Below the pieces are notes generated by a model. That model did no database searches. It was not told the DNA's origin and was given only the letters and a program-made list of their open reading frames with translations. This document shows positions 1 to 36,557 of a DNA stretch of 36,557 nt, piece by piece. This stretch comes from a virus. The position numbers and the translations under genes were made by a program. The stretch lies in IMG/VR virus record IMGVR_UViG_3300045988_075937. The stretch is one strand, 5' to 3'. Position 1 is the stretch's first letter; each line of letters begins with the position of its first letter.

Positions 1-119
1 ATTTTTTTTCGTCTGCGCTGTCCTTTGTGCGCCATCCAGCCTTCCTTTACGTAGTCGCTCCGGTTCACTCTGTCCCGGGATACCATGTCCTTTGTGTAGG
101 CTTTTTCTGCTTTCACCGC
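1..119. repeat. Terminal direct repeat, copy 1 (identical to 36439..36557); circular-assembly overlap
   Basis: Direct base-by-base comparison of both contig ends. Confidence 0.95.
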
Positions 120-206
120 AGCCGCCCATGCCTTGTACTTTTCGCACGTCCCATGGCACGCCGGGTGCCTTTCCGGACAGTCTGGTTTGCAGCACCATGT
201 GATCAT
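1..206 (-). CDS. 5' part of a wrap-around ORF encoding a Cys/His-rich peptide (MITWCCKPDCPERHPACHGTCEKYKAW...KGQRRRKK); it continues across the circle junction into 36438 and below
   Basis: The ATG at 206-204 overlaps the TGA of the upstream gene (ATGA coupling). A CxxxC..CHxxC pattern is present. The frame is the same as ORF 35295..36554. The true 3' end is uncertain (see findings). Confidence 0.5.
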   Translation of the reverse strand, partial: MITWCCKPDCPERHPACHGTCEKYKAWAAAVKAEKAYTKDMVSRDRVNRSDYVKEGWMAHKGQRRRKK

Positions 207-820
207 GCCGGTGCCTCCGGTTTTCCTTCTGCAGCCCAGTAGCCGTAGCTCAGCTCTTTTTTGCCTGCTTTCCGGGCCGCAGCGTTGTAAAGGCACAGCT
301 CATGCACATCTCGCTGCAGCTCGTCCGGCTTCTCAATTCCCGTGATCGGCGGCCTGCTCTTTTTCGGCACGCTGCTTCTGGCTCCCGGCGCATTGCGCAG
401 CACGCCCCGCCGTATCCTCTTCCGTGTCAGGCTGTAAATGCCCTGCGGCCTACAGTGCCCGGCATAAAAAACATTCGTCACGGTCTGTGTGTTCTTAAAC
501 AGTCCCTTTTCTACCAGCTCTGCGGCCGTACCTTCGTGCAACAGGTTTCCGTCCGCGTCAAACATGCTGTAAAACCATACCTTCCGCATCTGGGTGCCGG
601 TCCTGTGGTCCGGTTCTGCTTTCGGCTTTGGCTGCTTTTCTTCCCGTTCCAGCCGCCACTTTTTCGGCTTTGCCTTTTTCTTCTTCTGGTGGGCATAGCC
701 TGTGCATACGCTTTCAGCGCGGTTGTAGTATCCCTGTTCCATCAGCTCCTGCGGTGTGCCTTTTGCACGCAGTGCTCCGGTCTTTGCATCGTACAAACTG
801 TAAATGTATTGCTTTGTCAC
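203..820 (-). CDS. Hypothetical protein with internally repeated (I/F)YS(L/M)xDxxGxL..GT..EL motif (205 aa)
   Basis: The GTG at 820 overlaps the upstream stop (GTGA), with GGAGG 7 nt upstream. It is in-frame with ORF 203..1033. Repeats are seen at YIYSLYDAKTGAL, VWFYSMFDADGNLL and GIYSL. Confidence 0.6.
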   Translation of the reverse strand: MTKQYIYSLYDAKTGALRAKGTPQELMEQGYYNRAESVCTGYAHQKKKKAKPKKWRLEREEKQPKPKAEPDHRTGTQMRKVWFYSMFDADGNLLHEGTAAELVEKGLFKNTQTVTNVFYAGHCRPQGIYSLTRKRIRRGVLRNAPGARSSVPKKSRPPITGIEKPDELQRDVHELCLYNAAARKAGKKELSYGYWAAEGKPEAPA

Positions 821-1002
821 CGGCGCACCTCCTGCTGCGCATACCGGTGCTTTGCCGTCTGCCATGCTTCCTGCCTCCGCTTCAGTGGATTCACAACGTC
901 TTTCATGATCACCTCGTGTACTTCGCGTACCTGCACGCCACACTTTGCCGCCAGCTTCTTTTCGATCCGCTTGCGGGTCATTCTGTATCTGTCCTTGCTC
1001 AC
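817..1002 (-). CDS. Small basic hypothetical protein (61 aa)
   Basis: GTG start with GGAGG 6 nt upstream. GTGA overlaps occur at both ends (coupled operon). Confidence 0.55.
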   Translation of the reverse strand: MSKDRYRMTRKRIEKKLAAKCGVQVREVHEVIMKDVVNPLKRRQEAWQTAKHRYAQQEVRR

Positions 1003-1217
1003 ACTCTTCCTCCATACAGTTCAAACTCCGCACCGTCTTCGGTAATCAGCACCCCGCCATCCAGCGCTTTTGCCAGCTGCTGCAGCCTCTGGGCGCTCAG
1101 CTTTTCCAGCCCGCCGGGCTTGCACCATCGCCGCACATCAAGCGGCCTTGTGGCCAGCATCAATGCCAGCGTGCTTTCATTTTCGCCACGGTAGATCATG
1201 GCTTCCTTCAGCGTCAT
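999..1217 (-). CDS. Hypothetical protein (72 aa)
   Basis: ORF in the coupled early operon. Its start overlaps the stop of the upstream gene. Confidence 0.55.
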   Translation of the reverse strand: MTLKEAMIYRGENESTLALMLATRPLDVRRWCKPGGLEKLSAQRLQQLAKALDGGVLITEDGAEFELYGGRV

Positions 1218-1972
1218 CTTAAACGTCTCCTCTCCCAGCTTTCCGGCGCAGCTGCCTGCTGCAGAACCGCCTCGATCTTCTTTTTGATCTCACCCGGTGC
1301 CAGCACTGCCGTGCCTGCAGGCGCAGCGCAGCGGCCCATGGCTCCGGCCATGTTCCGCCGGAAGAAAGCATCTTTCTGTTCCTCATAGTCCCGGTCTGCC
1401 TGTTTTGCCCGCTCTTCGTCCGGGATGTCTTCCACAATAATGTCGTCGGTCTGCAAAGCGTCGCAGGCACATCTGCGCAGGTGTTCCATGGCAACATCCA
1501 GACCGTCCGCACGGCCCTCTTCATTCACCTGCCGGTAGTTGGCAAGAGCCTCCTGCTTCAATCGGTTCAGCCGCCCGGCACCATACCCCAACAGCTCCAT
1601 GCACGTCTTTGCGTATAAGGTCCATACCATGCTGGCGGCCACATCGCCCGCCATGCGCAGCTGCTGCTCCCGTCGGGTACGCGGTGCACGCAGCACCGGC
1701 ACCCGGAACTCCGGCTCCACGCCCTCCGGCATCCAGTTGTCCCGCATCGCCCTGCTCTGGTCGGTGCTGGGCATTCCTTTGCCGTTCGCCTGCATGGCAA
1801 TGTTCAGGCTTTCCAAGCCCAGCTCTTCGGCACGCAGCTCGATCCGGTTCAGTCGGTCCTTGCCCACACCAAAGCACTGGTGCAGCGCAATGATGATGCA
1901 CCATCGTGTCATTTCCGCAGTGCCGTCCCGCGTCAGATCCAGCTCCTGCCGCAGGTTCATTTTCTGCTTCAC
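1214..1972 (-). CDS. Hypothetical early protein (252 aa) with an internal duplication (..CFGVGKDRLNRI.. / ..LLGYGAGRLNRL..)
   Basis: The GTG at 1972 overlaps the upstream TGA (GTGA), with AAGGAG 10 nt upstream. Codon usage looks plausible. Confidence 0.65.
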   Translation of the reverse strand: MKQKMNLRQELDLTRDGTAEMTRWCIIIALHQCFGVGKDRLNRIELRAEELGLESLNIAMQANGKGMPSTDQSRAMRDNWMPEGVEPEFRVPVLRAPRTRREQQLRMAGDVAASMVWTLYAKTCMELLGYGAGRLNRLKQEALANYRQVNEEGRADGLDVAMEHLRRCACDALQTDDIIVEDIPDEERAKQADRDYEEQKDAFFRRNMAGAMGRCAAPAGTAVLAPGEIKKKIEAVLQQAAAPESWERRRLR

Positions 1973-2154
1973 TGCTGTTTCACTCCTTCCCGGTATTGCT
2001 CAAACAGTGCGATCCAGTCCTGTGTGCTCAGCTGTTTGTCCCGGCTCGCTTCGCTCAAAAGCCGGTATGCACTGCTTTCCTTGTCGGCCGGGTGTTGCCA
2101 GTCCAGCTTTTTCAGCTCTTCGGCCATCCGGGCACGGTATTCTTCTAAGATCAT
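1969..2154 (-). CDS. Hypothetical protein (61 aa)
   Basis: ATG with an AAAGGGA-type RBS, in the early operon. Confidence 0.55.
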   Translation of the reverse strand: MILEEYRARMAEELKKLDWQHPADKESSAYRLLSEASRDKQLSTQDWIALFEQYREGVKQQ

Positions 2155-2167
2155 CTTCGTTTCCCTT

Positions 2168-2386
2168 TCACGGCTCCCCGCGGTCGTTCATCCAGCTGGC
2201 AGCCAGCGCTCTGGCATCCGCCAGCTTGTCGCACAGCATGTTCACAGCGGATTCCTTCATCCACTCCGGCAGCCGGTCGGCCTGCAGCAGGGCCGCACCC
2301 ATGTCCCGCACAAGCTCTTCGCCGTGCTGCTCCATCCGCTGCCAGATCTCCGTTTCATCCGGTGTCATGTTCATCGGTGGCCGCAT
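2168..2386 (-). CDS. Hypothetical helical protein (72 aa)
   Basis: ORF immediately downstream of the 2388 stop, in the early operon. Confidence 0.55.
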   Translation of the reverse strand: MRPPMNMTPDETEIWQRMEQHGEELVRDMGAALLQADRLPEWMKESAVNMLCDKLADARALAASWMNDRGEP

Positions 2387-2387
2387 C

Positions 2388-2660
2388 TCAGCCCGCCTTT
2401 CTCCGGCTTTTCGGCTTCACCGTGTCCGCCGGGGCTTTGTGTGCCTTGTTGCCTTTCCTGCTTTCCTTGTCCGCACAGCAGCCAAGGCCCAGCATGGCCA
2501 GCGCTGCCGCCAGCAGCACCAGCGCCGCAGCGGCCCAGCCCAGCATTTCCCAGCCGTTCGCGCTGTGCTCAATGCCGCTGGATACCAGCAGCGCGCCAAT
2601 GGCCGTCACCATAGCTGCCATGTACCACAGGCTTGCCCGGATGGTTGCTTTCAGTTTCAC
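2388..2660 (-). CDS. Small membrane protein, two hydrophobic segments and a basic tail (90 aa from GTG 2660; alternative GTG at 2717)
   Basis: AGGAGG lies 8 nt upstream of the GTG at 2660. Hydrophobic stretches: WYMAAMVTAIGALLVSSG and LGWAAAALVLLAAALAMLGLG. Confidence 0.6.
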   Translation of the reverse strand: MKLKATIRASLWYMAAMVTAIGALLVSSGIEHSANGWEMLGWAAAALVLLAAALAMLGLGCCADKESRKGNKAHKAPADTVKPKSRRKAG

Positions 2661-2713
2661 TTGTGTTTCCTCCTGTTTCGTGTTAAACTTCTGGTGATAG
2701 TGGCTCAAAACTA

Positions 2714-2962
2714 TCACCCCGTAAGCTCGTCGGTGTTCGCTGCACCGGCGGGCTTTTTGTTTGTTCGGTCCAGCGCCCCCTGCTCCAGCGCCGCATTCTT
2801 GTCAATGCGCCACAGCCGCGGCCCCACCTTTTCGGCAGGCAGCCGCCCGGTGCGGCACATTTTCTGTACGGTTTTCAGGTTCACACCCATCAGCGCAGCA
2901 TACTGCGCCGGACTCAGATATGCCGGCAGCTGCCGCGCATCATAGATCCGCGCTTTTCTCAT
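2714..2962 (-). CDS. Excisionase-family / MerR-like helix-turn-helix DNA-binding protein (82 aa)
   Basis: The pattern LSPAQYAALMGVNLKTVQKMCRTGRLPAEKVGPRLWRI matches the excisionase-type HTH pattern. GAGGAGG RBS present. Confidence 0.7.
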   Translation of the reverse strand: MRKARIYDARQLPAYLSPAQYAALMGVNLKTVQKMCRTGRLPAEKVGPRLWRIDKNAALEQGALDRTNKKPAGAANTDELTG

Positions 2963-2977
2963 ATTACGCCTGCCTCC

Positions 2978-3394
2978 TCAATCCGGGCTGAAGGTCTGAA
3001 AATGGCATTCTTCGCCCGTCTCCTCCAACTCAAGGTTCCACTCGCTGCAAATGGTCTCGCTCACAGGCTTTGCAAAGCCGATCAGTTCTTCGCCCCGCGC
3101 TGCCATCAGCGCCGCCGTGCCCACAATGCCGCTCATGTAGCGGTACTGGTACAGATCTGTCGCCCGCTCGTTGAAGGGCAGCTCCTGCAGCAGTCCTTCT
3201 TCGTTCACAATCAGCTGGATGCTGTCCACATCCTCCCGCGCCCAGTTCGCTGCAAGGCAGCTTTCGGCGGTCTCAATGGGCCCGCCCACCAGCGTTTGCA
3301 GCGTTTCCAGTTTGCAGGTATCCCCGTCGTCGCAGCGCACAAGCCGCGCCTTCTGCTCCTCGTCCGCCGGGATCACGATCACATAACGTTCCAT
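2978..3394 (-). CDS. DUF3846-like protein (138 aa)
   Basis: ATG at 3394 with GGAGGGG 5 nt upstream. MERYVIVIP...LETLQTLVGGPIE...LIVNEEGLLQELPFN resembles DUF3846. Confidence 0.6.
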   Translation of the reverse strand: MERYVIVIPADEEQKARLVRCDDGDTCKLETLQTLVGGPIETAESCLAANWAREDVDSIQLIVNEEGLLQELPFNERATDLYQYRYMSGIVGTAALMAARGEELIGFAKPVSETICSEWNLELEETGEECHFQTFSPD

Positions 3395-3396
3395 GG

Positions 3397-3690
3397 TCAC
3401 CCCTCCGTTTTCATGTGTCCAGCCTTCTCTGCGTCCTCCGGACTGTAAAAATCGAATTTTTCTTCCAGGCACGCCAGCACCTTCTGCTGCATCGGCTCTG
3501 GCACGCCCGCCTGCCGCATCGCCATCAGGCAGTATCCCATGCAGGCCGCATTGCTCCACGGTTCACTCAGTCCTGCCAGTGCCTGCATTTTGTCGTTGTA
3601 TGTACCGGTAATGGTCTGCTCCCGTGCGCCATTCATAAGCGCTGCCCTCTGTGCCCGCCTCAGGCGGGCTTTTTCTTTGTTCTCGTTCAT
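3397..3690 (-). CDS. Hypothetical protein (97 aa from ATG 3690; a longer 127-aa version from ATG 3780 is possible)
   Basis: AAAGGAG lies 7 nt upstream of ATG 3690. A near-duplicate RBS-ATG box also precedes 3780. Confidence 0.6.
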   Translation of the reverse strand: MNENKEKARLRRAQRAALMNGAREQTITGTYNDKMQALAGLSEPWSNAACMGYCLMAMRQAGVPEPMQQKVLACLEEKFDFYSPEDAEKAGHMKTEG

Positions 3691-3786
3691 GCTCTCGCTC
3701 CTTTCATGCGCTCTTCTCCTCCTTGCCAAAGGCTTCCTCCCCGAGGGAGCTGTCGGCGCAGCCGACTGAAGGAGTCTCATGCGCTC

Positions 3787-3816
3787 TTGCTCCTTTCTGC
3801 CATCCTGTGTTACACT
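3787..3816 (+). promoter_or_regulatory. Candidate sigma-70 promoter for the nested plus-strand gene (TTGCTC-18-TACACT)
   Basis: Hexamers read directly; a weak match to consensus. Confidence 0.3.
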
Positions 3817-3840
3817 TCCGGTAGAAAGGATGTGTTTTTC

Positions 3841-4281
3841 TTGTTCAACTTTGATCCTCCAACGATCGCCGTTATCACCTCGCTCACCGCGCTGGTTTCT
3901 GCCCTTGCTGCGCTGCTTAACGTTGTTGTCGCATGGCTCACGGCCCGCTTCAACAGCCGTGCAGCCTATCGGTTGGAGTCCTCCAAGCTGTACTTCAACG
4001 CCCAGACCGATGCCTTTTCAAAGCTCATGTCTGCAGCGGCAGCTTTCCGCACTGACCCATCGGCCGAAAATGCTCTGCAACTCAACAGTGCACTTTCCTA
4101 CGCGGTACTTTATTGCAGTGAATCCAGCCGTGAAGTGATCAGTCGGTACGGTCAAGTGCTGATTTCTCTTGCTCACGACCATTCCGAGCAGTCCGCCATA
4201 AAACTCGCCCATGCTCAGGTCGCGGCGCAGATTGCTATGCAGCAGGAACTGTCAGCGCTGCAAACCATAAAGCTGAAATGA
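3841..4281 (+). CDS. N-terminally membrane-anchored helical protein (146 aa, TTG start) nested antisense within the early operon
   Basis: It fills the 545-nt gap between minus-strand genes. AAAGGA lies 10 nt upstream of the TTG. TM segment PTIAVITSLTALVSALAALLNVVVAWL. The C-terminal composition looks protein-like. A hairpin plus T7 lies downstream. Confidence 0.45.
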   Translation: MFNFDPPTIAVITSLTALVSALAALLNVVVAWLTARFNSRAAYRLESSKLYFNAQTDAFSKLMSAAAAFRTDPSAENALQLNSALSYAVLYCSESSREVISRYGQVLISLAHDHSEQSAIKLAHAQVAAQIAMQQELSALQTIKLK

Positions 4282-4411
4282 TTGCGGCCGCTACAGCACA
4301 CAGCACATAGGCGATCATTGCCATGTTCCAGCTTTTCTCGGCCGCACTGGCCGTTATCAGGCCAAGGCTCACCAACAGCAGAATAAACTCCAGAATAAAA
4401 CCTGCTATCAC
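4235..4411 (-). CDS. Small two-TM membrane protein (58 aa; MIAGFILEFILLLVSLGLITASAAEKSWNMAMIAYVLCAVAAAIISALWFAALTVPAA)
   Basis: My own translation; the ORF is below the track cutoff. GGGAGG lies 6 nt upstream of the GTG at 4411, and the stop is TAG at 4235-4237. Confidence 0.55.
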   Translation of the reverse strand: MIAGFILEFILLLVSLGLITASAAEKSWNMAMIAYVLCAVAAAIISALWFAALTVPAA

Positions 4412-4423
4412 TTTTCACCTCCC

Positions 4424-4445
4424 GCCCCTCTCCGGGGCTTTTTTT
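4424..4445 (+). terminator. Hairpin GCCCC-tctcc-GGGGC followed by T7, plus-strand orientation
   Basis: Read directly. The stem is short and all-GC. On the minus strand no U-tract follows. Confidence 0.45.
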
Positions 4446-4660
4446 CATGCGCTCTTCTCCGGCTGGGCGGATGAGTGAAACAGATATTCCATTCTCAACC
4501 CCGGAAAGAGATTGTTCCGAACTTTCTCCGCTTCCGGGTAAGTAAAATCTGTTTCTCCATTGATTTTGTTTCGTGCCGTTTTCTCAGAGCATCCAATCGT
4601 CGCCATAATGTCTCTGACAGTCAAGCCGTTCCTTTGCATTTCAGCTTTCAAATTGTCCAT
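4445..4660 (-). CDS. Cro-like XRE-family HTH regulator (71 aa)
   Basis: Divergent from the repressor gene. LTVRDIMATIGCSEKTARNKINGE forms an HTH. AAAGGAG lies 8 nt upstream of the ATG. Confidence 0.8.
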   Translation of the reverse strand: MDNLKAEMQRNGLTVRDIMATIGCSEKTARNKINGETDFTYPEAEKVRNNLFPGLRMEYLFHSSAQPEKSA

Positions 4661-4685
4661 TCAGCATTCTCCTTTCTCTGTTTTA

Positions 4686-4714
4686 ATTTTACATCCTAGT
4701 TTGGTAAAAGTCAA
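4686..4714 (-). promoter_or_regulatory. Early lytic promoter (TTGACT-17-TAAAAT) driving the cro-like operon
   Basis: Hexamers and the 17-nt spacer were read on the minus strand. Confidence 0.65.
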
Positions 4715-4718
4715 TCCT

Positions 4719-4730
4719 ATTTTGCAAAAT
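4719..4730. promoter_or_regulatory. Perfect 12-bp palindrome ATTTTGCAAAAT between the divergent promoters (operator candidate)
   Basis: Self-complementary by inspection. The same core recurs at 27268..27281. Confidence 0.4.
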
Positions 4731-4754
4731 TTTATATAATTCGGTAATTTGTTA

Positions 4755-4783
4755 TTGACTTGTTTTCTTTTCACTCTTATAAT
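4755..4783 (+). promoter_or_regulatory. Repressor promoter (TTGACT-17-TATAAT)
   Basis: Near-consensus hexamers with a 17-nt spacer, 30 nt upstream of the GTG at 4814. Confidence 0.7.
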
Positions 4784-4813
4784 AGAGCCATCAAACGAAA
4801 GGAGAATCTTACC

Positions 4814-5173
4814 GTGTGGCTTGAAAATCTCAACAAGCTGAAAAAGAACAGCGGTATGACGATTGAGCAGATTGCTCTTTCTTCCGGCGTTCCGAAGGGC
4901 ACGCTGAACAAGCTCTTTGCCGGTCAGACCAAAGACCCCCAGCTGTCCACTGTCTCCGCCGTTGTTCACTGTATGGGTTATACCCTTGACGATCTGTCAG
5001 ATGATACCGTCAGCGGTAAAGCTCACCTTACCCCCCAGCAGTCCGCGCTGCTGTCGTCCTTCGATCAGCTCAATGAGGAAGGCCAGCAGAAAGCTGTTGA
5101 CTATGTAGATGATCTGGTGCTCACCGGGCGCTATAAAAAATGTGCTGCGTCCGGCTTGGGCAAAGAAGCATAA
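4814..5173 (+). CDS. CI-like XRE-family HTH repressor (119 aa, GTG start); no S24 peptidase domain
   Basis: AAAGGAG lies 9 nt upstream of the GTG. MTIEQIALSSGVPKGTLNKLFAGQTKDP forms an HTH. Divergent from cro. Confidence 0.8.
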   Translation: MWLENLNKLKKNSGMTIEQIALSSGVPKGTLNKLFAGQTKDPQLSTVSAVVHCMGYTLDDLSDDTVSGKAHLTPQQSALLSSFDQLNEEGQQKAVDYVDDLVLTGRYKKCAASGLGKEA

Positions 5174-5216
5174 AAAATAAGCCGCCTTTCGGCGGCTGTG
5201 GTGTAGAGGTAATATC

Positions 5217-5933
5217 ATGCAGTTAAAAAAGCGGATCGTTTCTCTTGCGCTTGCAGCAATGCTTCTGGTTTCTGTGCCAATCTCGGCATTTGCCACAACA
5301 AAATTTAATCAGGGCGTTTTTGACGGACGTGATGATCTTCGTATTTCCACCGATATAATGACCGGGGAAACCTCAGTTGTGCCCACTGCTTTAGATGACG
5401 GGCAAATGATTATTCCCGTTCTCGATGCAGGTGCCATAATTACAGTTCAGCCTGGTATATTCTTGGATGATAGCAAAGATACGTTCATTCTGATGTTCGA
5501 TTATTTAGGCGGTGACTGGGCCAAATTGAACGGCATTATCATCAAAATCGGTGATAACCGTTACTCTTTCACTAACTGTTATTCTTCCCGTTCTATAGAC
5601 GACGGTTTTGCTTCCGAATACGTCGCGTTTTATATGAAAGATCAAACAGCTGGTATGATGAAAGATTTAGCTGAGCATCGCGACGATGAAATCACTGTAA
5701 GGCTTACCGGCTCTGCTAAATCCATAGATTTTGTCCTTACTGATACTGTCAAAAACACATTACTTGATATGTATGATTTGTATACTGCTGGCGGTGGTAT
5801 GCGTAGCGGCAACATGTATCAAATTTCCGAGTTTGATCAAGTGTACGTTGAAAAGAACGGAAAACGGGTTATTGGCAACGTTGTCACAACTGTTCTTGAT
5901 CTTGCCACTGGGCATACACCCGCCAATTTTTAA
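5217..5933 (+). CDS. Secreted protein of unknown function (238 aa) with a signal peptide
   Basis: KKRIVSLALAAMLLVSVPISAFA-TT is a Sec-type signal. GAGG lies 7 nt upstream of the ATG. The region is A/T-richer than the phage backbone. Confidence 0.75.
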   Translation: MQLKKRIVSLALAAMLLVSVPISAFATTKFNQGVFDGRDDLRISTDIMTGETSVVPTALDDGQMIIPVLDAGAIITVQPGIFLDDSKDTFILMFDYLGGDWAKLNGIIIKIGDNRYSFTNCYSSRSIDDGFASEYVAFYMKDQTAGMMKDLAEHRDDEITVRLTGSAKSIDFVLTDTVKNTLLDMYDLYTAGGGMRSGNMYQISEFDQVYVEKNGKRVIGNVVTTVLDLATGHTPANF

Positions 5934-6010
5934 CCTTTCTGGGCGTCCTGCCAAACGTAGAGTTTGGCAGGAACTATATTACCTATTCATAAATGAAAGG
6001 ATAGTTTTTT

Positions 6011-6187
6011 ATGATTCAACGTGTAACTTGTAGTAAGTGTGGTTCTCTTTTGCAGTATGATAACGCTTCTATCCATGAAGGCCTTCGGGATTTTGAAGAA
6101 GTCATCTGCCCGGTTTGTGGAAATGTCGTTGGCACAGTGTTTACCGATCTTCTGCCTGTTGCCGCTGTTGTTAAATCCGAAGGGTAA
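6011..6187 (+). CDS. Small zinc-ribbon protein (58 aa; CSKCG...CPVCG)
   Basis: My own translation; the ORF is below the track cutoff. AAAGGA lies 9 nt upstream of the ATG. Two CxxC pairs are present. Confidence 0.6.
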   Translation: MIQRVTCSKCGSLLQYDNASIHEGLRDFEEVICPVCGNVVGTVFTDLLPVAAVVKSEG

Positions 6188-6391
6188 ACTTCTTTATAGC
6201 ACTTAGAAATACCGCTAGCCGTTCTGCAGCTAGCTTGGGCGCAAAAGAAGCATAAAAAACAAGCCGCCTTGCCTTCGACCAAAGTAGCCCATTTATGTCT
6301 TGTTCATGAAGAAATCTTGAATTTTTATTGCTTGTCAAGCCCCAATTTTAAATTTTTCCGTTGCTCTCGCAACTTTTCGCTGTAAAAATTG

Positions 6392-6420
6392 TTTACAATC
6401 GGCGGGCCAAAGCGTATAAT
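6392..6420 (+). promoter_or_regulatory. Near-consensus sigma-70 promoter (TTTACA-17-TATAAT) upstream of the abi gene
   Basis: Hexamers and spacer read directly. Confidence 0.7.
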
Positions 6421-6432
6421 ACATGTAACGGA

Positions 6433-6489
6433 ACCCGCTAAGCCTCTGGGTGCATTGCATCTATGCGTATCATGGCGGGTCTTTTTTTA
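6433..6489 (+). terminator. Leader hairpin (ACCCGC...GCGGGT) followed by T7, between the promoter and the abi RBS (possible attenuator)
   Basis: A 6-bp GC-rich stem with a 36-nt loop that contains an inner GCAT/ATGC stem, then a T7 run. Confidence 0.4.
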
Positions 6490-6513
6490 TGTCAATTTTT
6501 GAGGATGTCCAAT

Positions 6514-7389
6514 ATGCCTGAAACAAAATCTTTTTGTACCTATGAACAGCAGCTCCAAATTCTAAAAAGGCGCGGCTTATCAATTGCCGATGATACTTTG
6601 GCCCTTCAGTGGCTTCGGGAAAAGAATTATTATCGCCTGAGTGCCTATTCCCTCACGCTGCGGCGCAAAAATCCTTCTACTGGAGAAGATGAATTTTTAA
6701 AGGACTCATCTTTTTCTACAATCATCGACCTTTATCAGTTTGATGAACAGTTTCGTGCTGCTATCTCTCACGCTGCAGCTATTGCAGAAACCAACCTCAA
6801 AGCCTATATTGCTTACTACCATGCCCGCCAATACGGTCCGGTCGGCTATCTGGATGGAAATCATTTTGAAGATCCCTGGCGGCACGCTAAACTTTTGAAT
6901 GGCCTTTCCAAATCTCTCGGCTTGCGAAAAGATGAACCATTTGTTTTACATCATCATAAGGATTTGAACGACGTATATCCTGTTTGGGTTATCGTTGAGG
7001 TTTTGACCTTTGATCAGGTTTCTATGATGTACCGTAACCTGCTGCCGGAAGACCGTGCTGCCATTGCTCGTGAGTTCTATGGTATTTCTTCTCGTGAATA
7101 CATTGAAAACTGGACTCATTGTGCTGTTGTTGCTCGCAACATCGCTGCACATGGTTCCCGCTTTTATCATCGACAGCGTGTTAATCCTCCCGCAAGAATG
7201 CCTAAATCCATCAATTCTTACGGCACAAAACCATTCGGATATGTATATGCTCTTTGGCATTTACTTCCCATTCCTGACCGCAGCGCATTTGTCAACGCCG
7301 TTCATGATTGCTTTATAGCACATCCCTCTGCTCAACTTTCTGAATTGGGTTTTCCTGATAATTGGCTTGATATTTTAACCGTCCATTGA
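6514..7389 (+). CDS. Abi_2 (AbiD/AbiF-like) abortive-infection protein (291 aa)
   Basis: Family pattern: YEQQLQILKRRGLSI.D...A...L...NYYRLSAY...F..IIDLYQFDEQFR. GAGGA lies 8 nt upstream of the ATG at 6514. Confidence 0.85.
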   Translation: MPETKSFCTYEQQLQILKRRGLSIADDTLALQWLREKNYYRLSAYSLTLRRKNPSTGEDEFLKDSSFSTIIDLYQFDEQFRAAISHAAAIAETNLKAYIAYYHARQYGPVGYLDGNHFEDPWRHAKLLNGLSKSLGLRKDEPFVLHHHKDLNDVYPVWVIVEVLTFDQVSMMYRNLLPEDRAAIAREFYGISSREYIENWTHCAVVARNIAAHGSRFYHRQRVNPPARMPKSINSYGTKPFGYVYALWHLLPIPDRSAFVNAVHDCFIAHPSAQLSELGFPDNWLDILTVH

Positions 7390-7394
7390 TTTTT

Positions 7395-7420
7395 GAGCGC
7401 CCACCCGGCGCTCCTTTTTT
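7395..7420 (+). terminator. Rho-independent terminator after abi (GAGCGCC-caccc-GGCGCTC + T6)
   Basis: 7-bp GC stem, 5-nt loop and a T-run. Confidence 0.8.
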
Positions 7421-7606
7421 ACAAACGCAAAGAACCCCTCAGCTGTTTCCAGCCAAGGGGTTCTCTGCTCTGCTGTCTGTCCAAAAGAAAAGTAGGAGGT
7501 TCTATCATGGAATGCCTTGCAAATCCCGTCGCGTCTCCGCTTTTCTATTGTAAATCCAATATGATCCTTCTGCAACCCAGAATTTTTTCAGAGGAGGTGT
7601 GTACTC

Positions 7607-8740
7607 ATGGCAAACAAAAAAGGTTCCGATGGCCGTTACCGCTACCGTGTCTGCATCGGCAAAGATGAAACCGGCAAGCCCAAATACAAAAGCTTTTACA
7701 GCACCACCGCAAAAGCAGCGCGTGCTGCTGCCGAAGCTTACCGCGCAGCACTGGGCAAAGGAATGGATCCCGCCCAATCCGAAGCCACCCTTGCCACTCT
7801 ATACGATAACCTGATCGCTGCCAAAACAGCCAAAGGCATCGGGCAAAAGAGTCTCGACCGCTATGAAGACAATAAAAACCATTGGGGTCCGCTTCTGGAT
7901 CAGCCTGCAGCAGATCTTCGCACTGCCGACTTCCAGCGGGTCCTTAACTCTCTGGCCCAGTGGCACAATGGCAAACCACCACTGTCCCACTTCACGCTGT
8001 CTAATCTGCGCAGCAGCGCCAAGGCTGCCTATGAACTCGCTATCCCAGAAGTGGTACAATACAATCCCATTGTTAAAACTACCTGCCCTGCCGGTGCTGA
8101 TCCTGAGCACCGTGAGCCTATCACAGAGGAACAGCAGCAGTGGATCCGCGAAACGCCTCACCGCGCCCAGCGTGCTGCCATGCTGCTGCTTTACTCAGGC
8201 CTCCGCCGCGGCGAAGCTACCGCCCTCACCTGGGCCGATGTCGATTTGAAAGAAGCCACGATCACCGTTCACAGCGGTTATAATTTCAAGGATAAAAAAA
8301 TCAAGGATCCCAAAACAGAAGCCGGTGTCCGGGTCGTTAATATTCCAAAGATCCTTGTGGACTATCTCAAAACTCAGCAGGACGATTGCTTGTATGTGCT
8401 GCATACTGTAAAGGGCCACCGCATGACAGAGCAGGCATGGAAAACTCTGTGGAGCAGCTACATGACCGATCTGAATGCAAAGTACGGCTATCGCGGCGAA
8501 GAAAGCAAAAAGCGCCCAGGCGGCCTGTCCATGCGCATTGAACCCTTTACACCTCACCAGCTGCGGCACACATTTTGTACCCTGATGTACTTTGCCGGGG
8601 TCGATGTTCTCACCGCCCGCGATCAAATGGGTCATAAGGATATCAGCGTCACCCTCGGCATCTACACATCCCTTGATAAAAAATTCAAGAAAAAGAAGAT
8701 CAATCGTCTGGACTCCTATCTCAAAAAACAGACCGGCTAA
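7607..8740 (+). CDS. int: Tyrosine site-specific integrase (377 aa)
   Basis: Catalytic pattern: RRGE, HQLRHT..., GHKDISVTLGIYT (R..HxxR..H..Y). GAGGAGG RBS. attP lies immediately downstream. Confidence 0.95.
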   Translation: MANKKGSDGRYRYRVCIGKDETGKPKYKSFYSTTAKAARAAAEAYRAALGKGMDPAQSEATLATLYDNLIAAKTAKGIGQKSLDRYEDNKNHWGPLLDQPAADLRTADFQRVLNSLAQWHNGKPPLSHFTLSNLRSSAKAAYELAIPEVVQYNPIVKTTCPAGADPEHREPITEEQQQWIRETPHRAQRAAMLLLYSGLRRGEATALTWADVDLKEATITVHSGYNFKDKKIKDPKTEAGVRVVNIPKILVDYLKTQQDDCLYVLHTVKGHRMTEQAWKTLWSSYMTDLNAKYGYRGEESKKRPGGLSMRIEPFTPHQLRHTFCTLMYFAGVDVLTARDQMGHKDISVTLGIYTSLDKKFKKKKINRLDSYLKKQTG

Positions 8741-8747
8741 TTTGCAA

Positions 8748-8767
8748 TGGCGCAAAAGTGGCGCACA
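8748..8767 (+). repeat. Arm-type repeat cluster, left of the attP core (2 x TGGCGCA(A/C)A)
   Basis: TGGCGCAAAAGTGGCGCACA read directly. The same motif recurs at 8991..9020. Confidence 0.5.
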
Positions 8768-8818
8768 TCGTTTGTATTTTTATCGTATTTATGTGTTTTA
8801 TTCTCAATTCCTCGCCCG

Positions 8819-8863
8819 CTCGTAATGAGCAGGTCGCCTGTTCGAATCAGGTCAGTAGCTCCA
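8819..8863 (+). other. attP core: 3' half of a tRNA-Thr(CGU)-like sequence; no 5' half, so not a functional tRNA
   Basis: The segments are anticodon loop CTCGTAA, TGAGC, variable loop AGGTC, T-arm GCCTG-TTCGAAT-CAGGT, acceptor strand CAGTAGC, discriminator T and CCA. The complementary 5' acceptor strand GCTACTG is absent upstream. Confidence 0.6.
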
Positions 8864-8870
8864 AAACAAA

Positions 8871-8920
8871 ATCCCCAAAAAGCGGCTTTGTGCCTAGCTT
8901 TTTGGGGATTTTTCTTTTTG
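8871..8920. terminator. Strong bidirectional terminator (13-bp stem ATCCCCAAAAAGC/GCTTTTTGGGGAT, T-rich on both sides)
   Basis: Read directly. It lies between the convergent int and lysis-cassette transcription units. Confidence 0.8.
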
Positions 8921-8990
8921 TAGCCGTCCTTTGGTTTTTAGAAAGAAGCGCCTTGATTACCCTTATTTTACCACAACTTCCCTAAATCAG

Positions 8991-9020
8991 TGGCGCAAAA
9001 AGTGGCGCAAAATGGCACAC
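8991..9020 (+). repeat. Arm-type repeat cluster, right of the attP core (3 x TGGC(G/A)CA(A/C)A)
   Basis: TGGCGCAAAAAGTGGCGCAAAATGGCACAC read directly. Confidence 0.5.
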
Positions 9021-9059
9021 AGCATCAGATTATTTTCGTGCTCTGTATCGCTGTGTAAC

Positions 9060-9326
9060 TTACTTTCCCTGTGCCTTCAGCTTGTCGTAGGTCTGGTCTG
9101 CCTGAAGGGCTGCAGGGGTGAAGCTGTTGTTCTTCCACCACGCGACCAGCGCGGCCACGGTGGTGATACCGGCGGTGACCAGCTGCTCCACGGTCTGGCT
9201 CTCGATGGGCAGCACGGGCTTGCCCAGTGCAGACAGCACCTGATTGGTCAGGGCCAGCAGCAGGCAGGCGGTGCGGGCAATGGTGCCTGCGGAGATGGTG
9301 GGTGCGTTGTAGGTGTGTTCGTCCAT
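9060..9326 (-). CDS. Holin, phiLC3 / Phage_holin_1 family (88 aa)
   Basis: ARTACLLLALTNQVLSALGKPVLPI...AALVAWWKNNSFT matches the family signature. It is the last gene of the lysis cassette. Confidence 0.85.
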   Translation of the reverse strand: MDEHTYNAPTISAGTIARTACLLLALTNQVLSALGKPVLPIESQTVEQLVTAGITTVAALVAWWKNNSFTPAALQADQTYDKLKAQGK

Positions 9327-9328
9327 AG

Positions 9329-9562
9329 TTAGGTCCTTTCTCTTTCGTGTTCGTCTGCTTCTAAATCAGCGATGCGGTGGTTGGCCACCTTCATCTGCTC
9401 TTCCAAAATGGGGACGCGGCGGGCAAAATTGTTGTGCTCCCGCACCTCCCGGGTCAGCTCTTCCAGCTTGGTGTCGGTCACGGCCTGACTGCGGCTGTTG
9501 GCGATCAGCACGCCGATCAGGGTCACCGCACCGGCAAGGATGGCTGAGATGATGCTTTCCAC
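9329..9562 (-). CDS. N-terminally membrane-anchored coiled-coil protein (77 aa, GTG start); possible lysis accessory (XhlA-like role)
   Basis: GGAGG lies 10 nt upstream of the GTG at 9562. TM segment SIISAILAGAVTLIGVLIA followed by a heptad-like region. It lies between the endolysin side and the holin. Confidence 0.5.
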   Translation of the reverse strand: MESIISAILAGAVTLIGVLIANSRSQAVTDTKLEELTREVREHNNFARRVPILEEQMKVANHRIADLEADEHERERT

Positions 9563-9567
9563 TGGTT

Positions 9568-9870
9568 TCACACCTCCATCACGGGGATGCCGTAATCCTC
9601 TGCGCACTGGTGTTCGATACGGCAGCCGCGGGCATTCTTCCAGCCCGGAGCAAAGATTGCCACATCGGCCTTTGCAAGGAACTCGATGCTCCGGGCCAGA
9701 TAGTCCAGTGGCTTTGCTGCCGGGCCGAAATCATCAAAGAAGGTTTCCAGCGGAGCCACATCTTCACCCAACAGAGCCTTTGCCTTGCTGATCGCGGCGG
9801 TGCGTTCCTGAAGTACCTGTTCATCGGACAAGCCACCCATGGGCTGGCTGATAAAAATAGTCTTGCTCAT
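9568..9870 (-). CDS. DUF4406-like (nucleoside 2-deoxyribosyltransferase-like fold) protein (100 aa)
   Basis: Pattern: IFISQPMGG....ADVAIFAPGWKNARGCRIEHQCAEDYGIPV (compare YISGPM.G...CD.I..L.GW..S.GA..E...A...G..V). Confidence 0.6.
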   Translation of the reverse strand: MSKTIFISQPMGGLSDEQVLQERTAAISKAKALLGEDVAPLETFFDDFGPAAKPLDYLARSIEFLAKADVAIFAPGWKNARGCRIEHQCAEDYGIPVMEV

Positions 9871-9878
9871 TATTCACC

Positions 9879-10301
9879 TCACAGCGTCCACCGGCTCTTG
9901 TTCGGGCGGGTGTCCACGTGCACCCAGCCGGTCTTGCGCGTCGGGTGCGCCGCGTCCTTCGGGTAGCGGCCGATGCCACCGCGCCCGGGCAGCAGCTTCT
10001 CTGCGTAGGCGGCCACAGTAGCCACCGGTACGCCTTCCACCCAGAAGTCCGCAGCCCGGCCCTGAATGTGCTGGCTGTTCTTGCTGGCACCGGGCAGCGT
10101 TGCATTATAGGCAGCGGTGCGGTAGCCGCTGGTGATATGTACCTTTGCGCCAAAGTGCTCTCGGATACACTGCAAAAGCACCACCAGCTCGTCATCGATC
10201 AGAATGGTGTCCGATGCCCTGCACGCAAATTCCTTTACCCGAAAGCAGGGGGCCAGATAGGTTTTGCCGTCCTTCTTCAGGCTGTACTTTTTGATTGCCA
10301 T
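9879..10301 (-). CDS. Endolysin, peptidase M15 (zinc D-Ala-D-Ala carboxypeptidase-like) single domain (140 aa)
   Basis: Metal-binding pattern SGYRTAAYN....SQHIQGRAADF...VHVD. It sits in the lysis cassette. Confidence 0.85.
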   Translation of the reverse strand: MAIKKYSLKKDGKTYLAPCFRVKEFACRASDTILIDDELVVLLQCIREHFGAKVHITSGYRTAAYNATLPGASKNSQHIQGRAADFWVEGVPVATVAAYAEKLLPGRGGIGRYPKDAAHPTRKTGWVHVDTRPNKSRWTL

Positions 10302-10324
10302 ATGTATCACGTCCTTTCACGGGG

Positions 10325-10477
10325 TCAGGCGCTGGTTTTTTCGGCCAGCATCTCGGTCAGCTCGGCATACTGCTCATCGGTCAGCTTGTTGGCGGCGTAG
10401 AAGATATCCAGCTTCTTTGCCATACCGGCGGTCTGGCCGCGCTCGATCATGCGCTTGCAGGTGTTATAAAGTGCCAT
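10325..10477 (-). CDS. XkdX-family small phage protein (50 aa)
   Basis: KKLDIFYAANKLTDEQYAELTEML matches the XkdX pattern. AGGA lies 9 nt upstream of the ATG at 10477. Confidence 0.7.
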   Translation of the reverse strand: MALYNTCKRMIERGQTAGMAKKLDIFYAANKLTDEQYAELTEMLAEKTSA

Positions 10478-10496
10478 AGTAGTCATTCCTTTCTGT

Positions 10497-10925
10497 TTAT
10501 GCGGTGGTTTCATCATCGGTCACGCCCAGCTCCAAAAGAGTCAGGCGGTAGTCCTGGTCAAGGTTCAAAGCGTCCGCGTCCGCAAGAGCGGCATTCAGCG
10601 CCGCCACCGTCTCCGGCAGCTTGTCCTTCGCTTCCTGCTTTTTGCGTTCTTCTTCCTGCGCGGCCAGCTCTTCGGCGGTGTAGCGGATGTATCTCTGCAC
10701 TGGCATCTGCTCAGTCCATGCGGCCTGCGCAGGCACGCCCGGCACATCAATGACCTTCCGCACATCCCTGCCGCCGTTGGGGTACTCCGCCACCGTCTCG
10801 TAGTGGCTCACTTCCTCTACACCTTCCACAGCCGGGTGCTCCACTGGTTCGGTGTCGTCCACCAGATACCCAAGCGTCAGGTCCGGGTTTTCAATGGCTG
10901 CACCGTTCTCGTCAATGATCTTCAT
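10497..10925 (-). CDS. Hypothetical tail-fibre-associated protein (142 aa)
   Basis: AAAGGAGG RBS. Position between the tail fibre and XkdX. Confidence 0.6.
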   Translation of the reverse strand: MKIIDENGAAIENPDLTLGYLVDDTEPVEHPAVEGVEEVSHYETVAEYPNGGRDVRKVIDVPGVPAQAAWTEQMPVQRYIRYTAEELAAQEEERKKQEAKDKLPETVAALNAALADADALNLDQDYRLTLLELGVTDDETTA

Positions 10926-10943
10926 GGTTCAAAACCTCCTTTC

Positions 10944-12386
10944 TCAGGCCACGCGCCGCCAGATGTGCACATAGTAGGCGGCAGGCTGCACGGTGGCGCT
11001 GCGGCCGTAGATGGCATTAGACTTGGACGCATCCAGACTGAACTTATATACATCAGAAAAGTTACTGTATTCGCCCGTAGATGCGATCTCGCTGCCGGCA
11101 GTGAATGCGCCAGATACCTTATGTTCACCCTTTTTTACATCCGCGACAAAAGAGCCTGTGATGTTCGGCAGTCCGGCCTCCACGGTGGTGCCCGCTGCGT
11201 GGCCGCTGCCAGCACCCATCAGTACCCGGTTCTGCGCAATCTCCTGCCATGTACCGCCGAACAGTGCGGCAGGGCTTGTACGTGCGGTGCTCTGGTAGAT
11301 GCTGCCCACGGGGTAAGGGTCCGGGGCAGTACCGCCCGCCAGATGCAGCGTGCCGTCTGCATCTGCCGTGAAGTCGTCACTCAGCTTGACACCGCCCAGC
11401 GTGGTGGTGGTGGCGGCGGGGAGGGTGTAGTGCACGGTGTCGCCGCTGCCAAAGGTCAGCACCAGTTCTCCGTTTTGCAGCTCTGCACTCTTCAGGTAGT
11501 CACCGCTTTCCTTTTCCACCGCACCCACGTCGTCCGCAGTCAACGGGGTATTCTTTCCGGTGCCGCCATGTGCTGCGGGCAGGATGCCGGTCATGTTTTC
11601 CAGTGTCGTGGTGTCCTTGGTCTGCATGGTCTTCGTGCTTCCGTCGCCGAAGGTCAGCGTCAGGGTGCGGTCTGTCAGCGAAATGCTCTTCACGTAGCCC
11701 GCGCTGTTCGCTCCCACCGCACCAAGATCCTCCGCCGTCAGGGTCACAACGCCGCCCTTGCCGTTCACCTTTACCACCGCGCCATCTTCGGGCGGCGCAA
11801 AATTCTCGGCACGATCTGCAGCCCGCTGCGCCCGCTCCGCATCGCCTTGGGCGCTGCCCGCCGCTTTCTGTGCCATTTTTGCCGCCCTTGCCGCGTTCGC
11901 TCCGGCTGTCGCTGCAGTGTCTGCGTCCCGCTTTGCTGCTGCGGCCGCGTTCCGCGCTTCCTTTGCGCTTTCCTGTGCCCCGGTCGCATATCCCAGCACC
12001 CGCGCCACAAAAAGCTCGTACTGCGTCGGGCTGATCTCTGCATCGCCGTCTGTGTTCAGTGTTTCATAGCAGTCATACCGGGCCGGTCGGGTCAGCGCCC
12101 GGTATCCGTCCTCACCCAGAGCCAGCAGCATCCAGCTGCCGCAGGGGCTGGCGGTAAATTCCTTGCCCACCGCTGCGCTGTACTCCTCGTCCAGCAGGAT
12201 CGGTGTCGGCAGTGTGCCGTCCTGCCGCTGGATGTGCAGCGTCACGGCACATCCGGCCCACTCCTGCGGCAGCTCAAACTTCAGCCTTTCCACATTGGCG
12301 CTGCTCTGCCCGCCCAGATGCAGCACCCGCATCTCCGGGCCAAACTCCACACCGCCAAAGTTTTTCCGAATAATTTTCACCCGCAT
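10944..12386 (-). CDS. Tail fibre / receptor-binding protein (480 aa)
   Basis: GGAGG lies 7 nt upstream of the ATG at 12386. An Ala-rich coiled coil is present. The C-terminal motif DPYPVGSIYQS....LFGGTWQEI..RVLMGAG is typical of phage fibre/collar C-termini. Confidence 0.8.
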   Translation of the reverse strand: MRVKIIRKNFGGVEFGPEMRVLHLGGQSSANVERLKFELPQEWAGCAVTLHIQRQDGTLPTPILLDEEYSAAVGKEFTASPCGSWMLLALGEDGYRALTRPARYDCYETLNTDGDAEISPTQYELFVARVLGYATGAQESAKEARNAAAAAKRDADTAATAGANAARAAKMAQKAAGSAQGDAERAQRAADRAENFAPPEDGAVVKVNGKGGVVTLTAEDLGAVGANSAGYVKSISLTDRTLTLTFGDGSTKTMQTKDTTTLENMTGILPAAHGGTGKNTPLTADDVGAVEKESGDYLKSAELQNGELVLTFGSGDTVHYTLPAATTTTLGGVKLSDDFTADADGTLHLAGGTAPDPYPVGSIYQSTARTSPAALFGGTWQEIAQNRVLMGAGSGHAAGTTVEAGLPNITGSFVADVKKGEHKVSGAFTAGSEIASTGEYSNFSDVYKFSLDASKSNAIYGRSATVQPAAYYVHIWRRVA

Positions 12387-12409
12387 CCCGCTGCCTCCTT
12401 CCGTCCTTC

Positions 12410-12453
12410 TCAGCCTATCACACAAACGTCCGTAATAACACTGCGGACTTTTT
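12410..12453 (-). promoter_or_regulatory. Late-promoter-like box, copy 2: GTCCGCAGTGTT-N16-TGaTAGGCT (extended -10), 20-nt leader to the tail-fibre ATG
   Basis: Collinear with the box at 34610..34653, with identical spacing (24 nt between the two blocks). Confidence 0.55.
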
Positions 12454-12488
12454 TCAAACTTTTCCATTTCAAAAGAACCACATATACA

Positions 12489-12524
12489 AATCCCCCGGCG
12501 TGAAATTCATCGCGCCGGGGGATT
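12489..12524 (-). terminator. 12-bp-stem hairpin right after the giant ORF (AATCCCCCGGCG/CGCCGGGGGATT)
   Basis: Read directly. The U-tract on the minus strand is only moderate (ATTTGTATAT) and stronger on the plus strand. Confidence 0.55.
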
Positions 12525-12533
12525 TTTCTTTTC

Positions 12534-15500
12534 TTACCTCACTGCCGCATATGGGTCCGGTTTCGGTCCTTCCTCCGCTTTCTTTTCTGCCTCCTCCACC
12601 CACTGGGCAAAGTTTTTCTCCGTGTACAGCTCTTCTCCGTCTGCGTCCTTGAGCGCCAACAGCATTTTTTCCATCTGCTGCCGGTCTGCATCGCTTCCCG
12701 CAAGGTACTCCGGCTTTGCTGTCTCGGTGATCTTGCTTTTAAGTGTCGTCGCGCTCTTGCCCGCCTTCGCCAGCCTGTCATATTCTTCCTGCACAGCACC
12801 TGCATCCCAGCTGTCCACCGCTTCCACAAGGTCGTCCGTCACGCTGGCGTTATCGCCCTTCAGCTGCTTTTCGGCCAGCTGGTTTACCGCACCGGTCACG
12901 CAGTCCACCACATCCCCGCGCTTTCCCTTCGGCAGGCCCAGCACTTCGCTCAGCTGTTCGATCATCTCGTTTTCCAGCTCGTACCGCTTCTGGTCGTTTC
13001 CTGCATTCTGCTCTTCAGCAGCCTGCCGCACCCGCACGTCGTACTTTACAAGGCGGCTCTTCAGCTGGCTGTACATTTTGTTTTCCGCAATGGTTCCCGC
13101 TTCCACCATAGCGTTCAGCTTCTCCACTGCGGCCTTTGCTTCGTCGCTGTCGCCGCCGGCATAGGCGTTGTACAGCCGGTCATACTGGCCGGTGGCGCTT
13201 TGGGGCACAGAATTAAAGCTGAACTGTCCTCCGTGCGCAAGATTTTCAAGGTCACCATAGTAGCCCTTTACCGCTTCTACAATCTTCCGTCCATTGCCGT
13301 AGGGTACACCCGCCACTTCAAAGCTGTCCTCCAGCAGCGTCATGCTGCGCTGCATCAGCTTATTGTGGTGCTTTTGCAGCTGTTCTTCGTCCATTTCACT
13401 GGTGTCTTTCCGGAACTCCGCAAAAAACTTCTGCACATCTCCGGCCAGATCATTCACCACGCTGATGCTTGCTGCACTCAGCACGTCGTAATCCTTGCCG
13501 TTCACAGCATTGTCGATCAGGCTGTATAACTCACTTCCGTACAAAAAGTTTCCCGCAAAACTTTCTGTGTACAGGCTTGCAAACCGTTTCCACATGCTCT
13601 TCACGGTCACATCGCCGTTTTCGTCCTGCTCCCGGTCCCACCGGTGCAAAAGGAAATCTGCGCCGATCTTCATGATCGCAAATACTGCTGTCTGTACCGT
13701 CTGGCTCACAATGGCCCGGTTCCGCTGCTGTGTTGCCCGCTGCAGTTCTGCTTTGTTCTCATCGCTCTGGTTCTGCCGGTAGCGCTCCGCCTGTGCTTTG
13801 TAATCTCCTATGGCATCTGCCAGAATGCCGTAGTTCTGGAAACGCTGGGTGGTAAACATGGTCAGCTGCTTCAGCAGTTCATTGGGGTTACGCTGAATGC
13901 CCGCCCGCTGCATCACGGTGTAGTTGGGCTGTGTTTGCTCGATCACCTTCTGATAGGTGCGGTTCACCGCTTCCCAGTAGGCCGGGCTGCCTGTCACCTC
14001 CGCGCCTTCAAACTCGGCCGTGTGATTCTGCACGTATCGCTTGCTGCCTTCCCATAGCGCCGCCACCGTCACTTCGTCCATCCCGTTGATCCAGCCGGTC
14101 AGCCAGTTCGGCAGCTTGTCCATGCCCTTTTCGGCAAGGGTTTCCCGGTTTCCAATGCTGGCAAGCTCGCCGTTCTGGCTGCCGCGCTTGCGCCAGTCCA
14201 GCAGCACGTCTCCGTGCTCTTTGATCTCCGTTTCCAGCGCTGTCCGCGCCTTGGGCGAAAGATTCTTCACAAACGGCACCACTGCCGCCATGGTGTCGCC
14301 GCCCAGCACCGCAGCCGCCGTCGGCAGGCTTGCCGCCTGCGCAATGGCAACACCCGGGTTCAACGTCAGCACCGCGCCTGCATAGTTTCCGCGCAGGTTT
14401 CCCAATACTTTGTTAAAGGTGCTGGGCCGCTTGCGCTGGGTAGTCTGCAGGTCGGTCAGCAGGTCATCGATGTAGCTCACCGCATCTTTGCCCCACTGTT
14501 CCTTGATGATGCCGTTCTTCAGGTTTTCAAGGCCTTCCCGCGTCTCCACGCCGCTGTTCAGGATCTTCTGCACGTCCCGGATAGGTGCCGCAAGCCCTGC
14601 ATACGCTGCCGTATCCCGCAGGCTGCGCTGCACTACGTTCGCGCATTCTTCCAGCAAAATGGGCTGTCCACTCTTCACGCGGTTCTTCAGGAAACCGCGT
14701 CCCTCAATGGTGGCATCCAGATTCAGGCCGTCGATCTGGGTCGCCAGCACCGATTTATCCACCGCAATGGGGTAGTAGTTTTTCACGGTTGCCCGCTGGT
14801 AGCCCACCAGTTGCAGGCTCGTCTCGTTGATGAGCTTTGTGGTGTAGTTGTCGAAGAACTCCTTCATGTCCGCGCACCATGCCCTGTCATAGTCGGTCAT
14901 GGCCGCTTCCACCGTCTGCAGGATGCTGTCCGCTGTCGGGGTCCCGTCCGCATCCGTCAGCATTCCCAGATGTACGGTCTGTCCCTTCTGGTAAGCCTGC
15001 TCGATGTCGCCCTTGTTGTACAGCTTTGCATCCGGGATCACAAGTCCGCCGTTCATCAGGTGGTTCAGGCTGTCGGTGTTGTGCAGGTGCATGTACAAAC
15101 TGCACAGCTGTGCATGGGTCAGTTCGGCTTTCTTTCCCTTCACATCGGTCAGGCCCACGTCCACAAGGTCTGCGCCCGGGCCTGCAAAGTTCTGCATCTC
15201 CTTCACATGCTCTTTTCCGGTCACGTTGGCAAACAGCTTTTCGCCTTCCACGGTGATCTTCGTCTGCCGGTACTGGCCGTCGTTCAGCATGTTCGCCATC
15301 TTTTCCATCTGGCCGTTCTTCGCGTAGCCGCCCAGCATACGGAACACCCGCTCCGCGCCCAGCATGTCCAGCTGATACTTTGTCAGCAGATTGTGCATGC
15401 CGTCCAGCTTTCCGCCGGGGTGGTTGCCCTTGCTGGCATTCACCTCGCTGGCTGCGCCTTCTGCGATTGCGCTCACTTCCTCGGCCTTTGCAAGGCTCAC

Positions 15501-18500
15501 CGTCTTGTTTGCATTGCGGATCACATGCAGCGTCGAGCTGGTAATAGCCTTCAGCATCCGCATCTGATCCACCGTCATGGGCAGATAGGTGCGGTTCTCC
15601 GTCTCCCGGATGCGTTTGCGCAGCCGTTCCTGCAGTGCCCATGCTTTCTCGCTGTCCGGTAAAGCTTCTGCCTCGGCCAGCTGTTCGTGCAGTTTGGTCA
15701 GCTTTGCATCCTTCGTTGCCTGCAGGTCGTCCCGCAGCGTCTGGATCAGGGTATCCACGCCGGTCTGCTTCCATTCTTCGGTCATGGCGTTGGGGCTGCT
15801 CTCGCTGCCCGCGCTTTGCCGGATCCGATCCTGCAGCCTCGTCAGCTGGTTCACGGCCCGTTCGTTCAGAATGGTCATGTCCGCCAGCTTTGCCACCTGT
15901 GCTGCCGCATCGATCAGCCCCGGCTGCACATACTTGTCCTTGCTTGGCCGCAGCAGCATCTGGTTCAGCTGTGCCGCGTTCTGCCGGATGCTGCGTTTCA
16001 GCTCATCCATCTTCCGTGCATCCCGCGCCCGCTGCACTCGCTTTTCCGCTACTGTCTTCGCAACGGCAATGTCTTCGTCCCGCTGCTGCCGGGCTGTTTC
16101 AATGGCAAGGGCATTCCGCTGCGCCTGTTTCTGCTCCCATGCGGCCCGCTTGCGTTCGTTGTCTGCCTCCCATTCCATGATCTCATTTTCCTGCACGATC
16201 AGGCTGTATTCCGCCTTGTCCGCGCGCCGCTGCTCCTGCCGCAGCTGCCACGCCAGTTCGTTTTTCTCGCTGCGCAGTTTCTGCATTTCCAGCTTTGCCT
16301 CGTCCAGCATTTCCTGCCGTTCGGCCTTCAGGCGTTTCACTTCCTGCTTCATTTCCCGTTCATAGCTTTCCCGCAGCACCGTCAGCTTTTCGTTCAGGTT
16401 GCCCACATTGGAAACATCCACACCAAAAGTTTCAAGGTTCTGGTCCAGCATCTTTTCCGCTCTTGCGTTCTGCCGCTGCAGTTCGGTCATCTGCTGTACT
16501 TCGGCGTTCCGGTCTGCAGTGCGCCGGTTTTCCTGCATTCTGCGGCCAAACTCCCGCTGCTGTGCTTTCTGTACGCCGCGCAGTTCCTTCGTTACCTCTG
16601 CGGCACGTTCTTTGCTGCCTGCTGCGGCTCTTGCCACATCCATATTGTGTCGCTGGATGCCCTCAAAAATAGCCTGTGCGTCGGTCATCTCCGGTGTCGC
16701 CATAATGTCACCGATGATCCTGCCCGCCAGTTCGATCTTTGCATCCTCATACTCTGCATCGTCTGCAAACCGGCTCATCGTCGCAGGCTTGATGGCATCG
16801 TGCAGGTTCATCAGCACATTCAGCCACTCGGTGCTTTCCATGCTCATTGCACCGTCCACACCCGCCTGCTGCGCTGCAGCTTTCCACAATGCCTTTGCGC
16901 CGTCGCTGGTGCCGCCCACAGCGCGGTTGTCGTTGATCACGCTTTCGTACTGCTGTGCCGGGTTTCCGTCCCGCACGCCGTCGACCTGCCGCAGGCTCAC
17001 GCCGTGCTTCCGTGCCTCGGCCACCGCTGCGCTCCAGCTGCCGTAGGCTTTCACCAGTTCTGCCTTTGCCTGTCCGCTTCGGTTCACGGTATATTCCAGC
17101 TTGTGCAGTTCCGGGTATTCGTCCCACAGCTCACTGTTGCGGTAAACTGCCCCGTCCAGAATTTCTCCCGCCAGCGTTTCGGCCAGCGCATTGGCTTTTT
17201 CCATGTTCGCACCGTCGGCCTTCAGGTAGTCCACCAGTACTTCGGTCTCCCGCGCAAGCTTTGCCCGGTCCACCTTACTGCCGTTCGCCTTTGCCCAGCG
17301 GCTGGCCAGTCCTTCAATGGCCGTCCGGCTCACCTTCACACCCCGTGTCAGCCCAAAGAACTGGCTCAGGGTGTCCAGTGCTGCAGCCTTGTCCGCAATG
17401 GTGCGGCTTGCCATCTGCTGGTCGTTCCGCTTCGCGTCACGGCTGGCCTGCTCTGCCAGCTGATAGCGGAACTTTGCAAGGTCGCTTTCTTGTGCCAGTT
17501 CACCGGTCTGGTAATATTCCCGGATCTCCCGCACTACGCGGTCAGCATCCACACGTCCGCTGTATTCCTTGCCGGCTGCCACCCGACCATCTGCTGTGGA
17601 GATGTCCAGTGTGAACTGCCGTTTCTCGCCGCCCAGCTCCTGCACCATTCGCCAGATCTGTTCCAGCTGCTGCGTGGTGGGTGCTGTGTCTGCCGAGAGA
17701 TCCACTCCCGGTGCTTCAGCCATCACGCGCACATTGCCGTCCAGCAGAAATTCGTTCAGCGTTTCCGTTCCATTTTTCACCTCTGCCGAACCGAACACGC
17801 TCATGATCTCCCGGTGATCGGTATCTCGGGTTCGGTCATTCTGGGCAAAGTCCAGCATCTGGCCGTCCGGCAGAATGTACCCGGCTCGTCTGAAGTCCTC
17901 TGTCGTGCCAAACCGTTCTTTTGCCAGTACGCGGCGGTATTCTGCCTTTCCGCCGTGGGCTTCGGCCTTGGCATCATATACCGCCTGTTCTGCTTTGCCT
18001 TTTTTTGCGTTCTGCTGCTGCATCCGGGCACCGGCCTCTTTGATCCGGCCGTTCAGCACAGCGCTCTGGTCTTCCAGCTGCGCCATACGGGCATTGTAGT
18101 CTTTGCGCTTTGCAAGATAATTCTGGTATTCTTCGCTGTCCCGGTAGGCTTTTGCTTCTGCAGAAAAAATCCCCAGTGCCTTCTTCTTCGCCTCGATCTC
18201 TTTCACGGCGTCGCTTCCCAGCCAGGCACTGCGTTCTTCCTTCAGCTCCCGCCGCTGCTCGTCCAGCCGCTGCTGTTCGTCGCGCAGCTTCGTCAGCTCG
18301 TCTGCCTCGCTCAACTGATACCGTACATTTTTCTTCAGCGTCCCGTCATTTCCCTTGTTTTCAGCGGCTTCCTGTGCTATACTCTGGTTAGAGATCTTCG
18401 ACCCGCTGCTCCCCGAATCTTCGGATTCCATGTGGGCTTTGCCGAAGGTCTCCGTAAAGCTCTCCGGCAATCTACTCCTTGAATCTTCGGATTCTACGTG

Positions 18501-21500
18501 GGTACCACCGGAGGGCTTTATTTTTGTTTCTTTGATGTTAACAATATCATAAAAAATCTCCCGTGTATCCGGTTTGATGGCTGTCAGCACATCTGCCTCA
18601 TACGCGTTTTCGCCCACGCGGATTTTAATTCTTCCGCGGTTGAAGGCTTCCGCATTTTTGTGATTTGCGGGCTCGCGGTACACCTCATCCGCAGTTGCAA
18701 TGATTTCATCAAGATTGGCAGCCATGCGCATCTTGTCCGCATACGCTGTGGCATTTTCCCACTGTAATGCCTTTGAATACTTCGACCAGACAAACTCATT
18801 GCGTCCATCTTTGCTGTTCAGAATTGTCCAGCCGTTTCTTACAAAGCCATCCGGGAAACGTTCTCTGATTGCCTGCTTGACTACCGATTTCCAGTTTTCC
18901 TGCGGGATTCCTTTCAGAATATCCTCGTCGATCTGAATGTAAGTTTCTCCCTCGGCATCTTTCTTGATTTCAAACCTTGTCCCTTCCGCCGCGCCCTTGT
19001 TCTCAAGGGCTGCGGCGTTTTCTTTTGCGGCGCGCAGGCTGTCCATAGCCCTCTCCGCGTGGGCAAAGTATTCGTCCTGCAGCACCCGCTTTTCTGCCGC
19101 CGCAAGGCGCTGTGCTTTCAGGGCGGCTTTGTTCTCCGGGTCTCTTGCCAGCACTTCCTTTGCGCGGCTCACGATGTCGCTCAAAAGCTCCTTCACCTTG
19201 GTCATCACCTTGTGGATGCCGCCTGCCTTGCCTGCGTTCTTTTCAGCCTGCCCGCGCTGGAACTCCACCCAGCGCTTAAAGCTTGCTTCATCGCTGAAGA
19301 TTCCGCGCCATGCGTCCGCCACAAGTTCTTCTGCAGCTTCCTCGTAGCTCAGCCCCTGCTGTGCATAGTCGGAAAGCTTCCCCCGGATCATCTCGTCAAT
19401 GCCTTCAAATCCCTCGCTCTTTGCCAGAAATTCCAGTGCATGCTGCTGCAGTGCCTGCGCACCCTCTGCATCCAGTGAGTTGTACCAGTGGTAGTCCTCG
19501 TGCAGGATTGTGCCAAACACATCCTCTGCCCGGTCGTTGAAGAAAATGCGCGCCGTCTCGGTGTCCACATAAGCCCTCACCCGGTCGCTGCCTTGCAGCA
19601 CCGTTTTCAGCACCGCATCCGTGTTCGTGGCCTTCGCATTCAGTTCGATCAGCTGCGTGCCCACCTCGTTTGCCGTGCGCATCGTTCCCTTATACAACAC
19701 CCGGCCGCTGCCGCTGGTGCTTTCCGCCGTCAGCCTTCCGCCAAGGCTTGCGCGCTGCATGTTTCCGGCTTCCAGTTCCCCGTGTCCCTGCAGCCATGCC
19801 AGCTGCAGCGCTTCCCGTCCGCCGTCCTGTGCCAGCACGTAATCGGTGTTCACAGCAAGGCCGCTCATGCCCTGCGCCAGCTCCATAGCCTTGTCAAAGG
19901 TGGTCACATCTTCCATCTGTCCCAGCCGGTACAGGCTGCTGGCCGCAGCCGCATACCGCCCGGCATCTCCAATTTCTGTCGGCATGTTCCTGCTGATGGT
20001 CGCACTTGCCCCATCTGATACCTGCCATCGGGTCAGCTCCTGCTGCACCTCCCGCTGCTTTGCGGTCAGGCTCTGCTGTTCAAGGCCGTAGGTTTCCCGC
20101 ATCCCGCCAGACTGTTCCGCCGGGCTGCTTTCCACCCTTTCCCCGGTGTTCTCCACGGCAGCTCCGCTCTGGCCCAGCTCACTTTCCGTCTGTGCCTGCC
20201 GCGCAGATCTGTCAGCTTCCATTTTTTCTACAATTGCGGCCGTTTTTTGTGCTTCAACCGTCGCATTTTCGGTAGCTGCGGCCGGAGCCTGTGCTGCCCG
20301 CTGCTGTGTTGTCATTTCCCGCAATACCTGCCGGGTCTTTGCTGCCGTTTCCGGCAGCTCAATACCGTATTCTTCCGCAAAGGCAGCGCGGTTCGCTTCA
20401 TTGGCCGCATTCGGTGTAAATAGGTTGATGGTCTTGCTCGTAAGCTGCCCATCCTGCACAGCTGCGGCAAGCTGCTGCACAGCCGGGTTTTCGCTCTGTA
20501 CCATCGGCGCAGTATCCTGCATGGTCGCAAATCCGCTTGCCGCCCCCATCACTTCCGGCTGCACCGTTTCCTGCGTAGCAGCCGTAGGTTGTCGGGTGTC
20601 TGCTGCAGCTTCTTCCGGTGTCTGCTGCATCGCCATTCCCGGCTCCTGTGCCCGCACTTCGTCCTGCAATGCCTGCCGTACCTGTTCCACCTGTCCTTCG
20701 TAGTATGCCCGCTTCACGTTGCCCACAAGGCTGGCATCGCCGCCATTCATCTTCGCAAGCCCTGTGCCCACAGCACCGCCCAGGGCACCGGATGCACCGC
20801 CCGTCAGGCCGCTTTCCAGTGCGGTCAGAAAGGTGTCGCTTTTAAACAGGTCTGCCGCCGCTTCGCTGTCGCCCAGTGCTACATCAATGGCCTTGTCCGC
20901 ATAGGTCTCCACAAAGGCCTGCATGGCATTGTCCACGCCGCCGGAGATGGCATTTGCCACCGCCGGGTACTGCTGCGCAATCGCCCCGTCCGCCGCCACG
21001 CTGCGCACCATGTCCGCCAGTTTGCCCGCCAGTGTATCCTTTGCGTAGTCTGCGCCCATGGTCTTTGCAAGGTCAGCCGCACCTACGCTGTTAATGGCCC
21101 AGCCCGCGCCAAATTTTGCAAGGCCCCCGGCCAGCGTCTTGCCTGCACTTTCGCCCTTTTCAATGCTCTGGCCCATAGCCTCCGCACCGCCCTGCGCACT
21201 CAACACCGGCAGCACCCATGCCGGGTCAATGGCCGCCACCGCAAGGTTCTCGCCCGCACTGCTCGCAATGCCCAGTGCCTGCTTTGCAATGGGGCTAAGG
21301 CCCGCCTGTGCAGCTGCGGTCAGATCCTGTCCGCGCTTGTACAGCTGATAGCCAAAGCTCTTCTCCGGGTCTACGCTGTCATGCACTTCCGTTCCGGCAA
21401 TGCGCGCCCGCATGTTGTTGATCTCCTGCTGCGTGTAACCTTTTTCAATCAGCTCTGCATCCGTGTAGGCATCGCTCTGCGTTGTTTGTGCCGCCGGAGC

Positions 21501-22616
21501 ACTGGCCATTGCACCGCTGCTCTGTGCCAGCTGCAGCGTGTTGTCCCGCGCTGCATACCGCGTCTTTCCGCCGGTCATCAGGCGCAGCAGCTCCTGCTTC
21601 CGGTCGTCGCTCTGTACATCCTGCTGCAGCTGCTTCCAGTTCCCGCTGGTCGCCGCTGCATTCTTTACGCTCTGTACGCCGGTCTCTCCCGCCAGAAAAA
21701 CCGAGGATGCTACCGTGTCCCCAATGCCGCCAATGGTATTGGCCGCACGCCGCTCTGCACGCCGTCCTGCAGGCAGCGCATCAAAGTCGGCAATGTACTG
21801 CCGTGCTTCGCTGATCTCCTTGCGGCTGTATCCCTTTGCCAGCAATTCCGCGTCGGTGTAGTCCCGTCTGCCCACACTCTTTTCCGGTACTGCTGCTCTG
21901 GCTGCAGCACCGCTCACGCTCTGGGGCTGCATGGCGTTGTTTTTCTCGGCATAGCTCTGCCCGCCGGTGCCAATGCGCATCAGCGTCACAAGTTCCCGGT
22001 GCTTCGGGTCAGCGTCCATCCACTGGTTCAGTCGGTCAAAGTCTCTAAGATCGTCCGTCGCCTTCAGGTCTTCCGTGTACTGCTTCACCTTCTGCGCTGT
22101 CTGTGCATACCAGCCTTCGTCTCCGCTGGCAATGCCTGCAATGCGCTGGCGCCCAGTGGGCTGCACCGTTCCCGTTACCTTTGCCGCCGGGGCTGCAGCG
22201 CTCTTCGCGTTCAGCCATTCCGGCTGCGCAGTGCTGCTGCGTGTACCTGTACCGCTGTCGGTCACAATGCTGCTTTTGCCCGGATATGCCTGTGTGCTGC
22301 CCGTTTCCTGCGGCACTGTCAGCTGCAGCTTGTGGCTGCTGTCCATGCCCTTCATCTGCGCCAGCACCCGTGCACCAAGACCCGTGCCGGTGTTCTGCCT
22401 TGCAGCCGCAGCCGGGCTGGCAGCATTCTGTCCACTGTTTTTCGCTTTCCAGCTTTCCCGCGCTTTTGCAATGCGTTCCGGTGTCCACTTTTCCGTAGTG
22501 TTTGCTGTTCCCGCAGCTGTACCGGCGCTCGCCGTCCGGTTTGTGGTGCGGCTGTTGTTTTTCGCTTCCCAACTTTCTCTGTCTTTTTTCAGTCTTTCCG
22601 GTGTCCATTCGCTCAT
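12534..22616 (-). CDS. Giant (3360 aa) multidomain virion protein: putative internal/ejection protein fused to polyvalent effector-like modules (HExxH zincin motif, nuclease-like module, long coiled coils)
   Basis: A single uninterrupted ORF with AAGGAG 10 nt upstream of the ATG. It lies between the internal-protein genes and the tail fibre. HEDYH is at 19488..19502. See findings. Confidence 0.85.
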   Translation of the reverse strand: MSEWTPERLKKDRESWEAKNNSRTTNRTASAGTAAGTANTTEKWTPERIAKARESWKAKNSGQNAASPAAAARQNTGTGLGARVLAQMKGMDSSHKLQLTVPQETGSTQAYPGKSSIVTDSGTGTRSSTAQPEWLNAKSAAAPAAKVTGTVQPTGRQRIAGIASGDEGWYAQTAQKVKQYTEDLKATDDLRDFDRLNQWMDADPKHRELVTLMRIGTGGQSYAEKNNAMQPQSVSGAAARAAVPEKSVGRRDYTDAELLAKGYSRKEISEARQYIADFDALPAGRRAERRAANTIGGIGDTVASSVFLAGETGVQSVKNAAATSGNWKQLQQDVQSDDRKQELLRLMTGGKTRYAARDNTLQLAQSSGAMASAPAAQTTQSDAYTDAELIEKGYTQQEINNMRARIAGTEVHDSVDPEKSFGYQLYKRGQDLTAAAQAGLSPIAKQALGIASSAGENLAVAAIDPAWVLPVLSAQGGAEAMGQSIEKGESAGKTLAGGLAKFGAGWAINSVGAADLAKTMGADYAKDTLAGKLADMVRSVAADGAIAQQYPAVANAISGGVDNAMQAFVETYADKAIDVALGDSEAAADLFKSDTFLTALESGLTGGASGALGGAVGTGLAKMNGGDASLVGNVKRAYYEGQVEQVRQALQDEVRAQEPGMAMQQTPEEAAADTRQPTAATQETVQPEVMGAASGFATMQDTAPMVQSENPAVQQLAAAVQDGQLTSKTINLFTPNAANEANRAAFAEEYGIELPETAAKTRQVLREMTTQQRAAQAPAAATENATVEAQKTAAIVEKMEADRSARQAQTESELGQSGAAVENTGERVESSPAEQSGGMRETYGLEQQSLTAKQREVQQELTRWQVSDGASATISRNMPTEIGDAGRYAAAASSLYRLGQMEDVTTFDKAMELAQGMSGLAVNTDYVLAQDGGREALQLAWLQGHGELEAGNMQRASLGGRLTAESTSGSGRVLYKGTMRTANEVGTQLIELNAKATNTDAVLKTVLQGSDRVRAYVDTETARIFFNDRAEDVFGTILHEDYHWYNSLDAEGAQALQQHALEFLAKSEGFEGIDEMIRGKLSDYAQQGLSYEEAAEELVADAWRGIFSDEASFKRWVEFQRGQAEKNAGKAGGIHKVMTKVKELLSDIVSRAKEVLARDPENKAALKAQRLAAAEKRVLQDEYFAHAERAMDSLRAAKENAAALENKGAAEGTRFEIKKDAEGETYIQIDEDILKGIPQENWKSVVKQAIRERFPDGFVRNGWTILNSKDGRNEFVWSKYSKALQWENATAYADKMRMAANLDEIIATADEVYREPANHKNAEAFNRGRIKIRVGENAYEADVLTAIKPDTREIFYDIVNIKETKIKPSGGTHVESEDSRSRLPESFTETFGKAHMESEDSGSSGSKISNQSIAQEAAENKGNDGTLKKNVRYQLSEADELTKLRDEQQRLDEQRRELKEERSAWLGSDAVKEIEAKKKALGIFSAEAKAYRDSEEYQNYLAKRKDYNARMAQLEDQSAVLNGRIKEAGARMQQQNAKKGKAEQAVYDAKAEAHGGKAEYRRVLAKERFGTTEDFRRAGYILPDGQMLDFAQNDRTRDTDHREIMSVFGSAEVKNGTETLNEFLLDGNVRVMAEAPGVDLSADTAPTTQQLEQIWRMVQELGGEKRQFTLDISTADGRVAAGKEYSGRVDADRVVREIREYYQTGELAQESDLAKFRYQLAEQASRDAKRNDQQMASRTIADKAAALDTLSQFFGLTRGVKVSRTAIEGLASRWAKANGSKVDRAKLARETEVLVDYLKADGANMEKANALAETLAGEILDGAVYRNSELWDEYPELHKLEYTVNRSGQAKAELVKAYGSWSAAVAEARKHGVSLRQVDGVRDGNPAQQYESVINDNRAVGGTSDGAKALWKAAAQQAGVDGAMSMESTEWLNVLMNLHDAIKPATMSRFADDAEYEDAKIELAGRIIGDIMATPEMTDAQAIFEGIQRHNMDVARAAAGSKERAAEVTKELRGVQKAQQREFGRRMQENRRTADRNAEVQQMTELQRQNARAEKMLDQNLETFGVDVSNVGNLNEKLTVLRESYEREMKQEVKRLKAERQEMLDEAKLEMQKLRSEKNELAWQLRQEQRRADKAEYSLIVQENEIMEWEADNERKRAAWEQKQAQRNALAIETARQQRDEDIAVAKTVAEKRVQRARDARKMDELKRSIRQNAAQLNQMLLRPSKDKYVQPGLIDAAAQVAKLADMTILNERAVNQLTRLQDRIRQSAGSESSPNAMTEEWKQTGVDTLIQTLRDDLQATKDAKLTKLHEQLAEAEALPDSEKAWALQERLRKRIRETENRTYLPMTVDQMRMLKAITSSTLHVIRNANKTVSLAKAEEVSAIAEGAASEVNASKGNHPGGKLDGMHNLLTKYQLDMLGAERVFRMLGGYAKNGQMEKMANMLNDGQYRQTKITVEGEKLFANVTGKEHVKEMQNFAGPGADLVDVGLTDVKGKKAELTHAQLCSLYMHLHNTDSLNHLMNGGLVIPDAKLYNKGDIEQAYQKGQTVHLGMLTDADGTPTADSILQTVEAAMTDYDRAWCADMKEFFDNYTTKLINETSLQLVGYQRATVKNYYPIAVDKSVLATQIDGLNLDATIEGRGFLKNRVKSGQPILLEECANVVQRSLRDTAAYAGLAAPIRDVQKILNSGVETREGLENLKNGIIKEQWGKDAVSYIDDLLTDLQTTQRKRPSTFNKVLGNLRGNYAGAVLTLNPGVAIAQAASLPTAAAVLGGDTMAAVVPFVKNLSPKARTALETEIKEHGDVLLDWRKRGSQNGELASIGNRETLAEKGMDKLPNWLTGWINGMDEVTVAALWEGSKRYVQNHTAEFEGAEVTGSPAYWEAVNRTYQKVIEQTQPNYTVMQRAGIQRNPNELLKQLTMFTTQRFQNYGILADAIGDYKAQAERYRQNQSDENKAELQRATQQRNRAIVSQTVQTAVFAIMKIGADFLLHRWDREQDENGDVTVKSMWKRFASLYTESFAGNFLYGSELYSLIDNAVNGKDYDVLSAASISVVNDLAGDVQKFFAEFRKDTSEMDEEQLQKHHNKLMQRSMTLLEDSFEVAGVPYGNGRKIVEAVKGYYGDLENLAHGGQFSFNSVPQSATGQYDRLYNAYAGGDSDEAKAAVEKLNAMVEAGTIAENKMYSQLKSRLVKYDVRVRQAAEEQNAGNDQKRYELENEMIEQLSEVLGLPKGKRGDVVDCVTGAVNQLAEKQLKGDNASVTDDLVEAVDSWDAGAVQEEYDRLAKAGKSATTLKSKITETAKPEYLAGSDADRQQMEKMLLALKDADGEELYTEKNFAQWVEEAEKKAEEGPKPDPYAAVR

Positions 22617-22631
22617 AACTGCCGGTCTCCT

Positions 22632-24011
22632 TTATCGTTCCGCTTCCAGAATTTTCATAATGGACGACAGCGTGTTGTCCGTAATGCCGTCTGCAGAAAG
22701 CCTGCCCGCAATGTCGTCCAGACTGTAGCCACTCGCCAGCATGCCGCGCGCCGTTGCAAGTCCGCTGCGCAGCGGACTGCTACGGGTGTTTGCCCGCTCA
22801 CTGGTGCCGCTGCTTCCCGCCGTGCTGTTTTTCAGCCACCCTGCGTCCGTCAGGGTCTTCTGGTAGAAGTCATACAGCGGGTCTGTCTTCTTCATCCCGG
22901 AGAATTTTGTTGCCATCGTCTGCAGCTGGCTGTTGGTAAAGCCGGTCGTTCCCGTCTTGCTGCTGCCAGAGCTTGTGTTTCCGCTCTTTGTGCTGCTCGT
23001 TCTGCTGCTCCCGCTGCCGGTCGTCTTGTAACGGTTATTCAGTGCCAGCTGGCTTGCTGTGTAATTCAGCTGCCGCTGGTTCAGTGTGGGCGAATAGTCA
23101 ATGCTGCCGGTATCTACGCCCGCCATCTGCAGGTAGTTTTTGGCTGCAGTATCGTTGCCGCTTCCTGCAAGGCTTGCGCCCTGCAGCAGTGCTGCCATCT
23201 GATCCTGCTGCACACTGCTCATACCCTGCCATGTATCCAGCATCGTCCCGTCCAAGCCATATTTCGTCAGCACTGCTTTCGCTGCATCATCAAAGCCCGC
23301 CTGTTTGTATGCGGCGGCCTGCTGCAGCGCCGCCACCTGATCGCTCAGCTGAGTGCGTGCCAGACTGTCATTGTACTGTTTTTCCTTGAACTCGTTCTCC
23401 CACTTCTGCTGGCTGTACCCCTTGTACGCGTCGTATCCTTCCATCACCGTGCTGCCAATGCCCTTCACGGCGTTCCACACATTGTTCCAGAAGTCGCTGT
23501 TCTCCTGTCGTGCCTGCTGGGTGCGGTCATAAAGGTAATTGCGCCAGTTTGCTGCATTGCTCACGCTGCTGTCATACTCGCCGCGTTCCAGTGCGCGCTG
23601 TCCCAGCAAGGCATCCAGCCGGTCGCCCGCACCGGCAAGCTCCTGCTGCCACTGGGCCAGCGCGTCCGCCCGGGCCGCAGCAAGGGTGCTGCCGGTGTTT
23701 GCCGTCTGCGCCGCTGCTGCCTGATCTGCCGCGCTCTTCGCATAGTCCGCGCCATACCCGCCGGAAAGCGCATCTGTGGTCGCTGCTGCAGCATCTGCAC
23801 CGGCATTCGCATTGCCCGTCATCCGTGTCAGTGCGTCCTTGTAGCCGCTGTCTGCCGTGGTAAAGTCAAAGCCAGCACCGCTGGCCGTGCCCATCTTGTC
23901 CAGCGTGTCGGCAATGCCTTGCGCATACTGGTCATCGTAGGCCCCCGGCATGGCGTTTTCTGCGTCCTGCAGGCGCTGCTGCGCGTCGTTCAATCTCTTG
24001 ATGGTCCCCAT
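22632..24011 (-). CDS. Putative internal virion protein (459 aa), paralogous at its N-terminus to the upstream 200-aa protein
   Basis: GGAG lies 7 nt upstream of the ATG at 24011. Collinear motifs are shared with 24028..24630. A Ser/Thr-rich linker is present. Confidence 0.7.
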   Translation of the reverse strand: MGTIKRLNDAQQRLQDAENAMPGAYDDQYAQGIADTLDKMGTASGAGFDFTTADSGYKDALTRMTGNANAGADAAAATTDALSGGYGADYAKSAADQAAAAQTANTGSTLAAARADALAQWQQELAGAGDRLDALLGQRALERGEYDSSVSNAANWRNYLYDRTQQARQENSDFWNNVWNAVKGIGSTVMEGYDAYKGYSQQKWENEFKEKQYNDSLARTQLSDQVAALQQAAAYKQAGFDDAAKAVLTKYGLDGTMLDTWQGMSSVQQDQMAALLQGASLAGSGNDTAAKNYLQMAGVDTGSIDYSPTLNQRQLNYTASQLALNNRYKTTGSGSSRTSSTKSGNTSSGSSKTGTTGFTNSQLQTMATKFSGMKKTDPLYDFYQKTLTDAGWLKNSTAGSSGTSERANTRSSPLRSGLATARGMLASGYSLDDIAGRLSADGITDNTLSSIMKILEAER

Positions 24012-24027
24012 CCCTTTTCTCCTTTCA

Positions 24028-24630
24028 TCACATAAAGAACAGCGGCAGGATCTTCGCCGCAATGCTTGCCACCTGCAGCGCCCCGTTCACAAAATTCTGC
24101 CATCCGTTCTGCTTTGCGCTGTAGGCGTTATCATATTCGTTCTTTTTGTACTGCAAACCCTCGTTCCAGTTGGCAAGATCGTTCTGGTACTGGCTGTAGT
24201 CCTGCTTTTCCGCGCTCTGCAGCCCGCTCAGCTGCTGCTGCAGGCCGCTTTTCTCCGTGTTGTACTGGGCCTTGCTCTGGCTGTAAAGGTTGTCCAGCAC
24301 ATTGTCCAAACGGTTCATCGTGCTGGCATAGGCGTTCTGTCCCGCCTGTGTGCCGTAGCTGGAGCCGTAGCCGCCGGTCATGGCGGCGGCGTTCGCCTGC
24401 GCATTCTGGTTTGCCAGCTTTGCCTGCCGGGTGTACTGGTTCTTGTACTGTTGATAAGCTGCATCTGCATCCGGGTCATAATCAAACTCGCCCATATTTT
24501 CCAGCTTGCCCATCACATCCTTGATCTGGCTCTGATACTTGCTCTGGTAGTCCGCAGGCTTCGTTTTCTCATACTGTTCCAGGTTGTACCGCGCCGTGTT
24601 CAGGCGGTCATTGTTTCCAAACAATCCCAT
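24028..24630 (-). CDS. Putative internal virion protein (200 aa), Q/N/Y-rich with a hydrophobic C-terminus
   Basis: RBS GAAGGAA. Composition and position support the call. Confidence 0.65.
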   Translation of the reverse strand: MGLFGNNDRLNTARYNLEQYEKTKPADYQSKYQSQIKDVMGKLENMGEFDYDPDADAAYQQYKNQYTRQAKLANQNAQANAAAMTGGYGSSYGTQAGQNAYASTMNRLDNVLDNLYSQSKAQYNTEKSGLQQQLSGLQSAEKQDYSQYQNDLANWNEGLQYKKNEYDNAYSAKQNGWQNFVNGALQVASIAAKILPLFFM

Positions 24631-24633
24631 CTT

Positions 24634-24825
24634 TTATGTTCCTTCCCCGTTCATCCGTTCCAAAAATTCTTCCGAGCAGTTCTCCCGGTCAATGTTCGTC
24701 AGCACATAGCTCAGCTGTTCCGTCAGCTGGTACAGGTAATTCCGTAGCGCACGGGCATCTTCTGCCGGCATCTCACTGCTGAAGGAAGGCAATGCAATGC
24801 CTTCCAGTCCCGCCAAACTTGCCAT
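24634..24825 (-). CDS. Hypothetical structural-module protein (63 aa)
   Basis: AAGGAG lies 7 nt upstream of the ATG. Confidence 0.55.
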   Translation of the reverse strand: MASLAGLEGIALPSFSSEMPAEDARALRNYLYQLTEQLSYVLTNIDRENCSEEFLERMNGEGT

Positions 24826-24841
24826 TTCTATGCTCCTTTCC

Positions 24842-26743
24842 TCATTTTCTCGGCTGTGCCGCGCTCACTCGCTCACCGGTCGCCGCCGCCAGCGTAAAGG
24901 CCACACTACGCAGCACCATCTGCCCTGTGCCGTAGATCTTCAGCTGCAGCGTATCTGCCCGCCGGGGCACAAAGGGCAGGTTGATGCGCTGGTGATCCTT
25001 CCCTGCCGCGCAGGTGCCCAAAGTTTCAAAAGCTCCGCCGTCATAGCTTGCAGCCACCGTCACCACCGTGTGGGCCAGTGCATCCAGCCGCACCGTCACC
25101 CGGCTGATGTACTTGTCGTCCGGTACGCTCAGGCCAATGTCGCCGCTCACCGCTTCAAACTGCAGCGCCGTTTCCTGCCCTGCTTCCTCCGTGTCGCTTT
25201 CCCGGTCAGGATCTGCGGCCCACAGTACGCTGCCGTCCCACAGGTACAGCTGCTGCCCGGTGGATACCATCTCGGTGCCTGCAGCGCTTTCCTCGTGCCA
25301 CAGGCCTTTTTCCGTGTCGTATACCAAAAGCCGTCCGGCCTGCGGGCCGCCTGCTTTCTGGTGCAGGTACAGGTAATACCGCATGTCCATGCTTCCCGCC
25401 ATGGCCCAGTCCACCGCAGTCAGCCCGCTGGTGTCCAGCGCAGCGGATACCTTTGTCGGCAGGCTTCCGCCCCATGCCATCACCCCGTCCGGCGAAAGAT
25501 AATACAGCGTCTCTGCGATCACGCACAGGCTGTTCGCTGCGTTTGCCGCCACGCCCCGGCAGCGCACGCTGCTCATCTGGTAATCGCTGGGCTTTGTGCC
25601 GTACAGTTTGTGGATGCAGTTTTCCTTGAAGAATAGCAGGTATCCCAGACAGCTTGCAGCGCCGGTAAATGCGCCGTCACTGCCCACGCTCACGGCATAG
25701 CTGTCCGCTGCAATGCCCTGATAGCTGTACCAGTTGGTCGGGTCGCCCAGAGCGCAGGCGTAAATGGTGTTCTCCTTCCGGCTGCACCCCCACACCCGGT
25801 TTCCCTGTTCCGTCACAAAGTCCAGTTCCGGCACCCGCCGCTCCACCTTCACCGGTGCGGCCGCTGCATCGTTCTCGGTCACGGTACCGTCGGCGCTCTT
25901 CCATGTCACACCGGTCTCCGTCACGGTCCAGCTGCCGTAATACCGGTCGCTGTCCTCGGCCCGTGTCAGCACTGCCACCATCTCATCGCCGTCCATGGTC
26001 TGGATCATCACCTCACCGTTCAGTCCTTTTGCCACTGCGTTGCACACTGCGTCCGGCATCCCGCTTATGGTCACAGTGTCCCCCTCCCGGATCACTCCGC
26101 CGATCCCCGGACACCGGATCTTCACCGCGCTCAGCAGCACTTCCACCCACTTTTTGTTTTTTGCACTGTAGCGTAGCAGCACCGCATTGCTGTCATAGGC
26201 TTCGTCGCTGTCACTTTTCAAAAACAGCTGTCCGTCCTCCGGCTCTTTCGGTTCGGTCTTGCCTGCGCCTGCCGGGGTGTATGTCCGGCCTTCGGCATCG
26301 CAGGGGGTCACGGTCACGCTTTTCCCGCCCATCTCCCACTGTGCGCCAAGGCGCGTCAGTTCGCCGGTGCCCGTGTCAAAAGCCACCTTGTCAGGCCAGA
26401 TCAGCACTTTTGTGCCCATGCCCGCCATGGCCTTGCGGTCATCGGTCAGCACGTTCTCCAGCACCACCGCACCGGTACGTACTTCTTCGTCCGGGGTGTA
26501 TTCCAGCGTCTTTCCGCGGCAGATCAGCAGCCCATTCAGGTGGTACATTCCGTTCACACCCTGTACCGTCCGCACATTCCTGCGCATTTTCCGCGTCTGC
26601 AGCGCCGGGTATCCCCGGCTGGAAAAATTCATTTCCCCGCTGAACTCTGCCTCGCTGCAGCCATATCCTTCATTCAGCCCACCAAAGGCCCGCAGCATCT
26701 GGCGGCTCGTCTGCAGCACGTTCAGGTTCGTTCCGTCCATCAT
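24842..26743 (-). CDS. Large tail protein (633 aa), possibly tail-tubular/nozzle-like
   Basis: Position after the connector gene in a T7-like gene order. The product assignment rests on synteny only. Confidence 0.4.
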   Translation of the reverse strand: MMDGTNLNVLQTSRQMLRAFGGLNEGYGCSEAEFSGEMNFSSRGYPALQTRKMRRNVRTVQGVNGMYHLNGLLICRGKTLEYTPDEEVRTGAVVLENVLTDDRKAMAGMGTKVLIWPDKVAFDTGTGELTRLGAQWEMGGKSVTVTPCDAEGRTYTPAGAGKTEPKEPEDGQLFLKSDSDEAYDSNAVLLRYSAKNKKWVEVLLSAVKIRCPGIGGVIREGDTVTISGMPDAVCNAVAKGLNGEVMIQTMDGDEMVAVLTRAEDSDRYYGSWTVTETGVTWKSADGTVTENDAAAAPVKVERRVPELDFVTEQGNRVWGCSRKENTIYACALGDPTNWYSYQGIAADSYAVSVGSDGAFTGAASCLGYLLFFKENCIHKLYGTKPSDYQMSSVRCRGVAANAANSLCVIAETLYYLSPDGVMAWGGSLPTKVSAALDTSGLTAVDWAMAGSMDMRYYLYLHQKAGGPQAGRLLVYDTEKGLWHEESAAGTEMVSTGQQLYLWDGSVLWAADPDRESDTEEAGQETALQFEAVSGDIGLSVPDDKYISRVTVRLDALAHTVVTVAASYDGGAFETLGTCAAGKDHQRINLPFVPRRADTLQLKIYGTGQMVLRSVAFTLAAATGERVSAAQPRK

Positions 26744-26746
26744 CCC

Positions 26747-27130
26747 TCAGTACCTCCACTGCGCACCAGCGGCCGGTGCGTACCGCTTCCGCATCCATAC
26801 GGCAAATTCCTGCAGGTAGTCGCTGTACACCTGCAGCTCATTCATGGCCCGTGCTGTCTCGCCCAGCGCCAGATCCATCTGCGCACACATCCAGTGCACA
26901 TACAAAGGGCAAAAGGCTTCCGGTGCCAGCAGCACCGTTTCGTATTCCAATCCTTCGTTCCAGTTCACATCCGCACCCACAGCATCAAAGTCCGCCGTCC
27001 GGCTGCGCTGCACAATGCTCGTGCGCATCCGGGCATCGCACTGGTGCAGCCAGCTCTGTTTCAGGCTGTCCGTAAACTGGTTGTTCGGCCGCAGTTCATC
27101 GGCCTGTTCTATCGCCTGTCCGGCTGTCAT
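26747..27130 (-). CDS. Putative head-tail connector/adaptor protein (127 aa)
   Basis: AAGGAG RBS. First gene after the capsid-module terminator. Assignment rests on position. Confidence 0.4.
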   Translation of the reverse strand: MTAGQAIEQADELRPNNQFTDSLKQSWLHQCDARMRTSIVQRSRTADFDAVGADVNWNEGLEYETVLLAPEAFCPLYVHWMCAQMDLALGETARAMNELQVYSDYLQEFAVWMRKRYAPAAGAQWRY

Positions 27131-27219
27131 CTTATCAAGTCTCCTTTCCGGTCAGCTCCTGCTGCACAGGTCACGGTTCCCTGCGTTCTTCCTGCCGCAG
27201 CCAGCAGTCGCCTCTGCTG

Positions 27220-27260
27220 CAAAAACACCCGGCACAGCCATGTGCCGCTGTACCGGGTGT
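27220..27260 (-). terminator. Terminator after the capsid module (14-bp stem with 1 mismatch, then a T-run)
   Basis: ACACCCGGCACAGC / GCTGTACCGGGTGT read directly. Confidence 0.6.
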
Positions 27261-27314
27261 CTGTTTTCATTTTGCAAAATGCTCTTTTCTTTGCAAGAGC
27301 CGTGCTCTTCGGCC

Positions 27315-27590
27315 TTACACGCGCTGTGCCTGCTGCACAGCAGCGCTTTCCGCCGCCACGATCTTTGCCATTGCCTCGCCGTCCATCTCTTCGCTGTGGC
27401 GCAGCACCTCAGCAACCGCCTTCGGTACCTCCACGTCCACACCGCGCTGGATCAGGTAGGTCTCACCGTTCACGCCCACGAACACCGGCGTTTTGTAGCG
27501 CTGGTTGTCCTTGAACAGCCGGATCACCTCCGTGTCCTTTTCCGGTGCTGCCTGCACAACGGCTTCGGTCTCCTGCTTCTTTACTGCCAT
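27315..27590 (-). CDS. Hypothetical capsid-module protein (91 aa)
   Basis: AAGGAGG lies 7 nt upstream of the ATG, immediately downstream of the major capsid gene. Confidence 0.6.
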   Translation of the reverse strand: MAVKKQETEAVVQAAPEKDTEVIRLFKDNQRYKTPVFVGVNGETYLIQRGVDVEVPKAVAEVLRHSEEMDGEAMAKIVAAESAAVQQAQRV

Positions 27591-27602
27591 GTTGGTTCCT
27601 CC

Positions 27603-28625
27603 TTAGTTTGCCAGCGCCTTTGCGCTGTAGCGTGCCGAGCAGCTCTCAATGCGCACCATGTACTGTTCGCTCAGCCGTTCCGCCGTCTTGGTGGCCTTCC
27701 AGCCCACAGAAGCACGCTGGTTCAGCGGGTCATCGCCGTAGCCCAGTTGCTTCACAATGTGCTGCATGCCGCCGCCTTCCAGTTCGGTGGTCGCGTAGGC
27801 GTGGGCACCCAGTACCAGCGTGCTGTACACAGCCAGCCCCGCCGGGCAGCCATCGCCCTTCCACACCTTTGCCTCGCTGGAAACCACGAACCGCACGTTG
27901 TTGATCTTGCCGATCTCGCCGTTGAAGATCTCCTCCGGTGCCGCATACTTGTGCGCCTCGATCCAGTTCGGGTCCTTGCGGATATCGTAGCTGGTGTGCG
28001 GGTGCACAATGGCCACAAAGCTGTCGCCAATGGGGTCTGCGTTCTGGGTCTGCAGCAGCGCCACTGCCTGGTCGATCAGATCCACCGTCAGCTGTGCAGT
28101 GGCATCCAGATCCGCACGGCTGGTCACGGCGGTCTCCGCGCCGCCCGTTCCGATCTTCGGTGCATAGATCACGTTGGTGCCGCCGTTCAGGATATCGCGC
28201 ACAATGGTGTCCATGGTACGGCCGCCCTGGCTTGCCAGCACATTGGTGGCCTGCACGATGTTGTTGTCAATGGCCGTCAGATCCAGCATGTCGGTCAGGG
28301 GCACCCAGCCGCCGTACTGGTGCACCTCGGCGGTCACGGTGGTCACGTTCAGCGCCTGACCTGCCGGGGTCACGCCCTCGGTCAGCGGCGTGGTGGCCTT
28401 GGGCAGCGCATCATACTTGCGGAACTCAATGGTCTTGCCGTTGTTCGCCGGAATCGGGTAACTGTCGCCGAACTGGTCATGCACCAGTGCAGGCTCTGCC
28501 AGATCCAGCAGGGTCTTTTCGTAGTAGGTCTTCATCTCAGCCGTCATACCGGCTGCGCCTGTGGTGTTCTGCAGCTGTGCGCTTGCGTCCGCAAACATCT
28601 GCAGATCCAGTCTCTTCTTGCTCAT
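27603..28625 (-). CDS. Major capsid protein, N4-gp56-like (HK97 fold) with an N-terminal Prp-type propeptide (MSKKRLDLQMFA|DAS)
   Basis: AGGAGG lies 8 nt upstream of the ATG at 28625. The pattern TIEFRKYDALPKATTPLTEGVTP is typical of the family. Confidence 0.85.
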   Translation of the reverse strand: MSKKRLDLQMFADASAQLQNTTGAAGMTAEMKTYYEKTLLDLAEPALVHDQFGDSYPIPANNGKTIEFRKYDALPKATTPLTEGVTPAGQALNVTTVTAEVHQYGGWVPLTDMLDLTAIDNNIVQATNVLASQGGRTMDTIVRDILNGGTNVIYAPKIGTGGAETAVTSRADLDATAQLTVDLIDQAVALLQTQNADPIGDSFVAIVHPHTSYDIRKDPNWIEAHKYAAPEEIFNGEIGKINNVRFVVSSEAKVWKGDGCPAGLAVYSTLVLGAHAYATTELEGGGMQHIVKQLGYGDDPLNQRASVGWKATKTAERLSEQYMVRIESCSARYSAKALAN

Positions 28626-28683
28626 TTGTTTATCCTCCTTCAAAAGGGTTTATCTTTCTCGCATTCTTCGCGCGGGAAATCTC

Positions 28684-30048
28684 TCACAGCACAATGCGTT
28701 CTCCGCGCTGTGCCCTGCGTGCCAGCTCTTTCCGCTGCTGCCGCGTCATGTGGGCCACATCCACCTTCATCTCGGCCGCGCCGCCTGGATGTGTCCCGTT
28801 CTCAGCCGGGCGCTGGCTGCGCTGCTGGATGCGCGTTGCCACGCCCTGCTCCACCTGTTTTGCCGTGCGGGCCGTCTGGTTTTCCATCAGGCGGTCAAAG
28901 TAGGCTGCACGGTACGCCGCTTCCAGCCCCACGCCCCGCCGGATCATATCCGCCACGGCAGGGTTGTTCAGCACTTCGTCCAGCTCAAAGTCCGGGTAGC
29001 TGTTTTTCAGCTTTGCCGCTTCCGCTTCCCACCGGGCACGCACTGCCGCTGCACGCTGCTGGTGCTCCGCGGCCAGCCGCAGCTGTTCGGCCTGCTGCTT
29101 TTCAGCATTGGCGCGCTGCAGCTGGCCCTCCATGCGGTCCATCTCCCGCGCGGTTTTCACGCTGATGCCCCGCTGCGCCGCCAGCGTTTCATAATATTCA
29201 TCGTTCTTCACCCGGCCGTTTTTCACGGCATCGATCAGCCCGTCCATGTCGCTCATGTCAATGCCGTAGGCTTCGGCCAGCACCTTGCCCAGCTCGTTCA
29301 GCTGCGGGTTTTCCCGGATGCTCTGCACCGCCATCCGCGCAGCATGCTGCATGGCCTCTTCAAACTCTTCCGGGTACTGCTGCATCGCCTTTGCAAAGGC
29401 ATTCCGGCGCTGTTCCGGTGTCAGCTGCACGTTTTCTTCGGTTTCGCCGCCCTGCTCCTGCTCGTTGCCCTTGTCCGGTTCAGCTTCCTCCTGCGTCAGC
29501 CGTTCGGCATCGACTTTGGCTCCCTCATTGAGGGAGCTGCCGCCTGCAGGCGGCTGAAGGTTTTTTTCTGTCGTCGCTTTTGCTGCTTTGCCCGGCCTGC
29601 TGCGTTTCGCAAGCCGCTCCTGTGCGGGCCGCAGGGCAGGCGGTGCCACCGGGCTGCTTTCGCCCTCTGAAGCTTGCGCACCGTCACCGGAACTGCCAGC
29701 TGCTGCACCGTCACCAAATAACTGCAGATCCATGTTGTCTGCATCGTTTGCATGCAGGTTCATGAGCTGCACATTCTCAGGGTACTGCTGGGCCAGCAGG
29801 TACAGCCCATCTATCACCAGCTCAAACTTCGCCAGAGTGTCAAGGCTCCGGTTCGCCTGTACACGCAGGATGTTGTCCCCGCCCGGGTCGCAGGTCACAG
29901 TGCCGCTATCCACGCTGTAAGCCAGGCTCTGCATCAGTGTGCTCACCGCCGCGCACACAATGTCCTGTCCTTTCGGCGCATAGCCCGCGTGTCCCGATGC
30001 CTGCAGGCTCATGTCCTTCCCTTTTTCGTCGTAAATAATGGTGATCAT
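28684..30048 (-). CDS. Fusion ORF (454 aa): Prp-family cysteine protease (aa 1-100) plus scaffolding protein (aa 106-454)
   Basis: MIT...SGHAGYAPKGQDIVCAAVS...YPENVQL matches Prp (His20/Cys32). An MDLQLFG|DG motif follows, then an acidic coiled-coil C-terminal region. There is no stop and no RBS between the two parts. Confidence 0.85.
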   Translation of the reverse strand: MITIIYDEKGKDMSLQASGHAGYAPKGQDIVCAAVSTLMQSLAYSVDSGTVTCDPGGDNILRVQANRSLDTLAKFELVIDGLYLLAQQYPENVQLMNLHANDADNMDLQLFGDGAAAGSSGDGAQASEGESSPVAPPALRPAQERLAKRSRPGKAAKATTEKNLQPPAGGSSLNEGAKVDAERLTQEEAEPDKGNEQEQGGETEENVQLTPEQRRNAFAKAMQQYPEEFEEAMQHAARMAVQSIRENPQLNELGKVLAEAYGIDMSDMDGLIDAVKNGRVKNDEYYETLAAQRGISVKTAREMDRMEGQLQRANAEKQQAEQLRLAAEHQQRAAAVRARWEAEAAKLKNSYPDFELDEVLNNPAVADMIRRGVGLEAAYRAAYFDRLMENQTARTAKQVEQGVATRIQQRSQRPAENGTHPGGAAEMKVDVAHMTRQQRKELARRAQRGERIVL

Positions 30049-30066
30049 TTTATTCTCCTTCCCCGG

Positions 30067-30330
30067 TCACTTGTTCAGATCGATCTGCTCGATCGCCGCC
30101 CGGATCTCCATCGTTTCCAGATACATTCCCATGCGTTTCTGCTGCTCCCGCAGCAGTTCAAGCGGGCAATCATGCCTCGGCTCTTCCCTTCCGGTCCTTT
30201 CCGCCGCCTCGATCCGGTTGCAAAACCCTTTCAGTCTTTCGTACCGTTCCTTCGTCTGCCGGTACTCCGCTTTAAAGCGTTCCCGGTAGTCGTTACTGAT
30301 CATGCCATCGATGGTGTCTTTCAGCTCCAT
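30067..30330 (-). CDS. Small helical protein (87 aa) between portal and scaffold
   Basis: AGGAGG RBS. It vaguely resembles small 'crAss001_48-related' helical proteins (low confidence). Confidence 0.55.
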   Translation of the reverse strand: MELKDTIDGMISNDYRERFKAEYRQTKERYERLKGFCNRIEAAERTGREEPRHDCPLELLREQQKRMGMYLETMEIRAAIEQIDLNK

Positions 30331-30342
30331 GCCGTTCCTCCT

Positions 30343-32424
30343 TCACTTGTTCGGGTTGTTCACGTCCATGGCCCGCTTTGCGGCCTGGGTCGCCATGCTG
30401 TTGCTCCCGCTTTCGCCCACCACATCTCCCAGACTGTTGGTGGTGCTCTTCGCGTCCGCGGTCCCGCCGCCCCCTGTTCCGGCAGCACCGGCAGCCTGTC
30501 CGGCCGCGCTGGCTGCTGCGCTCACGTTGGTGCCGTTCTGCTGGTCAATGATGGCGGCCATCTTCTGCATCTGCTGTGCCATCTGCTGCAGCTGCTGGTA
30601 CAGCGTGCCGTTCTGGCTCACCCTCTCCCGCACCTTCTCAATGCCTTCAAAGTCCATCATTTCCAGCGCAGCAAGGGCAGCATCGGCGTTGGCCGGTGTA
30701 AAGAATCCCAGCTGGTAGCACTCCTTTGCCGTCTCGTTCTGAGAAAGGCGGCTGAAAGTGCTTTTCTTTGCCGCGCTTACCGTAATGTCGAACACCGGCT
30801 CATGGTCGCCCAGCTGCACACCGCCCACATTGCCGCCGGGCACGGCCTGCAGCATCGCATTGCTGAACGGTACATACTCCACGCCGCCGCTCTCGCCAGT
30901 AATGCGGTATACCCGCTCTTCGTCGTAGAACTGCCGCATCAGCTCGATCACAAGGTAGCATTCTTTTGCAAACGTCCGGTACGCGCTTTTCAGCATATCG
31001 CGGCTAAGTTTGCTGCCCGCCTCCTGCAAAGCCGCAATGGCGCTTGCCGCTGTCAGGCCGCTGGTGGTTCCGCCCTGGCTCACATCCCGGTTGCCGCTGA
31101 TTTCCTTCAGCTCGCTCACCCGTGCATCCCGGTAGCTGATGCAGTTGCCGCTCAGTACATTGGTCTGCAAAGGCCGGAAACTGTCGTCCGTCAGCCTGCC
31201 CACCACGTGCACGATGTCCTTGCCAAAGTCGGCCAGCTCTTCTTCGTTCACACCCGCTGTGTCGCTCAGCACATAACGGGCCTTTGCAGCCAGTTTCACG
31301 TTTTCGTCCATGGCGTGGTTCATCTCGTCAATGGCGGTCTGGGTGTCCTTCATCACATCAATGTATCCAAAGCCCGCCGGGCTGTCCTCTTCCCGGAACA
31401 GCGGGTCAAACACAAAGGGGTATTTTCCGTGGTCGTAAAATCCACGCTGGGCATACTGCGGGTCATTCTCGCTGGCATACAGCACCACGCCGTTGCAGTA
31501 TTTGCAGTAATGCAGCACCGTCTGTCCGCCCTCAAGGGCCTTTTTGTAATACCAGTCCACCACAACGCTTTTGTCGCTGGTGTCAATGCTGTCGTCGTGG
31601 ATGTACTTTGCCACATCCATGCTGCTGCCCGTGTGCCCGGCCATCTGCGGGTATCGCCCTTCCAGCTGGTCATTGTCCATAAGGCTCAAGCTGAACAGGT
31701 GCGGCGTGTCCTGAATATCTTCCACGCCCGGCTCCCAGTACAGCATCAGCAGGTTCACGCTCCGGATGCAGATCTCGCCAAGCCCGCCGCGCGCCTCCGG
31801 GTCCCAGAACACGCCCTTCACGCCGGTGCCGGTCTTCAGCTTGCGCCACCATGTGTCGCTGTACACGGTCTCGTAGTCGCACTGCTCCAGCACCGTGGGC
31901 AGGATCTTGGAAAGCGCTTTTGCTGTTTTCTCGTCGTCCTCTGCCCGCGGCAGCACGTTCGGTTCCGGGTAGTTGTCCATGGCATCGGCGTGCTTGTTGG
32001 CAATGCTGTTGAACAGCCATCCGCTGGAAGGCTTGGGCTTGCCCTGCATTTCCTTGTTTTCGTAATTTTTCCAGTGTCCCATGCGGAACCACAGCTCGTT
32101 TTCGATGATGCGTTTGTCCAGTGCGGCCTTGCCCGCCTTGTACTTCTGCAGCAGGTCGTTTGCCTTCCGCACCTCGTCCTCACCGATCGCTTCCTCTTCG
32201 TCAAAGGCTCCCTCCCCGAGGGAGCTGTCTGCGCCAGCAGACTGAGGGAGTCCGGTTCCCGGCATCGCTCCCTCCGGCCGTTCCGGAAGCAGCTGCATGC
32301 CCATCGGCATCTGCGCAGGCTGTCCGCCCTGCATCATCCAGTCCGGTATCTGCTGGCCGCTCTCTTCCTGTGGTGGGTATCGCTCCGACAGCTGTCGCAG
32401 CAGCTCTTTCTCGTCCATCGTCAT
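30343..32424 (-). CDS. Portal protein (693 aa)
   Basis: Size and position directly after TerL. Gly/Ala-rich C-terminal tail. Confidence 0.75.
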   Translation of the reverse strand: MTMDEKELLRQLSERYPPQEESGQQIPDWMMQGGQPAQMPMGMQLLPERPEGAMPGTGLPQSAGADSSLGEGAFDEEEAIGEDEVRKANDLLQKYKAGKAALDKRIIENELWFRMGHWKNYENKEMQGKPKPSSGWLFNSIANKHADAMDNYPEPNVLPRAEDDEKTAKALSKILPTVLEQCDYETVYSDTWWRKLKTGTGVKGVFWDPEARGGLGEICIRSVNLLMLYWEPGVEDIQDTPHLFSLSLMDNDQLEGRYPQMAGHTGSSMDVAKYIHDDSIDTSDKSVVVDWYYKKALEGGQTVLHYCKYCNGVVLYASENDPQYAQRGFYDHGKYPFVFDPLFREEDSPAGFGYIDVMKDTQTAIDEMNHAMDENVKLAAKARYVLSDTAGVNEEELADFGKDIVHVVGRLTDDSFRPLQTNVLSGNCISYRDARVSELKEISGNRDVSQGGTTSGLTAASAIAALQEAGSKLSRDMLKSAYRTFAKECYLVIELMRQFYDEERVYRITGESGGVEYVPFSNAMLQAVPGGNVGGVQLGDHEPVFDITVSAAKKSTFSRLSQNETAKECYQLGFFTPANADAALAALEMMDFEGIEKVRERVSQNGTLYQQLQQMAQQMQKMAAIIDQQNGTNVSAAASAAGQAAGAAGTGGGGTADAKSTTNSLGDVVGESGSNSMATQAAKRAMDVNNPNK

Positions 32425-32428
32425 CGTC

Positions 32429-33889
32429 TCAAATCCTCATCACCCGCGTCCGGCTCTTGCGTCTGTCCATATCCAGCGGGTCATCTTTCATCGGCTGCAC
32501 CGGTTCGGTCTTTCTGGGGCTGATGGGGTTTTCCATCAGCACATACCGGCACTCGTCGTAAATGTGGTCTTCCTGGGTGGTGTCAATGTCTTCCACCCGG
32601 CTCTCGTCGTACACAAGGTTCGGAATGGTGCGGATAAAATGCCTGCAGGTATCAAATACCTGAAACATCGGCCTGCCCTCGCCGTCAAATGCCAGCCGGT
32701 AGTGCAGCTGCATCTTGCCTGCAAGTCGCGTGTGGTCGCCCGGTGTCCAGAAGATGTAATTCGGGTGCTTTTCCTGCATGGCCGCAATGCTCTCGCCCTG
32801 ACTCTCGTTGAAGATAGCCGGGTCTGCCACGCCGGTAATTTGCCGCCCGCGCAGCATTGGGTCGTTTTCCTCCGCTTCCTTGATGCGCCGCGCCTGCTCT
32901 ACCGGGTCTATCTTCAAGCCTTCGTTGGGCACGCCGGTGCAGCCGTACAGCTCCTTGATGCGGTAAAGCCGTCCTTCCTCGTCCGCTGCGTACCAGCCAA
33001 CGGAGAAAGGCTTTGCATAGCCAAAATCGTACCCGCGCCAGATGCGCCAGTGTGCTGGAATGCGGAACGGCTTGATCACATGCGTCCACCGCTGATCCTC
33101 GTAGTGGGCCGGGTCGTTGCGCCATTCGGTAAATACCTGCCCGTTAAAACTGTCCCAGTCGCCGTAGAGCAGTGCCTGCTTTTCCGCTTCCGGTAAGCTT
33201 GCCAGCGTGCCCAGATATCCCGGGTCGTTTTCCAGCAGCTTTTTGTTGTCAAACACCGTGGACGGGATAAACACCCTTGTCCGCCGCAGCTTTTCTACAC
33301 TGCCGTCCGGTTTTTTCACATCCACCAGCTGCACCATCCTCGTGCCCGGTGGTGCCGGTGTAATGAACCGTGCCTTCACCCATCCGTGGCCAATGCCGCC
33401 GGGGTTTGCCGTGGCCCGCATGTACACTGCCGTGCCCGGCCCGGTAGGTCGGTTGCGGCTCATCAGGTAGCTGTATTCCTCCCAGGTAAAGTGGGTCAGC
33501 TCGTCCACGCCGATAAAATCAAAGGCTTTGCCCTGATAGTTGTATTTGTCCTGCGTGCGGAACATGCTGCCAAAATAGATCTTCGCCCCGCTCGGAAAGG
33601 TCCATACGTGGCTGGAGGCGTTGTACCGCGCTTTCGGGAATACCGGCTTGTAGTACTGCATCGTCTTGTCGATCAGCTCCGAAAGCTGCGGGTAGGTTTT
33701 CCGCACGATCAGCCCGCGGTAGTGCGGAATGTCCACCTGCCGCAGCGCTTCGATCACCAGTGCATCGCTCTTTCCTCCGCCTGCTGCCCCGCCGTACAGC
33801 GCTTCGTCCTCGCTGCGGCGCATAAAGGCTGCCTGCTTGGGCTGCGGCCGCCAGATGACCAGCCGGTTTTTATACAGTTCCGCTGCCAT
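32429..33889 (-). CDS. terL: Terminase large subunit (486 aa)
   Basis: Walker A GGAAGGGKS, Walker B FDFIGVDELTHF and a C-terminal nuclease region. Confidence 0.95.
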   Translation of the reverse strand: MAAELYKNRLVIWRPQPKQAAFMRRSEDEALYGGAAGGGKSDALVIEALRQVDIPHYRGLIVRKTYPQLSELIDKTMQYYKPVFPKARYNASSHVWTFPSGAKIYFGSMFRTQDKYNYQGKAFDFIGVDELTHFTWEEYSYLMSRNRPTGPGTAVYMRATANPGGIGHGWVKARFITPAPPGTRMVQLVDVKKPDGSVEKLRRTRVFIPSTVFDNKKLLENDPGYLGTLASLPEAEKQALLYGDWDSFNGQVFTEWRNDPAHYEDQRWTHVIKPFRIPAHWRIWRGYDFGYAKPFSVGWYAADEEGRLYRIKELYGCTGVPNEGLKIDPVEQARRIKEAEENDPMLRGRQITGVADPAIFNESQGESIAAMQEKHPNYIFWTPGDHTRLAGKMQLHYRLAFDGEGRPMFQVFDTCRHFIRTIPNLVYDESRVEDIDTTQEDHIYDECRYVLMENPISPRKTEPVQPMKDDPLDMDRRKSRTRVMRI

Positions 33890-34580
33890 CCAGCACCACC
33901 TCCTGCTGCCCGCCCTCGTCCTGCCGCTCCATCAGCACCGCCGGGGCCGCGCTCTGGCCGCTGCCTTCGTCCTTCGGCACCAGTGCCGCAGCCTTTTCTG
34001 CTGCTGTCAGCAATACCGCTGTCACCTTGGCCGCGTCTTTGTCGCTCATGGCAAGGCTCTCGTATCGCTCCAGCTGCTTTTCCAGCTCGGTGCGCTCTTC
34101 GTCCGTCAGCTGCCGGTCGTAGGTCCCCGGTGCGCTGCGTATCACAAGGCCTGTCTCGGCAGCGTCCTGCAGGTTTTCTTCCTCGCTCTTCAGCAGCACG
34201 CCCAGCTCATAGTTTCTGGCCCGTGCATCCTCATCCAGACGCTGCTGCAGCTTTGTCCGTATCTCGGCGGCGCGCTGGTTCTCTGCTGCGCGCTGCTGCA
34301 GGTAGCTCACCTGTGCTTTTGCGCCCAGCGCCGCTCTGGCTGCGATCTCCCGCGCCGCTTCGGCCCGTGCTTTTGCAAATTCTCCGTCCGGCTTCTTTGC
34401 TTCCTCTGCCACCCAGCTGCGGATGGTGCTCTCCGGCACGCCGTATTTTCTCGCCACCGCACAGATGGAGTTTGTGCCGATCATGGCCATCACCACCTCG
34501 GCCCGCACCTTTGCCGGGTACTTTTTGCCCCGGCCCTGCCTGCCCGGCACGGTGTTTTTGCAGTATCTGCGCTCAGCCAT
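33870..34580 (-). CDS. terS: Terminase small subunit with an N-terminal HTH (236 aa)
   Basis: GGAGG lies 7 nt upstream of the ATG at 34580. ICAVARKYGVPESTIRSWV forms an HTH. It overlaps the terL start. Confidence 0.75.
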   Translation of the reverse strand: MAERRYCKNTVPGRQGRGKKYPAKVRAEVVMAMIGTNSICAVARKYGVPESTIRSWVAEEAKKPDGEFAKARAEAAREIAARAALGAKAQVSYLQQRAAENQRAAEIRTKLQQRLDEDARARNYELGVLLKSEEENLQDAAETGLVIRSAPGTYDRQLTDEERTELEKQLERYESLAMSDKDAAKVTAVLLTAAEKAAALVPKDEGSGQSAAPAVLMERQDEGGQQEVVLDGSGTV

Positions 34581-34609
34581 GCCCGGCCCTCCTTCCTGTG
34601 CTGTTGCTT

Positions 34610-34653
34610 TCAGCCTACCACCAAACAGCCTGCAAAAACACTGCGGACATTTT
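34610..34653 (-). promoter_or_regulatory. Late-promoter-like box, copy 1: GTCCGCAGTGTT-N16-TGgTAGGCT, 26-nt leader to the terS ATG
   Basis: Collinear with 12410..12453. It lies directly downstream of the sigma/RinA-like gene. Confidence 0.55.
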
Positions 34654-34823
34654 GCGGTCGTCGCAGCGAGTACGGGTTGTGGCTCCCAGCGTCTGCTTCG
34701 GCCCTTGGGGCGGGCCTTGCATCCTGCTGGCCACGGCCCCAACAACTCCTCCCTGTTTCCGCCACTGGCGGCGGTCGTCGTTGTTGCATCACAAAACCAC
34801 CGGATGCATCCGCACCCAGTGTT

Positions 34824-35135
34824 TCAGATCAGCCCTGCTTTTGCAGCAAACACCGCTGCCGTGCTCAGCGTTTCCAGCTCCTTGTGGTAGTAGGTCGTCC
34901 GCCCAATGTGCAGCCTTTCGATCGTTTCCGCCTCCGGCCGCTCTTCCAGATACCGCAGCCTGAGCAGAGCCGCACAGGTCCCGTCCGCCTCGGCATAGTA
35001 GTCCAGCACCTGCCGGATCACCCGTCCCCATGGGTCCGGCCCTGCGGCCGCACAGCCTGCCGCGTCCGCTGCTTTCTGCTTGCGCCCGTACTGCCGCAGC
35101 GCCTTTCTCACAGCCTTCTTCTGCTGTCTGGTCAC
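34824..35135 (-). CDS. Sigma-70 region 4 / RinA-ArpU-like late transcriptional regulator (103 aa, GTG start uncertain)
   Basis: LLRLRYLEERPEAETIERLHIGRTTYYHKELETL is a region-4-like HTH. The position immediately upstream of terS is canonical. Confidence 0.7.
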   Translation of the reverse strand: MTRQQKKAVRKALRQYGRKQKAADAAGCAAAGPDPWGRVIRQVLDYYAEADGTCAALLRLRYLEERPEAETIERLHIGRTTYYHKELETLSTAAVFAAKAGLI

Positions 35136-35294
35136 TCATCCACCGCCTTTCACGGCTCTATCTGCTTTCCAAAATTTCCCTTCATTCGCAGTTTCGGCCC
35201 GTTTCCGTCACTGTCCGCGCATTTTTACGCTGATTTTGTGTATTTCTCCGCGTTTCGCGCAATTATTACACGCAAAATAAAATAATTTTATCTG

Positions 35295-36179
35295 TCAGGT
35301 GCGAACTTTCGCAAACCCTCTCCGCCGCAGGATCAGATACGCCTGCGCTTCGGTGGCCTCCCATCCGTCTGGTCGCGGCCTGTCCGCTTCGTACAGCTGT
35401 CCGGGGTCATAGATCATCACCTGTACCACCTCAAAACCCGGATAGTGCTGCTCCCACCAGTAGGCATTCTCTGCGCATTCGGTGCAGCCCTTGCGCAGCT
35501 GGCGGCGGCTCCACTTCGTGTCGCTGGGTGCCAGTTCTTCCGGCTGGCTCAGATTGCGTGTTTCAATGCAGGCCCGCTCTTTGTGGCCGTATATGTAGCC
35601 TATGGTCCCGTTCTTGCCCTGTCCGTCCACGCCCAGCAGCTTCTTCATGTCCATGCGGTCGGCGTTCATGGTGCCCAAAGGCTCGTACTCACCTGTTCCC
35701 GGCACGCGCCGCCGCCACAGATCTTCCAGCATTTCGCGCCATTCCCGCCGGTCGGCAGCTCCCATCCCCACACATTCGGCAAAGCCGTGCATGTGCAGCC
35801 GTCCAGCTTCGCCTTTGCGCACCGCCCATAGCATCAGCCGTATTTTGTCCCGGTTCACACCAAAACGCTTTACCGTGGCACCGATCACCCGCCGCTTGTA
35901 GTTCTCCACATCCCGCCTGCAGGCTGCAAAGTCCTCCGGCAGATAGAACTCTTCGTATGTTCCGGTCAGGAAAAAGCCGTCCCGGCCAAAGTTCGCAATG
36001 GCCTTGCGCTGCTTGCGGCGTAAGCTGGCGTGCTTGTTCCGCTCTTTCTGGCCCCGGTCGCTCTCCTTGTGCTTCTTGCCGCGCCTGCGGTGCTCCTGAT
36101 CTGTCACTGCATAAATGCCAACGGCCATGTACTCGCTGCCGCACCGGTATTTCTTTTCCCGAATGTAGCTCTTCTTCAT
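35295..36179 (-). CDS. HUH rolling-circle replication initiator (Rep), 294 aa from ATG 36179
   Basis: AGGAGG lies 8 nt upstream of the ATG. Motif I is FFLTGTY (35955..35975), motif II is HMHGF (35781..35795) and motif III is YIYGHK (35580..35597). Confidence 0.75.
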   Translation of the reverse strand: MKKSYIREKKYRCGSEYMAVGIYAVTDQEHRRRGKKHKESDRGQKERNKHASLRRKQRKAIANFGRDGFFLTGTYEEFYLPEDFAACRRDVENYKRRVIGATVKRFGVNRDKIRLMLWAVRKGEAGRLHMHGFAECVGMGAADRREWREMLEDLWRRRVPGTGEYEPLGTMNADRMDMKKLLGVDGQGKNGTIGYIYGHKERACIETRNLSQPEELAPSDTKWSRRQLRKGCTECAENAYWWEQHYPGFEVVQVMIYDPGQLYEADRPRPDGWEATEAQAYLILRRRGFAKVRT

Positions 36180-36438
36180 CTGGCCGTCCTCCTGCATCGG
36201 TATGCTGCCGGTGTTTGTTTTCTCTTCTGTGCCCATCACCGTCACAGAAATAACGGGTATACTAGCTCCCCAAAGCGCCCACCCCGGACGCTGTAAAAAG
36301 CGGTTCATCCTGCTATAAAATAAATGGTATAAAGGCTCCCGCCTGCCGCCGGTACGCTCCGGCAGCACCCGGCAGACTTTATCCTGCTGCGCTGTCGCCA
36401 AAGCCCCCGGCATCCTTTTGCCAGGGGCTTCCTCTGTT

Positions 36439-36557
36439 ATTTTTTTTCGTCTGCGCTGTCCTTTGTGCGCCATCCAGCCTTCCTTTACGTAGTCGCTCCG
36501 GTTCACTCTGTCCCGGGATACCATGTCCTTTGTGTAGGCTTTTTCTGCTTTCACCGC
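36439..36557. repeat. Terminal direct repeat, copy 2 (identical to 1..119)
   Basis: Direct base-by-base comparison of both contig ends. Confidence 0.95.

Follow-up and report, generated by a model that had tools for sequence, protein, structure and literature searches.

A probable phage-type polyvalent protein of 3,360 residues with a conserved chassis and an exchangeable internal cassette in a Faecalibacterium phage genome

The window, i.e., the whole stretch of DNA that was analysed (36,557 bp), carries an exact terminal repeat of 119 bp and is therefore taken as a closed circular genome of ~36.4 kb. Its largest feature is an open reading frame for 3,360 amino acids on the minus strand (12534..22616), which begins with ATG, has a stop six codons upstream of this start and takes up 27.6% of the window, in agreement with an initial estimate of more than a quarter of the genome. 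The first-pass annotation had described a single uninterrupted 10-kb ORF, and this description holds: uninterrupted ORFs for 3,253-3,620 aa are found in the equivalent position in 10 of 12 related Faecalibacterium loci from species-representative genomes, including those of the isolates F. langellae CNCM I-4541 and F. prausnitzii APC923/61-1. The giant ORF is a genuine single gene and not an assembly artefact. It is part of a gene order that runs from terminase, P22-type portal, Prp-scaffold and capsid through three conserved genes to the giant gene and a fibre gene, and its neighbours are the following:

27603..33889, minus strand: head module with large terminase, P22/SU10-type portal, Prp protease-scaffold-like fusion and major capsid protein
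24842..26743, minus strand: g633, with a match to phrog_511 ('internal virion protein')
24028..24630, minus strand: g200, in the block directly upstream of the giant gene
22632..24062, minus strand: g476, the upstream gene nearest the giant gene
10944..12467, minus strand: fibre gene, immediately downstream of the giant gene, with Gp10_C and head-fibre motifs

The synteny of g633, g200 and g476 (22632..26743, minus strand) with the giant gene is kept in all intact relatives, and the only PHROG matches among the genes between the head module and the giant gene, provisionally labelled as connector, tail protein and small internal proteins in the first-pass annotation, are phrog_511 and phrog_12105 (function unknown). 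A Prp-type cleavage site is present in the major capsid protein, and such sites occur in both the capsid and the Prp-scaffold proteins of this phage. On the downstream side, the fibre gene and an ORF for 142 aa (10497..10925) are all that separates the giant gene from a ~10.3-kb region holding the endolysin gene. The giant gene thus lies between head/tail-adaptor genes and a fibre gene, and as far as position is concerned its assignment to the slot of T7-like ejection proteins is confirmed.

Searches on the giant protein were run piecewise, with Pfam, PHROGs and NCBIfam applied to ten overlapping segments. These domain-wise profile scans, which had been suggested at the outset, returned LPD3 as the sole Pfam match and only phrog_22978, phrog_28077 and phrog_649 as PHROG matches (E < 1e-3, function unknown). 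Sequence and profile searches of the PDB with the whole protein and with alignments A1, A2, A6 and A7 yielded no significant relative. AF2 models were calculated for aa 880-2079 and aa 2161-3360 and have a mean pLDDT of about 53 each, with aa ~1439-1709 as the only confident stretch. When both models were submitted to Foldseek, nothing below E 0.09 was found in the PDB, and significant matches in BFVD were exclusively sequence-driven and led to uncultured-virus proteins labelled PolyVal or LPD.

The earlier proposal of an expanded podovirus internal virion protein found no support: there is no detectable homology to the ejection proteins of T7 and P22, to phi24B gp47 or to the N4 virion RNA polymerase (vRNAP), and the two conserved blocks are encoded by separate genes in one of the related loci. 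The architecture of the protein is better described as a conserved chassis of two blocks with a cargo cassette. Its parts are listed here in the order of the polypeptide:

22437..22610, minus strand: two tandem WTPER..RESW..AKN repeats, aa 3-60
21396..22043, minus strand: duplicated ~85-aa module ending in YTDAEL(L/I)xKGYxxxEI, aa 192-276 and 326-407
20697..21299, minus strand: Gly/Ala-rich segment, aa 440-640
19191..19727, minus strand: HExxH...E domain, aa 964-1142, with H1039, E1040 and H1043 and with AAEELV at 1094-1099
18966..18977, minus strand: junction motif 1, R-F-E-I, aa 1214-1217, at the border between N-block and cassette
18579..18896, minus strand: LPD3 domain (PF18798), aa 1241-1346, in slot 1 of the cassette
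18312..18323, minus strand: junction motif 2, R-Y-Q-L, aa 1432-1435
17469..18311, minus strand: PBECR5 slot, aa 1436-1716, here with long helices and, after them, a compact alpha/beta domain (aa ~1569-1709; AF2 pLDDT 75-91)
17457..17468, minus strand: junction motif 3, R-Y-Q-L, aa 1717-1720, at the border between cassette and C-part
16497..17456, minus strand: conserved module, aa 1721-2040, shared by the majority of C-part homologues, AF2 confidence low
15540..16496, minus strand: charged long-helix region, aa 2041-2359, with predicted helices of 46-62 residues
12537..15539, minus strand: C-block, aa ~2360-3360, strongly conserved and predicted all-alpha, with the matches to phrog_22978 and phrog_28077

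The N-block (aa ~186-1217) is conserved and includes the Gly/Ala-rich segment and the HExxH...E domain; the N-terminal repeats are grouped with it. Both repeat families recognised in the first-pass annotation proved to be real, with local alignment scores of 82 for the WTPER repeats (shuffle maximum 40) and 127 for the YTDAEL(L/I) module (shuffle maximum 61). In homologues, the WTPER repeats always occupy the extreme N-terminus (74 occurrences, with a median of 0.01 for the relative position). The YTDAEL module gives a weak match to phrog_649 alone; its motif has a helix-hairpin-like look, which is an impression only. Stretches described as rich in Gly and Ala and as hydrophobic are indeed rich in these residues (23% Ala, 14% Gly), but their hydrophobicity is only moderate, the top Kyte-Doolittle 19-residue window reaching 1.33, below the usual transmembrane threshold. 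A Gly/Ala-rich stretch is visible as well in the consensus of giant proteins at ~22% identity. Neither the N-block nor the C-block matches Pfam, MPTase-PolyVal included.

The HExxH motif, HEDYH (aa 1039-1043), sits exactly where it had been placed, at 19488..19502. The HExxH...E triad is invariant in 88 distinct segments from close homologues and likewise conserved across 13 full-length giant proteins; in sequences at 17-31% identity, the first histidine, the glutamate and the distal glutamate are invariant and the second histidine is present in nine of ten. The domain has no match in Pfam or NCBIfam. When a focused profile was compared with the PDB, zincins came out on top, namely a neutral metalloprotease and the minigluzincin MJ1213; the alignments bring the HExxH helices together, at an E value of about 1 only, and AF2 assigned a pLDDT of 27-49 to this part of the protein. 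We regard the domain as a candidate gluzincin metallopeptidase, a call made at the level of the motif.

Between the two conserved parts lies the exchangeable cassette (aa ~1217-1717), which in the present protein consists of LPD3 followed by the long-helix and alpha/beta module. BLAST maps place recombination breakpoints among relatives at aa ~1217-1233, ~1437-1446 and ~1700-1717, the first and last of them at junction motifs 1 and 3, and in sister prophages the PBECR5 domain starts with junction motif 2. The junction motif is enriched (5 copies versus 0.35 expected). A short motif conserved at module borders reads [VTF]-R-[FY]-Q-L-[ADS]-E; in the Pfam model of PBECR5 it also makes up the first strand, and it may therefore be structural instead of being a signal for processing or recombination. 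The strict Prp site L-x-L-Q-x-F↓A/S is absent from the giant protein and the junction motif is devoid of the P1 Phe, so that cleavage of the giant protein by Prp is not claimed.

LPD3 in slot 1 clears the Pfam gathering score, with an E value of 1.4e-7 in the search with the segment, and resides in an island of low GC content (nt ~18350-19000, about 48% versus about 60%). According to Pfam typing, two of the related loci (L009 and L017) carry MuF_C instead of LPD3 in this slot, and cassettes of sister prophages with the same borders combine either LPD3 or MuF_C with a PBECR5 RNase in the next slot. An otherwise syntenic phage, P0005, has a giant protein that lacks aa 696-2066. Together, the breakpoints, the typed sister cassettes, the GC island and this deletion show, at the level of sequence comparison, that the cassette is exchanged between relatives. 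A compact alpha/beta module at 18513..18983 (aa 1212-1368) had been pointed out before; it does contain the LPD3 match, but its supposed likeness to nucleases was not upheld, LPD3 and PBECR5 giving an hhalign probability of 1.3%. The module in the second slot, aa 1436-1716, has no fold match, and its hhalign probabilities with PBECR5, the post-PBECR5 region and LPD3 are 2% or less. A divergent BECR identity was considered for LPD3 as well as for this module and rejected (1.1% for aa 1556-1717 versus PBECR5, hhalign); Pfam detects no PBECR/BECR family anywhere in the giant protein. Apart from the candidate zincin, no enzymatic effector is recognisable in it, and Pfam scans revealed no peptidoglycan-lytic domain.

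The C-part (aa ~1717-3360) is conserved and ends in the helical C-block. AF2 predicts long helices of 42-62 residues at aa 1425-1466, 1495-1553, 2002-2063 and 2162-2222, and judged by these predictions the region from aa 2041 to 2359 is likely a coiled coil. The C-terminal region of roughly 1100 aa that had been set apart in the first-pass annotation re-emerged as a conserved region of about 1,000 aa, the C-block, with NPGVAIAQAASLPTAAAVLG as its invariant segment. Neither sequence nor fold comparison of the C-block with the PDB gave a match (AF2 mean pLDDT 53). At 50% identity, the C-block family falls into 3,475 clusters or more; many of its proteins carry ART-PolyVal or PBECR domains, and among the best 150 of these 3,475 the representatives are mostly 2,500-5,189 aa long. 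With sister prophage proteins of 3,253-3,620 aa in addition, the combination and size of the protein can no longer be called unusual. When tblastn was run with the C-block and two divergent family members, no cultured phage record was retrieved, only unannotated faecal fragments.

Proteins that share both N-block and C-block carry PBECR5, PBECR3, MuF_C, ART-PolyVal, KTSC, GH25 or methyltransferase domains, and in homologues PBECR5, PBECR3, MuF_C, KTSC and GH25 come after the same N-block. Thirteen distant giant proteins with the same chassis include five with ART-PolyVal, three with PBECR5 and two each with MuF_C, PBECR3 and LPD3, and a GH25 lysozyme or DUF6273 forms the end of some N-block relatives. 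In syntenic relatives the giant proteins are 2,048, 3,360 and 3,375-3,620 aa long. One locus, L007, has an N-block gene and a C-block gene that are separate but adjacent, with a genuine gene boundary between them. Three further elements (L003-L005) were considered as satellites; this was rejected in favour of deletion-derived prophage remnants.

How does this protein compare with known systems? The ejection proteins of T7 (gp14, gp15 and gp16) and P22 (gp7, gp16 and gp20) are mostly helical, their genes stand between those for head and neck and that for the fibre, and T7 gp16 carries a transglycosylase. The giant protein parallels them in gene position and its mostly helical nature, and some of its relatives carry a lysozyme; it differs in being two to three times larger and in having exchangeable effector-type domains, and it has no PHROG or Pfam match to these proteins. 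Polymorphic toxins are demarcated by motifs such as VENN in CdiA or PxxxxDPxGL in Rhs, and these toxins, like MuF-toxin fusions, combine a delivery part with swappable modules. A conserved delivery part, swappable modules and a short border motif recur in the giant protein, whose cargo is internal, whereas that of polymorphic toxins is C-terminal.

Phage-type polyvalent proteins were set out as a class by Iyer, Burroughs, Anand, de Souza and Aravind (2017, J Bacteriol; PMC5512222), who predicted their packaging, ejection and processing and discussed N4 vRNAP and the P1 Dar proteins as packaged proteins. Members of the class resemble the giant protein in being multidomain giants encoded among the late genes of portal-terminase phages, with LPD3 and an embedded HExxH motif, and they resemble its relatives in the possession of PBECR RNases, MuF_C and ART-PolyVal and in a content that varies between close relatives; the accessible text of the survey contains no description of the N-block/C-block chassis (PMC5512222). 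The giant protein holds at least two unrelated domains of the polyvalent vocabulary, LPD3 and the candidate HExxH domain, and its gene adjoins the late virion genes of a portal-terminase phage in conserved synteny. The suggestion of a polyvalent protein in the first-pass annotation was thus well founded, also in view of the PBECR, MuF_C, ART-PolyVal, KTSC and GH25 domains in relatives with the same chassis.

Two individual proteins were compared with it. The first, phi24B gp47, is a polyvalent protein of 2,811 aa; mass spectrometry revealed it in virions, and a role as ejection protein has been put forward (bioRxiv 10.64898/2026.04.10.717836). Like the protein studied here, it is a giant polyvalent protein with LPD-type domains from a temperate phage, which is short-tailed in the case of phi24B and probably so here; it has a HExxH segment, 'HEWFHSLDNY', comparable to 'HEDYHWYNSLD', and for both proteins packaging in the capsid and ejection are proposed. 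It differs in carrying LPD1, LPD5 and LPD38 instead of LPD3, its gene is located at the end of the genome record and not between tail-region genes and a fibre gene, and phi24B has a Gram-negative host, unlike the Faecalibacterium phage. Homology was rejected (hhalign probability 2.5%, nothing beyond the short HExxH stretch). The second, N4 vRNAP (gp50, about 3,500 aa), is similar in size, in its succession of injection region, cargo and encapsidation region and in the presence of a HExxH zincin-like domain (PMC5512222). In N4 vRNAP, however, HExxH is part of the C-terminal encapsidation region, whereas it is N-terminal to the cargo in the giant protein, in which Pfam finds no RNA polymerase module. 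Homology was rejected here as well (hhalign probability 0.08%).

From gene position and the analogy to phi24B gp47 and N4 vRNAP we infer that the giant protein is an internal virion protein that is ejected. Our main reading, to which we assign a probability of roughly 60%, is that it is a phage-type polyvalent protein of a temperate, probably short-tailed Faecalibacterium phage, packaged and ejected, with a conserved chassis and swappable cargo. The capsid would take up the protein and release it together with the DNA, N-block and C-block would form the chassis for incorporation, exit and passage of the cell envelope, and the domains of the cassette would engage targets in the host immediately upon entry. 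For the HExxH domain, two roles come into question: processing of the polyprotein, with the R[FY][QE][LI] junctions as possible sites, or an attack on the cell wall.

The latter option leads to an alternative that we hold to be unlikely, namely that the protein is an external structural component, such as part of a tail hub, central fibre or adhesin, with a cassette acting outside the cell, e.g., on the cell wall. A HExxH domain serving as cell-wall peptidase, the adjoining fibre gene and the GH25 or DUF6273 ends of some relatives would fit, but the protein is predicted all-alpha and is devoid of Ig, beta-helix and fibre repeats, and the cargo of the family comprises BECR-type RNases and ADP-ribosyltransferases that act inside cells. 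It is improbable that the protein is tape-measure-like, i.e., a tail-length ruler or channel former with add-on domains in a long-tailed phage with divergent tail genes. Families for tail tube, sheath, chaperone, Dit and Tal are absent from the window and its relatives, the portal is of the P22/SU10 type, just one fibre gene and the 142-aa ORF lie between the giant gene and the endolysin region, and phages whose structural genes otherwise agree have versions of the protein as short as 2,048 aa and as long as 3,620 aa. Tape measures usually share the nearly all-helical prediction, the Gly/Ala-rich hydrophobic stretches and the low AF2 confidence, and the location just upstream of fibre genes would suit one, but Pfam and PHROG give no tape-measure match and BFVD only weak ones (E about 0.5-0.7). 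We give just as little credence to an intracellular polyprotein, such as a toxin or a factor for replication or transcription, with late expression and no packaging. Packaging of the giant protein is a prediction, and the chassis blocks match no functional family, which leaves room for such a role; on the other hand, the gene is situated inside a structural operon with conserved synteny, polymerase, helicase and other replication domains are missing from the protein, the hhalign comparison with N4 vRNAP was negative, and phage-type polyvalent proteins are characteristically encoded among virion genes (PMC5512222). A long ORF created by misassembly or fusion of separate genes, for which the gene boundary in L007 and in-frame stops in L006 and L007 might be cited, can be dismissed almost entirely, since a single ORF recurs in ten of 12 independent loci, two isolate assemblies included, and the stops are single nonsense substitutions in collinear sequence (GAA>TAA in L006, CAG>TAG in L007). 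Recoding of these stop codons is unlikely, given that one is a TAA at a Glu codon, that both arose by single substitutions and that the window has no tRNA genes.

Starting from the polyvalent protein as the preferred reading, a bolder and distinctly tentative proposal can be made. N-block and C-block may constitute a large chassis for the delivery of proteins from capsid to cell in phages of gut Firmicutes, with slots delimited by [VTF]-R-[FY]-Q-L that are swapped horizontally and whose contents are maybe freed by the HExxH peptidase acting in cis; aa 1436-1716 would then be a new effector in place of PBECR5.

Judged by its homologues, the giant protein belongs to a very large uncultured family, of which it is typical, and is not a one-off oddity. 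This family claims over a quarter of a small phage genome for a single protein and is extremely common in prophages of human-gut Faecalibacterium and Oscillospiraceae, yet has no representative among cultured phages. Intact copies are present in F. langellae CNCM I-4541 and F. prausnitzii APC923/61-1, and the packaging, ejection and processing predicted in 2017 are therefore directly testable. The cassettes amount to a natural catalogue of candidate injected effectors, comprising RNases, ADP-ribosyltransferases, LPD3 and the aa 1436-1716 module, directed against an important commensal.

The giant gene is a single uninterrupted reading frame that accounts for 27.6% of the 36,557-bp window, and its product contains every module listed in the first-pass annotation, i.e., the repeats, the duplication, the Gly/Ala-rich stretch, the HExxH motif, the alpha/beta module and the conserved C-terminal region.

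Modules along the giant protein (aa numbering is its own)
12534..22616, minus strand: giant ORF, 3,360 aa
aa 3-60, minus strand: two WTPER..RESW..AKN repeats, score 82 vs a shuffle maximum of 40
minus strand: duplicated ~85-aa module ending YTDAEL(L/I)xKGY, score 127 vs a shuffle maximum of 61
aa 441-640, minus strand: Gly/Ala-rich stretch
19488..19502, minus strand: HEDYH
18513..18983, minus strand: 'alpha/beta module', Pfam LPD3 at aa 1241-1346, above gathering score

BLAST maps of 240 homologues and 12 genome-derived versions revealed a conserved chassis with a horizontally exchanged cassette. The N-block (aa ~186-1217) is ~50% identical in ~80 proteins, the C-part (aa ~1717-3360) is 58-99% identical across >200 homologues, and the variable cassette separates the two. 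The breakpoints fall into three groups (aa 1217-1233, 1437-1446 and 1700-1717), each at the short motif R[FY][QE][LI] (TRFEI at 1214, VRYQLSE at 1432 and FRYQLAE at 1717), which occurs five times in the giant vs 0.35 expected and 234 times vs 38.5 expected across the homologue set, whose sequences are related to one another. In sister prophages, a PBECR5 RNase domain comes second in the cassette, after LPD3 or MuF_C, and the Pfam PBECR5 model starts exactly at the motif V-R-F-Q-L. Slot 1 of the giant is occupied by LPD3 and forms a sharp low-GC island (~48% vs ~60%), which suggests that it was acquired horizontally. Slot 2 retains the motif alone, followed by a different module (aa 1436-1716) of long helices and a compact alpha/beta domain (confident AF2 model, pLDDT 75-91), for which fold searches of the model returned no match and profile comparisons with PBECR5, the post-PBECR5 region and LPD3 no similarity (probabilities <=2%). 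A nuclease-like domain, as proposed earlier, was therefore not recovered: slot 2 does not resemble PBECR5, and the 'alpha/beta module' holds LPD3. The near-identical phage L001/L002 carries a 2,048-aa version without aa 696-2066. Several shorter N-block-only proteins (P0146, P0147, P0157 and P0227) terminate in the same ~70-160 residues as the giant (window 12534-13070, aa ~3179-3360); this common end could be an assembly or packaging tail, or could stem from internal deletions.

To size the family, the C-block (the last ~1,000 aa of the protein) was used in an exhaustive profile search, which returned 3,475 cluster representatives at E<=1e-3, of which 1,144 reached E<=1e-30. Since most of the best 150 of the 3,475 comprise 2,500-5,189 aa, with the C-block at the C-terminus, the size of the giant, previously considered unusual, is the family norm. 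Thirteen giants among these 150, only 20-36% identical to the alignment reference P0241, keep one order (Gly/Ala-rich region, HExxH, variable middle, C-block) and contain the Pfam domains ART-PolyVal (5/13), PBECR5 (3), MuF_C, PBECR3 and LPD3 (2 each) and a methyltransferase (1). Among 50,697 phage records no family member was found, sequence matches were confined to two or three unannotated faecal fragments, and the family matches of the C-block were two PHROGs only, both of unknown function. The C-block features dozens of invariant residues (e.g., NPGVAIAQAASLPTAAAVLG, TQPNYT.MQRAGIQR and TMFTTQRFQN) and is predicted to be all-helical, with AF2 pLDDT <30 over the most conserved stretch; comparison with the PDB by sequence, profile and fold yielded no relative. 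Its position, its ubiquity and analogy suggest that it may serve incorporation and ejection. Within this very large family, which is uncultured and structurally uncharacterised, the giant is typical.

HExxH and a Glu ~55 residues further on (AAEELV) do not vary among 88 distinct segments of close homologues. When 10 sequences of 17-31% identity were aligned, the invariant positions were the H, E and distal E of this set plus one Ala, and the second His was kept in 9/10. In a low-confidence AF2 model, two short strands are followed by helices that contain HExxH and the distal Glu, in agreement with the layout described by Iyer et al. (PMC5512222). Pfam and NCBIfam zincin models did not match the giant, and the best hits of a focused PDB profile search were a neutral metalloprotease and the minigluzincin MJ1213, aligned on their HExxH helices but at E ~1. 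The zincin motif of the first-pass annotation stands, with its exact position and a conserved triad. The candidate domain is probably an active gluzincin-type peptidase.

Minus-strand late module in gene order, and plus-strand island
start of late module, minus strand: large terminase, then P22/SU10-type portal
30067-30330, minus strand: 87-aa ORF between portal and Prp-scaffold genes
28684-30048, minus strand: Prp cysteine protease fused to scaffold-like protein, phrog_13908
27603-28643, minus strand: major capsid protein, after Prp-scaffold
minus strand: small ORFs and 127-aa protein, phrog_12105
minus strand: 633-aa protein, phrog_511, 'internal virion protein'
minus strand: 200-aa and 476-aa proteins, then the giant
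minus strand: 507-aa fibre with Gp10_C and head-fibre motifs, downstream of the giant
minus strand: endolysin, after the fibre
4000-9000, plus-strand genes: low-GC island, 43-49% vs ~60%
5217..5933, plus strand: unassigned 238-aa ORF
6463..7389, plus strand: Abi_2-like abortive-infection protein
7607..8740, plus strand: integrase

The giant gene lies within the late operon, and its order with the 633-, 200- and 476-aa protein genes and the fibre gene is kept in the intact relatives examined. In relatives, the record for the counterpart of the 87-aa ORF lists Pfam PF21825 (Sequestin). The capsid protein N-terminus (MSKKRLDLQMF/ADAS; slash, cleavage position) and a stretch directly after the Prp domain of the fusion (NMDLQLF/GDG) have the look of Prp-type cleavage sites, known from L27 and phage 80alpha (LNLQFF/A). 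The sequences suggest that the phage-encoded Prp may release itself from the scaffold and trim the capsid protein. As tail-tube, sheath, chaperone, tape-measure, Dit and Tal families were detected neither in the window nor in its relatives, a short-tailed morphology is likely. The integrase-bearing low-GC island with its Abi-like gene indicates a temperate phage and appears to be a lysogeny/moron module of foreign composition. Widespread ~21-kb integrase-bearing elements on Faecalibacterium contigs (L003, L004 and L005; giant P0091 in 63 collection blocks) keep half the scaffold gene, the capsid gene (69% identity), the 127-aa protein gene, the first 229 aa of the 633-aa protein, a 2,083-aa giant starting inside LPD3, fibres and lysis genes, and lack terminase, portal, Prp, the 200- and 476-aa proteins and the N-block. 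Their interpretation as satellites was set aside, as the gene content looks like that of a deletion-derived prophage remnant.

Iyer et al. 2017 (PMC5512222) describe phage-type polyvalent proteins as multidomain products of genes beside virion genes, with predicted injection alongside the DNA and often an embedded zincin that may process them. The giant agrees with them in concept and has the architecture of the class, so that the earlier polyvalent-protein interpretation holds in these respects but not in its claim of outlier status. phi24B gp47 (bioRxiv 10.64898/2026.04.10.717836) is the nearest experimental analogue found; this polyvalent protein of 2,811 aa has been detected in virions, and a role as an ejection protein was proposed for it. 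Profile comparison with gp47 gave a probability of 2.5% and no homology outside the short HExxH stretch; for N4 vRNAP the probability was 0.08%, again without homology. Both are therefore analogues, not relatives. We favour, at a probability of roughly 0.6, that the giant would be packaged in the capsid and ejected together with the DNA. Anti-defence or host-takeover roles of the cassette domains are less likely than not for the giant, which has no recognised enzyme. The HExxH domain might also act as a peptidase on the junction motifs; such processing is rather unlikely, because the motif is the first PBECR5 strand and possibly structural only. An external tail protein is improbable; a tape measure, in a genome without detected tape-measure families, and a non-virion protein, encoded within the late operon, are slightly more so.

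The window carries a 119-bp exact direct repeat at its ends (1-119 and 36439-36557), which indicates a circularly closed genome of ~36.4 kb; tRNA genes were not detected in it. Scanning species-representative genomes identified 12 related loci, almost all from Faecalibacterium, and in 10 of these a single ORF of 3,253-3,620 aa occupies the same position; it measures 3,375 aa in the isolate F. langellae CNCM I-4541 and 3,620 aa in the isolate F. prausnitzii APC923/61-1. The uninterrupted 10-kb ORF, as first annotated, is a real single gene, and the chance of an artefact behind it is negligible. The apparent genes of 1,408 and 1,894 aa in the metagenome relative L006 result from one GAA>TAA change (L006:14225-14227) in collinear surroundings, and the 677/1,016-aa split in L007 from CAG>TAG around 16122-16124, within the conserved LPMTVDQ. 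Prophage decay or sequencing error could explain these in-frame nonsense codons; stop-codon recoding is an unlikely cause. An N-block gene and a C-block gene of L007 also meet at a true boundary, located in a different reading frame, so that N and C halves can occur as separate adjacent genes. On this contig (ZHAN20-1 scaffold_476), the N-block gene ends in MuF_C, both genes adjoin HicAB and regulatory genes, and no capsid gene is present within 10 kb upstream, an arrangement different from that of the window. The family-level picture of chassis and cassette and the intact copies in cultured Faecalibacterium make a long-standing prediction testable.

Follow-up and report, generated by a model that had tools for sequence, protein, structure and literature searches.

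The name of the protease Prp, 'phage-related ribosomal protease', comes from a staphylococcal phage that borrows the host enzyme. Fusions of a protease to a scaffolding protein are known from lambda (gpC/Nu3) and the herpesviruses (UL26/UL26.5) as well as from P2 (gpO), and the proteases of these systems are serine enzymes of the assemblin/HK97-like or ClpP/S49 classes. P2 gpO consists of an N-terminal protease, with Ser107 in its active site, and a C-terminal scaffold, and it cleaves both the capsid protein and itself (PMC7552001). In Staphylococcus phage 80alpha, capsid and scaffold proteins carry an L27-type motif at which they are cut by the host's Prp; this cleavage is dispensable for viability, while the N-terminal peptide of the scaffold is needed for assembly (Kizziah et al. 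2017, PMC5744158). In the literature searched, the discoverers of Prp still regard its phage connection as a puzzle (PMC12324487), and we found no description of a phage-encoded Prp or of a Prp-scaffold fusion, with the reservation that Wall et al. 2015/2017 might mention phage homologues.

The window analyzed here, i.e. the whole 36,557-nucleotide stretch of IMG/VR record IMGVR_UViG_3300045988_075937, comes from a temperate, podovirus-like gut phage of Faecalibacterium, which encodes a P22-type portal, an N4-gp56-type capsid protein, and an integrase. Its head genes occur in the order TerL, portal, an 87-aa ORF, the polyprotein ORF, and the major capsid protein (Table 1). The polyprotein has three parts, namely a Prp domain, an L27-type motif followed by disordered residues, and an all-helical, scaffold-like C-terminal half. 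As in P2 gpO, an N-terminal protease and a C-terminal scaffold-like domain share one polypeptide, encoded by a single ORF with a single Shine-Dalgarno sequence, and cleavage of itself and of the capsid protein is predicted here. We put at about 0.75 the probability that this ORF encodes a genuine, self-releasing polyprotein whose Prp trims the N-termini of scaffold and capsid protein.

Table 1 Features of the Prp-scaffold polyprotein gene and of the adjoining capsid gene, in window coordinates.
Feature	Position	Strand	Remarks
Prp-scaffold polyprotein ORF	28684..30048	-	454 aa, ATG start, uninterrupted; stop codon 28684..28686
Shine-Dalgarno AAGGAG of the polyprotein gene	30055..30060	-	6 nt before the ATG at 30048; read from the sequence
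Prp cysteine-protease domain, aa 1-100	29749..30048	-	Pfam, PHROG, AF2 model, Foldseek
Catalytic loop G19-H20-A21...G27..D29..C32...S36	29941..29994	-	His20 29989..29991; Cys32 29953..29955
Junction motif M106-D-L-Q-L-F/G112	29713..29733	-	predicted scissile bond F111 (29716..29718) / G112 (29713..29715)
Disordered acidic linker, aa 112-206	29431..29715	-	pLDDT <50 for aa 101-137 and 150-206; pI 4.6
Double GC-rich hairpin within the linker coding sequence	29519..29556	-	encodes LQPPAGGSSLNEGA; single copy in the window
All-helical scaffold-like domain, aa 207-454	28687..29430	-	AF2 model, PHROG 13908, gene position
Capsid Shine-Dalgarno AAGGAGG	28634..28640	-	upstream of the capsid ATG
Capsid N-terminal propeptide MSKKRLDLQMF/A	28590..28625	-	predicted cut F11 (28593..28595) / A12 (28590..28592)
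Major capsid protein, 340 aa, N4-gp56 family	27603..28625	-	TIGR04387 E 1.6e-95; PHROG 1357

The protease domain is recognized by the Pfam profile PF04327 Peptidase_Prp (residues 1-94, E 1.5e-15, 57.6 bits against a gathering cut-off of 27) and by PHROG 4478 'peptidase'. A PDB sequence search with the whole polyprotein gave only a weak match, to 2G0I alone (E 0.003), so a fold search was needed. The AF2 model, with pLDDT 80-90 across the domain, matches the Prp structures 2G0J, 2IDL, 7JVS, 7KLD, and 1S12 in Foldseek with probability 1.0 and TM 0.66-0.84. Profile and fold agree with the initial annotation, which had read residues 1-100 as Prp with a His20/Cys32 dyad, the positions of the two residues being set by the string SGHAGYAPKGQDIVCAAVS. 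In an alignment of 26 fusions of 36-100% identity, G19, H20, A21, G27, D29, C32, and S36 are invariant, and they align with G21, H22, A23, G29, D31, C34, and S38 of SaPrp, which is inactivated by G21A, H22A, D31A, C34S, and S38A (PMC9261936). The domain thereby resembles cellular Prp (YsxB; PDB 7KLD, 4PEO, 2G0I, 2IDL, 1S12) in its fold, its His/Cys pair, its Gly/Asp/Ser support residues, and the logic of its recognition motif.

It differs from cellular Prp, a stand-alone protein of ~105 aa whose gene lies between rplU and rpmA and whose substrate is L27, in that it sits in a phage head module. The rplU (L21)-rpmA (L27) neighborhood is absent, the gene being flanked, in a prophage, by the portal gene (plus the 87-aa ORF) on one side and the major capsid gene on the other. 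Among the NCBIfam PRK14553 equivalogs, which mark ribosomal Prp orthologs, the best model, NF011128, scored 41.3 bits, far short of its cut-off at 136. Since the polyprotein falls below this cut-off, its NCBI name 'ribosomal-processing cysteine protease Prp' is an over-annotation, and the public label, which adds [Faecalibacterium prausnitzii], misleads inference on metabolism or ribosome biology from MAGs. Homology to the serine proteases of gpO, HK97, or herpesviruses is absent from the polyprotein. Because Prp is the only protease family found, the resemblance to P2 gpO is one of organization, not of descent: in contrast to the serine proteases of P2 gpO, lambda, and herpesviruses, whose cut sites are not L27-like, the fusion carries the unrelated Prp cysteine-protease fold.

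The published L27 consensus is MLxx(D/N)LQ(F/L)F'A (PMC9405229), and two motifs in the window fit (D/N)LQ(F/L)F'A with a small P1' residue. The first is MDLQLF/GDG (aa 106-114), which the ORF enters as annotated: the 30 nt preceding Met106 (ATGAACCTGCATGCAAACGATGCAGACAAC then ATG) contain no stop and no purine-rich Shine-Dalgarno sequence. The second is at the capsid N-terminus, where the true start, the ATG at 28625, yields MSKKRLDLQMFADAS, reading MSKKRLDLQMF/ADAS with LDLQMFA encoded at 28590..28610. The pattern [DN]LQ[LMF]F[AGS] has exactly these two matches in a six-frame translation of the whole window, against a chance expectation of 0.016, and none of 300 residue shuffles reached two; the assignment of L27-type motifs to both scaffold and capsid thus stands. 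The cuts had been drawn after the Gly of the junction motif and the Ala of the capsid motif, and alignment with L27 moves them one residue earlier, after Phe, giving the predicted scissile bonds F111/G112 in the polyprotein and F11/A12 in the capsid protein.

Both sites are conserved. At the junction, L108 and Q109 do not vary among the 26 fusions, F111 is conserved in at least 90% of them, and the motif occurs in all 120 homologs among the matches listed and at 79 of 80 IMG/VR loci. The capsid motif is kept in five related loci (L001-L005), and the capsid ORF begins with it in 70 of 72 IMG/VR relatives; the TIGR04387 capsid family model begins only at residue 25. The major capsid protein is thus a predicted second Prp substrate. 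No convincing further site was seen in the portal, the 633-aa internal virion protein, or the 3360-aa polyvalent protein. Proteolysis by this Prp at (D/N)LQxF/small-residue sites would accordingly concern conserved candidate sites, identified as such from sequence. The scaffold and major capsid protein, as in 80alpha, carry a short N-terminal peptide ending in xLxLQxF/A and are paired with a Prp-family protease. Unlike 80alpha, which has no phage protease and relies on the essential ribosomal Prp of its host, the fusion phage has a diverged Prp of its own that is covalently linked to the scaffold, which makes the protease itself the scaffold 'propeptide'.

Met106 could also be read as the internal start (ATG at 29733) of a nested gene that makes excess free scaffold, the fusion then being a minor, protease-delivering species. 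A possible start codon (ATG, GTG, or TTG) two residues before L-Q is found in the window, L001-L005, and L007, with a GGAGG- or AGGAG-like stretch directly upstream in L004, L005, and L007. An excess of scaffold over protease is also the usual rule, lambda and the herpesviruses producing it from an internal start, which makes a 1:1 protease-to-scaffold ratio unusual; P2 gpO, however, operates 1:1 without one. In contrast to lambda and the herpesviruses, an internal start is not evident in the fusion: the window lacks a Shine-Dalgarno sequence in the 30 nt before Met106, and the P6 residue varies across fusions (M, V, L, I, Q, G), including Q or G in some (P0230, P0234, P0254), which makes a conserved internal start unlikely. 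The motif recognized by Prp has a hydrophobic P6, which by itself accounts for M, V, and L at this position. We consider the nested gene unlikely, and read residue 106 as part of the cleavage site of a polyprotein.

Downstream of the junction, the linker contains a conserved segment, PALRPAQERLAKRSRPG (aa 135-151), with a short predicted helix at aa 141-150, and LRPAQERLA.RS is retained in most of the 26 aligned fusions. The AF2 model is helical over aa 211-447, including a 54-residue helix (aa 297-350), and the domain ends in a conserved motif, RP-ENG...PGGA...GERI. The description of this half as an acidic coiled-coil scaffold holds for the linker as regards acidity; the helical part, with pI 8.1, is about neutral to basic. 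PHROG 13908 ('unknown function') matches aa 106-453, and the corresponding scaffold family comprises 2194 clusters at 50% identity, mostly stand-alone proteins of 280-340 aa, which mostly begin with an L27-like or related propeptide. The C-terminal part has no Pfam match at E <= 0.01, while the scaffold of Oenococcus phage Krappator27 matches DUF4355 at 5.6e-18; hhalign between the two gives 45% probability over 49 columns. The C-terminal part thus lies outside the 80alpha gp46/DUF4355 family and matched no named scaffold family, a further difference from 80alpha, as is the N4-gp56 type of the capsid protein. The position of the gene between those for portal and major capsid protein, together with the elongated, mostly helical product, suggests that this part is a scaffolding protein.

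The fusion is common to a large and hitherto undescribed gut-phage protein family, and one abundant Faecalibacterium phage lineage carries it. The identical 454-aa protein is present on 650 public contigs (longest 828 kb; NCBI source name F. prausnitzii), and more than 100 clusters cover the polyprotein 100% at 56-98% identity. A complete fused ORF of 423-539 aa occurs at 71 of 80 IMG/VR loci, and 8 more run off the contig end, in a survey which was made through the Prp domain and is biased toward close, fused relatives; diverse stand-alone scaffolds gave an alignment with too much variation to be used for scanning loci. Fusions account for ~17 of the best 150 of the 2194 50%-identity representatives of the scaffold family, at 37-67% identity.

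This distribution bears on whether separate prp and scaffold genes were joined artificially, by an error in sequencing or assembly that deleted a stop or caused a frameshift between them. Unfused arrangements do exist in relatives, for instance in L008, where the scaffold start overlaps the Prp stop by 8 nt, and a minority of database entries are short and frameshifted (P0124, P0127, P0129). Nevertheless, these short forms run into the wrong frame and are errors themselves, the junction is without a Shine-Dalgarno sequence, the 650 contigs were assembled to the same sequence, and the frame is intact in the >100 clusters and 71 loci, which stem from many samples, and remains so at identities as low as 36%. 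Frame and motifs being conserved across many independent assemblies, a missed stop or frameshift, which the initial annotation had asked to be checked, is vanishingly improbable, and we treat the fusion as real. Two sets of proteins were set aside during the survey. Short Prp-only proteins (115-181 aa), considered as unfused close relatives, are contig ends or frameshifts into an alternative frame. Proteins of 649-650 aa in the same 90% cluster, considered as longer fusions, are portal proteins drawn in by the chimeric P0001.

The proposed survey of fused versus separate prp-scaffold genes returned both arrangements. L008 encodes a portal, a 138-aa Prp, a scaffold starting ...DLQLF/GEGG, and a capsid protein starting ...DLQRF/ATVT. 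Similarly, Krappator27 has a 97-aa Prp, a scaffold with ...NLQRF/AESG, and a capsid protein with ...NLQRF/ADIS. The module exists as separate genes in related phages, and the fused form is therefore derived. Stand-alone phage Prp homologs belong to PHROG 4478 and appear in UniProt as 'Cysteine protease' or 'YsxB-like protein', from metagenomic phages and Streptococcus phage SOCP. They share with the fusion the protease domain, the position after the portal gene, and the motif on scaffold and capsid, but are separate genes of 90-140 aa, and their cleavage must therefore be in trans. As far as we found, they have been neither studied experimentally nor recognized in print as Prp; gp4 of Krappator27 is called a 'putative maturation head protease' by its authors (PMC12403621).

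The same comparison informs a different role for the domain, either as a motif-binding chaperone or assembly domain, with the host Prp doing the cutting, or as an enzyme directed at host L27 or the ribosome. A chaperone role toward L27 has been proposed for cellular Prp (PMC9405229), the 80alpha scaffold peptide is required for assembly and its cleavage is not, and the phage domain lies far under the ribosomal-Prp equivalog cut-offs (41 vs 136 bits). However, its catalytic residues are invariant over deep divergence, which would be surprising in a mere binding domain, a phage Prp and the cut sites are found together in fused and unfused phages alike, and the gene is within the head-morphogenesis block, between portal and capsid genes. 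We therefore regard such a role as quite improbable, and favor a maturation protease acting on scaffold and capsid protein.

In the mechanism that we propose, the fusion would be translated as a single chain from one ribosome-binding site, and its Prp domains would dimerize like cellular Prp. The protease would then cut the bond following Phe111, most likely acting intermolecularly or across the dimer; cleavage in cis is unsupported, since the AF2 monomer leaves the junction motif, in a region with pLDDT <50 (aa 101-137), undocked from the active site. The expected products are a 12-kDa protease and a 38-kDa scaffold beginning GDGAAAG, and the capsid protein would lose its 11-residue propeptide, MSKKRLDLQMF, through the same activity. 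Protease and scaffold would be made 1:1 by the fusion, which could also bring the protease to the assembling procapsid. Given that capsid and scaffold cleavage is dispensable in 80alpha, processing may be non-essential for the fusion phage. The arrangement may, as the initial annotation proposed, free capsid maturation from the host enzyme; being a Firmicute, the host presumably also possesses a Prp, which could cut the same sites.

The fusion seems to represent a hitherto undescribed type of phage head-maturation protease. Many gut phages bring their own Prp, with Prp relatives encoded on at least 446 IMG/VR contigs. If activity is confirmed, Prp would add a cysteine enzyme to the phage head-maturation proteases, as one more class without structural relation to the others, and the fusion would offer a compact, self-contained system for Prp specificity, with enzyme and substrate in one chain. 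To our knowledge, E. coli is without Prp and so is suited to expressing the fusion. The fusion would also bear on whether the L27/Prp system and phage head maturation have a common origin.

The linker coding sequence also has some unusual features. Its double hairpin has a predicted RNA fold of -28.4 kcal/mol (z = -3.8), and the hairpin peptide or DNA lies at a different place in relatives, so the element is probably an inserted palindromic mini-element. At 16 of 80 related loci, the junction has 2-3 tandem DLQxF/A sites, separated by spacers of 29-48 residues that are encoded by the double-hairpin element and a dispersed repeat. The latter is also found in intergenic DNA of related phages, including the window at ~34672-34744, where the folding of the copy is not unusual (z = -0.8). 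It is conceivable, if rather unlikely, that the Prp-scaffold junction is an insertion place for small, mobile, hairpin-rich repeats whose translated products are excised by the phage's own protease. Such a Prp would be a polyprotein-processing enzyme that releases free peptides, and if each inserted element gained a fresh cleavage motif, by selection or through the insertion mechanism, this would amount to excision of selfish DNA at the protein level, in loose analogy to inteins. The A_AAA_AAC heptamer before the linker hairpins, considered as a -1 frameshift signal, is found in none but the closest relatives, and a shift at this site would do no more than shorten the protein; the heptamer is therefore treated as chance.

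The Prp-scaffold fusion is genuine and conserved among relatives. One and the same 454-aa sequence occurs on 650 contigs, the longest of 828 kb, and is deposited at NCBI as MEI3313368.1. A word-indexed search returned more than 100 clusters with 56-98% identity at full coverage (400-543 aa), all with the Prp family PF04327, and the junction motif is present in 120 of 120 homologues among the matches listed, mostly as DLQLF/ADG (slash, predicted cut), with Gly at P1' in a minority. Judging from genome contigs, one of 205 kb, relatives reside in Faecalibacterium MAGs. In IMG/VR, a Prp relative is encoded on at least 446 viral contigs; among the best 80 of these, the fused ORF is complete in 71 (423-539 aa), runs off the contig end in 8 and is truncated in 1, the junction site is found in 79 loci, and the downstream capsid ORF opens with the motif in 70 of 72. 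The missed stop or frameshift considered in the initial annotation is thus countered by a frame that is intact in the 650 identical contigs, the >100 clusters and the 71 complete loci. Across 26 aligned fusions, the most distant at 36% identity, no variation occurs in the catalytic-loop residues, at L108 and Q109 of the site, or at a number of C-terminal scaffold positions. The size of the 90% cluster of the window protein (2159) overstates the family, as it includes portal proteins of 649-650 aa (P0365-P0376), drawn in because of a 576-aa chimera (P0001) in which a portal N-terminus is joined directly to the Prp-scaffold ORF by deletion or misassembly.

PF04327 matches end to end over aa 1-94 (57.6 bits, cut-off 27), and the N-terminal domain also matches PHROG 4478 ('peptidase'). 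In an AlphaFold2 model of the 454-aa protein, built from an alignment of 26 homologues, aa 1-97 form a confident beta-alpha domain, whose only low-confidence part is the catalytic loop (aa 23-27); this loop is disordered in unliganded crystals of S. aureus Prp (SaPrp) (PMC9261936). Foldseek places the domain onto the Prp structures 2G0J/2G0I, 2IDL, 7JVS, 7KLD and 1S12 (probability 1.0, target TM 0.66-0.84). Mutations at G21, H22, D31, C34 and S38 inactivate SaPrp, and A23 and G29 lie in its mobile loop (PMC9261936); the corresponding window residues are G19, H20, D29, C32, S36, A21 and G27, respectively. Family profiles, fold and catalytic residues all agree with the initial assignment to Prp. 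This Prp is not orthologous to the ribosomal one: its scores with the NCBIfam Prp equivalog models are all far under cut-off (best 41 vs 136 bits), and the gene has no rplU or rpmA neighbours. The NCBI name of the fusion, 'ribosomal-processing cysteine protease Prp [Faecalibacterium prausnitzii]', is an over-annotation, as is the similar name ('[Faecalibacterium ...]') of P0209, the stand-alone 138-aa Prp of the phage locus L008, since both lie in phage head modules. Such names could mislead MAG-based inference.

Prp cuts L27 at the consensus MLxx(D/N)LQ(F/L)F'A(S/H)KK, after Phe and before a small P1' residue (PMC9405229). The pattern [DN]LQ[LMF]F[AGS] has exactly two matches in the six-frame translation of the whole window, against 0.016 expected, and none of 300 shuffles reaches two. 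These are DLQLF/G at the domain junction and DLQMF/A at capsid residues 7-12. The L27-type motifs proposed initially are therefore present on scaffold and capsid, and the predicted cuts, F111/G112 and F11/A12, fall one residue earlier than first placed, given the cleavage after Phe in L27. The predicted products are a 12.1-kDa protease (aa 1-111), a 37.7-kDa piece starting at GDGAAAG and an 11-residue capsid propeptide; no convincing Prp site was found in the other virion ORFs of the window. As initially described, the fusion has neither a stop nor a Shine-Dalgarno-like element in the 30 nt before Met106. The family thus shares no internal start there, residue 106 being variable among the 26 aligned fusions (M, V, L, I, Q, G); the frequent ATG, GTG or TTG codon at this position reflects the hydrophobic P6 of the recognition motif.

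Both fused and separate arrangements exist. In L008, another Faecalibacterium-associated phage with a P22-type portal, the separate Prp has a loop, GHAGYAPKGQDIVCAAVS, identical to that of the window, and its stop is overlapped by 8 nt by the start of a 262-aa scaffold homologue (...CDLQLF/GEGG); the capsid protein reads ...FDLQRF/ATVT. In Oenococcus phage Krappator27, the portal gene is followed by that of a 97-aa Prp; the scaffold carries ...LLNLQRF/AESG and the capsid protein MKQFINLQRF/ADIS. The paper on this phage labels gp4 a 'putative maturation head protease' and says no more about it (PMC12403621). Stand-alone BFVD entries named 'Cysteine protease' or 'YsxB-like' come from metagenome genomes of podo-, sipho- and myoviruses and from Streptococcus phage SOCP; for Podoviridae sp. 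ctS6V7, the protease and scaffold homologue have separate entries. The fusion thus derives from a module, widespread in phages, that comprises a Prp, a motif-bearing scaffold and a motif-bearing capsid protein.

We propose that the 454-aa chain would be a self-releasing polyprotein, whose protease would also trim the capsid protein. In phage 80alpha, host Prp cuts the capsid and scaffold proteins at an L27-type motif; the scaffold propeptide is required for assembly, the cleavage itself dispensable (PMC5744158). P2 gpO likewise combines an N-terminal protease and a C-terminal scaffold in one chain and cuts the capsid protein and itself (PMC7552001). Prp forms homodimers, whose interface accommodates the P4 and P6 leucines of the substrate (PMC9405229). 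In our view, cleavage is more likely to occur in trans or between dimer partners than in cis: unfused relatives can only act in trans; among the aligned fusions, the stretch between the conserved YP (last strand) and the site has anything between about 9 and about 37 residues; and the site is not docked in the model of the monomer. With a 1:1 protease:scaffold stoichiometry, each protease would need only a few turnovers. The tether might also bring the enzyme into the procapsid. Independence from host Prp is plausible. Firmicutes with long L27 are reported always to carry prp (PMC12324487), so the phage copy may matter for dosage, timing or specificity instead of making up for a missing enzyme. 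Processing of the Prp type in phage head proteins, fusions of protease and scaffold, and database entries for phage Prp homologues are already known. In the literature covered by our search, which does not extend to Wall et al. 2015 and 2017, we found no description of phage-encoded Prp as a class of head-maturation protease, of a Prp-scaffold fusion through its own site, or of the size of the motif-bearing scaffold family. The case for the polyprotein is entirely bioinformatic.

The 'acidic coiled-coil scaffold' of the initial annotation divides into a linker (aa 101-206), which is acidic and predicted disordered, and a part that is helical in the model (aa 211-447, one helix of 54 residues). 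The linker contains a short basic stretch, PALRPAQERLAKRSRPG (aa 135-151, window 29596-29646), with its only predicted helix (aa 141-150); the stretch is kept in most fusions, to about 40% identity, with variants such as MTPAQKRLAIRSG and MSPAQKRQAARS, in otherwise variable surroundings, and may be where a partner binds, such as the portal or capsid protein. The alignment to PHROG 13908 ('unknown function', 294 positions) runs from residue 106, at profile position 4, to the C-terminus, so that reference phages start this protein at the motif. Searched exhaustively with HMMER, aa 106-454 gave 2194 representative clusters (E <= 1e-3; 1126 at E <= 1e-10). The best 150 are mostly stand-alone proteins of 280-340 aa that open with 4-12 residues followed by xLQLF/AEGG or a variant, e.g. 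LNLRLF/DG; about 17 are fusions with an N-terminal Prp signature (37-67% identity to the query). DUF4355, the scaffold family of 80alpha gp46, includes the Krappator27 scaffold but not the C-terminal part of the window protein, and profile comparison of these two gives a probability of 45%. Since Pfam has no model of the family and DUF4355 does not include it, we infer the scaffold role from where the gene lies, the shape of the protein and the N-terminal motif that it shares.

Features of the head-morphogenesis block (27.6 to 33.9 kb, - strand) and repeat elements of the window
Feature	Position	Strand	Remarks
Terminase large subunit	32429..33889	-	
P22-type portal	30343..32424	-	PF16510, E 3.6e-35
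crAss001_48-like ORF, 87 aa	30067..30330	-	
Prp-scaffold ORF, 454 aa	28684..30048	-	ATG start, preceded by AAGGAG (Shine-Dalgarno)
Major capsid protein	ATG at 28625, stop at 27603	-	TIGR04387 (N4-gp56 family), E 1.6e-95; preceded by AAGGAGG (Shine-Dalgarno)
Double hairpin in linker coding region	29519-29556	-	RNA fold z = -3.8
Dispersed repeat, one intergenic copy	~34672-34790		91.8% identity over 73 nt (about 34672-34744) to the copy of related phage L003

Two or three tandem DLQxF/A motifs occur at the junction in 16 of the best 80 IMG/VR loci, at L002:6313-6400, L003:6316-6570 and L005:6334-6505, and in the relatives P0080, P0086, P0092, P0083, P0028, P0079 and P0118; the spacers between them have about 21, 29 and 48 residues or more. 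A motif of its own follows every inserted segment, as in P0092 (DLQLF/AKDELLQPPAGGSSLMEGAGGERLELQMF/AATATTAACGGNREELLGPRPAGCKARSRAEADAGSRNPLGGLDLQWF/ADGAAS), which suggests that such polyproteins would release small peptides. The 29-residue spacer has a double-hairpin element that in the window sits further downstream in the linker, as two adjacent perfect GC-rich hairpins (GCCGCC-TGCA-GGCGGC and GCTCCCTC-AAT-GAGGGAGC) encoding LQPPAGGSSLNEGA. The hairpin peptide or DNA directly follows the first cleavage site in L003, P0092 and P0028, and in L003 the element is interrupted by a further hairpin-rich insert. It resembles a small palindromic insertion element that the disordered linker can accommodate in frame. 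A dispersed repeat of about 100-120 nt encodes the 48-residue spacer; it lies in frame in the linker of some phages and is present in several copies per genome, in both orientations, in related phages (e.g. L065, L075, L049, L036). The window copy lies between the stop of the upstream - strand ORF and the probable ATG (34580) of an HTH/TerS-like gene, and shows no unusually strong fold (z = -0.8).

A slippery heptamer upstream of a hairpin is the classical layout of -1 ribosomal frameshifting, and A_AAA_AAC (GAA AAA AAC) occurs in the zero frame at 29561-29567 (-), with the double hairpin 5 nt further downstream. In the -1 frame, a stop follows after 13 codons, for a product of about 176 aa (Prp and truncated linker). 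As part of the inserted element, the heptamer occurs only in the closest relatives, which makes chance the probable explanation rather than a frameshift signal.

The window also encodes an integrase, an Abi_2 protein, an internal-virion-protein homologue (24842..26743, PHROG 511) and a 3360-aa polyvalent protein, which together with the head block indicate a temperate podovirus-like phage. The Abi_2 abortive-infection gene (6463..7389) adjoins the tyrosine integrase gene (7607..8740) in a low-GC island (~4000-8800, +; 46% GC vs about 59% elsewhere), which resembles a moron or defence cargo carried at the end of the prophage. Downstream of the internal-virion-protein homologue, the 3360-aa protein is encoded by a single ORF (12534-22616, -); its sole Pfam match is the LPD3 'large polyvalent protein-associated' domain (aa 1241-1346), and a role as a giant virion protein, ejected or polyvalent, is presumed.

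Follow-up and report, generated by a model that had tools for sequence, protein, structure and literature searches.

Why does the same short palindromic sequence stand three times in the genome of a temperate phage, twice in frame inside structural genes? The window considered here, that is, the whole stretch of 36,557 nucleotides in IMG/VR record IMGVR_UViG_3300045988_075937, holds a circularly assembled phage of ~36.4 kb with its genes on the minus strand. A preliminary description of its letters had reported three copies of a double hairpin in the same orientation, and both a pattern match and a model-based search agree with it. The core pattern GGCTYCCTCNNNGAGGGAGCTG has exact matches at 3731, 29518 and 32206, with 0.03 expected by chance, and a covariance model (CM) trained on 68 foreign copies gives full-length matches at exactly three places of the window, always on the minus strand; beyond them, the search at E < 1 returns just palindromic half-hits at the same sites. 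The element is 45-46 nt long. The copies, their parts and the genes around them are as follows:

3731..3775, minus strand: copy A (early region); CM match 3723-3781, E = 2.8e-15
3732-3750: hairpin 1 of copy A, with one C·A mismatch on the minus strand, equal to a G·T wobble on the plus strand
3752-3766: hairpin 2 of copy A
3768-3774: third block of copy A, CTCCTTC, a 7/7 parallel-register match to the purine arm GAGGAAG
28684..30048, minus strand: Prp protease domain (aa 1-94) fused to a scaffold-like ORF, host of copy B
29518..29563, minus strand: copy B (Prp-scaffold ORF); CM match 29510-29569, E = 4.7e-12
29519-29537: hairpin 1 of copy B
29539-29554: hairpin 2 of copy B
29556-29562: third block of copy B, AACCTTC, degenerate (4/7)
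30343..32424, minus strand: portal gene, P22_portal Pfam match at aa 150-641
32189..32422, minus strand: segment with copy C; the closest relatives, 99% identical on both sides, carry unrelated sequence instead
32206..32251, minus strand: copy C (portal), full element; CM match 32198-32257, E = 3.5e-15
32207..32225, no strand assigned: constant hairpin (hairpin 1) of copy C, GCTCCCTC-NNN-GAGGGAGC, a perfect palindrome and so identical on either strand
32227..32242, minus strand: variable hairpin (hairpin 2) of copy C, GTCTGC-TGGC-GCAGAC
32244..32250, minus strand: third block of copy C, CTCCCTC (GAGGGAG on the plus strand), matching the purine arm GAGGGAG at 7/7 positions in parallel register

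Copy C lies in frame within the portal ORF (translation GLPQSAGADSSLGEGAF), whose N-terminal ~76 residues, the copy included, are a variable extension. Copy B keeps the frame as well, and occupies the linker that joins the Prp protease domain to the scaffold-like part (translation NLQPPAGGSSLNEGAK). Their placement in low-complexity linkers had already been recognized; these linkers are also variable. Copy A, previously located in the 5' region of an early gene, lies rather in a divergent intergenic stretch of ~140 bp. An ATG upstream of it, at 3780, shares its frame, but a second RBS and ATG at 3690 offer an equally good start, so that the copy is part of either a 5'-UTR or a dispensable N-terminal extension.

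On the coding strand, the element is laid out as A-CTCCCTC-A, a GC hairpin with two covarying pairs, and A-GCTCCCTC-NNN-GAGGGAGC-C. Read from the plus strand, this becomes a pyrimidine block, a loop, a purine block, a hairpin and a purine block, and the arrangement GCTCCCTC-NNN-GAGGGAGC-TG-hairpin-CT-GAGGAG-type block occurs in 217 of 228 non-redundant copies among the matches listed. The extra CTCCCTC formerly attributed to the portal copy does exist, but it is the conserved third block of the family rather than a peculiarity of that copy; within the window it is also intact in copy A and degenerate in copy B. The half-sites of the constant hairpin are conserved and covary between variants, and its spacer is fixed at 3 bp, with no conservation of sequence. 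As for hairpin 2, the arms in the three copies are GTCGGC/GCCGAC, GTCTGC/GCAGAC and GCCGCC/GGCGGC, just as first reported, and the missing nucleotide of the early copy falls in the loop. The invariant positions, at the junctions and in hairpin 2, are A8, G9, C11, C14, G18, G21, C23 and A24.

Far from being specific to this phage, the element occurs widely among gut Clostridia (Oscillospirales) and among their phages. Pattern scans recovered it from viruses (at least 120 loci) and from bacterial genomes (at least 120 contigs), the latter being those of Faecalibacterium, Gemmiger, Flintibacter, Intestinimonas, Acutalibacteraceae and others, and other arm variants from a further 120 loci. Among the matches listed, 75% of 251 copies lie outside any long ORF, and intergenic arrays are both tandem and composite. 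The element is not limited to phage genes but forms a mostly intergenic Oscillospirales genome family, and the further covarying copies whose absence was to speak against it number in the hundreds. We found no earlier description of the element in the literature. Furthermore, Rfam 15 gave no match at gathering score over the window, and around copies A and C it gave chance-level matches alone, of at most 18 bits.

The orientation of the copies is strongly biased. In phage late operons, ~95% are co-oriented with transcription; near portal genes, 138 of 142 are in sense at E<=0.01 and 123 of 127 at E<=0.001. In genome contigs, the element comes after a co-oriented gene in 60 vs 30 cases by a rough gene call. 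Recurrent sites are the portal-scaffold junction, the space between the scaffold and capsid genes, and the position just after the capsid gene.

The two hairpins are well attested by comparison. Across 123 distinct copies, pairing of the structure reaches 99%, and 8 pairs show changes on both sides. The hairpin alignment contains 222 both-side-changed cells, whereas shuffles give 67 and slid controls no more than 36; the ViennaRNA calculations cover the Watson-Crick hairpins only. G·U pairs are almost absent from the stems. The covariation perceived in three copies is thus upheld on a larger sample and, together with the hundreds of copies, it bears out the claim of a real repeated element at the nucleic-acid level.

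Moreover, the upstream pyrimidine tract also covaries with the purine arm, in parallel (mirror) and not antiparallel register. Covariation in this Hoogsteen-type register extends to 5 of 7 positions, with the co-varying triples CTCCCTC/GAGGGAG, CCCTCTC/GGGAGAG, CTCCCCC/GAGGGGG, CCTCCTC/GGAGGAG and CTCCTTC/GAGGAAG, and the counts are UA 60 and CG 59 at position 2, CG 74 and UA 20 at position 4, and UA 120 and CG 3 at position 6. The mutual information between the third block and the purine arm is confined to the diagonal, and 0 of 20,000 permutations reach the observed value, whereas the antiparallel register gives p = 0.23 and its model gains nothing over its slid controls; these statistics are inflated by relatedness, since there are perhaps just 5-8 independent arm variants. 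The alternative pairing of CTCCCTC with GAGGGAG imagined in the preliminary description consequently has to be given up in its antiparallel form. Parallel-register covariation is the signature of an intrastrand triple helix, the triplex itself being predicted. Such three-way covariation constitutes unusual comparative evidence that selection in nature acts on a triple helix, beyond its hairpins.

Which strand would fold? On the coding strand, hairpin 1 shows 21 C·A mismatches vs 6 of T·G, and hairpin 2 shows 7 vs 1. This excess means that the G·T wobbles sit on the plus strand, which points to DNA as the folding species. Likewise, when the purine arm starts with A, the coding-strand third block also carries A, which yields T·A-T on the plus strand, a triad canonical for the purine motif only. 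The folding species is most likely the DNA strand complementary to the mRNA, that is, the plus strand of the window. According to Holder et al. (2015, PMC4666352), RNA does not adopt purine-motif triplexes; for TMECO, an analogous repeat of Escherichia coli, they found by CD and NMR that the DNA is a stable triplex at neutral pH. Mutation bias could account for part of the wobble asymmetry.

Altogether, the reading that we tentatively prefer, at somewhat under an even chance, is that of a short, dispersed, structured repeat of the Oscillospirales and their phages, with a predicted triplex fold and a largely selfish or neutral character. On an unpaired strand, two perfect palindromes would fold into hairpins, and the third block, homopurine on the plus strand or homopyrimidine on the minus strand, would settle in the constant hairpin's major groove, giving a triple helix of 7 triads with the variable GC hairpin as the connecting loop; on the plus strand it would be a class II purine motif made of G·G-C, A·A-T and T·A-T triads. 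Such a non-B-DNA element would not act as a gene-specific signal. It may persist and spread by recombination or template switching between copies, and would expose its surroundings to indels and segment replacement, for instance at the portal N-terminus and in the scaffold linker. Its survival inside genes would be limited to disordered linkers and to one orientation, that in which the stable purine-motif strand is not the mRNA-like one. We infer that the triplex forms physically, that DNA and not RNA is its active form, and that it acts through instability or selfishly. Several observations fit this explanation poorly, among them the strong sense orientation of the copies and the 4/7 third block of copy B; in addition, the largest variant group (27 of 123 copies) always has T opposite G-C at position 4, which is a non-canonical triad.

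Turnover of the copies is rapid. Phages with 99% identity elsewhere differ through gain, loss and exchange of copies, and the portal gene shows a 60-nt in-frame presence/absence polymorphism. The same site, between 99% identical flanks, can carry differing arm variants or truncated copies, and degenerate copies are present at orthologous sites. Hairpins are kept at orthologous coding sites across phages just ~80% identical, which could signal a local function over selfish persistence.

It is possible, although we consider it improbable, that the element works as RNA within the mRNA. The coding-strand transcript would form two hairpins and a pyrimidine-motif triple helix (class IV; C+·G-C and U·A-U triads), a type of intrastrand triplex that RNA can adopt, and would punctuate polycistronic phage messages as an exonuclease roadblock or stabiliser or as a processing site, setting the relative levels of the portal, scaffold and capsid mRNA segments. 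The sense orientation in late operons is what an RNA-level function would predict, and the recurrence at sites between the structural genes, the excess after co-oriented genes and the structure kept at orthologous sites go in the same direction. The pairing itself goes in the other: the stems have hardly any G·U, and the mismatches break the pairing of the mRNA while leaving a wobble on the other strand (28 vs 7). Furthermore, 5 of the 7 triads would require C+, unfavourable at neutral pH, the A-for-A triad at position 1 is non-canonical for a pyrimidine motif, and both hairpins have 3-nt loops. Neither a promoter association nor an Rfam match was seen, and no U-run follows the GC hairpin on the coding strand of any window copy; four or more T after the hairpin occur in 22 of 170 viral copies and 5 of 134 genome copies, which does not correspond to a Rho-independent terminator.

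Unlikely, in our estimation, is a non-autonomous mobile element of the REP/RAYT or IS200/IS605 PATE kind, whose hairpins and guide-like tracts would be the single-stranded DNA substrate of a HUH or Y1 transposase or nuclease of the host or phage. Structure would then be conserved because only foldable copies are mobilised. High copy number, patchiness across families, tandem and clustered arrays, and subfamilies with common diagnostic compensatory changes all agree with mobility; the invariant junction and hairpin-2 bases suggest sequence-specific recognition, and the orientation bias fits a strand-specific transposition of single-stranded DNA. The insertion miniature evoked earlier has in its favour that presence/absence polymorphism is common, but we found no terminal inverted repeat, fixed target-site duplication or clean insertion. 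Direct repeats of variable length, 9-26 nt, flank a subset of copies and are not general, the longest-common-substring distribution of the flanks being near the control. Filled/empty pairs leave no clean excision or insertion footprint, and of such enzymes the window encodes a tyrosine integrase only. Neither a clean empty site nor a transposase next to the copies was noted, and no mechanism of spread was identified. A MITE or other transposon-derived repeat was rejected on account of these rare direct repeats and unclean pairs, and of the ends of the asymmetric variants, which are mirror-related and not inverted.

Very unlikely is a double-stranded DNA site in which a dimeric regulator, or a packaging or recombination protein, would recognise the 8-3-8 palindrome. 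Conserved half-sites around a fixed spacer of free sequence are what such a site would show, but the half-sites covary, a variable second palindrome and a mirror-related third block would be meaningless for a duplex-binding dimer, and the element is found in many unrelated genomes and in arrays.

Finally, a shared peptide SSL(G/N)EGA, such as a protease site, and chance similarity are refuted: although the two coding copies of the window use one frame, also the commonest among embedded copies, most copies lie outside long ORFs, copy A is out of that frame, and the 0.03 matches expected leave no room for chance. At the orthologous scaffold site the phages share the palindrome and differ in its frame: some read SSLNEGA or SSPDGGA, others TPPKGEP, so that the peptide is not conserved; the comparison of orthologues once proposed as the decisive one, in which the peptide alone was to be kept, favours the element.

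We regard it as rather doubtful that evolution maintains the element as a strand-specific nucleic-acid triple helix that does real work for gut phages and their hosts. If so, no earlier natural repeat family would have shown a Hoogsteen strand in visible covariation with its duplex, and the job might be that of an RNA blocking exonucleases and shaping late-operon expression, or of a one-orientation single-stranded DNA signal for priming, replication pausing or recombination. As regards annotation, this is an abundant uncatalogued repeat of the dominant human-gut Clostridia and their phages whose copies make portal and scaffold proteins seem, spuriously, to share conserved "peptides", and it marks hotspots of indels and module exchange. 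With its natural compensatory variants, a 45-nt element could be a compact model for testing the roles of intrastrand triplexes in replication, recombination and mRNA stability.

Among known systems, ENE/MALAT1-type elements and triplex pseudoknots protect RNA by placing a third strand in the major groove of a hairpin. This likeness is relevant only if the element acts as RNA; their triads are U·A-U, the partner being poly(A) or A-rich, whereas here the tract is C-rich and the fold self-contained, and we know of no bacterial or phage example of that family. The RPE of Rickettsia and the Correia elements of Neisseria are palindromic repeats whose in-frame insertions into protein-coding genes are tolerated as extra peptide segments, as in our case. 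They are 100-150 nt long, have no triplex architecture and no sequence relationship to the element, and Correia elements, unlike it, carry terminal inverted repeats and a TA duplication.

REP/BIME sequences of Enterobacteria and Pseudomonas are comparable as well, being abundant palindromic repeats of roughly 35-50 nt, mostly between operon genes, single or arrayed, and proposed as mRNA stabilisers or protein-binding sites. Unlike them, the element has a mirror-related third block and copies inside coding sequence, its consensus is devoid of their GTAG-type head, and no RAYT transposase, such as accompanies them, was noted.

The element has its closest parallel in the intrastrand triplex repeats known as BoxC, PIT or TMECO, from E. 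coli and other Proteobacteria (Hoyne et al., 2000; Holder et al., 2015, PMC4666352). In both cases the repeats are dispersed and multi-copy, short and rich in G/C, differ in number between close relatives, and are associated with locally variable DNA; both follow the order pyrimidine, loop, purine, loop, purine on one strand, with unconserved loops, a first loop of 3 nt and a common CCCTC/GAGGG flavour. Indeed, the plus strand has the three blocks of the class II purine type (pyrimidine, purine, purine; stems of at least 6-7 nt), the third mirror-symmetric with the purine block of the duplex. The stems, of 7-8 nt vs 9 nt in TMECO, differ by direct comparison from the TMECO consensus CCCTCNCCC-N3-6-GGGNGAGGG-N3-GGGNGAGGG, so the element is not a member of that repeat family. 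Its second loop, unlike theirs, is a GC hairpin with covarying pairs, 15-18 nt or longer; whereas the ITxF definition takes loops of 1-6 nt, loop 1 is here 3 nt and loop 2 is 2 + 15-18 nt, up to ~40 nt, and published finders would have missed it for that reason. The element belongs to Firmicutes and their phages, may lie in frame inside genes and is strongly oriented, whereas TMECO is reported as absent from mobile elements, always intergenic and without orientation bias. The evidence for the E. coli repeats is mainly biophysical (Holder et al., 2015, PMC4666352), and here it is three-way covariation. We infer its function, and see in the element an uncatalogued family of a kind already known, the triplex-forming dispersed repeats.

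The core pattern of the dispersed element occurs exactly three times in the window, against 0.03 matches expected by chance, and a covariance model built from foreign copies only agrees, returning three full-length matches, all on the minus strand, and nothing else. The repetition claimed in the preliminary description therefore stands. ORF translations also bear out its placing of two copies in frame inside the scaffold and portal genes: copy B lies in the linker of the Prp-scaffold ORF and copy C in the N-terminal extension of the portal. Copy A, assigned to the 5' region of an early gene, does lie ahead of the early-operon ATG at 3690, which has a good RBS, although its actual site is a divergent intergenic region of ~140 bp.

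Features of the window (element copies are full-length covariance-model matches, E 5e-12 to 3e-15)
3723-3781, minus strand: element, copy A
~4000-8000: low-GC island with plus-strand genes (46% GC vs ~59%)
6463-7389, plus strand: Abi_2 abortive-infection-like protein gene, in the island
7607-8740, plus strand: tyrosine integrase gene, in the island
12534-22616, minus strand: polyvalent protein, a single 3360-aa ORF whose only Pfam match is an LPD3 domain (aa 1241-1346)
27603..28643: major capsid protein (Pfam)
28684..30048, minus strand: Prp protease domain (aa 1-94) fused in frame to a scaffold-like ORF (Pfam)
29510-29569, minus strand: element, copy B
30343..32424: P22-like portal (Pfam)
32198-32257, minus strand: element, copy C
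32429..33889: large terminase (Pfam)

Bases 1-119 are identical to 36439-36557, and this 119-nt terminal direct repeat is most simply explained by the overlapping ends of a circular assembly, the window then being one complete genome of ~36.4 kb. Nearly all of its genes are carried by the minus strand; its relatives are unannotated phage contigs from human faeces, and no closely related prophage appears among the genome loci listed. Around copy A (3691-3831) the RBS/start region is near-duplicated on either side of the element (AAGAGCGCATGA, 12 nt), and a probable plus-strand membrane-protein gene (~3832-4281) diverges there from the early operon. The 3360-aa ORF, more than a quarter of the genome, bears near its 5' end a 52-nt repeat (22436-22487 and 22556-22607, spacing 120 nt), and the low-GC island a 27-nt one, AAAGAAGCATAAAAAA(T/C)AAGCCGCCTT, at 5162 and 6244. 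Directly after the Prp domain stands MDLQLFG, similar to the Prp cleavage motif of ribosomal protein L27 and of staphylococcal phage capsid and scaffold proteins, suggesting that the protein processes itself or that there is an internal start. Two relatives (L245 and L247), 97-99% identical over the rest, lack a stretch of 274 nt, including an 87-aa ORF, that lies between the portal and Prp-scaffold genes (30061-30334). In a second small repeat family (2734-2766, 3650-3682 and 18497-18529) a GC hairpin has a T-run after it on the plus strand, antisense to the genes; the copy at 3650, which falls within the opening codons of the gene whose start is at 3690, scores as a plus-strand terminator. 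A 44-nt repeat of 77% identity (12410-12453 and 34610-34653), which on the plus strand ends in a hairpin plus TTTTT, has both copies at gene boundaries.

The element belongs to a large family that extends beyond this phage. Its exact pattern gave at least 120 matches in viral contigs and at least 120 in Oscillospirales genomes, among them Faecalibacterium, Gemmiger, Flintibacter, Intestinimonas, Acutalibacteraceae and many MAGs, and a second scan with other arm variants gave at least 120 loci. Most copies (75% of 251 non-redundant ones) lie outside any long ORF, and the upstream block was found in 217 of 228. In intergenic DNA some contigs, such as L062 (1687-2079 and 6444-6909) along with L012, L030 and L072, hold tandem arrays of 66-nt period or composite repeats of 158 nt; the composite repeat, in which the element is embedded, occurs 9-11 times on both strands. 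Within an annotated phage collection, none of the cultured phages carries the element, the only matches being unannotated faecal contigs; Rfam gave no match at the gathering score, nor did permissive scans of two copies, and nothing describing it turned up in the literature, which was searched by sequence and by topic.

On the coding strand, that is, the minus strand of the window, the layout is A-CTCCCTC-A-(G TC NN C loop G NN GA C)-A-(GCTCCCTC NNN GAGGGAGC)-C, where the upstream block is followed by the variable hairpin 2 and the constant hairpin 1. Across 123 distinct equal-length copies, 99% of cells are paired and eight pairs have changed on both sides, with a covariation score of 0.33 against at most 0.11 in slid controls, so that the covarying double hairpin first described from three copies is upheld on a far larger set. 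Variation in hairpin 2 is confined to the two inner pairs (AU/GC/UA/CG), G·U being almost absent. Hairpin 1 invariably has pyrimidines in its 5' arm and purines in its 3' (purine) arm, with transitions only: GCTCCCTC, GCTCCCCC, GCTCCCCT, GCTCTCCC, GCCCCCTC and GCTCCTCC each occur with the matching partner.

The upstream block covaries as well. In asymmetric variants it mirrors the 5' arm and does not copy it, as seen in the combinations with the purine arm CCCTCTC/GGGAGAG, CTCCCCC/GAGGGGG, CCTCCTC/GGAGGAG and CTCCTTC/GAGGAAG. When upstream tracts were shuffled among the 33 triple types, the 194 parallel matches observed were never reached in 20,000 shuffles (mean 166, maximum 183), while the antiparallel, direct-repeat register was not significant in the same test (p = 0.23). 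Mutual information between block and purine arm falls on the diagonal only; in the parallel register the pair counts are UA 60/CG 59 at position 2, CG 74/UA 20 at position 4 and UA 120/CG 3 at position 6, and double changes occur also at positions 3 and 5. Parallel agreement is 7/7 in copy C, 4/7 in copy B and 7/7 in copy A, although the Watson-Crick arm of the latter has a mismatch. The alternative Watson-Crick hairpin (switch) between CTCCCTC and GAGGGAG, raised earlier as a possible pairing and predicted by RNAfold for the portal copy, is rejected by covariation, since an antiparallel helix fares no better than its own slid controls. A block complementary in parallel register to a duplex's purine strand is the signature of a triple helix, here a putative one. 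The chain would fold as a "paperclip", running from the third strand through the hairpin 2 connector to the pyrimidine arm, the 3-nt loop and the purine arm.

Folded in this way, the coding strand would present a C+-rich pyrimidine motif (class IV) and the plus strand a class II purine motif. Oriented mismatches on the coding strand are mostly C·A (21 vs 6 T·G in hairpin 1, 7 vs 1 in hairpin 2), which correspond to G·T wobbles on the plus strand, and wherever A is the first base of the purine arm, the third block supplies a T·A-T triad on the plus strand, which only the purine motif allows. Both points favour the plus strand, and hence DNA. Holder et al. (PMC4666352) report that purine-motif triplexes form at neutral pH with DNA and not with RNA, and that CD and NMR show the analogous E. 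coli TMECO oligonucleotide to be a stable triplex, which again favours DNA. We tentatively regard the element as a largely selfish non-B-DNA repeat that would act at the DNA level and promote local rearrangement. Against this reading, ~95% of copies near portal genes point in the direction of transcription (138 of 142 at E<=0.01 and 123 of 127 at E<=0.001), and copies recur at gene junctions and directly after the capsid gene, precisely the picture expected of an RNA-level function; a role in RNA stability or processing is nevertheless rated as rather unlikely. The orientation bias may also reflect selection that holds the stable purine-motif strand away from the non-template (lagging-template) side.

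Turnover at the element sites is high enough to be seen among near-identical genomes. The closest relatives, 99% identical through the terminase and from the portal core to the capsid, replace only window 32422..32189, the segment bearing copy C; in others a 60-nt indel, clean and in frame, is flanked by a 9-nt direct repeat, GGAGGGAGC. The portal copy and the intact, model-detectable scaffold copy are each present or absent depending on the relative, which is the polymorphism in orthologous genes that the preliminary description had proposed to look for; degenerate hairpin remnants mark the scaffold site where no copy is detected, and 99%-identical flanks can enclose a different variant or a truncated copy. 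Presence and absence agree with the miniature mobile insertion suggested earlier, but the filled/empty pairs are not clean insertions, and no clean empty sites were found: where flanks are 98-100% identical, the two members differ by replacement of short stretches or the 3' part of the element is retained, which leaves it ambiguous in which direction the event went. Nor is there a fixed target-site duplication, the distribution of flanking repeats being close to that of a shuffled-partner control; a few copies, copy A included, have flanking repeats of 12-26 nt. Mobilization by a transposase appears improbable.

Other candidates were rejected. The shared peptide motif is out, since in scaffold orthologues the palindrome is read as SSLNEGA or SSPDGGA in some phages and, with the frame shifted by a single base, as TPPKGEP in others: the palindrome is kept while the frame changes, the reverse of a peptide conserved over its nucleotides, which the preliminary description had set as its refuting result. 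N4-like virion RNA polymerase hairpin promoters, considered because of the 3360-aa ORF, fail as that ORF matches only LPD3 and copies occur beyond the early region, and a tiny transcription unit, promoter-proximal leader or terminator fails as well, some copies standing directly after -10-like boxes or before T-runs with no enrichment over control positions.

Among known systems, the arrays and composite repeats of other contigs are reminiscent of BIME clusters, and the general likeness to REP/BIME is looser than that to the E. coli intrastrand-triplex repeats BoxC/PIT/TMECO, in the same way as which the element would, by analogy, work. It lies outside the TMECO sequence family and, its second loop being a hairpin, fails the short-loop rule of the published triplex-finder criterion. 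Unlike BoxC/PIT/TMECO, it is found in Firmicutes and their phages, occurs in frame inside structural genes and has an orientation bias; its turnover, in turn, is matched by the "genomic instability" described for the surroundings of TMECO loci.
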